Source: Tubiluchus corallicola (Eukaryota; Animalia; Priapulida). Taken from it: DNA of 64,000 nucleotides. The stretch lies in NCBI GenBank assembly GCA_030141605.1, contig JAQGDQ010000590.1:62001-126000 (forward strand), read 5' to 3'. The number at the start of each line of letters is the position of its first letter. Positions within the stretch are counted from its first letter, which is position 1. The notes below the pieces were generated by a model. The model was not told the origin of the DNA. It was given only the letters and a program-made list of their open reading frames with translations, and did no database searches. The translations under genes and the position numbers were made by a program. Below are positions 1 to 64,000 of this stretch, one piece after another.

Positions 1-325
1 TCACTGCACGTTAATAAAATCATACAAGGATAATTTATGTTCCACTTCATCAAGTTCCAGACTTTTCTTAGGAAATGACACACCTTCACATCCGATTCAC
101 TCTTATGTAAACCATCAATAAATTGTCAAATGTAAAATCTTCACTAAATCTTTTTTTTCAGTTTTTGCGTAAAACCGAAACTTCATTTAGTGTGCTGTAT
201 TTGACGTTTAGAGACATAGTTATCACTGTTGTGAAGTGCATGTAGCGTACAACTATGTGACTGCCATCTGCGATAAATTCCGGTGTAATAACGTCAGCTA
301 ATGAAGCTTTAATTATGGTTTTCAG

Positions 326-410
326 CGAAGCACTAGCTGCCGAGATTGCGAGGCAGGATGTCGAAGCCACGTCACAGTTGGAGAACGAATTGTGGAGGGA
401 CCGCAATATG
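326..410 (+). CDS. EVC-like exon (EALAAEIARQDVEATSQLENELWRDRNM)
   Basis: ttttcag|c...aatatg|gtttgt; ends phase 0, matching the next exon. Confidence 0.75.
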
Positions 411-2994
411 GTTTGTTTTGCTTTTCTTTTCTACCTGTTTGTGTGATTTTACTGCCCAGGCGTGACTGAAATCTCCCTTTAGATAAAAATTTGATAATGA
501 GAAGCTTGGAATTACTTTTGCCAACCAACAGCCGAACTGCTGGTAACTGTGCGTGTACAACTTGGCTAAATCCTATGATGCACCAAAGCGTCCGGTACGT
601 GGCGACCTCTTGCGGACTATCTGGAAGAGAGAAAGAATGTGTGTACAGTAGACGGCACTTAACAGACTGACTTTTGGAAGGAAGTGAGTTGACCCAACTA
701 CCCAACCAAGTTTATTAACCAACAAATCTTTAGCTTTTAGTATTCACTACAAAGACTGTGAGAGCTTTAAGTGTTAGCATATTTATGCTAATGTTGTATT
801 TTCCAAAAGTTGGAGCAAAGCTGGACCCAATCTTGATCTGTGTTAAAATGTATACTTGTATTTTACTTGAAAATGGGGTAGTAGGCCTATATGAGAAATC
901 ATCCTGTCTTCGTTTAACTCTGTGCTTTCAGTTGCTCTATGACAGTGGCTCTTAACCTGGGATCCTGTTACCCCCTGGGGGTACCAAATGCCGTCCCGAG
1001 GGTTACCAAACGCAGATCTGGTTTATCGAGACTTCTGCGCCGAGAGCGACTCAAAAAAAGATATGTTTGAAAGCTAAACAGAGAGGATAAAGTAGTTGAA
1101 CCCTGACCCCAATCATTAAAATGCGGTTAAAATATACTTTTACTAAATAGGTGAATAGGTTTGACACTGTTGTCAGTAATGTTGTCAGTAATAAGATGTT
1201 GTTTTAATAATTGTTTTTGTTTTTATTATTTTATTATTTTTATTTTACTTTTTGGCAAGCTGAGCGAATCAAGAGCCGTGTTTAAAAAACCTACTTTGTT
1301 CCTATGTACATCCTTTTTGTAAATTTCTACAAGGGGGGTACCAGACAACTTTGTTCGCCTTCAGATGGTACCTGCAGTGAAAAAGGTTACCAACCACTGC
1401 TCTATGATGTTTATGCTGTGAAGTCGCAAAGATTGCAAAATATTCGTGCCAAAAATACTCCATCATTTATTTCCACCATTTGAGGAGTAGTAAGCAAAGA
1501 CTATGTAGAATGTTTGCACATTATTGTCATCATTTCTGGAGCAATAAGCAAAGACTATGTAAAATGTTTGCACATTATTGTCATCATTTCTGGAACAGAA
1601 AGGCAAAGATAAGGTAGAATGTTTACACATTATTGTCATCATTTCTGGAGGAGAAATCGAAGACTAGGTAGAATGTTAGTGCATTATTATCATCATTTCA
1701 GGGGGAGAAAGCAAAGACTAGGTAGAATGTTTAAGCATTATTGTCATCATTTCAGGAGCAGGAAGCAAAGAATAGGTAGAATGTTTGTACGTTGTCGTCA
1801 TCATTTCAGGAGGAGAAAGCAAAGACTAGGTAGAATGTTTGTGCATTATTGTCATCATTTCAGGAGGGGAAAGCAAAGGCTAGGTAGAATAGTTTTGTAC
1901 TACATTTCAGCTTGCAGTGAAGTGGATTACATAAAAAAATAATATAAGAGCAGTTTTCCCGACAAAAGCATTTGTAACATCGCTGATAAATCTGCCATTT
2001 TGTCTGACATTTTAAAAACCTTCAAGTTTCCAAACTTGAAGCGAACGTCATCATCGTCGTCGTTACTCAACGTTTGTTTTATTGCCCGCACTAAATGACT
2101 CGAATTTTACTGCTTTATTTTCAGCTGCTCATGCAGGTCATGCAAATCCTGCTGAACAGACTTCACAAGACGGGAAAAATCACCACTGAGGGAGCCACCA
2201 GCATGCAGTTGAACCTGCGCAACAATCTGAACAACATCGTCCGCACGTTAGATCAAGAACGACAAGCGGCCGAACTGGTGAGTAGAATGTCAAATTAATC
2301 GCTTCACCATTATGATAGCCAACGGTCAGTGGTCACCATGTCAGTTCTGCTATTTTCCGATGTAGTTTGATGTCGAAACTCTTAGTGTGGGTCATCGAGT
2401 TGCAACCCAAATCCTTGCAAACTGTAGCTTCCTTGCATCTGTATAGAGATGCACTATTATTGATTGCTTCTATTTATGTATTGTTAACTGTGTGGTAATT
2501 GTAGTCGGCCCTTGAACCCTCTAGACACTAAGTTGGGCAAATCTAATTTGGCGTTAAATCATTTAGCGGATCAATGCGGACGACAGCTTATCTCCGGAAA
2601 CGGCGGAGTCTGAGCTGGAGAGGCTGCAGACGGAACTCGTGTATAAAATGGTACGTGGAGTCTAAACATCCGTATGTTAGACAATGTGTTTTCGTTGCAT
2701 GTAAATGTAATCTTCACGCTTAGGCAGTAGCTGTAACGATGATGATGATGAAGACAATGATAGTGTGATGTTGAATGTGGTGATTACAGGACTTGAATGA
2801 CGTTGATGTTGATGATGATGGTGATGATGACTATGACAACGACTGTGGCAACAATGATGATTATGTGATGTTGATGGTGGTGATTACCATGACTTGAATG
2901 AGGGTAACGATGACGATGTTGATGACGATAGTGACAATGATGACGACTATGACCACGACAATGGCAACAATGATGATGATGATGATGATGATGT

Positions 2995-3026
<32 letters not shown>

Positions 3027-6000
3027 TTGATGATGATGATGATGACAATGGTCATGCTAATGTTGATGCTGTGCTTATGATGGATGGTGATGATACTGAT
3101 AATTCCATTGAAAATAACTCTAGTGACAATGACGATGATGATGATAATGATTTGGAGGAGGAGGAGGAGGCGATGTTCATCACAGTCTTTTGTGGGGTTT
3201 AGCGTAGCTGTTTATGGTATTATTGAGAAATGAAGATAGGATGTAATCGAAACAAATGTGGAGCCATCTGTTGAGACAGTTTCTTAATGGTCAGTAGAAA
3301 ATTAAACGTTGCAGGATTTGAAACGTTTCTGATAAATTTAGAGCGTTTACGGCGTTTTACATACCTTTTTGTATTAATCTTATTATATCATTTTCCCAGA
3401 ATGATAGTGTAAAAGACGAGGAAGAGCGTATCAGAAGAGATTTTGTGAAAGTCGCCGGTCTAAGTGAAAAAGAGGTACAGAGAGAATACCATTGTATTTC
3501 TGAAATAATAAAACATCAAAGAGCTCGGCAAAATGCTTAACAGTTGCTTTAATACTTGATGGAACACATTTAAGTTACTAAAGAACAACTAAAAATGCTT
3601 AGCATGTTGGGTTTATTTTACTACCGTCAATTAAACTTAGAAAAATATACACTTAAGTCACTGAATAACAATTAAGATATCTTTTTTTATCTCAATAAAT
3701 TTTGCTTAAAGGAAAGTACAAGTCACTTAGCATGTTGGTTTATTTTACTGCTGTCAATTAAACTTAGAAAAATATACACTTATGTCACTGAATAACAACT
3801 AAGATATCTTTTTTAACTCAATAAATTTTGCTTAAAGGAAAGTACAAGTCACTCAGCATGTTGATTTATTTTACTGCTGTCAATTAAACTTAGAAAAATA
3901 TATACTTAAGTCACTGAATAATAACTAAATATCTTTTTTAACTCAATAAATTTTGCTTAAAGGAAAGTACAAGTCACTCAGCATGTTGGTTTATTTTACT
4001 GCTGTCAATTAAACTTAGAAAAATATACACTTTAGTCACTGAATAACAATTAAGATATCTTTTTTTATCTCAATAAATTTTGCTTAAAGGAAAGTACAAG
4101 TCACTTAGCATGTTGGTTTATTTTACTGCTGTCAATTAAACTTGGAAAAATATACACTTAAGTCACTGAATAACAACTAAATGTCTTTTTTAACTCAATA
4201 AATTTTGCTTAAAGGAAAGTACAAGTCACTTAGCATGTTGGTTTATTTTACTGCTGTCAATTAAACTTGGAAAAATATACACTTAAGTCACTGAATAACA
4301 ACTAAATATCTTTTTTATCTCAATAAATTTTGCTTAAAGGAAAGTACAAGTCACTTAGCATGTTGGTTTATTTTACTGCTGTCAATTAAACTTAGAAAAA
4401 TATACACTTAAGTCACTGAATAACAATTAAGATATCTTTTTTATCTCAATAAATTTTGCTTAAAGGAAAGTACAAGTCGCTTAGTATGTTGGGTTTATTT
4501 TACTGCCATCAATTAAACTTAGAAAAATAGGACAAAGAAATTACAATAAAAAATCGATACTAAGAATATTCAGGCGCAGTGGTTGCCATCATTCACTTGA
4601 AAATATTTACGTAACTGACGGACTTCGTGACGTTTCGTGACCATCTTGCACGTTGCTATTTGTGTTATTTTTGAGGCGAAGGGACAAAAAATTTGTAATT
4701 TTCCTACACAGAACTTTGGCATGATTAGATTAAACAGTTTAAACTTTGCTTCACTGCAATATAAGTGCATTACACACTATTTGCTCATGGACACTGCTGT
4801 TTTTAACTTAATGAAAAGTGGGCTGCAACGCTGAAAAATGATTGACATTTCGTTGGTTATTTTTTGGCCAAAAAAGACCGCTAATTTGGCTGCTTTTTTG
4901 CTAGAATGTTAGCCATTCAGTAGGTGATTTAGTAGCCGAAAACTGTAGCCGATTAGGTAATTTCTAGACAGAAACTTGTCTAAATGGCTATTTCTGTGAG
5001 TGGCACAGCCAATTATAAATATTTAAGTGGAGTGGCGGATTTAGTGAGTAGGTCCAAGGGACCTGGGCCCACCCTTTCATAGTAGAAGTTACAGCATGCA
5101 AAATGAATTTTTTCTCTGGATTATAAGCTTTAGAACGTTTAGTGGTAGTTTTTAATGACTTATTTCGAGTAAAAAGTTCTGCATTAATGATTTTAGTGTA
5201 AAAACGTTTGTGCCCTTTAAGTGATAATTGAAATTTTTGGCAAAGATGTTGCTGTGTGCAATTATATGCTATACTAGGGTGTATACTAGTGTATTGGTGT
5301 GTAATTAAGAGTCAAAAGTTTGAGGTGACATAATGAGTTTTAAACTATTGAATTTGCTTGAGGAAATAGTAAGAAAAATGGTCTAAAATGCAGTAAAATG
5401 CATTGGTAAGCTCGGTTCCACAGACCCCCTAGCTCCTTTTTTGCTGGGCCCACCCTTCTTCTAAAGCCTGGATCCATTGCTGAAGTGTTCTAAAGAAAGA
5501 TCATCTTTTTTTACGGTATAAACTTTCTCAATGTTAGATGATAAGATACATTCCTTACTGTAATCGGTAAATTTTTTCTGCGGACACAATCTGATGCAAA
5601 TCCATTTTTTCTTAGGCCGAAGCGGCCATGGTCGAATTCCTACAAGATATGACAAGAGTCGATGCTCTGCTTGCCGAGAGATATGCACACGAATCGCAGG
5701 TATGTCATGACCGTCGTGCGAGTAATTCTGTTTCGTTTAGACGACTGCATTTATGGTTTCAGCTTACTAGCAGGGATGTTACCGAAACTGAATTTACAAA
5801 CCGAAACCGAAATTTTTGAAACATAGGAAACCGATACGGAAACGAAACCGAACTGAAACATTTTTGTAAAACCAGCTACTATTAAAACCGATAAGAAATT
5901 TAAATAAGTAAACATATTTTGTTTTTTGTTTATTTGCTTTTATTTGCTGTGATATATTATTTGTCGCGGTATTTTCGCTGTTTCGCGGGTTTTTGCGGTA

Positions 6001-8745
6001 CTCTGTCTGAAGCATTTTTGGACATGTGTAGTACGTATTGTACAGTAATGTATGGATTTGATGACTTTTGCATAAAAAATCACGAAATGTATGAAAATGT
6101 AGTAAAAGTATTAATTCTAACATTAAAAGAATATTATAGATCATAAAAAAACCATTTACAGTAAATAGTGTATTTATTCGGCAGATGAATACACACCAAA
6201 AACGTTAGCATCCGACTGTCGCGTGTGCATAGTTTTCATCTGTGGTGTTGTGCACGCTATTTGTAAAATTTTCGTTAGAAATTTTCATTTAAAACATTTT
6301 AATGAACATTTAAGTAAAGTTTTTTTTAAAGGTACATGTACAGTATGGGAAAAGTTATTAAGGGAATGGGAAAGGGTTATGTATAAGAGTGTGGGGAGGG
6401 TTAGTAAAGACTTAAAATAATGTATAACTACTAAAATAAGTATACCGTCCCTACTTTGCGGAAATTCACTTATCGCGGGTGGGCCTGGAACGGAACATCC
6501 GCGATAAGTGAGGGAACACTGTAAAACTATGATCCATAATGCTGCCGTACTAAACAATCGTCTGATTCACAGAAAATACAGCACCAGCTCTCTCAGCGAC
6601 TCCTGGCAGCCGAACTAGCAAGTCAGCGGAGAGCTTACCAGAACGAGGAGATTCAAGCAAACGTCGTCGCCCGTAGAGAAGCCTTGAACGAGACGGCCAA
6701 AAACAACTACAAATTGAAACTTTACGCCGACGAACTCATGGCTGATTATGAAAAAACCGTGTTGAAACTGCAGGAAAAGAGCGAAGCAGGTCTGTAATTT
6801 ATCATGGTTATCTCGTTGTAACCCTATAAGGTGGTTCATTTTGCTGTGATGCCAGTCTGGTTTTCGTACCTGTATTGCAGGTGCACAATTTATCACAGTT
6901 TTTGTGTCGTTGTTGGGTTAGTTGCTTGCAAAGTAACTCTACAAAGTGCTTCGTTTCACTGTGATGCTGGTCTGATTTTCGTTCATGTAATACAAAGCAT
7001 TGCCGTTAATTCAATGTGAGGCAAACAAGACACACTGAATTTTCACAAAAATTGGATTCTATGGCAACCATAAATAATATGGATCCCTTGGCAACCATAA
7101 ATAATTTGGATTTTATGACAACCATGAATGCATATCTAGACTACGTAGAACGTTCGTGCATTATTGTTATCATTTCAGAAAGCAAAAACTTTAGGTTGTT
7201 CACACATTATTGATCATCCGGGCATGTTTTTGGCATTTCACAAATGTTTGCCTAAAATGTTTTTCTTGTTGCTATTGCTTTGTGGCAGGGTGCAGGTGGT
7301 GTCGTGGGGTGTATTGTATTTTTTTGCTATTGTGACATCGCAGTTGACCACTTTTGCAGAAAAATTGTTGAATGACTTTAAGGAACCAACTCAAAAACAT
7401 CATCTGAAACATAGCATGTTAATAAGTTGCAAATATGCGCAAGTAAAACTTGCAATGTGTGCAACAAGCTTCGCATTCTGGACTAATTTTTTACACAGTC
7501 TGTCATTCTGTAAGTTAGGACCTAGTGCTGGACGGCTGGACTTAGTCAATGTAGACGGCTGCGCTAGGAACACAACCTAGTTTATTATCAAGGATAATTT
7601 TCTACGATGAGTCACTGGATTAGACGAGGTGTGTTCATATGTGTGTATATCGTCCACTTCGCTGTAAGTACTTACTGACAATACCGCAGATGAAACTGCC
7701 GAATATGAATGATGGATCTTGTGATCGACCACCCATTCACCGCCGCCCATTCGCTGAGCAGGTCTAGCTACCATGTGGTCAGCCATCCATTCACTGAACG
7801 AACATAGCTACCATGTGGTCAGCCACCCATTCACTGAACGAGCATAGCTATTATGTGGTCAGCCACCCATTCACTGAACGAGCATAGCTACCATGTGGTC
7901 AGCCACCCATTCACTGAACGAGCATAGCTACCATGTGGTCAGCCACCCATTCACTGAACGAGCATAGCTACCATGTGGTCAGCCACCCATTCACTGAACT
8001 GGCATAGCTACCATGTGGTCAGCGGCCCATTCACTGAGTGGGCCTAGTGACCATGGTCAGCCACCCATTCACAGAGTGGGCCTAGCTTTGCTTAAAGGAA
8101 AGGCCATGTGTTCTGAGAAGTTAGGCTTATTTCAGTGTTTGCAAAAAAACATTAGATGGATTTAGTAAAAAAGGTTTCAGGTTCAGTTCCAGATTTACTT
8201 CTGATTCTTTAATTTTGCTTTTTATCATTTTTAAGCCCCAGTTAAAATTGCATCATTGTAGTGAGTTTCACAGAGAAGCAGTTATGAGAAATACATAGTT
8301 GTAGGACAATCATTTGACACATTAATTTTTTACTTTAATTTGTCTGTGCAACCGGTGGGCATTTGGGGTCTGGATTCTGCCATTTGGATGGTTCAAATGT
8401 CGTCTAACAGTTTGTGTTTTGGACAGGATGGCTTAAACAACAAGCGATGCTAGTTGAACGCTTGCAGGAGAAGAGAGCGGCAGAACTTGCAGAGGTAGAG
8501 AAAGCAATGGCAACCGAGAGGCAGGGTTTCATAGCTAGGACGGAAAAAATGGTACAAACGACGGACATGGAGAAGGTATAGCAGTGCTGTAAGCTTTACT
8601 GAACTGTAGGTGAGCAGGTCGGTGAGTGACGAGAGATGGAGAGATGGACAGGAAGAGGGAAAGATGGAGAGTGATTCGACAAGTGGTGGAGAGAGGGGGA
8701 GTGAGAGAGGGAGAGAGAGAGTGTGAGAGAGAGAGAGAGAGAGAA

Positions 8746-8817
<72 letters not shown>

Positions 8818-9121
8818 GAGAGAGAGAAAGCGAGCGAGAGTGACAAAAAGAGAAAGAGAGGGACAGAGAAAGAGACATAGTGAGAAGGGAGAGGTAGAAC
8901 GGAGAGAGAGAGAGAGAGAGAGACAGAGAGAGAGGGGGAGGGAGGGAGGTAGGGAGAGAGAGAAAGGGGAGGGCAAGAGAGGGAGAAAGAGAGAGGGGGA
9001 CAGAGAGCGCGAAAAAGAGAGAGAGAGACAGTGAGAGAAGGGAAAGAGAGAAAAGGGAGAGGGAGAGAGAGAGAAGGAAGAGAGATATGGAGGGAGGGAG
9101 AGAGAAAGAGAGGGAGAGAGA

Positions 9122-9164
<43 letters not shown>

Positions 9165-12100
9165 TTCTTTTTGTAAGCCAAAAATTTTCTGTGTTTTCAG
9201 TCCTATAGAGATTACATTGAAAAACAGAAACGACAGATGCACGATGTGCTGGATGAAATTGACATATCCGAAACAAATGAATTTGACAAGCTACTAAAGG
9301 TAAAGTGTAAAGGCATGTTTGCACTTGTAAATATCAATCCAGCAAAAATATATTAACTGTTAACAAACATTGGTGCTAAACTATCTGTGATTGTAGGAGC
9401 TTGTTATTTTGCCTCTTAAGAAAGATCAGACACGAGCTTGCTTTTCTCCGGGGCTGCTTTTTTATGAAACTGCAAACTTGTCATGCTAGCTAGTTCTTCT
9501 TCCATCCATCTGCCTGTTCACATGACAATATGCTCACAATTAATGCAATGAGCTAGTTTTTTCTGGACATTAAAATTCAGAGGGACAATAAGTTACTCAA
9601 TGAGTTACTTTTTTCAGGACATTAAAGTTCAGTGGGACAAGGAGTTACTCACAATTAATGCAATGAGTTGTTTTTTTCATTCAGAGGGACAAGGAGTTAC
9701 TCACAATTAATGCAATGAGTTGTTTTTTTCATTCAGAGGGACAAGGAGTTACTCACAATTAATGCAATGAGTTATTTTTTTCAGGACATTAAAATTCAGA
9801 GGGACAAGGAGTTACTCACAATTAATGCAATGAGTTGTTTTTTTCATTCAGAGGGACAAGGAGTTACTCACAATTAATGCAATGAGTTATTTTTTTCAGG
9901 ACATTAAAATTCAGAGGGACAAGGAGTTACTCACAATTAATGCAGTGAGTAACTTTTTTCAGGACGTTAAAATTCAGAGGGACAAGGAGTTACTCACAAT
10001 TAATGCAATGAGTTGTTTTTTTCAGGACGTTAAAATTCAGAGGGACAAGGAGTTACTCACAATTAATGCAATGAGTTACTTTTTCCAGGACGTTAAAATT
10101 CAGAGGGACAAGGAGTTACAGACCGCCGACGAAGCCTTCATCAACAAGCTACAGGATCATATGTCTTTATCGGCTGGTGATGTCACGCAACTATTGCAAG
10201 CTCACCTCGCTCACATGAGAAGTTTCACAAGTATGTGATTGTGTAAACACCATTTTGTTGAAAAGTGATTTCTAAATTGCCAAATACCTTGATCACTGTT
10301 TACTTTGAAGTTCTGAATGTTACATAAAATTATTTTTGTTTATATTTCACTTTACGAGATCTCTGTTCCAACGATAATCCTGGTACATGAGTTGGACTTC
10401 TGTCTTATAAGTTTGAGAAACTCCAGTTTTTATTCTTAAGTGATAGAAACGTTGTATTGATGAATCTTCGCATATTGATAGATCTTCGCGATTTGATAGA
10501 TCTTCGCGTATTGATAGATCTTCGGGTATTGATAGATCTTCGATAGATCTTCGCGATTTGATAGATCTTCGCGAATTGATAGATCTTTGCATATTGATAG
10601 ATATCCGAGTATTGATAGATCTTTGCGTATTGATAGATCTTCGCGTATTGATAGATCTTCACGAATTGATAGATCTTTGCATATTGATAGATCTTCGAGT
10701 ATTGATAGATCTTCACGTATTGATAGATCTTCACGTATTGATAGATCTTCACGTATTGATAGATCTTCGCGAATTGATAAATCTTTGCATATTGATAGAT
10801 CTTCGAGTATTGATAGATCTTCGCGAATTGATAAATCTTTGCGTATTGATAAATCTTCGCATATTGATAGATCTTCGTGTATTGATAAATTTTCCTGTAT
10901 TGATAAATCTTCGCGTATTTATAAATCTTCGCATATTGATAAATCTTCGCGTATTGATAGATCATCGCATATTCATCTTCGTGTATTGATAAATCTTCGC
11001 GTATTGATAAATCTTCATGTATTGATAAATCTTCATGCATTGATAGATCTTCGTATATTGATAAATCTTCGTGTATTGATAAATCTTCGTGTATTGGCAA
11101 ATCTTTGGGTATTGATAAATCTTCACGTATTGATCTTCGTATATTGATAAATCTTCATGTATTGATAAATTCTGTATTGTCTTACAGGAGCTAAAGAACT
11201 GGAGAAGCAACAGTATGCAGCCATCTTGCAGGACCGACTGTCTGACAGAGAAAAGGTGAGAAATCTGCCAACAGACGGCAGCACCAGAATGATGTTGCAA
11301 ACCCACAATCAATTAAATGTGTGCTTGCATAGCAAAATCGTCCATAAGTCAGTAGTGTTTTCTAGTTATCAACAAACCCTGAATCTCCATTTCATGAGGA
11401 TCATTTTGATACAAAGTTCATCGCTCTATGTTATTTCCAAGCTGAGATAATCCACGTTGAAGTCGAGGTGCAAAAAACGGCATCCCTAGCCGAAAGTTAG
11501 CCATAGAAAAACATAGCCACGTCCTTGCCGAAACAACAATGGTGTGATAATTATTGCATTCAGTGTTTTAAATAAAAAAATATGCTTTCATATGACAGTG
11601 CCAGGTAAGTGTGTGAATGTATGAAGTAAACTATGAAAAGTAGCAAAGGTTTCCAATTTAAAAACATGCGCGAGTGGTTAGACGAAAACTCTGGTAAAAT
11701 TAAGAACCTTACTGCAAAGTTAAAGAACGCTATGAATTCGAAAATTTCTTGCCAATTAATACTGTAACCCTCAATGCTAAAATTGCTTTCACAAAACTAC
11801 GTTTTAGTTCCCAATCACTCGCAATAGAAACAGGTAGACATCATAAACATAACAAAATACCAGCCAGCGAAAGATACAGTACACAATGCGACCCAAACAA
11901 ACAAGAAATAGAAGACAAAACACATTTGCACTTGCACTGTAGCAGATATGAACAACTAAGAAACACCCCTAATACGGAAATTAGCTCTATATATCCAAAC
12001 TTTACCAACTTATTATATGATGACAAACTAAAAGTACTATTGGGCTCAAATGATTCAGAAATTCTCCAAATTCCTTGTAATTTTGTTTTAAAATGTTTTA

Positions 12101-15100
12101 GTTCCTGAATGTAATTATTGTAAATTGAAAATAAACGAACTATGTATATATAACTAGCATCACTTATGTAAACTAAATACTACATGTGTATGCAACTATC
12201 TTGAATTTGCATTTATGTATATTCATGTTGTACCATTGGGTTTATACATCAAATTTTGATATTGCGTCTTTGGTTTAAATTGTTGAGTTTGACTTGGGTA
12301 ATTGTATTCTTGATAACGTGGTATAGGTTTTTTTGTAGGGCTGTATATGTGTGAAATTGTATCTTTATAATCGGTGAGTACATTGTATGATTTGTAATTG
12401 TGATTACCCAATAAATATATTATATATTATTTGATGCAGAGATGGGAGGAGGAGTATGCGGCCACGGAAGCTGAGCAGACTTCACTAACAGAGTACCAAG
12501 ATGCGGCCGTCGTGAAAGTCATAGACACTCAAATGGGTGTAGACAAGGAGTAAGTTAAAAAATAATTTTGTTTGTTAACAAACTTTTTAGATAAGTTCTG
12601 TCTATAGTCTTATTGCATATAGAGCTTGCGTTAGCAGTAACGCTGCATAAAACTTGTACACTCAAATGGGTGTAGACGAGGAGTAACTTAAAAGGCAATT
12701 TTGTTTGTTAACAAACTTTTTTGGATGAGTTCTGTCTGCAGTCTTATTGCTTCTAGAGCTTGCGTTAGCAGTAACGCTGTATAAAACTTGTAAATTCAAG
12801 CTGCCGCCATGACATAAAGTTTGAGGAAATAATCCTAGCATATGTAGCACACTCTTCACTATTCAAGGAAAAGTTTAAGTTAATTTATCATGTCAGTAAG
12901 ATCAATAATGTGTGTTTTTTGGTGAGTCAGTGGTGCACACTGGGATGGCGATTTAGAATTTTCTTTTCTAGTTACATATAGGGTTGCCAGATTAGAAAAT
13001 TAGAAATACGGGACACTCTTAAAATCTCTCTCTATATTACTGTATTTTTACATGTAAATTTATACATGTCTACAAACCGAGAATGAGTACTAAACATGAG
13101 TTAATGATTTTAATGGGTTATGAGGAAAACAAAAGTGAAATTATTTGAAAAGTATTTAATACCGACAAGTATTATAATACAGAGAAATATTATTATCATT
13201 TAATAGTCACATTTGGGTTACTTTGGCTAAGAGAACCTGAGTACTTATAAAGTTACGACTAAGAACCATACGAAGTTGTAAAAATAAAATTTTTATTACG
13301 AATTATGAAAATGAACTAAAAATGGGACGTTTGGGTAACCCCGAGAGGTCAGTGCAGGACAAGGGACAAAATAATTAGCAAATATGGGACATGTCTTGTA
13401 TATTGTGTCATATTGTGAATTTTTTAATAACTCTTTAGCGATTTTTGGACAGTAATGATCATGTTATGTGATCAAAAGTGTGTATTGTGAATTTGTTAAT
13501 AACTCTTTAGAGATTTTTGGACAGTAATTATCATGTTATGTGATCAAAAGTGTTTATCGTGAATTGGTAAAGAACTCATTAGCAATGTTATATGATCAAA
13601 AGTCCTTTTTTGTAGTGAACTATGGACTGAACCAAAAAATCATGTCCGACTATCTCTTAATCAGTCAATAAACATATATATACATGTAATATAAGGTTTG
13701 TATGTATATATATAATGGACGTTCGGCTAGCCTGATTGCATAAGTCTGGTAAGCGTAATGCAAGGCAATTAAACTTTGCGTGGAAAGTTTTTTGAGATGA
13801 GCTTTAAATGTCCCATTTTTTAAACATGTTCATGTTCATTTTCAGAGCTCGTACGCAGATTCTGACGGAACATCAGCACAACATGCAAATGCTGAACAAT
13901 AAGTTAATGATGTCCAAGCACAGACAACACAAAATGTGAGTAACGATTTAGTTTAGCAGAACTCGACTCGCAGAAACTCAACACAAAGATGCAGTGATGT
14001 TCTATTTGCATGATAACTGAAATCACTGGAACCAGTTGGCTACATACATGAAGTCCTCGCTTAACGATGCTAGTTGTACTACAATCAATGTCTGCCATAT
14101 TCCAACAAAATATTGTAGTGTTTTATACGTCATTTCTATTAAAAATAAATAAAAAGGCCATTTTACAAATTTGAATTTATTTCTGCAGTTCTAGACTTTA
14201 GCACAAAGTAGTTCTAGACGTTACTAAACACAAAACGCATTAAATAAACCTAATTTGGTAATTTTACTAATTTATACCACATTCTATCAAATTTATAAGA
14301 CTGTTATTCATTAAACTAAAATGTTTAAAGTGATCAGTTCATAATGATTCAAAATAATGCAAAACGATGTATTTACTTACATCGTATGTCTCCATAAAGC
14401 AAATCTAGTATTTACCAATATATCTGACAAATTATGCCACTATCATACTGTGAAAAACTACTTTTAAAGAAGCCTGTTAACGTCTACCAACTAACTCACT
14501 TGCCCAGGTAGAAACAGATCTGCACAGGTGAGTGCCCGTGGTCACGTGACCAAAGAGATACTTGGTGAAATTCCCTACACTAGTGCTTTCCTGCATCATG
14601 TGATGTTAAGCAAAATGTTGTTAAACGAAACCAAAACTTTTGTAAAAAAAAATTGAGACACGTTGATATAAAAGTCCAATATATTTAGCATTTGTTACCA
14701 AAAATTTACATTTGACCGAATTTTTGCATCATTCTACTTTAAAGCATCGTAATATAGTTTAAACTATGCCGACTTACAGACGGTTTTGGTTTGCAAGCAC
14801 TCAAATATATTAAATAGATAAATGGACTTTTATATTCTGGCATCAAATTATCAAAAAAAACGTTCAAAAAATACTAAAAATCTAATTTTTTAACCCTGTA
14901 CCCACTTTCCTGTCTTGAAACTAGTACTGCAATTGTACAAAACTTGTATTTTCAAACTGTGGTTGTACCTCATGGAAGCAGCCATTTTGCTTCCAGTTTT
15001 TTATGTTGCCAAACCCTGATCCTCTTCAGGAAGAGCCATCTACTGAATTTAAACATTTAAACTTCAATTTGCTCTTGCAAAATCCATAGCAACCACACTT

Positions 15101-18100
15101 TCGTACGGTTGCTAAGTGTTTTGTAGAGACACGGCAAATAAGAATGGCCGACTTTAATAGACATTTTCTCAAGATTATGTTTTTTAGTGCATAACCTGCA
15201 CCTCAACGTGGATTGACTCAGCTTAGAAATATCATAGAGTGATGAAGATACATATCATCACAGTTTGTGGATCTTATAAAGTTCGATTTTTGCATCATTT
15301 TTTTTTCTAGTTTGGTCCGGAAGCTGAATACGAAGAGAGCTCAACTGGCCGCCCAACGACAGAACCGCCATGGTAAACGCCAAACTTTATCTAGTCAAGA
15401 ATTACTGAAAATGGATAAATCATACGTGAGTTCTAAATTTACGCTTATATATACTTTACCTTGAATTATAAATTTGTTATTGAAATGATTAAAGGAAAAT
15501 TGAATGCAATATTAAACTATAACTGAACATAATCTGTTCTGTAAAAAATTGAAAGAGAACAGGCTGTTTTTCAAGAACAGCTTACGTGAAAGAATTATTA
15601 CGGCGGAAATCTCTTTTTGTATTCTCACGTTTAGTTCTTCGCTGATACGTACATTTTGACGCTCATTTAAACAGACAGGCACTAATGCCTGCATCTCGGG
15701 AATGTGTTGATCGAAAACAGATGCTCTACCTCTTAGTTCAGAGCTGTTCATTTGTGATGTAATACATGAGTTTGACAGCTGATGCATGAGCACAGCGAAA
15801 TTTCCATTTTTATCTTGAGGTTTGCAGAGTTTTTGTGAATCACACTGAATATCTTACAGTAGCACTGTACTTCAATTTTCGTTTTCGCAAACTCGTGCAA
15901 CACGCTCACGGAATATTTTTGCTATTGAAAATTATGTTAGTTTGCGATGTCATCAATAGCTGCGCTCGCCCGCCGTGATTTAATAATCTATTATTTGATG
16001 ATCAAAAACACTTTTGCAGTATTAATGGTGTTAAAATATATACTTTCATCATACTTGAAAATGGTGCAGTATATGAAAAATCATCCTGTCTTCCTTTAAT
16101 GTACAAAGCTGTTCAATTCCTTTAATTTTATTTTCAAACACTTAGCTATTTGTTACTGTATCAATTTCTTTACTGGTCTGCCTATTCATTACCTATTTAC
16201 CTTTGTAAATACATAATTAGTTCATAATTTACTGTATCAATTTCTTTACTGATATGCTTACTCATTTCCTATTTGGCTTTTGTAAATACATAATTAGTGC
16301 AAAATTTGCTCTATCAATTTTTTCTCTACAGGTCTGCTTATCCATTATCTTTTTGGCTTTTTGTAAATACATAATTAGTACATAATAGGCTGTGCCTATA
16401 TAAACTGGTTGTATGTTTGTAAATTTACCTCTGATGATGATGACAGCAGTAGTCTCTCAAAACGTTTGGCATGATTTTAACTTTAGCTTTTTAATGTAAA
16501 AGTTTTTATAAAGTTGTGTAGTTTTTAACGATAAATAACCTGTGTGCTGTACAGTTGTACCTATGTGTCCATTGCAGGGTGAAATTGAGATGCAGGAACG
16601 GACACTTCAGCTTGAGTATGAACAAGCCTTAGCCGAACTGAGACGTAAAATGGCCACGGAGACGGATATATTGCTGAGGCAGCAAGACCAGCAACTGGCG
16701 GCTGTCATAGGCCGACAGCAGGTACGCGCTGCACTGTTATTTCAACAGCAACATGTTGCTCAATATGTTGCAGTTCTTATTATGAGTCATTTTATAATAG
16801 CAATAGCAACACGTTGCTCAATACATTGCAACTCATATTATGAGTCATTTTACAATAAAATGGCAACATGTTGATCTATATGTTGCAACTGATATTGTGA
16901 GCCATTTTATAATAACAGCAGCAACATGTCACTCAATATGTTGCAGCTCATATTATGAGTCATTTTATAATAACAACTGCAACATGTTGTACAACTGCAA
17001 CGTTGTACGAAGCAAGTGTGCAACACGGTCCATGTTGCGACAGCTTGTACGTTGCTTTTATCAATTTGTTGCTAAACTGCCTTCTACTGAAACATGTTGC
17101 TTCTGTTAATAGGTCAGTTTAAATAAGCTGTTGGATGAGCAGCGAATGAAACAGTGGCGACTCATAGTTAAAATTACTGGGGCTGCTGCTTCAGAAAATT
17201 TTTATCCATTGTTTTAATACTATGTAAAACAATTCAAACATATGTAATTTCAATGTTGTAATTCGTAATTGTAATTTTAAGCTAACAAACGTAGGAAAAT
17301 TTATACACAAATTCGATGAAATCGTAAACAAAAATGTTTTTGCTTACGAGTAACTGAAATTGCCGCAGTTCAAGAATATACCGGTAAACATGTTTTAAGT
17401 GTGTGACAACTGACAACAAACTGTGTGAGCCACAGTACTTTGTCTACCTACCAGCAGACACTAGCAGTGCCGCATGTGCACAACAGCCAAACTCCACATT
17501 GCTGGAGTGCACTGTGCTGGGCTGTGAAGCAAACAGTGCTACACTCACGTGCTTTGATTCCATACATGTTTAAAGAAAGAACTAAAGAAAAAAGACTTAT
17601 TATTTGAGTGAAAATAGGGGGCGCTGCAGTTCCACAGTACCTATACACGAGCCGCCAATGTTGCCACATTTTCCTTACTCAACTGCACTTTGTTGCAAGA
17701 ATCGTACGTTCCGCACGTACGGGCTCACAGTGGTACAAAACAACGTTGTCATTTATAACTAATTTTTCTGTTTTAGGTAGGAAGAGCCAGAAGAAATGCA
17801 GCCATACAGAGACAAGATAAAACAATACAGCAGTTAGAGGTTAGTATATTCATCGATTCATTTCATTGCCGCTGTACCACTGATTTAGTGGAAATATTCA
17901 GCTTTATACCTCATTCATTTGTCTAAAGTGCTCTAGATTTTGTTAATTTGATAATAGATGGCAGAGCCTGCCACATTAAAATGCTGTTTTGTGATATGTG
18001 TATGCTGGCAAATTAAAACCGTCTGGAAGTCGGCATAGTAACAACACCATTATCAAGCGTCAAAGTACAATGAGTCAAATTTTATCATTGTACGATATCA

Positions 18101-20816
18101 ATTTTATGTTTTTGATAAAAGAAAGGCTAAATATGTTAGTTTTATATTCTAGCATCGAAACGCTTGCAAAAGGTTCTAAAATTACTAAAAATTAAATTTT
18201 TATTATCCCTTCCTCACGTCTCTATCTAAAAATTAGTATTGAAAACTCAAAGTGTTTTCAAACTTTCATAGTACCTCAAGGAAGCCGCCGTTTCTCTTGC
18301 GATTTTTTCCATCATCAAGTCCAAGTCCTCATCTAGAGCAGCCATCTACTGGATTTAATTGCAACTACAACAGCAGCCATAGCAACCACTATTCCATACA
18401 GTTGCTATGGTGGTTCTTTAGAAACGTGATAAAAACAATGGCAAACTTTGACAGAGATTTTCCCAAGATTGTTTTTCGCTACAATTGAGAAAAACTTGTA
18501 TTTTGAAACTCCGGTTGTAACTCCTGGAAGCAGTCATTCTGCTCCCGGTTTTTTCTGTTGCCAAGCACAGATTTTCATCAGGAGAGACATCTACTGGATT
18601 TAAAGATAACTTCAATGTGTTTTTTTAAGTCTGTAGCAACCAACATTTGTGCAGTTGCTAAGTGTTTTGTAGAAACGCGACAAAAAACAATGACTGACTT
18701 TAACAGTGATTTTCTCAAGGTTATGTTTTTCAGTGCGTAGCCTGCACCTCAACTTCAACGTGGATTATCTCAGCTTAGAAATAACTCAGAGCAATGAACT
18801 TGGTATCAAAATAATCCTCATGAGATAGAGGTTCAGAGATTCAAAGTTTAGAGATTCAGAGTATGTGAATGACTAGAAAAGTTTAGATTCAGCATAAGTG
18901 AATAACTAGGAAAGCTTAAATTCAGGATACGTGAATGACTAGGAAAGCGTAACTGCCGACACCTGGATGGTTTTGGTATGCAATCACACATATCTACTAC
19001 GTAGATCATTTTTTTGTATTCAGGCTCAGATTGCAGACAGAGTTGTACAAGCGGACAGCAATGCCTACACAACCGAACAGATACTACATCAGCACATGAA
19101 AGAGGTCAGTCAGTTGAATCAGCACCTCCAACAGAATCGCCAGCATCAGATGAACGTTCTACAAGAAAAAATCGAGGCCAAGAAGCTGTTGAAAGAAAGG
19201 TATTGAAAATTCCCCGGTTTTCGCGAAACACGACATAATCCTTTACACCACATCTCGGTTTGCCGGACCTCGCTTTTACGGATATGGGAAGAATTGGACA
19301 AAATCTGGACCATTCAAAAGTCCTGCATAATACGGACACGGGTTGTTGTTCCGCGAGCTGATCGTTACTTGGCGGGCCGTCTTTTTATTTACATCATTAC
19401 ATCAGTGTAACAGCACGTGTATATCTCTATGTATAAAAATATAGAATCATTCATGCGGAGTTATTTGAGTCAATTGCTGATATTTTTTACTTACTTTTGC
19501 ATAGGAGCTCATACTTAGACGTTTTTGAGACAATTAGGTAATTGATTCTACATTACCATGAGTCTAAACAGGGTGCCTACTGTATTAGTTTAGTATCGGT
19601 AAATACGGACAATCAGCTTTTACGGACCGACGTCTCCGCCGCTTTTGTCCGGGAAACCGAGATGTGAGCGTACTTAGATAAAGCTCGAAAAATTCATTTT
19701 GAAATTTAATATTACCTACATGTTGTCTTATTGCACACAGAGCTTGTATCAGCAGTAATGCTGTAAGAAACTTGTAAACGAACTCGCGCGATGACTGTTA
19801 TACATAGCCATTATAATGTCAAGTTGTTTGAAACAAGTTTAGATAACATTGTAAAAAGATATTCGGAGCTTTTGTGACTTACACTTCACTAACTAAGCAA
19901 AAGTAAAAATTACTTTATCTTATCACTACATTTAAAAATATGTTTTTTGGTGAATCAGAAGTGCACACTGGGAAGGTAAGTCAGTGTCATTTTGCCAGTT
20001 GCCCATTTTAAATATCATTTCTAGTTACACATAAGTCTTTCAAGCAGGTAAGCGCAATGCAAAGTAATATAACCTTGCCTGGAAAGTTTTTTTTTTGGAA
20101 GCATCCTGTAAAAGTGCCTTTTCTTTCCATTTTAAGTAAAAAAAATGAGTTGTAGTCTGTGCTTTTCACAATTTGATGGTTGCAAGTCACTCACACTGTA
20201 TTGTTAGGGCTTTTTCACACTGCAACACCAAGACCCTGCTCACATTACAACTGCCATGGCTTATTCACGCTAAGAGAGTCATAATCTGTTCACACCAAGC
20301 AGTTACACGTCCATACGTAACATTTGAAACTTTTTTACAAAGTGACAGTGAAATGTTTGATAACAGGATTCACATTTGAAACTACAATCTTTTCACACTA
20401 GACAGTTTATATGTGTGTGTGTGTGTGTGTGGGCGCGTGTGCGTCTGCGTGCGTGCGTGTGTGTGCTCGCGCGGGCATGCGTGTGTGTGCACGCGTGGGC
20501 GTGCATGCATGTGTGTGCGCTCGCGCGGGCATGCGTGTGTGTATCTCTTTGACACTGGAGACAATTACAACCATTAGAACATGTTAAAACTTACAGCCTA
20601 TTTTGCGTGAACTTTTAAAGCCACAGCAAGGCTGTACCCCGTTTATTTGTATATATGGCTGTTATTATTAACAGTAACTTGTTTTGGCAGGAATGCAGAA
20701 TCTGTCCACAATGTACCAGTCCATGAAACTAAACACAGAGGGTAAGTACCTTTAAGCAATAACACATTTCTGTAAAGCAATACAAACATCATCTACTATA
20801 TATTAATTTATATGTA

Positions 20817-20901
<85 letters not shown>

Positions 20902-22001
20902 ATGCATGTATGAATGTATGTATGTATGTATGCATGTGTGTGTGCATGTATGTATGTATGCATGCGTGTGTGTGTGCATGTATGTATGTATGTATGTATG
21001 CATGTATGTATGTATGTTACTTTTTTTGTTAAGCTGCTGCTGGCTGTTGTAATGTAGTGGCATAATATTAACCTATTACATACATTTAGATTTGAGAAGA
21101 ATGTCTGTGCATTATTGATCATTGGTGGATGGGCCTAACAGCATTTGTCGTAGCACACAGTTTAAGTCTTTCATGGTTTAGCTGGGCTGCTGCGTTGTCG
21201 ATGTTAGTGTTGGAGATGCTATTGTCATCATCCTCGTCGTCATCATCATCATCATCATCATCATCCTCACCCAGATTGACGTCGTTGTCGTCATCAGCAC
21301 CATCATCAGTATCATCATCACTGTCCTTATGTGATGTGTTGTGTTTAGATTAATGTAATAAGGCATAGTTAATGTGATGGATGTGGTGTGGTTTGATAGG
21401 TATTGCATCATATTGCGGTATTGGTATGGGTGTGGCATAATGTGGATGTGGGTGTTGGGGTGGGTAGTGCAGTGGGGCGGTATGGTGTAGGTGATGTGTT
21501 GCAGAACGGTGTGTGGTGGGTGGTGTTGGTGTAGTGTGGTGGGTGTGGTGTGGTGTGTTACAGGTGTGATAGAAATATAGTAAAATATTTTTACTACCTT
21601 CTTAGGTGTAACTTTCTCAGTTATTAGACTTTCTTTTCCCAGATTCTGTTGATGAAAATAACCCAAATGTAACAATTAAGTTATAATAATAATATTTCTC
21701 TGTTGCCCATATTTAATAATTATTTTCAAATGTTTTCAATTATACAGAATTTTTTTTAGCTTGAATTAAATAACTTTCAAATAATTTTACTTTTGTTTTC
21801 CTCATAACCCATTAAAATCCTCACTTGATGTTTCTAACTCATGTCTCTATTTTTATATAGAAAAAATTATATTGATCTATATGTGGAGGCACGTATAAAT
21901 TTATGTATGTAGAATTACATATATTTATATATATATATATATGATATGATATATATTATATTATACTATACTACACTACACTATACGATACTATACTATA
22001 T

Positions 22002-22039
<38 letters not shown>

Positions 22040-25000
22040 TTATTTATTTATTAAGAATGTCTCATATTTCTAATTTTCTAATCTGCCAACCCTCTAATAA
22101 GGGCTGTTGCAATTTGGACTTACATACTATTACAATTGCAATTGTAATGGGGTATATGCTTGTGCTCAAATTAAGGCATTTTTTATGGCCAATTCTTGCC
22201 TGCCTTGTCAAACCTGCTCCCGCACTCCTATACAATACAGTTGTGAGGATGTTTACATAGTAAGCGTGTAATATCCTAGCTAGCAGCTAGCAAGCAGCAC
22301 TTTACTGCTCGGCTGCTGTGACCTTGAGTCGTGCGCCATTATCCTGCTTTACAGCATGGCGTGTGCGCGTGAACATGTTTCCTAGTCAACTGCTGACTTA
22401 TACGTACAAAAAGCAATTTTTTAAAGCGTTCTAAAGCACAAATTGTTCAGTTGAAAATATACTAGTGTTTGCGGCCACCATGTTGCAGCCGCCGTCAGCT
22501 CAATTTGCTCAGATGTCTTTTGGTCCTGTGGTGAAAGTAGAATTGCGCGTGCAGTGTACGAACCTTCTCAGCAAGGACGTGTCCAGCAAAAGTGATCCAA
22601 TGTTAGTGCTGGAAACGAAGGATGACCAACAGAAATGGTTTGAACTCGGCAGGACAGAAAACATGAAAAACGAGTTGAACCCGCAGTTTACGAAAACGTT
22701 CGAACTTGATTACTTCTTCGAGGAGGTGCAAAAATTGCGGTTCTCTGTCTATGACGTTGACAACGAGACAGAGAGTTTACGCGATGACGACTTTCTTGGT
22801 CGTATGAAAACGACTTTAGGTGCCATTGTATCTAGAACACCGTATGAGGAACAATTGTTGAGTAAGAAAGGGAGTCCGATTGAGGACAGTAAGATTAAGG
22901 TGAGTGCAGAAGAAATACGAGGTCCAAACGAATTCCTGCTCATGCAATGGAGAGGAAAGCAGCTGGATAAGAAAGACTTTCTCAACAAGAGCGATCCCTT
23001 CCTGGAATTTTTGAGGCTGTCCGCTTCCGGAAACTACGAGGTGGTCCATCGCACGGAGGTGATTCGGAATACGCTCAATCCTAATTGGACGCCGGCAAAG
23101 ATTTCTCTGAGAGCATTAGCAACGGGCGACAACGACTCAGAGATTCTGGTGCGATGTTTTGACGAAGATGATGACGGAAGTCACGACCTGATTGGTCAGT
23201 TTACCACGTCGCCGAGTGAACTTCGTGATGTTGCAGCCAATAACGCATCAAAAGAGTTTCAATGCATCAATCCGAAGAAGCAGGAGAAAAAGAAATACAA
23301 AAATTCCGGGATTATAGAACTTGTCTCCTGTAAGTTGGGAAGGGAACATACATTCCTGGATTACATATTTGGAGGACTACAACTCAACTTTACGGTCGGC
23401 TTTGATTTTACGGCATCAAACGGAAATCCGCTCGATCCCAATTCACTCCACTATATAAATCCACATCAACCAAATGAATACATGCTGGCCACCATGGCAG
23501 TGGGCAATGTGGTGCAAGATTATGACGCGGATAAAATGTTTCCGGTTCTTGGCTTCGGAGCCAGACTGCCTCCCAGTTGGCAACTCTCTCATGAGTTTGC
23601 GGTCAATTTTAATCCCACAAACCCGTTTTGCGCAGGCGTACAGGGCATCTTAGATGCGTACCGAAGCTGCGTAGCCCAAGTGCAGCTATACGGACCTACC
23701 AATGTGGCTCCTATTATTAACCACGTTGCTAATTTTGCATCTCAAGCATCAGTTCAAGGATATGCATCACATTATTACATCCTGTTACTACTAACAGATG
23801 GCGCTATAACTGATATGGTTGAAACTACGTGTGCCATTGTTAACGCTTCTCGTTTGCCGATGTCCATTATCATTGTGGGCGTGGGCCCTGCTGATTTTAC
23901 CGCCATGAATTTTTTGGATTCGGACGATGGGCTGCTGAGAACACCCTACGGACAGACGGCTCTGAGAGACATTGTCCAATTTGTTCCGTTCAGGAAGTTT
24001 GCTTCGACCAGCAAGGAGAGGATGGCAAAAGAGGTGCTTGCGGAGGTGCCGAGACAAGTTACTGATTACTTTACGAAACTCGGCATTCAACCGTTGAATC
24101 AGCACCCGCCACCTAGCTGATAAGTGAATAAGCAGCTGCTAACAAGTTTGTGTTAAAATTGCAGTATACATAATTGCATATTCTGTTTTGTTAAAGGAAA
24201 GAACAAGTCACTCAGTATGTTGGGTTTATTTTACTGTTATTATTTAAACTGTTTGTGGTGTGCTAAAGGAAAGAACAAGTCACTCAGTATGTTGGGTTCA
24301 TTTTACTTTTATCACTTAAACTGTTTGTGGTGTGCTAAAGGAAAAGACAAGTCACTCAGCATGTTGGGTTTATTTTACTGTTATCACTTAAACTGTTTGT
24401 GGTGTGCTAAAGGAAAGAACAAGTCACTCAGCATGTTGGGTTTATTTTACTGTTATCACTTCAACTGTTTGTGGTGTGCTAAAGGAAAGGACAAGTCACT
24501 TAGCTTGTTGGGTTTATTTTACTGTTATCACTTCAACTGTTTGTGGTGTGCGAAAGGAAAGAACAAGTCACTCAGTACATTGGGTTAATTTTATTGTTGC
24601 CACTTAAACTTTGAAAAATACAAAAAAGAAATATACAAGGCTCTGTCTAGAAAGCATAAATCTAAAATCTACCCGCTCTGAATGGAAATTTTCCGACCTG
24701 GTGGTTGCCGCCATTCGTTTGACAATCACGGCGTAACTTGGAGACTTCGTGACTTTTAGTAAGCTCATCGTGGCTTTCCATAAACACGTGCTGTTTAAAC
24801 TGATTCAAACTTCTGCAACTTACCTAATATTTGCACAAAAATGTTGCAAAATCAGTTTTTGTAAAAGCTTTACTATATTATACTTTTGACGAAGACTGAC
24901 AGTGCGCTACTTTTCTTCAAGACGTCATTGGTAGAAAAATGGGCATTCAAAATGGAAGCGCCCAAGCATGAAGTGATCGCGACTTTAAATTGATTTTACT

Positions 25001-28000
25001 AATTACACGAGGCGCTTATGCAGTTTTATCGTAAAATCTTTCTAATTTTTTTGCAAACTTAGAAATAATCCTAACTTTCCAGAAGGTTTGACTTTTCCTT
25101 TAACTAATTAGTACTTTCATCTTCGTTATCAAATCTGTACAGCTTTACTGATGTTTTATTGTTTCTTGCCCATTTATTATAAATTTGGACTTCAATAACA
25201 AAAACTGTAGTTGTCTGGAAATTATTAGATAGGCGTGTTAGAGATTTAAAGGAGACATGATGACTTTTCTTATACCACCTCATTTTCAAGTCCGATAAAA
25301 AGTATACATTTTAACACAATTAGTACTGCAAAAGCGTTTCTGATAATTAAGTAATAGATTAAAAACTTAATTAACAATGAGCAAGCCCAACTACTGATGA
25401 CATCACAAACTAACGTAATTTTCAACAACAGAAATATTCCATGAACGTGTTGCACGTGTTTATGAAAGAGAAAATTGAAGTACAGTGTTACTGTAAGATA
25501 CTCAGTGTGTTGTACGAAAACTAGGCAAGTTTTACGATAAAAATTCAAATTTAAAATTTACTGCTGTACTCGTGCATGAGCTGTTGACTGTGTGCAGTTT
25601 GTCACAAACTAACACAACTAAACTTAGAGGTACAGCACCTGTTTTTTGTTCAATGCGTTTCCGAGATGCAGACGCTAGTGCCCGTCTAACTAGCTAAAGG
25701 CGATATGCGGGTAACAGTCAAGAACTAGTGGCGCGAACGTGAAATTGTGTTTGCGTGGTAATAATTCTTTCCGGTAGGTCATTCTTGAAAAAACAGCATG
25801 TTTCCTTTAAATATTTAAAAGAGTAGATTGTTTTGACCTACAGTTTAACATTGGGTCTGGTTTTGCTTTAACATTGTACCAGTATTTACCATTTATATAC
25901 GAATTATATTAGATTTACATGGATTCTTGTTCTAATGTTATTATGTGGATTAGCAGCTAATTTCCTGCCTTACTAGGTGGAATAATCATATAGAGGTAAT
26001 CTCGAAACATGCGTGCCGTATATTTGAAACATATATTATACTGTCTATTTAAAATAAAATATTTAACAATACTTTATTTGAATTTAATTTAAAACGCTTA
26101 AGAAATTACTCACCATGTCGATAAGGAAAGTAAGAACAAAGCTCAAACTTTGTGTTGTTTGTGGTGTTGGTGTAGTGTGGTAGGCTTGAATGATGCATTG
26201 TGGGTGGTATGGTGGTTTTGATTTGGTGTGGATGGTGTGGTGTGGTGAATGTCCTATGGATGGTGTGGTGTAGTGGATGTGGTGAGTGCTGTGGATGGTG
26301 TGTTGTGGTGGATGTGCTGTGGACAGTTTGGTGTAGTGGATGTGGTGAGTGTGCTGTGGTGGATGTACTGTGGATGGTGTGGTGAGTGTGCTGTGGATGG
26401 TGTGGTGGTGCAATGTGGGTAGTATGGTGTCATGGTGCAATGTGGGTAGTATGGTGTCGTGGTGCAATGTGGTTAGTACGGTGTGGTGGTGCAATGTGAG
26501 TAGTACAGTATCGTGGTGCAATATGGGTAGTATGGTGTGGTGGTGCGATGTTGGTAGTACGGTATGGTGGTGCAATGTGAGTAATACGGTATCGTGATGC
26601 AATGTGAGTAGTGTGGTGCAATGCCTGGGCTCCCACTTTATTACATTTAAAAAATATTATGCATATTTTATATCATTCCTAACTGATACCTACAATTTGC
26701 ATACACTGGTCTACTTTGTAAAGTGTGTTTTAAATCAAGTTGAAACCATTACTCCTAGTGGAGGCGCCACCTACCAAGATGGCATCCAGTGGATCAATTG
26801 TACGATCAGTTCTCTGTCACGCTACCCTCGTTTTTCTGGACCCATGTTGGTACCATACTTATACTTATATAGCAGGTATCGACATGGTTTCCTTTAAACG
26901 CTCTCTGTACAGAAGCCATATGTCGTACAAAGACATGCCATACATCGTTGGATTCGAAATAAAACGTGGAATATGATGCGTTGTGTCAAAGTCATGTGGC
27001 GAGTTTTGTTTACCTACTATACTGCAACGAATAGAATGTCCGGTCGAAAGTTTGACACACTGCTCAATGAAATCTGTCGAAATGTGTCTTGATTTAGCGT
27101 AAACTGACAATATTCTAGTAAATTCTTGCCAGTCAATGTTTTGGACAATTTTTGTTCAGCTACATTTACATGATCAGAAAATTTTAAGCATGGTCTCGAG
27201 TTCTTCATTATTTACGATGCAGGTCGGATGTAGCGGATGTTGAGCATTCCGAGTCGGAATCCGATTCTCTCTCTCGACAGATGATGGAGGAACTGCATCG
27301 TGAGATGATGCTGGACATGCAAGGTCAGAAACAGCAACTGGACATGAACATGGAACAACAGTTGAAAGAAGCTTTAATGGTAAGTCCTGCCACAACAGCC
27401 GATGTACAACTGCGCATAATTAATTGCTTGATACAACAAACAATAAGCCTTTTCACAGTTCAAGGTTAAGTGTACCAGACAACACATTTGTGTACACTTG
27501 ACGACGACTCGCAGCCCATGCTGTTGTAATAGTAACAGTTTTAACAACTAGCTAGAACCTTACCTATTTCATTTTTTCTTGTTCGCAAGTAAGATCCTGC
27601 TAGTAAATCACTCTACACAAAGATTAATGCGTAATTAAGTAGACTCCATGTAAAACAACAGATGTTATTGATCTGATGCAGCAGACGGCCTTGCTCTACC
27701 CACATGTCATGTGGGTGACACGCATAATTAAGTAAAATCCATGTAAAACAACTGACATTACTAAACTGAAGTGACAGACGGCTTTGCTTTACACACATCT
27801 CCTGTCACGGTTGTAGTTAAGACACACTGCCGGGGTCCACTTAACCTTTGACCTACAGCAACTACACATGCTTGCGAAAAGAGTTATTTATATCTGGCAT
27901 AGGGAAATATTTTAAGAAAAGGAAAGGTTGCTACCTATGCAAATGCTATTACAGACAACGGATGACTGTAACTTTTACCACATTGCCATCAGTTTTACAG

Positions 28001-31000
28001 TGAATCATTGCTGCTTTCGACATCCCCATTATTCCACTGCTGCCTGCCACAGCCCCTGCTTTACACCACCATCTCGAGTACCAGCATCTTCATCAACATC
28101 AGCTTCATCATGTCATTTCAAAAGTAGTTTTGTTTTGTGCGGTATAATTCAAAGCATCTTGCAAAATATAGGATAAAAAACAGACTTCACAACACTCTGC
28201 ACGTTCAGCAATAACAGTAATCTTTTCTGCATGCTTTGCCCAAGTTTTTAACTGTATTCCAGCTCACTTTCAGCAATAACAGCAATCTTTTCTGCAAGTT
28301 TTGTCCAAGTTTTTAACTGTATTCCAGCTCACATTCAGCAATAACGCCAATCTTTTCTGCAAGTTTTGTCCAAGTTTTTAACTGTATTCCAGCTCACATT
28401 CAGCAATAACAGTAATCTTTTCTGCAAGTTTTGTCATAGTTTTCAACTGTATTCCAGCTCACATTCAGCAATAACAGTAATCTTTTCTGCAAGTTTTGTC
28501 CAAACATTTTAACTGTATTCCAGCTCACATTCAGCAATAAGAGCAATCTTTTCTGCAAGTTTTGTGCAAATTTTTAACTGTATTCTGGCTCACATTCAGT
28601 AATAACAGTAATCTTTTCTGCAGATAGGCTGTTGGCATTTTGTTTCTTAATATTAAGTTTTTAGTCGACAGAGGACAGCACCACTGTTTATTTTCAGTAG
28701 CCTCATTCATAAAGTGTACCTTGCATATGCACTTATTATTGTTATTGGCATATATGTCCTTAATTTGGATATTAAGCATGATGGTACAGTCTTATCATAG
28801 AGACAGCATAAAGGTTTATAAAAATTCTACAATGCAGGGAGAATTCAGTATTTCAATTCATGAAAGAAAAATTCCTTATGGTTACTGAACAATTGCATCT
28901 TTTTCATAGGAACAAAGAAAAAGTTTTCTAGCTCAACTGGCAGCCATTAGTGACATGTCAGAGGCAGAACTACAGGCTGCAGTGGAAGATATTGTAGCTA
29001 GTACGTATTTCTTCATTAATTATGGTATAATTACTCCTTCTGTAGCTTCGTTCGACAGCAAATAATGCAATTACTTTTTCAAGTTTCCCCTAGATGGCAG
29101 ACAAAACAAATCGGTTCGTCACCATAGCAACGCCAACTTTACCAATGCCCTTTCTTTGTTGTTGGAAGGTACAGGAAGACAATGCGTGTTACAAACACCA
29201 TAGCAACCTCTTGTTCCAGCTAAGCTACGGCTTGCTGCTGTGTGAAATTTTAAAAAAATTTCTCTTGCTTGAGCAAATCCGCTAATACCCTTTAAAAGAG
29301 GTTTATTTATAGTACAAAACTGCATAAAACGCTTGATGAATTTACTCTAAACTCACAAAAACCTTAAAAAAGTTCTTGTCACAAAAATGTGATCATTACA
29401 GAGCTTAAGAATCGTCTTAATAGATCTGCTGGCTGTCTTTACCGGTAAATGAAGGAATTTTGTTCAAAAACTGAAATTTCTATAGGTTTTACATGTCAAA
29501 TATAGACCTACATTAAGACAAATGTAGATTTAGGTAACTCAAATGTAGACTTGGGTAGTTCAAATGGTTTTCAAGAAATCTTAAGCGTTTTTGGTAAGTC
29601 AAATGTGGACACATGTCAAGTCAAATGTGACATTGGTATCTCAAATGTGGATAGGTGGTAAAGTCTAAGGATGTTAAATTTAATCTCCTTTAATCTTAAT
29701 TTAATAATTGCTGTGAAAATAACTTTATAGGTCTACTAATAGTTCACTAATATTCTGTAAACTTTACATACCATTGGAACTGTTAGAGAAAACAATACAT
29801 TCTTAAAATAAACAATGTTTCTTGAGAGAAACTAATTCATTCATGCAGTGCTAATGTATTACTTAAAAACTAGTTAGTGATTCACTGTTCATTGGGAAGT
29901 GGGAACCAATTTATTCTTTGCTACTGACGTTACGGTTTATCAAAGAATTTAGGCTGAGGATAAACAACGCATTTTTCAAAGTTATGAAAGAGGTGATGAC
30001 TATCTTTGGTTTATCGTTTCGCAATTTACACTCAAATGAGTTAATTGCCGATTTATTCAAAGTAATGCATCTACATTTGACTTACCTAAGTCACATTTGA
30101 ACTTTCCTGTGTTTACATTTGACGTGTAAAACTTTTAAATGGCCAGCAAGTTAATCAGGTGTAATAATGAAACTGTAATGTAATTGCACTATTTGTGATT
30201 GTTTGATATGTTTTTCTTATGTCAGTGTGAGTGGCAACTCGTAGCTAAAATTACTGGGAGTGCTTCTATACAAAATTCTTTAGCCATTTTAATACTTTGT
30301 AAAACGAAACAAACACGTGTGATTTTGATGTTGTAATTGTAATTTTAAACAAACAAACATACGAACATTTATACATAACTTGATAAAATCCTAAACAAAA
30401 AGATATTTTTTGCTTACTAATAGCCCTAAATTGTCACAGTAGAAGCTTGATCCACTAACGGTAAACATGTGACAACTGAAAACAAACTGTGTGAGCGACA
30501 GTACTTTCTCTACCTGGACTCAGTCATGTGCACATGGCCACATGAACCCAACAGCCAAACATCGCATTGCTGCAATGCACTGTACTGGGCTGATAAGTAA
30601 ACCGTTCTACCCTCATGTGCTCTGGCTCTGTACAAGTATAAAGAAAGAACTAAAGAAAAAAGACTCATTATATTGAATATTATCGATAATATCAAGTGAA
30701 AATAGGGGGTCTTGCAGTTCCACAGTACCTATACGCGAGCTGCCACTAATCACTGTATTAACAAATGAATACTTCTGTCATAACCAGAGCTTTGACGTTA
30801 AAGGAAAGGACAAGTCACTCAGTATGTTGAGTTTATTTTACTGTTATGAGATTAAACTTAGAAAAATATAACAAAGAAAGAATGCATAAATTTAATTGAC
30901 ATTTCCACTGTGCAGAAATTTTCAGGCACGATGGTAGCCGCCATTCACTTGTAAACTATGACATAACTGGTGGACTTTTAGTAAGCGCCTTGTGTCTTTT

Positions 31001-31755
31001 CATAGGCTGCTTAAAGTAATTCAAACTTCTGCACTTAACCTAGTATTCATGCAAATGGTTCACAAAATCTAATCTTTTGTAAAATCTTTTCAACCTTTGA
31101 TGCAAATTGACTGCTTTTCTTAAATCGATGAATGACGTCATTGGTGGAAGAATGGGTGTTCAAAATATGAGCGGTCAAGCGTGAAAAGACGTCATTGGTG
31201 GAAAAATGGGTGTTCAAAATATGAGCGCTCAAGTCGACGAATGACGTCATTGGTGGAAGAATGGGTGATCAAAATATGAGCGCTCAAGTCGACGAATGAC
31301 GTCATTGGTGGTTGAATGGGTGATCAAAATATGAGCACTCATGCGTGAAATTACCGGGATTTTAAAGTGATTTTACTAATTAAATGACTCCCTTTTCATA
31401 CTCTTATTACTAAATCTTTCTAACGTTTTCCACGTATATTGAAATCAACCTGACTTTCCAGAATTCTTGACCTTTCCTTTAAATCTAGATTAAAAATCCG
31501 TTAACTTTGTCCGGAATGAACAAATTATCGACACGTAAACTAAACAGGAAGCTTTTCTTTACAGAAGGGAGCAACAAGGAGAGCCGGAAACAGGCCAAGC
31601 AGCTGATAAGAGATCTAAAGAAGAGGCTGAAAGAGGCGAGGGAGAAACTGTACAAAGCAGAAAAGAACGAGAGAAGGAGGAAAGGAGATGGTAGCAACAA
31701 CGGCAAACGTGATGTTGATGATGGTGGCGGCGACACAGAGAATAAAAACTTGTGA
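326..31755 (+). CDS. EVC: EVC-like (Ellis-van Creveld/limbin family) coiled-coil protein, 5'-partial, 20 coding exons in window
   Basis: Exons 326-410, 2125-2277, 2567-2650, 3400-3474, 5616-5699, 6573-6789, 8427-8575, 9201-9299, 10089-10230, 11188-11255, 12440-12549, 13846-13935, 15311-15425, 16578-16721, 17777-17839, 19024-19199, 20691-20741, 27223-27379, 28910-29000, 31565-31755. All have AG/GT boundaries and matching phases, giving one open frame of about 780 aa ending ...GDTENKNL*. Segments QLENELWRDRNMLLMQVMQILL, KRWEEEYAATEAEQTSLTEYQDAAVVKVI, AVIGRQQVGRARRNAA and KSFLAQLAAIS resemble, in the same order, segments of vertebrate EVC as I recall them. The gene structure is well supported; the family call is less certain. 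Confidence 0.7.
943..1399. mobile_element. hAT (Charlie-like) MITE with a perfect 8-bp target-site duplication
   Basis: TIRs cagtggctcttaacct / aggttaccaaccactg; TSD ctctatga at 935-942 and 1400-1407. Confidence 0.85.
1470..1910. repeat. 54-bp minisatellite, about 8 copies
   Basis: Unit cattattgtcatcatttcaggaggagaaagcaaagactaggtagaatgtttgtg. Confidence 0.9.
2125..2277 (+). CDS. EVC-like exon (LLMQVMQILLNRLHK...QAAEL)
   Basis: ttttcag|ctg...ctg|gtgagt, 153 nt, phase 0-0. Confidence 0.85.
2567..2650 (+). CDS. EVC-like exon (RINADDSLSPETAESELERLQTELVYKM)
   Basis: atttag|cgg...atg|gtacgt, 84 nt, phase 0-0. Confidence 0.8.
2736..3170. repeat. (GAT)n microsatellite / low-complexity sequence
   Basis: Direct inspection. 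Confidence 0.9.
3400..3474 (+). CDS. EVC-like exon (NDSVKDEEERIRRDFVKVAGLSEKE)
   Basis: ttttcccag|aat...gag|gtacag, 75 nt, phase 0-0. Confidence 0.8.
3590..4530. repeat. ~126-bp tandem array (about 7.5 copies) containing the family A transposon terminus
   Basis: 'ttaaaggaaagtacaagtcac' recurs at 3706, 3832 and onward. Confidence 0.9.
5616..5699 (+). CDS. EVC-like exon (AEAAMVEFLQDMTRVDALLAERYAHESQ)
   Basis: tttcttag|gcc...cag|gtatgt, 84 nt, phase 0-0. Confidence 0.85.
6573..6789 (+). CDS. EVC-like exon (KIQHQLSQRLLAAEL...QEKSEA)
   Basis: ttcacag|aaa...gcag|gtctgt, 217 nt, phase 0-1. Confidence 0.8.
7765..8086. repeat. 40-bp minisatellite, about 8 copies
   Basis: Unit agctaccatgtggtcagccacccattcactgaacgagcat. 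Confidence 0.9.
8427..8575 (+). CDS. EVC-like exon (WLKQQAMLVERLQEKR...TDMEK)
   Basis: ggacag|ga...aag|gtatag, phase 1-0; an alternative in-frame donor is possible at 8552. Confidence 0.75.
8630..9165. repeat. (GA)n purine-rich microsatellite
   Basis: Direct inspection. Confidence 0.95.
9201..9299 (+). CDS. EVC-like exon (SYRDYIEKQKRQMHDVLDEID...DKLLK)
   Basis: ttttcag|tcc...aag|gtaaag, 99 nt, phase 0-0. Confidence 0.8.
9532..10119. repeat. 63/52-bp tandem array spanning an intron-exon junction
   Basis: Unit tcacaattaatgcaatgagttatttttttcag|gacattaaaattcagagggacaaggagttac, about 10 copies. Confidence 0.9.
10089..10230 (+). CDS. EVC-like exon (DVKIQRDKELQTADEAFINKLQDH...RSFT); acceptor is tandemly duplicated
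   Basis: ttttccag|gac...caa|gtatgt, phase 0-1; in-frame alternative exon starts at 9900, 9963 and 10026. Confidence 0.75.
10454..11172. repeat. 18-bp minisatellite, about 39 copies
   Basis: Unit gtattgatagatcttcgc. Confidence 0.95.
11188..11255 (+). CDS. EVC-like exon (AKELEKQQYAAILQDRLSDREK)
   Basis: cttacag|ga...aag|gtgaga, phase 1-0. Confidence 0.85.
11640..12425 (+). mobile_element. 5'-truncated non-LTR retrotransposon (LINE) 3' end
   Basis: ORF 11749-12108 TKLRFSSQSLAIETGRH...ERYSTQC...IEDKTHLHLHCSRYEQLR is the decayed C-terminal CCHC-type region typical of LINE ORF2; followed by an AT-rich 3' UTR ending aataaatatat. Confidence 0.75.
12440..12549 (+). CDS. EVC-like exon (RWEEEYAATEAEQ...MGVDK)
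   Basis: gatgcag|aga...ga|gtaagt, phase 0-2. Confidence 0.85.
13846..13935 (+). CDS. EVC-like exon (ARTQILTEHQHNMQMLNNKLMMSKHRQHK)
   Basis: ttttcag|a...at|gtgagt, phase 2-2. Confidence 0.85.
15311..15425 (+). CDS. EVC-like exon (LVRKLNTKRAQLAAQRQNRHG...DKSY)
   Basis: tttttctag|t...tac|gtgagt, phase 2-0. Confidence 0.85.
15493..16095 (-). mobile_element. Non-autonomous TTAA-flanked element, family B
   Basis: ttaa|aggaaa...tcatcctgtcttcct|ttaa; reverse-complement homolog of 25250-25867 and 38249-38805. Confidence 0.6.
16578..16721 (+). CDS. EVC-like exon (GEIEMQERTLQLEYEQALAELRRK...GRQQ)
   Basis: attgcag|ggt...cag|gtacgc, 144 nt, phase 0-0. Confidence 0.85.
17152..17660 (+). mobile_element. 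MITE family D with CAGTGGCG(G/A)CTC-type TIRs
   Basis: cagtggcgactc...gagccgccaatg; homologous copies at 30230-30748, 51690-52018 (reverse) and 55790-56008; no clear TSD. Confidence 0.6.
17777..17839 (+). CDS. EVC-like exon (VGRARRNAAIQRQDKTIQQLE)
   Basis: gttttag|gta...gag|gttagt, 63 nt, phase 0-0. Confidence 0.8.
19024..19199 (+). CDS. EVC-like exon (AQIADRVVQADSNAYTTEQILHQH...KLLKE)
   Basis: tattcag|gct...ag|gtattg, phase 0-2. Confidence 0.85.
20691..20741 (+). CDS. EVC-like exon (NAESVHNVPVHETKHR)
   Basis: ttggcag|g...gg|gtaagt, 51 nt, phase 2-2. Confidence 0.7.
20810..21015. repeat. (GT)n/(ATGT)n microsatellite (another at 20410-20545)
   Basis: Direct inspection. Confidence 0.9.
22480..24120 (+). 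CDS. CPNE: Copine (C2A-C2B-vWA Ca2+-dependent phospholipid-binding protein), intronless, 546 aa, most like the CPNE1/2/3 type
   Basis: Uninterrupted ORF with gccaccATG Kozak context at 22480. C2A motifs KDVSSKSDP and YFFEEVQKLRFSVYDVD, C2B motifs KKDFLNKSDPF and CFDEDDDGSHDLIG, and vWA motifs FLDYIFGG, DFTASNG, QDYDADKMFP, LYGPTN, LPMSIIIVGVG, RDIVQFVPF and VLAEVP are all canonical copine motifs. Confidence 0.95.
   Translation: MLQPPSAQFAQMSFGPVVKVELRVQCTNLLSKDVSSKSDPMLVLETKDDQQKWFELGRTENMKNELNPQFTKTFELDYFFEEVQKLRFSVYDVDNETESLRDDDFLGRMKTTLGAIVSRTPYEEQLLSKKGSPIEDSKIKVSAEEIRGPNEFLLMQWRGKQLDKKDFLNKSDPFLEFLRLSASGNYEVVHRTEVIRNTLNPNWTPAKISLRALATGDNDSEILVRCFDEDDDGSHDLIGQFTTSPSELRDVAANNASKEFQCINPKKQEKKKYKNSGIIELVSCKLGREHTFLDYIFGGLQLNFTVGFDFTASNGNPLDPNSLHYINPHQPNEYMLATMAVGNVVQDYDADKMFPVLGFGARLPPSWQLSHEFAVNFNPTNPFCAGVQGILDAYRSCVAQVQLYGPTNVAPIINHVANFASQASVQGYASHYYILLLLTDGAITDMVETTCAIVNASRLPMSIIIVGVGPADFTAMNFLDSDDGLLRTPYGQTALRDIVQFVPFRKFASTSKERMAKEVLAEVPRQVTDYFTKLGIQPLNQHPPPS
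24191..24610. repeat. 72-bp tandem array (about 6 copies) at the left end of the family A element
   Basis: taaaggaaag recurs at 24192, 24264 and onward. Confidence 0.9.
24195..25099 (+). mobile_element. Non-autonomous TTAA-flanked element, family A (Kolobok-like)
   Basis: ttaa|aggaaag...cttttcct|ttaa; interior homologous to 30802-31478 and 4460-4750. Confidence 0.65.
25250..25867 (+). mobile_element. Non-autonomous TTAA-flanked element, family B
   Basis: ttaa|aggagacatgatg...ggttttgct|ttaa; colinear with 38249-38805. Confidence 0.6.
26155..26620. repeat. GTG-rich low-complexity repeat
   Basis: Degenerate gtggtgcaatgtg... units; a similar tract lies at 21370-21565. Confidence 0.8.
27223..27379 (+). 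CDS. EVC-like exon (SDVADVEHSESE...QLKEALM)
   Basis: gatgcag|g...atg|gtaagt, phase 2-0. Confidence 0.8.
28206..28622. repeat. 65-bp minisatellite, about 6 copies
   Basis: cagcaataac recurs at 28271, 28336 and onward. Confidence 0.9.
28910..29000 (+). CDS. EVC-like exon (EQRKSFLAQLAAISDMSEAELQAAVEDIVA)
   Basis: tttcatag|gaa...a|gtacgt, phase 0-1. Confidence 0.85.
30802..31478 (+). mobile_element. Non-autonomous TTAA-flanked element, family A (Kolobok-like)
   Basis: ttaa|aggaaaggacaag...cttgacctttcct|ttaa (13-bp TIR with 1 mismatch); contains about 4 internal ~50-bp repeats at 31130-31345. Confidence 0.7.
31565..31755 (+). CDS. EVC-like terminal coding exon (GSNKESRKQAKQLIRDLKKR...ENKNL*)
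   Basis: ctttacag|aa, phase 1, TGA ends at 31755; AATAAA hexamers at about 31985-32055. Confidence 0.85.
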
Positions 31756-32079
31756 ATATCTGTGATTTTTAGCATAGATTCTAGTTATGTTAAACCACAG
31801 TGATCTTAAAAGAATTTTAATTGCATTTCTAGTCACTGTATATAATTAATTTACAATAGTTTGACTTTTAAAAGCAGTAGCTCAAACCTTCTGAAAACAC
31901 AGATGTAACAATGAATTTAGTTAACAATGTACAAGATAAAATTACAAGATGATGTATAAAGCACTCAATGTATGCCAGCAAAACAATAAAGAAATCAATT
32001 AATTTGTATCACATCAGAAAATAAAACATTGATTAAGTTTTTGTTGTCAATAAAAATGGGACTTAACCATGCTGTATAA

Positions 32080-32630
32080 AAATGTAAACTTAAACTTTCG
32101 TGTTGACCGCTAGACGTAGCCATTCTGACGCTAAATCATTTGAAACAAGTTTAAATAACAGTAAAGTTTGGAAAAATAATCAGACCTTGCGTAGCATACA
32201 TGTTACTAACTGCATAAAATTTAAAATTACTTGTGAATAAGATTAAAAATACATTTATGATTAGTGATTGGCGCACCCTGGAGGGTGATTCAGTGACATT
32301 TTACAATTTGGTGAAAACATTTAAATAATTAATAATTTTCTTTTCTAGTTACATAAGTCTTTCCAGCAGGTAAGCATAATGCTAAGTGATGTAGATTTGC
32401 ACGGAAAGTTTTTTGGGTCATAATTTAACATTGCCTTTTCTTCCTCTGATTTACGTGGCGCAGTGACGTCATGTAATGGCGACTTCGGAACAGTATTGCG
32501 GGAGATTTAAAATGAAAACAAACAAAAATTCCTTTCAATGCGAGCGCCATATACGCATAAAATTGCTGTAAAGTCATATAATTTTTGAAGGCGATTTTTC
32601 TGAAACTTCAGGTACCCCTTTTCTTGTCCT
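32080..32630 (-). mobile_element. Dispersed element family C copy, in the convergent EVC/spondin 3' region
   Basis: Ends ggtaccccttttcttgtcct|ttaa, the reverse complement of the 57374 start. Confidence 0.6.
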
Positions 32631-33532
32631 TTAAAGATGTATAAACGTGTGTCAAATGCCTTCGTCTAGTTTGCACTGAAAATGGTGGACACACATTTTA
32701 CTCTAGTTGCAAATTTTAGCAATTCTTACTCAAAATTTAACGGGCATTTATTTTTTTAACTTGTTTTAAAATCTCGGTATCTCGGGACAAATTAATGTTT
32801 ATACACAAGCTATGGTTCATTTTCTTCGTATATAACATCGTGATCAAAAGTTGGGCACATTTTTTGCACCACCCAATATGTTCATTGTTATATATGTAAT
32901 GTAGTTGCTTGTGTGTTCAAACACAAAGTAATCAATATTTAATTTTATTATTATTGTTTAAATTCGAATTTGCAATGCACAACATATGTATGTATATAAA
33001 ATCATTATTTAACTTTATTATTATTGTTTAAATTCGAATTTGCAATACACAACATATGTATGTATATAATATAATATAATATAATATAAATGTAAATTTT
33101 ATTTATGTTATCTGCATAACCAATATGGCTGCTACAACATTTGTGAGTATCCATTATTTAGATCAGTTTTTCAACTGCATGGCCACAAAATGAGGTAAAT
33201 TATTAAAAATAAACTAGCAAACTCCAGGTGGGTAACTGAAAATCCAAATCTTGTAAATATTTGAAAATGCTAACATTTTGTTTATAAATAAACTTATATA
33301 AACGTACAAAAGATGAAGATATTTGTTGATGTTTGTTGCTTACAATCGACGATGATACATTCCTAACTCTCAGAGAATGTCACGGCCAAGATAAGTGCAA
33401 TCAATCATATTCCTTTGATCACGATGAATTCAACCAATCACAGTCCTTCACCGGGATGAATCTATCCAATCAGAATCCTTTTTGCTCATGACGAGTACGA
33501 GTCCAACCAGCCACATTCCTTGTTTCTTGTGA

Positions 33533-36500
33533 TCAGTACGAATCCAACCAATCGCAGTCCACTGTGCATGTTTCCGCTTCTCGGAGTGGAGGGCATGGCA
33601 GGCCTCCATTTCTGGCCTTCTTTATCACTAGCCTCCGTCTGACTCGCGCGCCGAAACCACAGGTCTCGCTGCACTGGCTCCATTCGCCCCAATCGCCAAC
33701 TCTGCAGTTCCGAGGTTTCCTCTTCCGCCCCTCCCTTCTCCTCTTGCTCCTCCTCATGTGTTTGTCGTCAGGATAGTAAACGTGCTGGATGGTTTCCATC
33801 TGTCCCGCAGATGGATTAACGCCCATCGGCTCCATCGCCGTCGTGTCCTGTTGCCGAATCAGATCCAGTAACTCTTTCTTGAATTCCTCCTCATAGGAAT
33901 CATCAGTTTCCGGTACTCTATCTCTGCCATTTGACTTCAGATCTTCTCTTCTTTTGTGGTAGTCTGGAATATTAGGTCGTCTGATCTTCAACTTCGCAAT
34001 CTGGTCGCGAAGTTTCTGGAAATATTCCTTGCGTTCTTCAACGCTGAGTTTTTTAACGGAAGATCGATCATTGTTTTTCTGCACTTGCACTTCTAATGTT
34101 GGCTTCTTTGTGCCCATAAGCTTTTCCTCGTTTATCTTCTCCAAATGTCCTTGCGCAACTCCTTCGACCAGTTCGTACTCGGCCAGCTTTTTGATGACCA
34201 CGTGTCCGACACTTTGAATTTTCTCCTGCGGCATTGTTGATTTCATTTGATGCAATATCCACTTCTGCGCACCAAAGGTCACTCCACTTTCGGTATCGTC
34301 TTCTATGGGATAGAGGTCGATGCTTATGCTGTCTGTCCAAATGCCTCTGTCGCATAATTCTAGATCTTGAATTCCAGTAAACCAGTCTGAACCAGTCATG
34401 CGAACTGTTACTGAAACCTGGAAAGAATAAAGGATGCAAGAGTCGGTTGCCACTTGTAAAAAAGCTCATTAACTGTTTGATAAATCAGTTGCTTAAGTTT
34501 TCTTTGACGTAGTGGATCACTGGATCGTTGACAGCTCATGCATGCACTTGGTGGATGACTGGATCGTGGACTTGAAGCGGTGGACAGAATGGATGGATCA
34601 AAAGATATACAGGTGGTTAGGTTTATGTTCGTTGCTTAGTTTGTCTGTTAATCAGGTAATTATAATGCTTTTGTTTGTTCGTCTGTCTGTCCTTAACTGT
34701 GATTAATAGGAAGTAAATCGTTAATCTTTCGAAGTGGAATTGAAACTAAAATTTTATTTGGTCAACCGGAAGTTCAACGCACATCAAGAGCTCGACATGG
34801 TCAAGTAGCACTTGACCAAGCAGCTGACCAACATTTTCTCCTGGCAAGTAATGAAATTTTAAAGCAAAAGAACTATTTATGTTTGTGAACTATTTTTTTC
34901 AAATAAATGTGTGGCAAATCACAAATCATTTTTGCTGCTGCATTTAGAAATTTTTCTTCCCTTCTGCTGTCCCTGGTGTGTGCGTAGTGTCTGCAGTGGT
35001 GGCAGCACAGTCACTGATATCATTGTTGTTGACGATAGGTGGCAGTGGTTTCGTAATAACCACTCATTCACAATGATTACTGATTTTGGTCATTTTTACG
35101 GTCATGTTTACAGTTTAACACACTACAAGTACTTGTAAATACTGAACTATATTACCTGACTGTGCGCCCCATCACAAAAGAATTCGCAAGAAGAGTTGCC
35201 AACACCCTGGTCCACTGCCGGTGCCGTAAAGACGTCGAACACCCCCTGGTGACCTTGAACTACGTCATCAAAGTCTTCAGTCTCCCCTGCTTCGCTTGCT
35301 AGGTCGTGTTCAGCCCACACGGTGGATTTCTCAGAGTGGCTTCTACCTGTGTGAAAAAGTGTTATGTACTTCAATAATTTTGCACATGTCTAACATAAGA
35401 TAAGACACGGTAACATAATATAAGGTAAGGTAAGGTAAGGTAAGATGAGAAGAGAGGATGTAAGGTGAGGTGACATAAGGTAAGGTAAGCAGAGATGATG
35501 CAAGTGAGGTAGGTTAAGACAGGATAAGGTAAACAGAGTTGAAATTGAGGTGAGGTGAGGTAAATTAAAGTAAGCAGGGACGAAGTAAGATGAGGGGAGG
35601 TATGTTAAGGCAACAGAAAGGTAAGTCTATTAGCGTAAGATGAGATGGGGTAAAAAAAAAGCTAAGTACGGTGGGGTGAGATTAGGTGAGGTAGTGAACT
35701 AAAATGTGGTGAGGTAAAGTAAGCAGAGGTGAAGTAAGATAAGATGAGGTGGCTGAAGCAAGATGATGTTAGGTAATGTAAGAAAAAGCAAGGTCGGATG
35801 AGGTAGTGAAGTAAGATGAAATGAGATAAGGTAAAATGAGATGAAGTAAGGTAAGGTGAGGTGGGGCGAAGCAAGATGATATTAGTTAATTAAGGTAAGG
35901 TTTGGTAGAGTGAGATAGTAAACTAAATGATGTGAGGTAAGGTAATGTAAAGTAAGGTGGAATGAGAAAATGAGACGAGTTGAAGTATAGGGTAACATGA
36001 GGTGAGGTGAGGTAGTGAAGTGAGATAAGGTGACGTAAGGTAACATGATGCGAAGTAAAACGAGGTAAGGTAACGAGTGGTAATACAAAATAAACAAAAC
36101 TTTATTCTAGGTAAAAAACAAACTATTAAAACACTAAAGTGGTTAAAATGCACTACATTTAGACATCATATCAATGCACTACTGCACAACATTTAGACAT
36201 GATGTCAATGTACTAATGCACTATATTTAGACACGATGTCAATGTACTAATGCACTATATTTAGACACGATGTCAATGTACTAATGCACTATATTTAGAC
36301 ATGATGTCAATGTACTAATGCACTATATTTAGACATGATGTCAATGTACTAATGCACTACATTTAGACACGATGTCAATGTACTAATGCACTATATTTAG
36401 ACACGATGTCAATGTACTAATGCTCCACATTTAGACATGATATCAATGTACTACTGCACTACATTTAGACATGATGTCAATGTACTAATGCACTATATTT

Positions 36501-39062
36501 AGACACGATGTCAATGTACTAATGCACTATATTTAGACACGATGTCAATGTACTAATGCACTATATTTAGACACGATGTCAATGTACTAATGCACTACAT
36601 TTAGACATGATATCAATGTACTACTGCACTACATTTTGACACGATATCAATGTACTAATGCACTATATTTAGACATGATATCAATGTACTAATGCACTAT
36701 ATTCAGACATGATGTCAATGTACTAATGCACTATATTTAGACATGATATCAATGTACTACTGCACAACATTTAGACACGATATCAATGTACTAATGCACT
36801 ATATTTAGACATGATATCAATGTACTACTGCACTACATTTTGACACGATATCAATGTACTAATGCACTATATTTAGACATGATATCAATGTACTAATGCA
36901 CTATATTCAGACATGATGTCAATGTACTAATGCACTATATTTAGACATGATATCAATGTACTACTGCACAACATTTAGACACGATATCAATGTACTAATG
37001 CACTATATTTAGACATGATGTCAATGTACTAATGCACTACATTTAGACATGATATCAATGTACTACTGCACTACATTTAGACATGATATCAATGTACTAA
37101 TGCACTATATTTAGACATGATGTCAATGTACTAATGCACTATATTTAGACATGATATCAATGTACTACTGCACTACATTTAGACATGATGTCAATGTACT
37201 AATGCACTATATTTAGACACGATGTCAATGTACTAATGCACTATATTTAGACATGATATCAATGTACTACTGCACTACATTTAGACATGATATCAATGTA
37301 CTAATGCACTATATTTAGACACGATGTCAATGTACTAATGCACTACATTTAGACATGATATCAATGTACTAATGCACTACATTTAGACATGATATCAATG
37401 TACTAATGCACTATATTTAGACACGATGTCAATGTACTAATGCACTACATTTAGACATGATGTCAATGTACTAATGCACTATATTTAGACACGATGTCAA
37501 TGTACTAATGCACTACATTTAGACATGATATCAATGTACTAATGCACTACATTTAGACATGATGTCAATGTACTAATGCACTATATTTAGACACGATGTC
37601 AATGTACTAATGCACTATATTTAGACATGATATCAATGTACTAATGCACTACATTTAGACATGATATCAATGTACTAATGCACTATATTTAGACACGATG
37701 TCAATGTACTAATGCACTACATTTAGACATGATATCAATGTACTAATGCACTATATTTAGACACGATGTCAATGTACTAATGCACTACATTTAGACATGC
37801 TATCAATGTACTAATGCACTATATTTAGACATGATGTCAATGTACTAATGCACTATATTTAGACACGATATCAATGTACTACTGCACTATATTTAGACAT
37901 GATATCAATGTACTACTGCACTATATTTAGACATGATATCAATGTACTAATGCACTACATTTAGACATTATGTCAATGTACTAATGCACTATATGTGAAA
38001 GTCATGTTTGAGGTTGTAGTTGAACACTTTGTCGAAAACGAATAAAACACTATACTACATATCTGCACAAAACTGAAAAGCGTTTAGACTTTTAGACATT
38101 ATATCAATACACCCACATAAGAAAGTTTTCGTTTTATGATTTAGTTTTGTTAACACCTTGGTGAATATACTTAAGCCTAGTAAGTACAACTTCTAAAAGG
38201 GCACGTCCTTTGAAAACACAAGAAAAATCTTCCCTTACAAAAGCTTAAAGGAAGACAGGATGATTTTTCATATACTATCCTATTTTTAAGTCCGATAAAA
38301 AGTTTACAATTCAACACAATTAATACTACAAAACCATTTCTGATAATTAAATAATAGATTTAAAACTTTATTAACGGTGGGGGGGGCAACAATGACGTTT
38401 GGGAAAGCAAAAATAGAAGTGCAGTGCTACTGTTAAATATTCAGTGTGTTGTATTAAAACTCGGGAGGCTTTAAGACAAAAATTCAAATTTCAAATTTGC
38501 CGTTGTACTCACGAATGAACTATTGAACATGTGTAGCTCGTCACAAACTGACACATCTGGACTAAGAGGTACAGCACCTATTTTTGTGTAATGCGTTTCC
38601 AAAATGCAGGCGCTAATGCCCGTCTAACTAACGAATGGTGAAATGCATGTAACAGTGAAGAACTAGTGGGGTAAACGTGAAATTGTGTTTGTGTGGTAGT
38701 AATTCTTTCACGTAAGTCATTTTTGAAAAAATATTACGTTAACTTTCAATATTTTAAAGAGCAGATTGTTTTGATCTACAGTTTAAGATTAGGTCTGGTT
38801 TTACTTTAATTAAAAAAATAGTCTTGAAATTTTATAGTTAAAAATCGAAATATTAATTTATTGATTTACCTCTTAATTCGGACCATCGAAATGATGTCTT
38901 ATCCTTGAGACGCATTCCCGGAAATCGTTCCTGTGACCATTCTGCGTTAAACTGCAGACGGTAGCGTGCCAAAGTGACGTCACATCCGTTGCTGTTTCCG
39001 TAGAACAGTAGAAACAGTATCACAAAAGCTTGCTTCAGTATTAGAGCAGTGGACAAAGACAT
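33533..39062 (-). CDS. SPON2: Spondin-2/mindin-like secreted protein (signal peptide, Spondin_N, charged linker, one TSP1 repeat), about 422 aa, 3 coding exons
   Basis: Exons 39062-38870 (phase 1 donor), 35346-35156 (phase 1-0) and 34417-33533, all GT-AG. Motifs: ARYRLQFNAEWSQERFP, WSELRGRSH, FTAPAV..GVGNSS, SDWFTGIQDLELC, SGVTF, and TSP1 NCRVGDWGEWSQCSETCGFGARVRRR...NGGLPCPPL. An acceptor at 39099-39100 implies an upstream non-coding exon. Confidence 0.85.
35400..36080. repeat. Degenerate (GTAAG/GTGAG)n pentamer repeat
   Basis: Direct inspection; lies in a spondin intron. Confidence 0.8.
36147..37995. repeat. 34-bp minisatellite, about 54 copies
   Basis: Unit atttagacatgatgtcaatgtactaatgcactat. 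Confidence 0.95.
38249..38805 (+). mobile_element. Non-autonomous TTAA-flanked element, family B
   Basis: ttaa|aggaagacaggatg...ggttttact|ttaa. Confidence 0.6.
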
Positions 39063-40583
39063 ATCAAGTCACGGAGTAACAAAATAATTATGTCAGTCCT
39101 GAAAATGAATTTAGCACGTTTTGTTTCTCTGTAAATGTTCTGTAAATGTCATTTCGCGAACGGACGCTTTCGCTTGTCAGACGCTCTAAGGTCACGTGGT
39201 GCGATTTACCGGGGCGCATCTAGATTTCACGACGCCCTAGGCTGATTGTTTTGTTCCGCAAATTTCTGTTCTGAGTTTACAGTTGTTTATGTAATCAGTA
39301 GATTAAATAATTACTTGTGGTGTGTTATAAACATTATTAATCTAATTTCGACGTGGTCATTATTAATTACATGTATTTGCACACACTTATATCTAAGCAG
39401 GCTGCACAACTCCTGGTTGTATAATACCTTGCGCCTGTTCGTTATGTTGCACATTTATAGAAGCTGCTCTCAATAACTGCCTGTTGTGTGTTATAAAATG
39501 CGCCCTTTACACGAAAGTATAAAGATTTTCTAAGGAGCATTTTCTAAAATGTAACGCCCCTTAAATTTTGGTGCTGTAGGCCATAGTTAAAGTATTAGTT
39601 AATACGCCACTGGGTTCACGTGACCCTAGAGCAAAGGCAAGGTTGATTCTACAATGCTAATGGTAGTCTGTCTACTAACGTAAGAGTACCTAGTGAACTA
39701 TGGACCTCGAAAAGAGTGAATTATTTTCTCATTTCTCAATTAAAAGAATTTAATCGAAATGGAACACCGAGGACTTGACTGACGCGCATGCGCGAGTAGG
39801 TTTTTCGTTTCATTGTTCTAGATTTTTGTTAAACTTATGCAAGAGACGTGAATAATCTTAACAAAGATCTACAAAAATGAAACGCAAAACCGACTCGCTC
39901 ATGCGCATGCGCATCAGTCACGCATTTGTGAGTATTAGTACAAAAAGTCATCTGAATAACAATGCTATTTTTCAAATTTAATTTTAAGCATCACTAAGAA
40001 TGATTGTTTCAATGTTGGGGCCGCTTCGTTTCATCAGATGCTGTGACTGTACATTCATTAAAAAAAGTGGAAACTTCACAGAAGCGGTGACTAAACTTGA
40101 AACTTGAATTTTGCTATGTCAGTGGTAGACTTACAGCTATGACATATTAGAAAATACTATGACATAGTAGTAGAGCATATAATAATTAATAGTATTATAC
40201 TGAAAACACAAGAACAGTTCGTAAATAAAAGTTTAAAAAATTCGTCTCGAGATTTTTGTATCACTTCCATACTGTCTTATTGCATACAGAGCTTGTATTA
40301 ACAGCAACGCTGTATAAAACTTGTAGATTTAAACTCACGTGTTAACACAGTTATTTTAACGCAGGTTTAGTTGACATTGGGTAAAATTTGAAAAAAATCA
40401 TCACAGTATTCTGAAAACACTCTGCTCTAATTAAGCAAAAGTCTAAATTACCAATAAGATCATTAATGTGTTTTTTTTTCGTGAGCCAGTGGTGCACACT
40501 GGGATTGTGGTGCTGTACGTTTTCACCAAGTGGCGGGATTATTTTTAATTATTGATAATTTCCAATTACACAAGTTGGCTAAG

Positions 40584-41527
40584 TATGTAAAAGTGGAGAT
40601 GTGGAAGATAAGAAATTGTTCATTAACTATGTAAAAGTGGAGATGTGGAAGTTAAGAAATTGTTCAATAACTATGTAAAAGTGGAGATGTGGAAGATAAG
40701 AAATTGTTGATTAACCATGTAAAAGTGGAGATGTAGAAGATAAGAAATTGTTCGTTAACTATGTAAAAGTGGAGATGTGGAAGATGAGAAATTGATGATT
40801 AACAATGTAAAAGTGGAGATGTGGAAGATAAGAAATTGATGATTAACAATGTAACAGTGGAGATGTGGAAGATAAGAAATTGATGATTAACTATGTAAAA
40901 GTGGAGATGTGGAAGATAAGAAATTGTTCATTAACTATGTAAAAGTGGAGATGTGGAAGATAAGAAATTGATGATTAACTATGTAAAAGTGGAGAGTGGA
41001 AGATAAGAAATTGTTGATTAGCTATGTAAAAGTGGAGATGAGGAAGATAAGAAATTGTTCATTAACTATGTAAAAGTGGAGATGTGGAAGATAAGAAATT
41101 GTTGATTAACTATGTAAAAGTGGAGATGTGGAAGATAAGAAATTGTTCATTAACTATGTAAAAGTGGAGATGTGGAAGTAGAAATTGTTGATTAACATGT
41201 AAAAGTGGAGATGTGGAAGTAAGAAATTGTTGATTAACTATGTAAAGTGGGATGTGGAAGATAAGAAATTGTTGATTAACTATGTAAAAGTGGAGATGTG
41301 GAAGATAAGAAATTGTTGATTAACTATGTAAAAGTGGAGATGTGGAAGATAAGAAATTGTTGATTAACTATGTAAAAGTGGAGATGTGGAAGATAAGAAA
41401 TTGTTGATTAGCTATGTAAAAGTGGAGATGAGGAAAATAAGAAATTGTTCATTAACTATGTAAAAGTGGAGATGTGGAAGATAAGAAATTGTTGATTAAC
41501 TATGTAAAAGTGGAGATGTGGAAGTTA
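40584..41527 (+). repeat. 44-bp minisatellite, about 21 copies
   Basis: Unit tatgtaaaagtggagatgtggaagataagaaattgttgattaac. Confidence 0.95.
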
Positions 41528-42199
41528 TAATCAGGCAAATAAGTATAATATTAAGCAATACAATTTTGTGTGGATGCTTTTCTCATCATACTATAAAAAT
41601 CCCTTTTCTTCCCCGTTCATTATTAATTCATGAATTATTGCTGATAGCCTACTGTTCGTTTGTGTAACTAGTATTCTACTAATTTTCTAACTTACTGACC
41701 TGTGAGTTGGTAACTTTTTAACTTGGTAGAAAAATTCTTATTTTCGTCACGCGTGCAAAGAGAAACACACGACAATTATTTTGCCATTTTAACCAGGCAG
41801 ATAGAGGCGAGACGATTACCATAAGAAAGACCTCTGCTCGTCCACATTTGAACTTGGTCTTGAACTAGAGTAATTAACCTAATGCAATGACTGTGTGTCA
41901 CGGTCGAGGCGTAGAAATACCTAAATTGTTTACAGCAATAATACTAACAAAGTGCTTTATTTTACAAACATAAACACAAGTAATATTAACAAATCACACG
42001 CTTAAATAAATAACGCATACATGAACACGCCCCTACAAATACAAGGCTCTTTCTGAGCGACGTTGATAAAAAATATCATAATTTATAACAAACACATCTA
42101 CATAGCTATTATAGTGCTGAATGAAAACATAAATTCTTAGCAAAATTAGTTACTACTTCTTAATTTAGAATCACGTTTTGTTGAAATATTATGCACCTA

Positions 42200-42575
42200 A
42201 ATAATCAACAATTTCTTAACTTCCACACCTGCATTCTTACGTAGTTAATTATCAATTTCTTAACTTTCACATCTCCACTTTTACATAGTTAGTCAACAAT
42301 TTCTTATCTTCCACATCTCCACTTTTACATAGTTAATGAACAATTTCTTATCTTCCACATCTCCACTTTTACATAGTTAATCAACAATTTCTTATCTTCC
42401 ACATCTCCACTTTTACATAGTTAATCAACAATTTCTTATCTTCCACATCTCCACTTTTACATAGTTAATCAACAATTTCTTATCTTCCACATCTCCACTT
42501 TTACATAGTTAATGAACAATTTCTTATCTTCCACATCTCCACTTTTACATAGTTAATGAACAATTTCTTATCTTT
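42200..42575 (-). repeat. Inverted array of the same 44-bp unit, about 8 copies
   Basis: atttcttatcttccacatctccacttttacatagttaat is the reverse complement of the 40584 unit. Confidence 0.95.
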
Positions 42576-42629
42576 TCACCCCCCCTCCTCTATCCAACAA
42601 CAAGAACAACAATATCCAAGTGTAGCAAT

Positions 42630-43350
42630 TTGAGTGGGTGAGTGAATGAATGAGTGTGAGAGGGTGTATGTGAATGAGTGTATGATTGAGTGAGCGAGAG
42701 AGTGAGTGAGTGAGTGGGTGAGTAAGTGAGTGAGTGGATGAGTGAGTGTACCAATGAATGACTGAGTAAATGAGTGAGTAAGCCAATGAATGAGTGAGTG
42801 AATGGGTGCGTGAGTGAATGAGTAAGTGAGTAAATGAGTGAGTGAGTGAGTGAGTGAGTGAGTGAGTGAGTGAGTGAGAGCGGGAGTGACTGAGTGAGTG
42901 AGTGAATGAGTAAGTGAATGAGTGAGTGACTGAGTGAGTGAGTGAGTGAATAAGTGAGTGAGTGAGTGAGTGAGTGAGTGAGTGAGTGAGTGAGTGAGTG
43001 AGTGAGTGAGTGGATGAGTGAGTGAGTGAGTGTGTGCGTGAGTGAGAGAGAGAGAGAGAGAGAGACTAAGAGCGTGAGTGAGTGAATGAGTGAGTGAGTG
43101 AGTGGATGAGTGAATGAGGGAGTGAATGAGTGAGTGAGTGAGTGAGTGTGTGCGTGAGTGAGAGAGAGAGAGAAGAGACTAAGTGCGTGACTGAGTGAGT
43201 GAATGAATGAGTGAGTGAATGAGGGAGTGAATGAATCAGTCAGTGATTGAGTGAAAGAATGAGTAGTGAGTGAGTGAGTGAGTAAATGAATGAGTGAGTG
43301 AAAGAGTGAGTGAGTGAGTGAGAAAATGAGTGTGTGGGTGAGTGAGTGAC
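42630..43350. repeat. (GAGT)n microsatellite
   Basis: Direct inspection. Confidence 0.95.
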
Positions 43351-43804
43351 GGCACTTTTTGACGGTATGCCGATAGATGGAGCTACTACTAATTTCATAA
43401 ACTTGACAATTTCCATATACTACAAATAATCACTTTTCCACTGTTGCACTGTAAAACACGGAATCTCGCCAGAGCTTCCTGGACGAAATAAAGCTGGAAT
43501 TTCCGCAGGGATTCTTCCCGGAATTACAGACATCTGAGGCATTTGCACCAGTGGCTTAAAAAGCCAAGCATAATATGTTAATCTGATTCTTTAAGCTGAA
43601 AAGCTGTCCAGCTATGCGTCCCTGCCTGTCTGTCTTCCTGTCTTTCTCCGCCCGTTATTTCAGAATTAACAAAGCGATGTGAGAGAAGCATTCCTGACCA
43701 ATTCTTGCATTTGCTTTTCCGGGTTGTGCATAAAGCATGGTTCACACTCACCTTTTAGATTATTGCATGAGGGCATTTCTAATGATTAGTATTTTGCAAC
43801 AAAC

Positions 43805-45030
43805 ATTTTAGTCTTTATTGGTTAACATATTAACAATGTATTAGTCTTTATTCGTTAACATATTAACAATGTATTAGTCTTTATTCGTTAACATATTAAC
43901 AACGTATTAGCCTTTATTCGTTAACATATTAACAACGTATTAGTCTTTACTCGTTAACATATTAATAACGTATTAGTCTTTATTCGTTAACATATTAACA
44001 ACGTATTAGCCTTTATTCGTTAACATATTAACAATGTATCAGTCTTTACTCGTTAACATATTAATAACGTATTAGTCTTTATTCGTTAACATACTAAAAA
44101 CCTATTAGTCTTTATTCGTTAACTTATTAAAAACCTATTCGTCTTTATTCGTTAACATATTAACAACGTATTAGTCTTTATTCGTTAACATATTAAAAAC
44201 CTATTAGTCTTTATTCGTTAACTTATTAAAAACCTATTAGTCTTTATTCGTTAACATATTAACAACGTATTAGCCTTTATTCGTTAACTTATTAAAAACC
44301 TATTAGTCTTTATTCGTTAACATATTAAAAACCTATTAGTCTTTATTCGTTAACATATTAACAACGTATTAGCCTTTATTCGTTAACTTATTAAAAACCT
44401 ATTAGTCTTTATTCGTTAACATATTAACAACGTATTAGCCTTTATTCGTTAACATATTAAAAACCTATTAGTCTTTATTCGTTAACATATTAAAAACCTA
44501 TTAGTCTTTATTCGTTAACATATTAACAACGTATTAGCCTTTATTCGTTAACTTATTAAAAACCTATTAGTCTTTATTCGTTAACATATTAACAACGTAT
44601 TAGTCTTTATTCGTTAACATATTAAAAACCTATTAGTCTTTATTCGTTAACTTATTAAAAACCTATTAGTCTTTATTCGTTAACATATTAACAACGTATT
44701 AGCCTTTATTCGTTAACTTATTAAAAACCTATTAGTCTTTATTCGTTAACATATTAAAAACCTATTAGTCTTTATTCGTTAACATATTAACAACGTATTA
44801 GCCTTTATTCGTTAACTTATTAAAAACCTATTAGTCTTTATTCGTTAACATATTAACAACGTATTAGCCTTTATTCGTTAACATATCAACAACGTATTAG
44901 CCTTTATTCGTTAACTTATTAAAACCTATTAGTCTTTATTCGTTAACTATTAACAACGTATTAGCCTTTATTCGTTAACTTATTAAAAACCGATTAGTCT
45001 TTATTCGTTAAGATATTAACAACGTACTAA
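43805..45030. repeat. 33-bp minisatellite, about 37 copies
   Basis: Unit tattagtctttattcgttaacatattaacaacg. Confidence 0.95.
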
Positions 45031-45151
45031 CTTCCCTGTAGTTCAGTACAACTTTATTTACGAACAAAGGGCCTTGTGTTATTATTTATTTATTATTTAT
45101 TTATGTGCCTTATTGTACTTGGACCTGTATTCAACATTGATACACTAGCGA

Positions 45152-45330
45152 ATGTTTTACTCTAAAACGGTGGGCACAATTGTCCTACTAATTGTTCATA
45201 TTTGTTGCACTGCCAGTAATGCTTTTAAATGCATAAATGCAACGGGAGTAGGGTGGCCTGATGTAATACCTGTCGAGTTTTTACAAATTCAAGAAGGGGA
45301 GGGGGTGTTGCGCGAGAATGTGGTTTATAC
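45152..45330 (+). CDS. Putative first coding exon of a secreted protein (signal peptide)
   Basis: MFYSKTVGTIVLLIVHICCTASNA-FKCINATGVGWPDVIP...; hydrophobic leader, N-glycosylation sequon NAT, donor gtaatt at 45331 overlapping the in-frame stop. Confidence 0.4.
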
Positions 45331-46109
45331 GTAATTACGAACTCGGTGCTGTCACTCATTTCTAAAATGTTTTGCCAAAGGATCTGTAGATGTCTCTGAT
45401 GTTTCCACACAATAATTGTGAAACCGGTAATAACAATGAGAGCAGGCCTGCAGTAGCTTGAATTTTTTTAGGTTTATTTAATGAAATGAATGCGACTTGG
45501 TTTGAATTTTAACGTTTGTATTTAGATTGGACAACTAAGTTTAGTCAAGTTTTTAACCTTTAAATCTGCAAAGTTTGTATATTCAGAATAAATAATATTG
45601 CTGGTTATTTTCTTACTTCTATATTGTTCTACTTTTTTATGTTCTGATTACGATATAATGTTGCGTCACTTTCGCCATCTAGTGGCCGTTACAGACACTT
45701 TCATGTTATTGTTGTTGTTTATTTCCTATTTCTAAGTTTTTTGTTTCTTTAGTTAGATAATTATGATGTTTTGTTAGATATGCTTCTTTCTTTTATTCTG
45801 TTCGGTATAATTCTGCGATATCATGTTGTGTCACTGTCGCCATCTAGTGCCACCTAGAGACACTTCCATTTTTCCAAAAGATTAGCTTAACAAAATGCTT
45901 TGCAAGCTGAACTTTATATCAATAATAAAAAAAGAAAAAAATCAACGGATATTGTTCTTATTATAAAGAATTTAAAATTTTCTCTTGATATTTTCATTAT
46001 TACATAAATTTAATAATGTAACTCAGGGAACTGGGTTAATTAGCAAGTCACTGTTAAAATTAGGCTGCCACACTGACGGTACGACACTCTTTTCTTTCAC
46101 TTCATTTTC

Positions 46110-46830
46110 CAAGTATTATCAGAACTTTCGTTGGAATTTTTCCACCATCGTGAATAAATCCAGAGACAGGGTTCATAAGTGTTTAAACTGTGTGATATCG
46201 TTCTAAAACCAGCACAGTTCTTCAACATCTTCAAATATATCTTTTTCCAGAAAAGTTCTTCACCATCTTCAAGTATATCTTTTTCTGGGAAAATTCTTCA
46301 TCGTCTTCAAGTATATCTTTACATAGAAAAGTTCTTCATCGTATTCAAATATATCTTTATATAGAAAAGTTCTTCATCATTTTTAAATATATCTTTACAT
46401 AGAAAAGTTCTTCATAATCTTCAAATATATCTTTATCTACAAAAGTTCTTCATCATCTTCAAGTATATCTTTATCTAGAAAAGTTCTTCACCATCTTCAA
46501 ACATATTTTTTCTGGAAAAGTTCTTCATCATCTTCAATTACATCTTTATCTAGAAAAGTCTTGAATGATGCTTGTGGATTACGTGTTAATCACTTCAATG
46601 TAACTGTTCTTACACACGCTACGAAAAGTAGAAGTGAAAGAGAGGACCGACTCGTAATTACAAGCCACAGCCTTCAGCTCGGTTATATCTAGTACTGGAG
46701 CAATCTTTATCATCACATCTGAAAAGACGAATGACAAGCTCATCAGCATTTCCAATGATTACAATCTTTTCTGATATAGGAAATGTGTCCATGTTTCTCT
46801 ACAGCACACACGACTGACACGACCTCAACG
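46110..46830 (-). pseudogene. Second degenerate copy of the BTB gene C-terminal domain, interrupted by a 38-bp tandem array
   Basis: 'gttaatcacttcaatgtaactgttcttacac' and 'catctgaaaagacgaatgacaagct' are shared exactly with 48920-49080; 46125-46176 matches the GFINDGKF-coding segment; stops and frameshifts are present. Confidence 0.75.
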
Positions 46831-48094
46831 TTGTTTTTTTTTGTTTTTTAATAAAGTAAAAATAAATTTATCCCGGAAAAATTTTGGTGTCTTTTCTGCG
46901 GCTAAGACCACGGTGCTACGTATTGAGTACTTTAAATACATCAATGTGGTTGCTTTTGCAATTGAAGTTTAGCCGTGATTGTTCAAGCAAAGACGTAAAA
47001 AATGCTAAATCCATGCGCTTGTAACTTTCACAGACAACAGCTAACGTATTGAAGTATCAAGTTGTGAAATTTCAACTTTGTGAAGCACTTGCTTTAATGT
47101 CATTGTTGCCTAAACTTGTGCACATTTTTTCTGCACCACTCGATACAGTTAAGCCTGAAAGCACAGTACTATATAAATGAGAAAAACTGCTGAAATTCTG
47201 CTGGTTTAACTGTACCTAGATACATTGTCTCAAGTGTACCTTAAGCAGCAACTTTCATGTCTCACTGATTGGTCACAGTCAGTCATGCAAAAATGGCGGC
47301 GGTGAAGAGTAACAACAGAGCAGAGTGACAATGTGGTTGTTGAATGTGCAGCAGTAAGTGATGATACTTAATAATTCTGTTTGATTAGCAAAAGTGCAAG
47401 CCGCACTCTTTTCCTTGTGAATTTAAGAGAGCCTTCTAGAAATAATCTTTAAGTTTTTATTTGTTTATTTATTCATTCGATTTATTTACATTTATTCGTT
47501 TGTAAACAAATAACAGAAATTACAGTACACTTTCTACAATGCTTAACAAATACGATGTAATTTATATTCACTACTTCATTCTGATTAAGCTACTGTATAT
47601 TCCGTATATTAAGTTAATATAATTCTCATGCATACATAAGCAATCCGGCTACTAGTCAGTTAAAATGAAACATCTTGCTAGAACAATCGGGTAAATCAGC
47701 ACCTTGAAATTAGGGTATCACACAGATAGTTGGTTTACATGCAAAAAGCTGCAACTTACAATAGGCATCTTTTAACAGCATCAATGGCGACGTTCTCTGC
47801 AAACTTCTGTAGAGGTGATTTGTAAGTACAAAAGATCAGTTTCCATATGCCAGACAACGAATGATTGAAACTGGAGCCGAATTTAACAGCCGTTCTGCAT
47901 GCGGCTGACATGGGGAGGGGGTTTGGGGGTGGCACTGTCAATAGTTCATAATCAGTCTTCCACAGCACAATGCCAACGAGTTTCTTCTTTATACATTTGT
48001 ATATTTTAGGGCACACCGGACAGCACCAATCCATATAAGACATCAGTCGCACTGATGAACACAGTTCCAGAAGATGATAGTCTTTTTAATTCAT

Positions 48095-48632
48095 TCTCTA
48101 TACAACAGCACAACTTTTATGCGAATTTTTCCATAACTAATAAACCCAGAAGCTCTGCAATATTATTCTGATGCCACCAAAAACTTTTCACTTCTTCTGA
48201 ACTTGTCTTTATTTTCAAATGTTCTGAGTGACTTTCTTGGATCATTGTTAGTAACTTCAATCCATCTGTTCTTACATATGCTGTCAGAAGTAGAAGTCAA
48301 AGCGAAAAGTAAAACTTGCAATTTCAAGCAGCAGTTTACACAATAGTTATATCCAGTATTGGAGCATAGTTCATCACACCTGAAAACATTAGTGCCGAGC
48401 TCTTTACGCTAACCAATAACTGCAAATTTTCTGATATCTTATTCATAAAATTATTAGTCTTCTCAACAGGTTCAGTACACATGACAAATACGATTTCAAT
48501 GCAGTTTTTTTCTTTCTACGAAATATTGATTTTGGAGTCTCTTAAATATGATTGATGAAAACATTCAAGTTGCTCCTTGTCATTTAACATTCCATTCACT
48601 ACGGGACCTTTGATGAACAATTCTGGATCATA
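48095..48632 (-). pseudogene. Degenerate 5'-truncated copy of the BTB gene C-terminal part
   Basis: Nucleotide similarity to 48780-49320, e.g. 'catttaacattccattcactacgggacctttgatgaacaattctggatc' vs 'catttaatattccagttgctaccggtcctttgatgaataactctggatc'; no long ORF. Confidence 0.75.
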
Positions 48633-48762
48633 ATCAATCATGACAAATCAAGTTACTTCTTCAAAATGGGTGGCGATGTACGGGGTTTAAAAAGTTATTG
48701 GTCTATAAACCATTAATCGTAACCGTGAATCAGCTTCATGAAATGATTTTCCTTTTAATTTA

Positions 48763-50040
48763 TTATCTAAGCAGCACATTAACTTTTATGCGAAATTTTC
48801 CATCATTAATAAACCCGGAAGCAGGGTCAATGGCGGTTCTGAACTGTGCAATTTTTCTTGCTGTCCAGGCCCCCTTTTTATCTACATTTAAGACAGTTTT
48901 GAGTGACCTTTGTGGATTATTGTTAATCACTTCAATGTAACTGTTCTTACACATGCTACGCAAAGTAGAAGACCAAGAGGGATCAACTAATAAATTCAAG
49001 CAACAGCCTTCACCACGGTTATCTCCAGCATTGGAGCAGTTTGTTTTGTTACATCTGAAAAGACGAATGACAAGCTTATCAGCATTACCAATGATAGCAA
49101 ACTTTTCTATATAACCTCCTCTTATTTTTAAATTATCAATTTTCTCAACAGGTTCAGCACACATGACTGACACGACTTCTGCGTAGTTTCTCTGCGTTTT
49201 TGGAAATATTGATTCTGATGCCACTTTTTGATGATGATTGATAAAAACATTTGCTTGCTCCTTGTCATTTAATATTCCAGTTGCTACCGGTCCTTTGATG
49301 AATAACTCTGGATCCATTGTGGGAAGTCTGATCTGCAACAAAATGTCGCCCAAGACTGTTCTTTTGTTGAACACATTTTGCTCTAGTGTCTTTCGCTTAC
49401 ATTCAGCATCAGCCCATTTTAAAACTGCATCAAATAGTTTGCCCTCTTCACTAATTTTCAGTTCATCAAGTTTGACAATCCTCAATAAGCTGTCATAGCT
49501 CAAGGAAGTAAAACTGTCGGACTTTATAACTTCTTCTGTCTCGACACTAATGACCTCCAAACACTTTATCTCTACATCTGGCCTTTCATGGAAACATGCA
49601 GCTGTCAGAATGGTGCAGACATTGTCAGTTGTGATTTCAGATTTAAGGAAATCAACAGCCATTTTTTCAAGTCCACGAATGTTGTACTTTTTAGCTAAGT
49701 AAAGTACCGAAAGAACATTGTCACCAGTTAATTCAGCTTTGTCAGTATAAATAAACCTCAAAAGCAGCAGAAACACGTCAGGTTCAACATCGGTTATTGG
49801 TATGACGTCACCAGGTTTATGACACAGCGGCCCAAACAGCATCCTCTTAAAAACGTCACTCCGAAGTGCAAGTATGGAACGACTAGCGTTGATGACAGTT
49901 TCACCAATTGAAAAAGTTACATCACATAATTCCTGAAAATCTTCGTTACCAAAAACATAATCGTATCTCTCGTTCCAGTCGTCCATCGCATCAACCCTTT
50001 CAGCTGGAGTTTGCGGCTCGTCTAATAATGAAGTTGCCAT
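48763..50040 (-). CDS. Intronless BTB/POZ-BACK protein (BTBD1/2/3/6-like N-terminal part) with a divergent MATH-like C-terminus, 425 aa
   Basis: BTB: CDVTFSIG...ILALRSDVFKRMLFGP...ITDVEPDVFLLLLRFIYTD...LYLAKKY. BACK: LFDAVLKWADAEC...LLQIRLPTM. The tail IDPASGFINDGKFRIKVNV resembles the last strand of MATH/TRAF domains. Confidence 0.9.
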   Translation of the reverse strand: MATSLLDEPQTPAERVDAMDDWNERYDYVFGNEDFQELCDVTFSIGETVINASRSILALRSDVFKRMLFGPLCHKPGDVIPITDVEPDVFLLLLRFIYTDKAELTGDNVLSVLYLAKKYNIRGLEKMAVDFLKSEITTDNVCTILTAACFHERPDVEIKCLEVISVETEEVIKSDSFTSLSYDSLLRIVKLDELKISEEGKLFDAVLKWADAECKRKTLEQNVFNKRTVLGDILLQIRLPTMDPELFIKGPVATGILNDKEQANVFINHHQKVASESIFPKTQRNYAEVVSVMCAEPVEKIDNLKIRGGYIEKFAIIGNADKLVIRLFRCNKTNCSNAGDNRGEGCCLNLLVDPSWSSTLRSMCKNSYIEVINNNPQRSLKTVLNVDKKGAWTARKIAQFRTAIDPASGFINDGKFRIKVNVLLR

Positions 50041-50521
50041 TTCTTTTGTTAATGGAATATTCTGACCTCTCTGCTGATCGAGAACTTGTTTAAATAGCTG
50101 GTGTAACTACAGATGTTTGACGAACGAAATTTACTGAATTATTTTAGTTGTACATTCACCATGACTGACTCAACAACTGGTAGACAAAGTTAGCATGCCG
50201 CAATAGTTCACTGCATTTTCTTGCAGCGGTAAAGGTAGCAACGTTTGGAGGAAAAAAATAGCTTCCAGTGTGTTTAGCAGTTGCAAGAAAAAGCGTCTAA
50301 TGCAACAGCAATGCCTGCACGCATAATCTGATTTTTAAGTTGCTTAATTTTGAAGTTGAATCGCCACAAAACGCATCACAACTGCAGCTGAAAGACAGAT
50401 GCACCCCCACGTCGCAATAGACTCTTCCACTTGTTTTTGCATAACGTAGGCTGGTTAGTGTTTCATCCAGGCAATATTTCCATTTTACTAAGTTCAACAA
50501 ATTCCGTTAATAAAGCTGATA

Positions 50522-51617
50522 TTATAAATTTGTCTCGCCTTGAAAACACCTTCTTTTTTGAGTAGTTTTACTGCGATGACGAAAATGCTCTACTGTGTAA
50601 TGAGGAGCCCTATGAAAGTTTGAAAGAGTAGTCCTCGTGGATATGAATTTTTTACCAAAAGGGTTTGCACAGCATTGACAGCGGCAAAGTGAAGTACAAC
50701 CACTCTGGGATTTCGGGCATGGGCACCGGCACTTGTAGGATATAGATGATGCACAACGTGGCTTCCTTTCAGCTAGACTGGATGCTGATAATTTCCCGCA
50801 AGTGCACTTTGTGAAACGTTTTCGTTTTTCTTCTTTGCTACTTAAATCCGTAGTGACGGTGGCAGATTGTCCTCTCCTTACCACGGCATCGTAATGTCCT
50901 GCACCACGACTATCATATGCGAGTAATGCTGCTATGATTGGAGACATATCATTTTCATTCCGTCTGTTGAGTTCGTGGGTGAATATAGTGAGATAAAAAG
51001 GCCGGTAATGTTGATCATTAATTGCCAATTCGTCAACTGTCAAGTGCCGTAATCTTTCAGCTATTTCTTCAGAGTCACAAATCTTGTTATGTCTAGCCGA
51101 TCTAGATAGGATATAACAGAAATCGCTTGTGGATTGCGATCTATAAAAGTTTGCAAAACTACTGCAACAGCTAAAAACATACAATTTCCATCGCCGTTTA
51201 CTGTGATTCTTAAATAATCTAAATTTCTTAGGAACTCATCGAGACTACGTGGGCCGGGCCTTCTGTAGTTAAAGCTGTAGTTTCACTTGTTTTCAGATTG
51301 CTATTGTTACCTGGGAAGTGAACGATGTTTTTAAGAAGACATCAAAGGGCGTTAGATATTCTTGTATGCGGAGTAGTATTCTTTCTTTGTTTGTCATGTG
51401 AATCCGAAACAACTATTGAAATAAAATTTTCTGAGAGTGAAAAGTCAAAGCTTAATGTTAGTTCTGGGAATGGTAAAGTTTTTGCAGATTCCATGAGGCA
51501 TGGTTGCTGTATATGTGGCGAGAAGCCAATTTGGTACAAATTTAGATCTCCTGGTGCAAGCTGTTTTTCAGACAGTGCGATCTCAGAGGGTTTTTTGGGA
51601 TAGTTACGTGAGAACAT
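50522..51617 (-). pseudogene. Disrupted OTU-like cysteine protease plus Cys-rich CXC-like domain remnant, probably transposon-derived
   Basis: One frame gives RITVNGDGNCMFLAVA (51195-51181 encodes GDGNC). After a frameshift a second frame gives ERLRHLTVDEL...LAYDSRGAGHYDAV and then CTCG...C...CRCPC.K...CTSLCRCQCCANPFG. Confidence 0.7.
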
Positions 51618-52789
51618 ACTTGAAGAAAAATTTGGCTACTAACCTAGCAACAAAAAACAACCAGGCGTACAGCCTATAAATATGTAGGAAAGTCCAGGAA
51701 TTGTGTGTGCTTAGCCACTGTATAGACGTGCTCTGTTTCCGCACGTATACAAAGAAAGAACTATAGCACGTGAAGGTAGTGCTGTTTGTTTCACAGCCCA
51801 ACAGAGTACGCTCCTGCAACACCGTGTTTAGCTGCTGTACACATGTCAAAGCCCAGGTAGAGAAAGTATTATCGCTCACACAGTTTGTTTTCAGTCGTCA
51901 CGTGTTTACCGTGAATGAATCAAACTTGAACTGCGACACTTATGGTAAAAACTTTCGTATGTTTGTTTGATTAAAATTACAACTGACCCCTACTAAACTT
52001 TGCCACGAGCCGCCACTGAGTCAGGACGCATAGAAGCACCATGGCATGCCCGTACCTCTATTTGAGGGACAGAGAGAAAGAGAAGAGAAAAAATATTTCT
52101 GTAATCACTAGACACTTCATACGATTGCGTCATTTATATCTGTAATCACATTTTTTTGTTTAATGTAATTCTTTTTGTATAATGTAAATTTTACGTTATT
52201 ATATTACCTCATTTTCAATCTCGCACATTTTTTAATAATGACGTCATCTATAAGCTAATAACTTTTATTAAGTATTTTAACATTTTTTGGCCCACCTGTA
52301 TACAGATACATTTGATGTTTGATCTTTTTCACTATGTTACGTATAATTTGTTTATCATTAGGCCTACTTTGTTTTTCTCACGCATTTGTAAATATTTTAT
52401 TGGTTTCGATATTCCACTGATGTATTGTTTTCAATTCGTTTGCTTACTTTTTCTTATTTGTATTTAATCAGTTGAATAGTGCATTGCATTAATTTCATTT
52501 TCATTTATTTAATCACGATTTTTTGAGTTGTCACTTTTGCATTTGTTGTTTTTTCATTGTGTACTTGAGTTTTTGTTAATAAACTATTGTTATATTTGAA
52601 AATAATCAGCGTGTTGCAATAGTTTCTTCACGACAGGCAACTATATAATATATAATTTATTTAATATAATATTTTAATATATAATCTAAAATAAATAGAG
52701 CTGGACCACTACTGAAAAAAAGAAAGATCTTAAATTACCATTGGCAATAAATAGAGCTCGAGAATACAGTTTCTATACGCGGAAACATG

Positions 52790-53290
52790 TTAAACTGTAC
52801 TTTACTCTCATAAATTGAAATTAATGTAATCTATTAAAGCTGAGTGTCTTTAACTAGCGCTAGATGGCGAAAGTGACAATGTAGTACCAAATTTGAAAAG
52901 GCAAACGAATTAGCAAAAAACTGTGCTGTGTCAACTGTACTTTACTCATAAATTGAAGTTAATGTAAACTATTAAATATGAAAGTGTCTCTAACTAACGC
53001 TAGATGGCGAAAGTGACAATGTAGAACCAATTCTGAAAAGGTAAACAAATTAGCAAAAAACTGTACTGTGTCAACTGTACTTTACTCTCATTAATTGAAA
53101 TTAATGTAAACTATTAAATATGAAAGTGTCTCTAACTAACGCTAGATGGCGAAAGTGACAATGTAGAATCAAATATAAGAAGGCAAACAGGGAGAGGGAA
53201 AAATCAATGTTAAAAAAGAACTTTGCTGTGTACTATACTCTACTCTCATAAATTGAAATTAATGAAAACTACTAAAAATAAAAGAGTCTC
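52790..53290. repeat. ~140-bp tandem repeat (about 3.5 copies), each full copy with a CTCF-like core
   Basis: 'cgctagatggcgaaagtgacaatgtag' occurs three times. Confidence 0.8.
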
Positions 53291-53452
53291 TAATAATTTA
53301 ATAATCCAATGTTCAAAACCACTTTTCCATTGCCAGATATCTGAATTCCGGAATCCTGGGATGTAAAGCCTGCTTGCAAAATGTAAGTGGCGGGAAATGA
53401 CTACGTCGCAGAAACAACAAATGCCATCGGAGGTGCACACCTAGGATCATCG

Positions 53453-53492
<40 letters not shown>

Positions 53493-56400
53493 TATAGTCA
53501 CTATTATCATTTTTATTATTAAATCATACAAGCAGGTTCCTACACATCAGAACTAATGCACTTCTATAATAACCTAGTGTCTTTCACACACTCTGTCTCG
53601 GATTATTTCTCCCATTTTTCACATCATGCAGAGCTCTTCGTTAATGAATTCCTGTCTCCAATGTTTACCTATGTGACTTAAATAATCTTTTTTAATATTT
53701 TTGTGCTATTGGGTAAGTGATTCGTGTTTTTAAACCATTAACTGCATCCCTTATTTCACATCTCCCGAACTCAATCCCCCGATCGGGATCCTGGTGATGA
53801 ACTGTTGCTTGTAAATTGCGCAACTCTTCTCCAACAAACATAAAAACCAACCCGATTTACATCCGAGAGGAAGGGAATCAGTCATGATCTGTGGAGAGAT
53901 TCCTTGCATCTTCCAAATTCCCCTATCAATAACGGTTGCCGAGCATTCCAGGCAGTTCTGCGTTTGCCAGAATCCAGGAAAGGATTTCATACTAACATTA
54001 TTGATTTCTTCTCTCTCACACGATGCCTCTCTGGCTGGAATACCAGGCTTCTCTTTTTGGGCGAGAGCGCTGTTATATAATTTAGTGTGATGCATTATAA
54101 TCTGCGTTCGATCTTATTAATTACTGTATGTCTGTGATTTCTGTATGAAGCAAGTTTTTATAGCATTGTTGACTGTCTAGGCAATTTGTGTGATGTACAT
54201 CTACAGTGCCTCTGCAGCATTGTTCAGCTGCATTGTGATACTGTGCTTGTTTTAACCTGTAAAGTATTGCGATCATTGAAAACAGTGCTAGTTGATGCAT
54301 TAATGCTCAATTTGACAAGCTTATTAATACATTAATATGCTATGTAGGCCAATTAATAATGCAAAGTCATAAGTCATTTATTTCACATTACACATTCACA
54401 ATAGTTTCATGTACAATATCTAGTGAAAGGGCCAACAATGAACATAATACAAATAAGTTTTATTATTTCTGCACAGAAAAAGCCTCACACACTGTTCACC
54501 TATATACAAATGTAAATGTGTTGCGGGCAATCAAAAAGCCGGGCTTGTTAGATTGTCCCACACAGTGAAAGAAAAAAAGTAATGAAAATAATCTGAGTAA
54601 GTACTTATTAACCGCCCGACAATGTATCATTTTACCATTCTGTGGTCATTAGTGATATTTCAATCGCAAGCTAATTATTTCTTGGTTCGATTCCAAAAAG
54701 AAAAACGGATTAATCGTATTTTTCATAATTTTAACTAATGTGACGTCATCTCGTGCGAGATGTTGGAACTTCGCCCCCTATTGGAAGTTTGCCTTTTCCA
54801 GATAAAGTGAATCGGTTATATGTATTGTGATGCCGTCTATGATAGCGAGCATGCATAATTAACTAAGGAAAATTATAAAAAAAAAAGAAAAGAAAGAAAA
54901 ACAGTAAAATGAAACCTTAGCAACAGTTTATAGCAGTTGTTACACTTATTTCGCTGGTAGTCAGCTTAGACCTAATAGGCGCAAATCAATTTTATAGGAG
55001 TCTAGTGATATTCATTGTTACTTAGAAATAGCGCACATTTCATTATAGGACTAATAGCTTTAGAGCCTACTTACTGTAGAGCAAAACAAAAATCGTAACA
55101 AAATAATGTTCAAGCTGCAGTTTGAGTTTTTGATAGAAATTGTGTACCTGTCGTGTTATATAAATATTTAGAATTTTTCATATTATTATAATACATTGAA
55201 TAACATGTGCACAATAATTGGTTTGTTTATGTGTAGTTTTCACTTTTTTGAGTCTGTTGGTGACAATTTCAAGGTCAGCTGAGTCTGTTGGTGACAATTT
55301 GAAGGTCAGCTGAGTCTGTTGGTGACAATTTCAAAGCCAGTACAGAATTTTGGTTACAATCTCAAGCAAATTATGTATCAGTTTCTTATAATCCAGCGAT
55401 AGTTACACACTGTACTAAGTTGCATTACATTTCAGTCTTATTTTTATACAATGTCATTTCACGAGAAAATGTTGTTCAAATTGTATTGAACCGAGCAACA
55501 TTGCTTAAAATTTAGTTATCTAGCTTCACAATTATAAGGCAATAAATAAAAAGTGCAACTTTGTTCCAGACTTTCCAGAAGTTGTCGGGAATGTTTGCTT
55601 ATTATTATACATGTAATAGCGGCTTTGCAATAAAAATTCTGTAATTAATGCAGCATTAGTACGGCCAGTTCTGGTACAATAACTGGTTCCATACTGGGCT
55701 AGTGCTGGATTCGTTTAAGCACGTGGCAATTGTTACTGCGTTAAAGACAGTACATTTCTACCTATCAGTAGACGTTAGCGCACAGCGTGTTATCTCAGAC
55801 ATGTGCTCATGGACGCATGCGCACAACAGCCAAACACCACGTTGCTTGGGCTGTGAAGCAAATTGTACTTCCCTCACGTGCTCCGGTTCCTCGCACGGAT
55901 AAAAAAGAACTAAAGAAAAAAGACTTATTATGTTGAATAAAATCGATAATCATGAGTGAAAACAGGGGGCACTGCAGTACCACAGTACCTATACACGAAC
56001 CGCCACTGGTTGGTTCACAAAATGTTAGTTAGCAATGATATCATTCTAGTTAACTCAGAGAGTCAATACATTTTAATGACCATTATTTTATATTGTGACA
56101 ATAATTTCGCATTTAACTTGCTCTAAAACACACTATTAAAAGATGCATTCGTGTCTCTCATGTAGCATGACAACACCGGCTGCTTAGCAATTATGCACGT
56201 ATTTGCAACAAAGCAATTAATTAACGACTGGCAGTCCTGTGCTAAAACATGGCAACAAGTGTCGCGATTCACTATTACAAGATGTATTCGTGTCTCTCAT
56301 GTACCATGACAATACCAGTTGCTTAGCAATTATGCGCGTATTTACAACAAAGCTATTAATTTATGACTGGCGGTCCTGTGCTAAAATATGGCAACAAGCA

Positions 56401-56526
56401 ATTCTTCATAATTATGAATATTGCATAAGTCTGTCGCTAAGAAGTAAATTAAAATTGTTCATTAGTGTGGCCTATTGGATTTCGTTCTAATAATGCAGTT
56501 TTTAATGATATCTTTTCACACTGCAG

Positions 56527-56717
56527 ATGTTAGTCATGAAATCTGCAGGGCGTCGTTTACGCCCAGTAAAATTGATTCATATTTTTGTGTTTTTATTAGT
56601 AATTAAGTTTGCAAACTTACGAAAATGTTTCAATGAGCCGATGTCGAAAGGCAAAACGTTCGTTATTCCAGATAAGCGCGTTAACCTTCCTACAGCAGCT
56701 GTGGTCAAGCCTGTCAG
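56527..56717 (+). CDS. Putative upstream exon of the discoidin-domain gene
   Basis: ttttcacactgcag|ATG...ag|gtgaga; open frame with hydrophobic LIHIFVFLLVIKFA; phase 2 is compatible with a candidate exon at 58034. Confidence 0.3.
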
Positions 56718-57373
56718 GTGAGAGCAAAACTAAAAAAGTTTCGTTTTTAAAGAAATCTGATCTCTCTTGAGTAAAATGCGTGTATGAATTGAGATAATAA
56801 CATTTTGCTTTGACAAAAACTTACAAGAACTGGACATTGAAGTTTAAAATATTCTTAATTCGTAGGCCGTTTTGGTGTTTTTGTGTATAAAAGCTCGCTT
56901 TAAAAGCACCAAGGTATATAAAACAAAACAGCAGTATTATTAATTACAAAATAGTTGTGAAAGCTTTTTTATTTAAAACCGTTTAGCGTCTACCTAACTC
57001 CTTCAGGAGCGTAAGCGTTTTCTACATTTTGCATCGGTTCATGAAAAATGGCTCTCACAAAACAGCGATTACATTATATTTGATAATTTTTGTACGTTTC
57101 TACTCCTTATACAACGCAAAAGACTTTAATGCAAAATTTTATATGAAATCCATTTGCTTATATTGAAGAAATTAAAAAATCGATTTTTGGCGAAAAAAAT
57201 GAGAAATGCTTTCAGTAACTGCAGTGTTTGCACTGTAACAATGTACAGTATCACTTGTGTGAAATTGGCTAATGCAGAAAATTTCAACTATCGAGACACA
57301 ACACTCTGATACACTTTGGCCTCAATCTGTCTATATCTAATCTAATCTATATTTAAGGAGAAATTCCTCTTAA

Positions 57374-57950
57374 AGGACAAGATAAGGGGTACCTGAAGTA
57401 GGTTTCGGAAGAATCGCCTTAAAAAAATATGTTACTGTACAGCAATTTTATGCGTACGTCGTACTCGCGTTAAAATAATTTTTTGTTTGTTTTCATATTA
57501 AATCTCTCGCAATACTGTTCTGACGGCGCCATTACATGACGTCACTATGCACACCATAAATCAGGGGAAAAAGGAAATGTTAAAGTATGTCCCAAAAAAC
57601 TTTCCATGCAAACCTGAATTACTTAGCTTTTCGCTTACCTGCTAGAAAGACTTATGCAACCAGAAAAGAAAATTATTAATTATTTAAAATGTTTTCACCA
57701 ATTGGTAAAATGTCGTTGACTCAGTCTCCAGGGTGCACCACTCACTAACCAAAAACTTACTTTTAATCTTATTGACAAGATACAGTAATTAAAATTTTAT
57801 TTAGTTAGTGACGTGTGTGCTACGAATGCTCTTATTATTTTTTCAAACTTCACACAATGTTATCTGAACCTGATTCAAATGACCTGTCGTCAAAATGGCT
57901 GCGTCTAACGGTCATCACGCGAGTTTACATTTACGTGTTTTATAGGCAGT
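57374..57950 (+). mobile_element. Dispersed element family C (starts ttaa|aggacaag)
   Basis: Colinear with 63451-64000 (+) and 32080-32630 (-); fragments near 12600-12960, 19720-20130 and 40270-40580. Confidence 0.6.
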
Positions 57951-58033
57951 ATGTAAGTTATATAAAATTTCAAGCTTTGTGTTTATGAAGGGTTTTTTGT
58001 GATGAGATGAAACGACCTCATTTTCTCTTTTAG

Positions 58034-58115
58034 CTTATCGGTTAGCTTTTCCTGGAACTCTGTACAGCAGAGGGTCTTCTTGGGCTCTAGTAAGCAGCGG
58101 ATTACTAAATTAGTA
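58034..58115 (+). CDS. Putative small exon of the discoidin-domain gene
   Basis: Strong acceptor ttttctcttttag; possible donors gtaagc (58090) and gtatgt (58116); the reading frame is ambiguous, but either option can join 62494 in phase 0. Confidence 0.35.
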
Positions 58116-58448
58116 GTATGTACGATCATGCCATTGTACACCAGACTAAGCTATTCAACAGACTAAGTTGGAATGCCTGAAAGGGGCAAGATTGTCTTAA
58201 TTTTATCCAATTAAACCACTTATAAATGTTTAAACAAATAGCATGATAGGATACGTGATATAATAACATAGAAACATAATAACAAATGCTGAAAATAACA
58301 TAGATGATGTTTTAACAAGGTAGGGTAGACGTCACAAACACTGTAGCTCGTCCGACATTAGTCTGTGTATGACTGTTGCCCTAATTGTTTTTAGAATCAT
58401 AGTTTTTGCTTAATAAGCCTTTGCACGATTTCGTTGTGCGCACACGCA

Positions 58449-58810
58449 GTTGCTGTGGGTCAAAGGTTAAGTGTACCACAGCAACACGTCTTAACTACAG
58501 TAGTCACGTGACATGTGTGTAAAACTAAGCCTTCTACCGCATCATTACAGTAACTTCAGTTGTTTCACGTGGACTTTGTTTAAATGTGGATTAGCCTTTA
58601 TGTAGAGAGATTTACTAGCAGGATCTTGATTGGGAACAAGGAAAATAAACTAGGTAAAATTCTAGCTAGCTGTTTAGTCTGTTAGTATTACAATAGCATG
58701 GGCTGCGAGGCGTTGTCAAGTGTACACGAATGCGTTGTCTGGTTCAGTTAATCTTTGACCTTTCAACGATCATCATTAATCGCTTCAACTGTGAAAAGGC
58801 TTATTAATTT
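58449..58810. mobile_element. MITE-like element with GGTCAAAGGTTAA-type inverted ends
   Basis: ggtcaaaggttaagtg...gttaatctttgacc; reverse-complement copy at about 27420-27865. Confidence 0.5.
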
Positions 58811-59339
58811 GGGTAATCTTGTTTACTCATGTGTACTTCGCCTACTTTTATCTTATCGTTGTTATCTGGAAAAAGTTCTAGCCCCCGTCATTTCAAAATT
58901 GATGATTGTTGAATATCAGAAAGTACTGCATCGTACACTTGCCATACTATATAACTCATTCTGCAATGACGATAACGATTGATGATTGTTCAATATCAAA
59001 AAGTACTGCATCGTACACTTGCCATACTATATAACTCTCATTCTACAATGACGATAACGATTGATGAAACTTCCTCCTTTGAATTTTTAATAGCTAAGAG
59101 AACGTTTAAACTCTTGGCATGTGTAAATCGGTCAACAAGTACTGTCTTAAAAATACTGTCACTTGTAAACATGTATTCTACTTGTACAACCCTAGGAGCG
59201 AATAGGACATTTATCGCGCAAAATATTTGCAATTTTAATAACTCTACTCTTAATAATCGTGATATATTTGCTTACGAGTTGTGCTTACTTACTGAAGGGA
59301 AAACCACCTTAGCGTATGTAGAAATTCCTCAGATTATAA

Positions 59340-59897
59340 AATCAGTTATTATTTTCAGCACACAAGGATTGTCATACCATCTGAAGTGTATAAAATCAAT
59401 CTTTATTTTCAGCACACAAGGATTGCCATGCCATCTGAAGTGTATAAAATCCATCATTATTTTCAGCAATTAAGGATTGTCACGCCATCTGAAGTGTATA
59501 AAATCAATCATTATTTTCAGCACACAAAGATTGTCATACCATCTGAAGTGTATAAAATCAATCTTTATTTTCAGCACACAAGGATTGTCATGCCATCTGA
59601 AGTGTATAACATCCGTTATTATTTTCAGCAATCAAGGATTGTCACGCCATCTGAAGTGTATAAAATTTATCATTATTTTCAGCACACAAGGATTGTCACG
59701 CCATCTGAAGTGTATAAAATTCATCATTATTTTCAGCAATCAAGGGTTGTCACGCCATCTGAAGTGTATAAAATCCATCATTATTTTCAGCAATCAAGGA
59801 TTGTCATGCCATCTGATGTGTATAAAATCCATCTTTATTTTCAGCAATCAAGGTTTGTCACGCCATCTGAAGTGTATAAAATCAATCATTATTTTCC
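59340..59897. repeat. 54-bp minisatellite, about 10 copies
   Basis: Unit tattttcagcacacaaggattgtcatgccatctgaagtgtataaaatcaatcat. Confidence 0.9.
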
Positions 59898-60449
59898 AGC
59901 AAACTATAATGTGCGTATTCTCTATTGATCAAATTCCTCTCAGCAAACTACAACAGTGACAAGGAAGAATGTCAATATTTTGCTGAGGGCTTCGTTGAAT
60001 CAGAAATAAACACAGACAACGATCCTTTTGTAGATGAAGACGGTTGGGATGTAATTTACTATCATATAGGGGTACGTATAATGCATAACGCAACATCTAA
60101 TTAAGAAACGACTCGAAAAACAAGGAGTTAGTGGGAAGTGAATGGGTACTGTGTAATTAACACAAGGTAAATAGTAAAGCATAAATTCTTATAGTTAGGT
60201 TTTTTGGTTTTGGATTTCTATATTAATATTTTATCAACTATAAACAGTTGCTGGCTGGTTATTGCACGGCCTACTTATTTTATTCATTTAGCTGTTAATT
60301 ATTTGATTAGTGTAATTGTTGTTTTTGGTTTGTTAAACAAAATTTTGTTCATGTTTATTTATTCATTCATTGATTTATATGTCACCTAAAAAGCTCGATC
60401 GGTGTCCCGATGGAACTATAGTAAGCTTAACCCTTGTTTGACGTATTGG

Positions 60450-60915
60450 TCTGTCCGTCGACCTGTTAATGGCTCAGTAACTTAATAGTTTCAACAACAA
60501 AGGATAATCTAGTCTGTTCGTCGACCTGTTAATGACTCAGTAACATAAAAGTTTCAACAACAAAGGATAATTCAGTCTCTCAGTCGACCTGTTAATGACT
60601 CAGTAACATAATAGTTTCAACAACAAGAGATAATCTAGTCTCTCTGTCGACCTGTTAATGACTCAGTAACATAATAGTTTCAATAACAAGGGATAATCTA
60701 GTCCGTTCGTCGACCTGTTAATGACTAAGTAACTTAACAGTTTCAACAACAAAGGATAATCTAGTGTTTCCGTCGACCTGTTAATGACTCAGTAACATAA
60801 AAGTTTCAACAACAAAGGATAATCTAGTCTGTTCGTCGACCTGTTATTGACTCAGTAACTTAATAGTTTCAACAACAAGGGATAATCTATTCTCTCTGTC
60901 GACCTGTTAATGACT
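60450..60915. repeat. 63-bp minisatellite, about 7 copies
   Basis: gtcgacctgttaatgactcagtaac... at 60457, 60520 and onward. Confidence 0.9.
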
Positions 60916-61559
60916 GCTAAGGGCTGACAGCTACGGAGGGGGGGGGGTTCTCACGGTGTTACTCCTTTAGTCATCAAGCATCGATTACGTCTTCGTTCAT
61001 AAATAACAAAAGAGTTAAGCCTAGGTTTAAAATTATATTTTGCCATGATAATTTTAACATATTAGGGTGGGTTATAATACAATGCAAACAGGTAAGAATT
61101 CATAATGTTAGCTACCTCATTAAAATTAAAATTCAGTTTATTTCACCAGCAAACTACAACAAAGCAAATATACATGTACAGCTTCTTGTATAATTGAAAA
61201 CAGCAAAAAAAAATTATGATTCCCTAGAAATACTATATTGAGGTGTTGAAGTTTGCCGCATGATAGCTAAAAGGGGACCTTGTTAGGCTACCATAAAATG
61301 TAAAATAAAGAATGAAGAAGGTAGATGATGAGAAAAGAAGAGCTATGTTGCAGTTAGTAGACAGAAGGAAAGAAGAAGCCAAAAGAAAACATATAATAAA
61401 AAAACAATGACCATGTTCACATTAGCTACAACTGATTTTTGACAAGCAGCCATTGGTGGACGGCCAGGATGAATCACCAGCCAAGTGAATTATTCACTAT
61501 TAGACATAAGACAAAAACAATATTAGAATCTTAGTATTAGTGTTAAATCTAGCTATATA

Positions 61560-61675
61560 CTCAGACCGTGGCGCCACGTAATGGGGAAAATAGTGCACAG
61601 ACCGTGGCGCCACGTAATGGGGAAAATAGTGTACAGACTGTGGCGCCACGTAATGGGGAAAATAGTGTACAGACG
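61560..61675. repeat. 36-bp tandem repeat, 3 copies
   Basis: cagaccgtggcgccacgtaatggggaaaatagtgta. Confidence 0.85.
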
Positions 61676-62493
61676 TCCGGTTGGTCGGCAGGTTTCTCAA
61701 CAAGTCCTGTTCACCACAAAGAGCAAGAAACGGGCTCCTGACGACTGGTATCGGTCGCTCACCACCAGCGTACTCTCACCATTGGTACTCAGAACTCCAA
61801 GCATCACTTATGGCTGACTCATATGGCAATCCTCTCAAGCAATGACTCTAATAACTCTAAGGCTGACGTCCACCACCTCGATGGTCTCACCAGGTGTGGT
61901 TATTTAACAGTCCATCAAATACGGCCACTAATCACCATCTCATAGCGGGTGAACTACGTTCCTCCGTAACAATTACACTACAACTAGTTCTTGCACCTAG
62001 CGCTTCATTCATTAGTGTAATTACGAAACAATAAAGGTTCAAAGCATCAAACTGCTGACAATCGGTCTACGTTTGTCTGAACTAGTTAAAGGTGAAGGTA
62101 TTTCAACCACTTTTGACCGTTACATAGCCCGGATTGACTGTCTATTTTCACACGGGTAACGGTGATTAGATAATAGGTCAGTGTCAAGCAAGTGCTTCAT
62201 AGAATGAGCGATTACCACTGTAAGGGGGGAAGCTAGAACAAACTAAATGTCTATTACTGTCTAGGTTCCAAGAAGGTTATAAAAGCGGGGTTTCTAATAT
62301 CAGGTGGCTACAGAGTAATAACAAAAATGGTGCAAGGGAAATATACCCCTAACTGATGCCGGTATTGAAAAGAGGCACCTTTGGTCTATGGGGCGTCACA
62401 CGCATCTATAATGAGCACATTCCTGAAAATAAGAGCCCTTACTTCATCTTAAATGATTACATATCGTAGTGTTGCCATTCGTGTTATTTTCAG

Positions 62494-62682
62494 CTGGAAG
62501 GGATGCCACTGGGCATGAGTGATGGCACCATACCAAATGAAGCAATTTCTGGAACGCTTTCACACGGGGGCGAGAATAACGCCAGATTAGAAGGTCCTCC
62601 TTACGGATGGCGTATGTATACTGGAGCCGTGCTAACTATACAACTAGGAGGACCTCGAACCATCACTGGAATTACTACGCAC
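62494..62682 (+). CDS. Exon encoding the N-terminal half of an F5/8 type C (discoidin) domain; the gene continues beyond the window
   Basis: ttttcag|ctg...cac|gtatgt, 189 nt, phase 0-0; PLGMSDGTIPNEAISGT...ARL...W...LTIQLGGPRTITGITT matches the FA58C pattern. Confidence 0.8.
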
Positions 62683-63450
62683 GTATGTTTTTTGCCACAA
62701 TAGTATTCTCACGAGTGCTCTCATGAATGCGCGAATGTTTGGTACAAGCAAATTTGGTACGAGGAAAGTTTGATACTGATTTGGTAGTATGAATTTTTAG
62801 TACGTGGTACTATGGTAGATGTAAATTTGGTACTGTCATTTTAAGTACAAGGAATTTTTGGTACTAGAAAAATGTGGTACGAGGAAAATATGATACCAGG
62901 ATTGTTTAGTACTCAGAAATATTGATACAGAAAGGTATTGGTACTAAAAAGATGTGGTACGAGGAAAATATGGTACCAGGATTGCTTTGTACTCAGAAAT
63001 ATTGGTACATAAAAGTTCTGGTACTAGAAAAATGTGGTGCGAGGAAAAATTCGTACAAGGAAAGTTTGGTATTGGAAAATTTGGTACTAAACGAAAAAGG
63101 GAACATTTCTATACCTCAGGACAAAATAATTGCTTCAAATAGAAAATAGAAAATTTTGGCAAGAGAACCTTTTGAGAAGGAAGCCTATATGTAAGCGATT
63201 AAACTTCTAATTTTATATGAATCCAAAAACTAGTTTACATCGAGTTAAATGTATACTATGAAACAGGTTGCCAAGGGCAGATCCATGCAACCATGAATAT
63301 ACACTCTAACTCGAGAAGCGCCATACTGGCGTTGTTCTCCACATCCGTGACGTCATACTAAAACTTTCGCAGTGACGTCATACTAATTTTTTCGTTCACC
63401 GCATCTAGTGGATTCAAGTAGTTGAGGACAAAACTGTGATTTGTACTTAA

Positions 63451-64000
63451 CGGACAAGAAAAGGGGTACCTAAAGTAGGGTTCAGAAAAATCGCCTTAAA
63501 AAATTATATTACATTTTTATGCGTATAGAGTACTCGTGTTGAAAGGTTTTTTTGTTTGTTTTCATTTTAAATCTCCCGCAGTACTGTTCTGACGCGCCAT
63601 TACATGACGTCACCTACGCAAACGTAAATCAGGGGAAGAAAAGGAAATGTTAAATTATGTGCCAAAAACTTTTCTTATAAAGTTATATTACTTAGCATTT
63701 CGCTTACCTGCTTGAAAGACTTAGGTAACTAGAAAAGAAAAGTATTAATTATTTAAAATGCTTTCACCAACTGGTAAAATGTCGCTGACTCACCCTCCAG
63801 GGTGCACCACTCACTAACCAAAAACGTATCTTTAATTTTATTGACGAGATACAGTAATTTAAAATTTTACTTAGTTACTGACATGCGTGCTACGAATGCT
63901 GCGATCATTTTTCAAACTTTACACAATGTTATCTAAACTGTCATCGTGGGAGTTTAAATTTACAAATTTTATGTACCGTTACTGCCGACGCAACCCCTGC
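63451..64000 (+). mobile_element. Dispersed element family C copy
   Basis: 'ggacaagaaaaggggtacctaaagtagg...' colinear with the copy at 57374. Confidence 0.6.

What the first reader, a model, noticed from the sequence alone, without database searches (positions are those of the whole stretch)
20742..27222. Intact intronless copine nested on the same strand inside an intron of the EVC-like gene
Seen: the host exons flanking this 6.5-kb intron join in frame (phase 2 donor at 20742 to phase 2 acceptor at 27222). Between them lies a complete 546-aa copine ORF with a gccaccATG context, intact C2 aspartates and the vWA DFTASNG motif. Known: animal copines are normally multi-exon, and most nested genes are antisense to their host. 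Inference: this is a functional retrogene under purifying selection. It either has its own internal promoter (GC-richer patch 22260-22400) or borrows host transcription. Its poly(A) site would compete with completion of the host transcript and remove the last three EVC-like exons. That could couple a Ca2+/phospholipid-binding protein to a ciliary membrane scaffold. No in-frame EVC-copine fusion is evident: splicing 20741 to the acceptor at 22450 gives an immediate TGA.
Basis: partly seen in the sequence, partly recalled or inferred. Interest (0 to 1): 0.75.

Follow-up and report, generated by a model that had tools for sequence, protein, structure and literature searches.

The report
Intronless copine inside EVC gene intron
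An intact, intron-free gene for a calcium-binding copine protein sits on the same strand inside an intron of the cilium gene EVC in an animal whose closest protein matches are from priapulid worms; it is likely an old mRNA-derived copy kept by selection, which is a known kind of gene nesting.

Summary
Observation confirmed. A 546-codon intronless copine (22480-24120, +) lies in a 6,481-bp intron, the longest of 19, of a 20-exon stop-free gene model. The host is EVC. The model matches one Priapulus protein carrying Pfam EVC_N (48% over 782 columns), and the three exons after the copine match that protein's C-terminus on their own (E 3e-18). A DNA run holds a ~98% copy and a second, ~88% copine. 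That second copine is also intronless wherever covered, including across an intron site inferred from brachiopod and fish isoforms. It is therefore a sister copy, not an intron-bearing parent; no parent was found or could be sought. Differences lean synonymous (16 of 27 listed), with no indels in coding pieces. Expression, promoter, poly(A) site and the host junction remain untested by RNA. Nothing supports a functional EVC-copine link. One correction: a weak AAG acceptor at 22436 would give an in-frame fusion. The closest precedent is mouse H13/Mcts2. The scan has not noted this copine elsewhere, but noted the same layout for CEP290 in this genome (unchecked). Verdict: new member of a known kind.

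The parts
22480..24120 (+). Intronless copine ORF (C2A-C2B-vWA, copine-3-like group), 546 aa
20742..27222 (+). EVC intron that holds the copine; 6,481 bp, longest of 19 modelled introns (median 1,184)
326..20741 (+). 17 upstream EVC exons (326-410, 2125-2277, 2567-2650, 3400-3474, 5616-5699, 6573-6789, 8427-8575, 9201-9299, 10089-10230, 11188-11255, 12440-12549, 13846-13935, 15311-15425, 16578-16721, 17777-17839, 19024-19199, 20691-20741); the gene's 5' end lies outside the window
   Evidence: exon model by hand and script; homology to P0123
27223..31755 (+). Last three EVC exons (27223-27379, 28910-29000, 31565-31755), 145 aa
   Evidence: 46% identity to P0123 791-870, E 3e-18
22129..22479 (+). 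5' flank, candidate promoter and 5' UTR; six upstream ATGs opening short ORFs; donor-like GT at 22260 and acceptor-like CAG ending 22354 (possible small UTR intron, untested)
   Evidence: (covered by ~97% X1 contigs)
22434..22436 (+). Weak AAG acceptor; the only AG upstream of the copine ATG (21000-22479) that would join host and copine in frame
   Evidence: 20 of 20 host acceptors are CAG or TAG
24191..25103 (.). Interspersed element with short terminal inverted repeats ending in TTAA, starting 70 nt after the copine stop; second copy at 30798-31482

Best explanation
An intact, intronless copine lies on the same strand inside the longest intron of the EVC gene; it likely descends from an old reverse-transcribed copine-3 mRNA, is likely kept by purifying selection, and would be read from its own promoter as a separate short mRNA. 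Shown: the nesting, the intact frame, and a second intronless copine about 88% identical in a related DNA run. Inferred: (1) intron loss came from retroposition and predates the split of the two copies; (2) the copy in EVC is either the original insertion or a later duplicate, which cannot be told here; (3) the protein works as an ordinary Ca2+-dependent phospholipid-binding copine; (4) EVC is made normally by splicing the whole 6.5 kb out. When the copine is active, EVC elongation would be dampened at most as a side effect, as at H13/Mcts2. No functional partnership between the two proteins is needed.
For: Frame and domains. One host gene across the intron. Host is EVC: P0123 carries precomputed PF28139, named EVC_N, where its top three Atlas clusters (0.92-0.93, 199-203 shared features) are EVC_N/EVC_C and EVC2 is lower (0.75). 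Ancestral introns: isoform pairs of copine-3 in Lingula and three fishes differ from about residue 523-529 onward (4 of 5 pairs examined; the fifth, Chiloscyllium, differs throughout), which implies a shared coding intron. Both the window and X1's second copy (contig 23954-24107, no gap) run through that site. The host in the same genome has at least 19 introns, so the genome is not intron-poor. Selection: 16 of 27 listed differences to the second copy are synonymous, against 22-34% expected (p 0.007 at the higher figure). None of the 11 listed contig pieces over the coding region has a gap, while three indels fall in the 5' flank. The ~98% copy differs at no more than 16 of 915 coding sites, versus 16 of 415 for the contig over EVC exon 27223-27379 and its flanks (p 0.03). 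The tree puts it with Priapulus copine-3-like (88/90) on a longer branch (0.78 against 0.48).
Against: No RNA shows this copy expressed or shows its start or end. No intron-bearing parent was seen; the genome is not held, and contigs were laid at 80% likeness or more, so a more distant parent could not appear. No poly(A) tract or target-site duplication was found (longest shared flank word 7 nt). The synonymous excess is measured between two copies, so it may reflect past constraint or constraint on the other copy; only 40 of 181 differences were listed. The coding-versus-intron contrast is not significant if only the 7 listed intron differences are counted (p 0.31). The 5' flank is not CpG-island-like. 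Tree support is below the tool's star level, and only copine-1/3-type rows were included (24 of 121 sequences).
Confidence: 0.65

Rival explanations
1. Silent spare copy. The nested copine is a duplicate that is no longer expressed, or barely, and has not yet decayed; the other copy does the job.
For: A second copy exists. The branch is long, and 11 of 214 otherwise invariant columns have changed. A repeat element sits 70 nt after the stop, and no AATAAA occurs for 1.9 kb.
Against: 12% divergence from the second copy with no stop or frameshift in the window's frame. All invariant Asp residues are kept. The ~98% copy in X1 shows no indel over 915 coding bases.
Confidence: 0.13
2. Host-borrowing terminal exon. 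The copine has no promoter of its own; EVC transcripts splice from 20741 into the 5' flank. At 22354 or 22450 this would give a truncated EVC with copine as a second cistron. At 22436 it would give a membrane-anchored EVC-copine fusion.
For: Same strand. An in-frame AG at 22436 with a pyrimidine count of 10, inside the host range of 9-13. An acceptor-like CAG at 22354 with a count of 12. No TATA or CpG island. Chimeric retrogenes are common (PMC5470649 passages).
Against: The in-frame site is AAG, while 20 of 20 host acceptors are CAG or TAG, and another AG lies 10 nt upstream. The better acceptors give stops after 1 or 9 codons. The copine keeps its own strong ATG context and an N-terminus of normal length (alignment). 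The intron lies near EVC's 3' end, so a second cistron would follow a long ORF and translate poorly (general knowledge).
Confidence: 0.1
3. No retroposition. The lineage's copine-3 lost its introns in place and was then copied at DNA level, one copy landing in the EVC intron.
For: The two copies share sequence beyond the coding region at both ends (loose-end letters resemble window 22415-22450 and 24132-24160, compared by eye). No retro hallmarks. DNA duplication of intronless genes is a recognised confounder (PMC5470649 passage).
Against: Losing every intron of a multi-exon gene in an intron-rich genome normally needs a cDNA step anyway (general knowledge). Shared flanks are also expected from UTRs carried in an mRNA.
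Confidence: 0.09
4. Assembly misjoin, or two separate genes either side of the copine.
For: The intron is repeat-rich, no laid contig spans it, and no RNA junction was seen.
Against: Exons on both sides are colinear with one Priapulus protein and phases join. A misjoin would have to insert the copine while keeping that order. Independent DNA confirms unique sequence at 22129-23394 and 27088-27502 at similar depth, 10-14.
Confidence: 0.03

Closest known systems
Mouse H13/Mcts2 (PMC13309782; abstract and Introduction read)
   Same: Retroposed gene inside an intron of a multi-exon host; its transcription promotes intronic polyadenylation and early termination of the host. That the two genes share a strand is recalled, not seen in the text read.
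   Different: There the interference is shown, driven by an imprinted CpG-island promoter, and the intron-bearing parent Mcts1 is known. Here expression is untested, no CpG island is seen, and the nearest relative is also intronless.
CPNE1/RBM12 (PMC2568002; abstract, outline and passages)
   Same: A copine sharing a locus and strand with an unrelated gene whose coding sequence lies in a single exon.
   Different: Roles are reversed: there the single-coding-exon gene is RBM12 and the two share 5' exons and a promoter. Here the copine is the guest, near the host's 3' end, so a shared first exon is not possible.
Copine-3-like proteins (Priapulus caudatus XP_014671442, 58% identity)
   Same: C2A-C2B-vWA layout, conserved Asp residues, sister in the tree.
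   Different: Brachiopod and fish copine-3 show alternative C-terminal isoforms, so they have coding introns. The Priapulus copine and EVC proteins are recorded on contigs of different length (186,676 and 338,364), so that copine is not on the EVC scaffold. Other Priapulus copines were not checked.
EVC (Ellis-van Creveld protein; PMC3052239 passages)
   Same: The host's ortholog P0123 is 921 aa with one N-terminal hydrophobic segment and EVC_N.
   Different: No nested copine at EVC was found in print. The paper reports EVC lost in arthropods and nematodes, whereas it is present here and in Priapulus.

Membership tests
Copine | Two C2 domains followed by a vWA/Copine domain | tested here: met
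   whole-length match to BON1 structures, E 7e-98
Copine | Conserved acidic residues in the C2 loops and the vWA motif | tested here: met
   26 invariant Asp kept, none lost; which ones bind Ca2+ is recalled, not tested
Copine | Ca2+-dependent phospholipid binding | not testable with these tools
   needs a bench assay
EVC (host) | Homology to the EVC_N/EVC_C family rather than EVC2 | tested here: met
   indirect, through P0123: 48% identity, PF28139, Atlas clusters. The local Pfam copy gave no family for P0123 and none above cut-off for 16 single exons; the word-based search found no other homolog
EVC (host) | N-terminal signal anchor; head-to-head with EVC2 | not testable with these tools
   the 5' end is outside the window and no genome is held; the anchor is seen only in P0123
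Nested gene | Whole gene inside one intron of a single host gene | tested here: met
   (by homology; junction not seen in RNA)
Retrogene | Lacks introns that homologs have | tested here: met
   no coding intron in 1,641 bp; one ancestral site inferred from isoform pairs; the full exon count of vertebrate copines is recalled
Retrogene | Intron-bearing parent gene in the genome | tested here: inconclusive
   the only other copy seen at 80% likeness or more is intronless where covered; more distant parents could not be sought
Retrogene | Poly(A) remnant and target-site duplication | tested here: not met
   expected to erode in old copies, so weak
Retrogene | Purifying selection | tested here: met
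   16 of 27 listed differences synonymous, no coding indels; partial list, not branch-specific
Retrogene | Transcription | tested here: inconclusive
   no RNA holder listed
H13/Mcts2-type interference locus | Nested promoter activity shifts the host to intronic termination | not testable with these tools
   no usable RNA for the host or this copy

The most novel reading that the evidence does not exclude
EVC transcripts splice from 20741 to the AAG at 22436 and make a membrane-anchored EVC-C2-C2-vWA fusion, or end at the copine and drop EVC's last 145 residues. The nested copine would then act as a switch that gives a ciliary Hedgehog scaffold a calcium and lipid sensor, in an ecdysozoan lineage that kept EVC.
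Probability: 0.06. Interest if true: 0.7.

Novelty: new member of a known kind. Interest (0 to 1): 0.3.

Why it matters
As it stands, this is a clean but ordinary example of a retro-derived gene nested in a host intron. An intronless nested copine was not found in print (search: one paper held all three terms, on CPNE1/RBM12). It would matter more if host interference or the fusion were shown outside mammals. It would also matter more if, together with the unchecked CEP290 note from the same genome, it marks a lineage where conserved genes are often replaced by intron-nested retrocopies. The side result, EVC in priapulid-like animals, would mean arthropods and nematodes lost it after the ecdysozoan ancestor.

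Tried and rejected
No genome is held, so parent search and synteny were impossible. Expression: no RNA holder listed for 22060-24190; this blank is not evidence either way. Run X1 proved to be DNA: one contig covers exon 27223-27379 with both intron flanks unspliced, so it cannot test splicing. Run X2 (RNA is only a guess) holds five pieces of the ~88% copy at depth 33-60. It has no piece of the nested copy and no cover on the EVC exon or unique intron; holes in contig sets prove nothing. The 3' half of the ~98% copy is not covered in X1, also not evidence. Host identification failed by Pfam on 16 single exons, by Atlas on one exon and by word search on one exon. It succeeded with the HMMER search on exon 2125-2277, where 1 of 3 hits was real and the other two (P0122, P0124) gave no match to the host model. 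Alignment A1 of exon repeats was not used. CpG decay as the reason for the G/C-to-A/T skew was rejected: 6 of 22 listed sites are in CpG, against 23% expected. No inverted-repeat pair enclosing the copine is among the 25 longest of 105 shown. No complex or fold job was run, since no binding is claimed. Literature: 'copine + primary cilium + EVC2' gave 2 papers, listing only, neither showing an EVC-copine link in title or abstract start. In the EVC/Priapulus/Hedgehog/cilia search, 1 of 15 listed papers holds 'Priapulus', only as a species abbreviation. Searches gave nothing specific beyond PMC3052239 and PMC5470649. No supplements were read; the EVC tree in the supplement of PMC3052239 could bear on the distribution claim.
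Full report
Observation. The window holds an uninterrupted ORF at 22480-24120 (+), 546 codons, in a GCGGCCACC-ATG context. Pfam gives two C2 stretches and a full Copine domain. The best full-length database hits are copine-3-like proteins at 55-59% identity, led by Priapulus caudatus. Of 214 columns invariant across five other animal copines it keeps 203, including all 26 invariant Asp. It is the only copine match in the window.

The host. Splice-site scanning and reading by hand gave 19 exons between 2125 and 31755, joined by GT-AG introns, with a stop-free translation of 752 aa; a twentieth exon at 326-410 extends it to 780 aa. A HMMER search with exon 2125-2277 found one true relative among 3 hits, P0123, Priapulus XP_014666389 'trichohyalin-like'. 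The model aligns to it at 48% identity over 782 columns in one piece. The three exons after the copine match its residues 791-870 by themselves (46%, E 3e-18; 68 bits against at most 22.7 in 100 shuffles). The weakest part of the alignment is just around the copine intron (P0123 750-790), so the exact border exons rest on phase and splice signals. P0123 has one N-terminal hydrophobic segment and precomputed PF28139. The Atlas names that family EVC_N and returns EVC clusters at 0.92-0.93, with EVC2 at 0.75. The local Pfam copy gave it no family, and a word-based search found no further homolog. The host is therefore EVC, by way of one ortholog. The copine intron is 6,481 bp, the longest of 19 (median 1,184). 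Both proteins point to a priapulid or close relative; this placement is inference from best hits and a tree (88/90).

Related DNA. Two runs were listed. X1 is DNA: one contig covers exon 27223-27379 with both intron flanks (16 differences in 415, depth 13.6). Over the copine it holds a near copy (22129-22371 and 22362-23394, 18 differences in 1,033) and pieces of a second copy at 83-92% (22454-22564, 22608-23169, 23602-23747, 23742-23930, 23954-24107), all without gaps (13 of 17 laid records shown). The EVC exon shows one copy only, so the second copine is a paralog rather than a second species or allele (inference). Its loose ends resemble the window's own flanks, by eye, and none runs into an intron. 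Isoform pairs of copine-3 in Lingula and three fishes diverge from about residue 523-529 (4 of 5 pairs), which implies an old coding intron there. The window and the second copy both read through that site. So intron loss predates the duplication, and the second copy is a sister, not the parent. X2, possibly RNA, holds only the second copy; that shows its presence, and says nothing about the nested one.

Selection. Of 27 listed differences between the window and the second copy, 16 are synonymous, against 22% (all changes) to 34% (transitions) expected (p 3e-5 to 0.007). Only 40 of 181 differences were listed, and the test does not assign constraint to one branch. Three indels fall in the 5' flank and none in coding pieces. 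The near copy is less diverged in coding sequence (at most 16 of 915) than the EVC exon contig (16 of 415; p 0.03), but not significantly against the 7 listed intron differences alone (p 0.31). Of 8 listed near-copy coding differences, 5 are synonymous.

How it would be expressed. No RNA evidence exists here. The 5' flank is 46-52% GC over 22200-22399, without a TATA motif or CpG enrichment. It has six upstream ATGs with short ORFs and a possible small UTR intron (22260-22354). After the stop, an element with TTAA-ended inverted repeats begins at 24191; the first ATTAAA and AATAAA are at 25358 and 26053, with weaker variants from 24617. No poly(A) tract or target-site duplication is seen. EVC read-through into the intron stops at once, and splicing to 22354 or 22450 stops after 9 or 1 codons. 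That site is AAG, whereas 20 of 20 host acceptors are CAG or TAG, so I rate its use as unlikely. If EVC ended early it would lose 145 residues. In mouse, Evc 222-800 of 1005 still binds Evc2 (PMC3052239 passage), so such a form might keep that contact; this is extrapolation.

Mechanism. Most likely (0.65) an old retro-derived copine-3 lineage, later duplicated, with one copy living in the EVC intron under its own promoter and under purifying selection, while EVC splices it out. Rivals: silent spare copy (0.13), host-borrowing terminal exon or fusion (0.10), intron loss in place plus DNA duplication (0.09), misjoin (0.03).

Comparison. It works like H13/Mcts2, where a retrogene in intron 4 drives intronic polyadenylation of the host (PMC13309782, abstract and Introduction), but interference is untested here. 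CPNE1/RBM12 is the mirror case (PMC2568002, abstract and passages). [quoted passage not shown] Orphan and chimeric retrogenes, and DNA copies of intronless genes, are all described (PMC5470649 passages). One search for copine + intronless + nested returned only the CPNE1/RBM12 paper. The scan's own notes hold nothing on this copine. They describe the same layout for CEP290 in this genome and for other genes in other animals; those notes are unchecked.

Verdict. Real and correctly described, with the host confirmed as EVC. It is a new member of a known kind, and the proposed functional coupling has no support. Interest 0.3.

Noticed in passing
window 326-31755 (+); P0123: EVC ortholog present in this animal and in Priapulus caudatus, where it is annotated 'trichohyalin-like'. 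PMC3052239 reports EVC lost in arthropods and nematodes, so the ecdysozoan ancestor likely still had it. Not found stated in print in the search.
   Followed up: partly
X1 and X2 contigs on window 22454-24131: A second copine about 88% identical, intronless where covered, present in both runs; location unknown.
   Followed up: partly
window 22480-24120 versus X1: Differences are skewed: window C/G to run T/A 68, reverse 24. Not CpG-driven. Copine GC3 0.50 matches host exons 0.52. Unexplained.
   Followed up: partly
window 24191-25103, 30798-31482, 3598-4529: Family of elements with short TTAA-ended terminal inverted repeats; the left end is tandemly amplified (72-bp and 125-bp units). A second inverted-repeat element lies at about 25238-25818.
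   Followed up: partly
window 27462-27870: Very high-copy repeat: summed depth up to 44,632 in X1 against 13.6 for single-copy DNA.
   Followed up: no
window 48763-50106 (-): Another single-exon ORF, BTB-BACK, 447 aa stop to stop. Decayed partial copies appear just downstream, at about 46600-46830 and 48150-48620 (seen by eye).
   Followed up: no
window 33533-34465 (-): Spondin-like exon (Spond_N part and TSP1), tail to tail with EVC.
   Followed up: no
window 9628-10119 and 12525-12799: Tandem repeats that copy an EVC exon border: a 63-bp unit gives in-frame alternative acceptors at 9963, 10026 and 10089; a 134-bp unit repeats an exon end with its donor.
   Followed up: no
window 11704-12108 (+): 134-aa frame inside an EVC intron resembling the C-terminal end of a LINE reverse transcriptase (recalled resemblance, not tested).
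   Followed up: no
window 50522-51235 (-): 237-aa cysteine-rich frame with no Pfam match.
   Followed up: no
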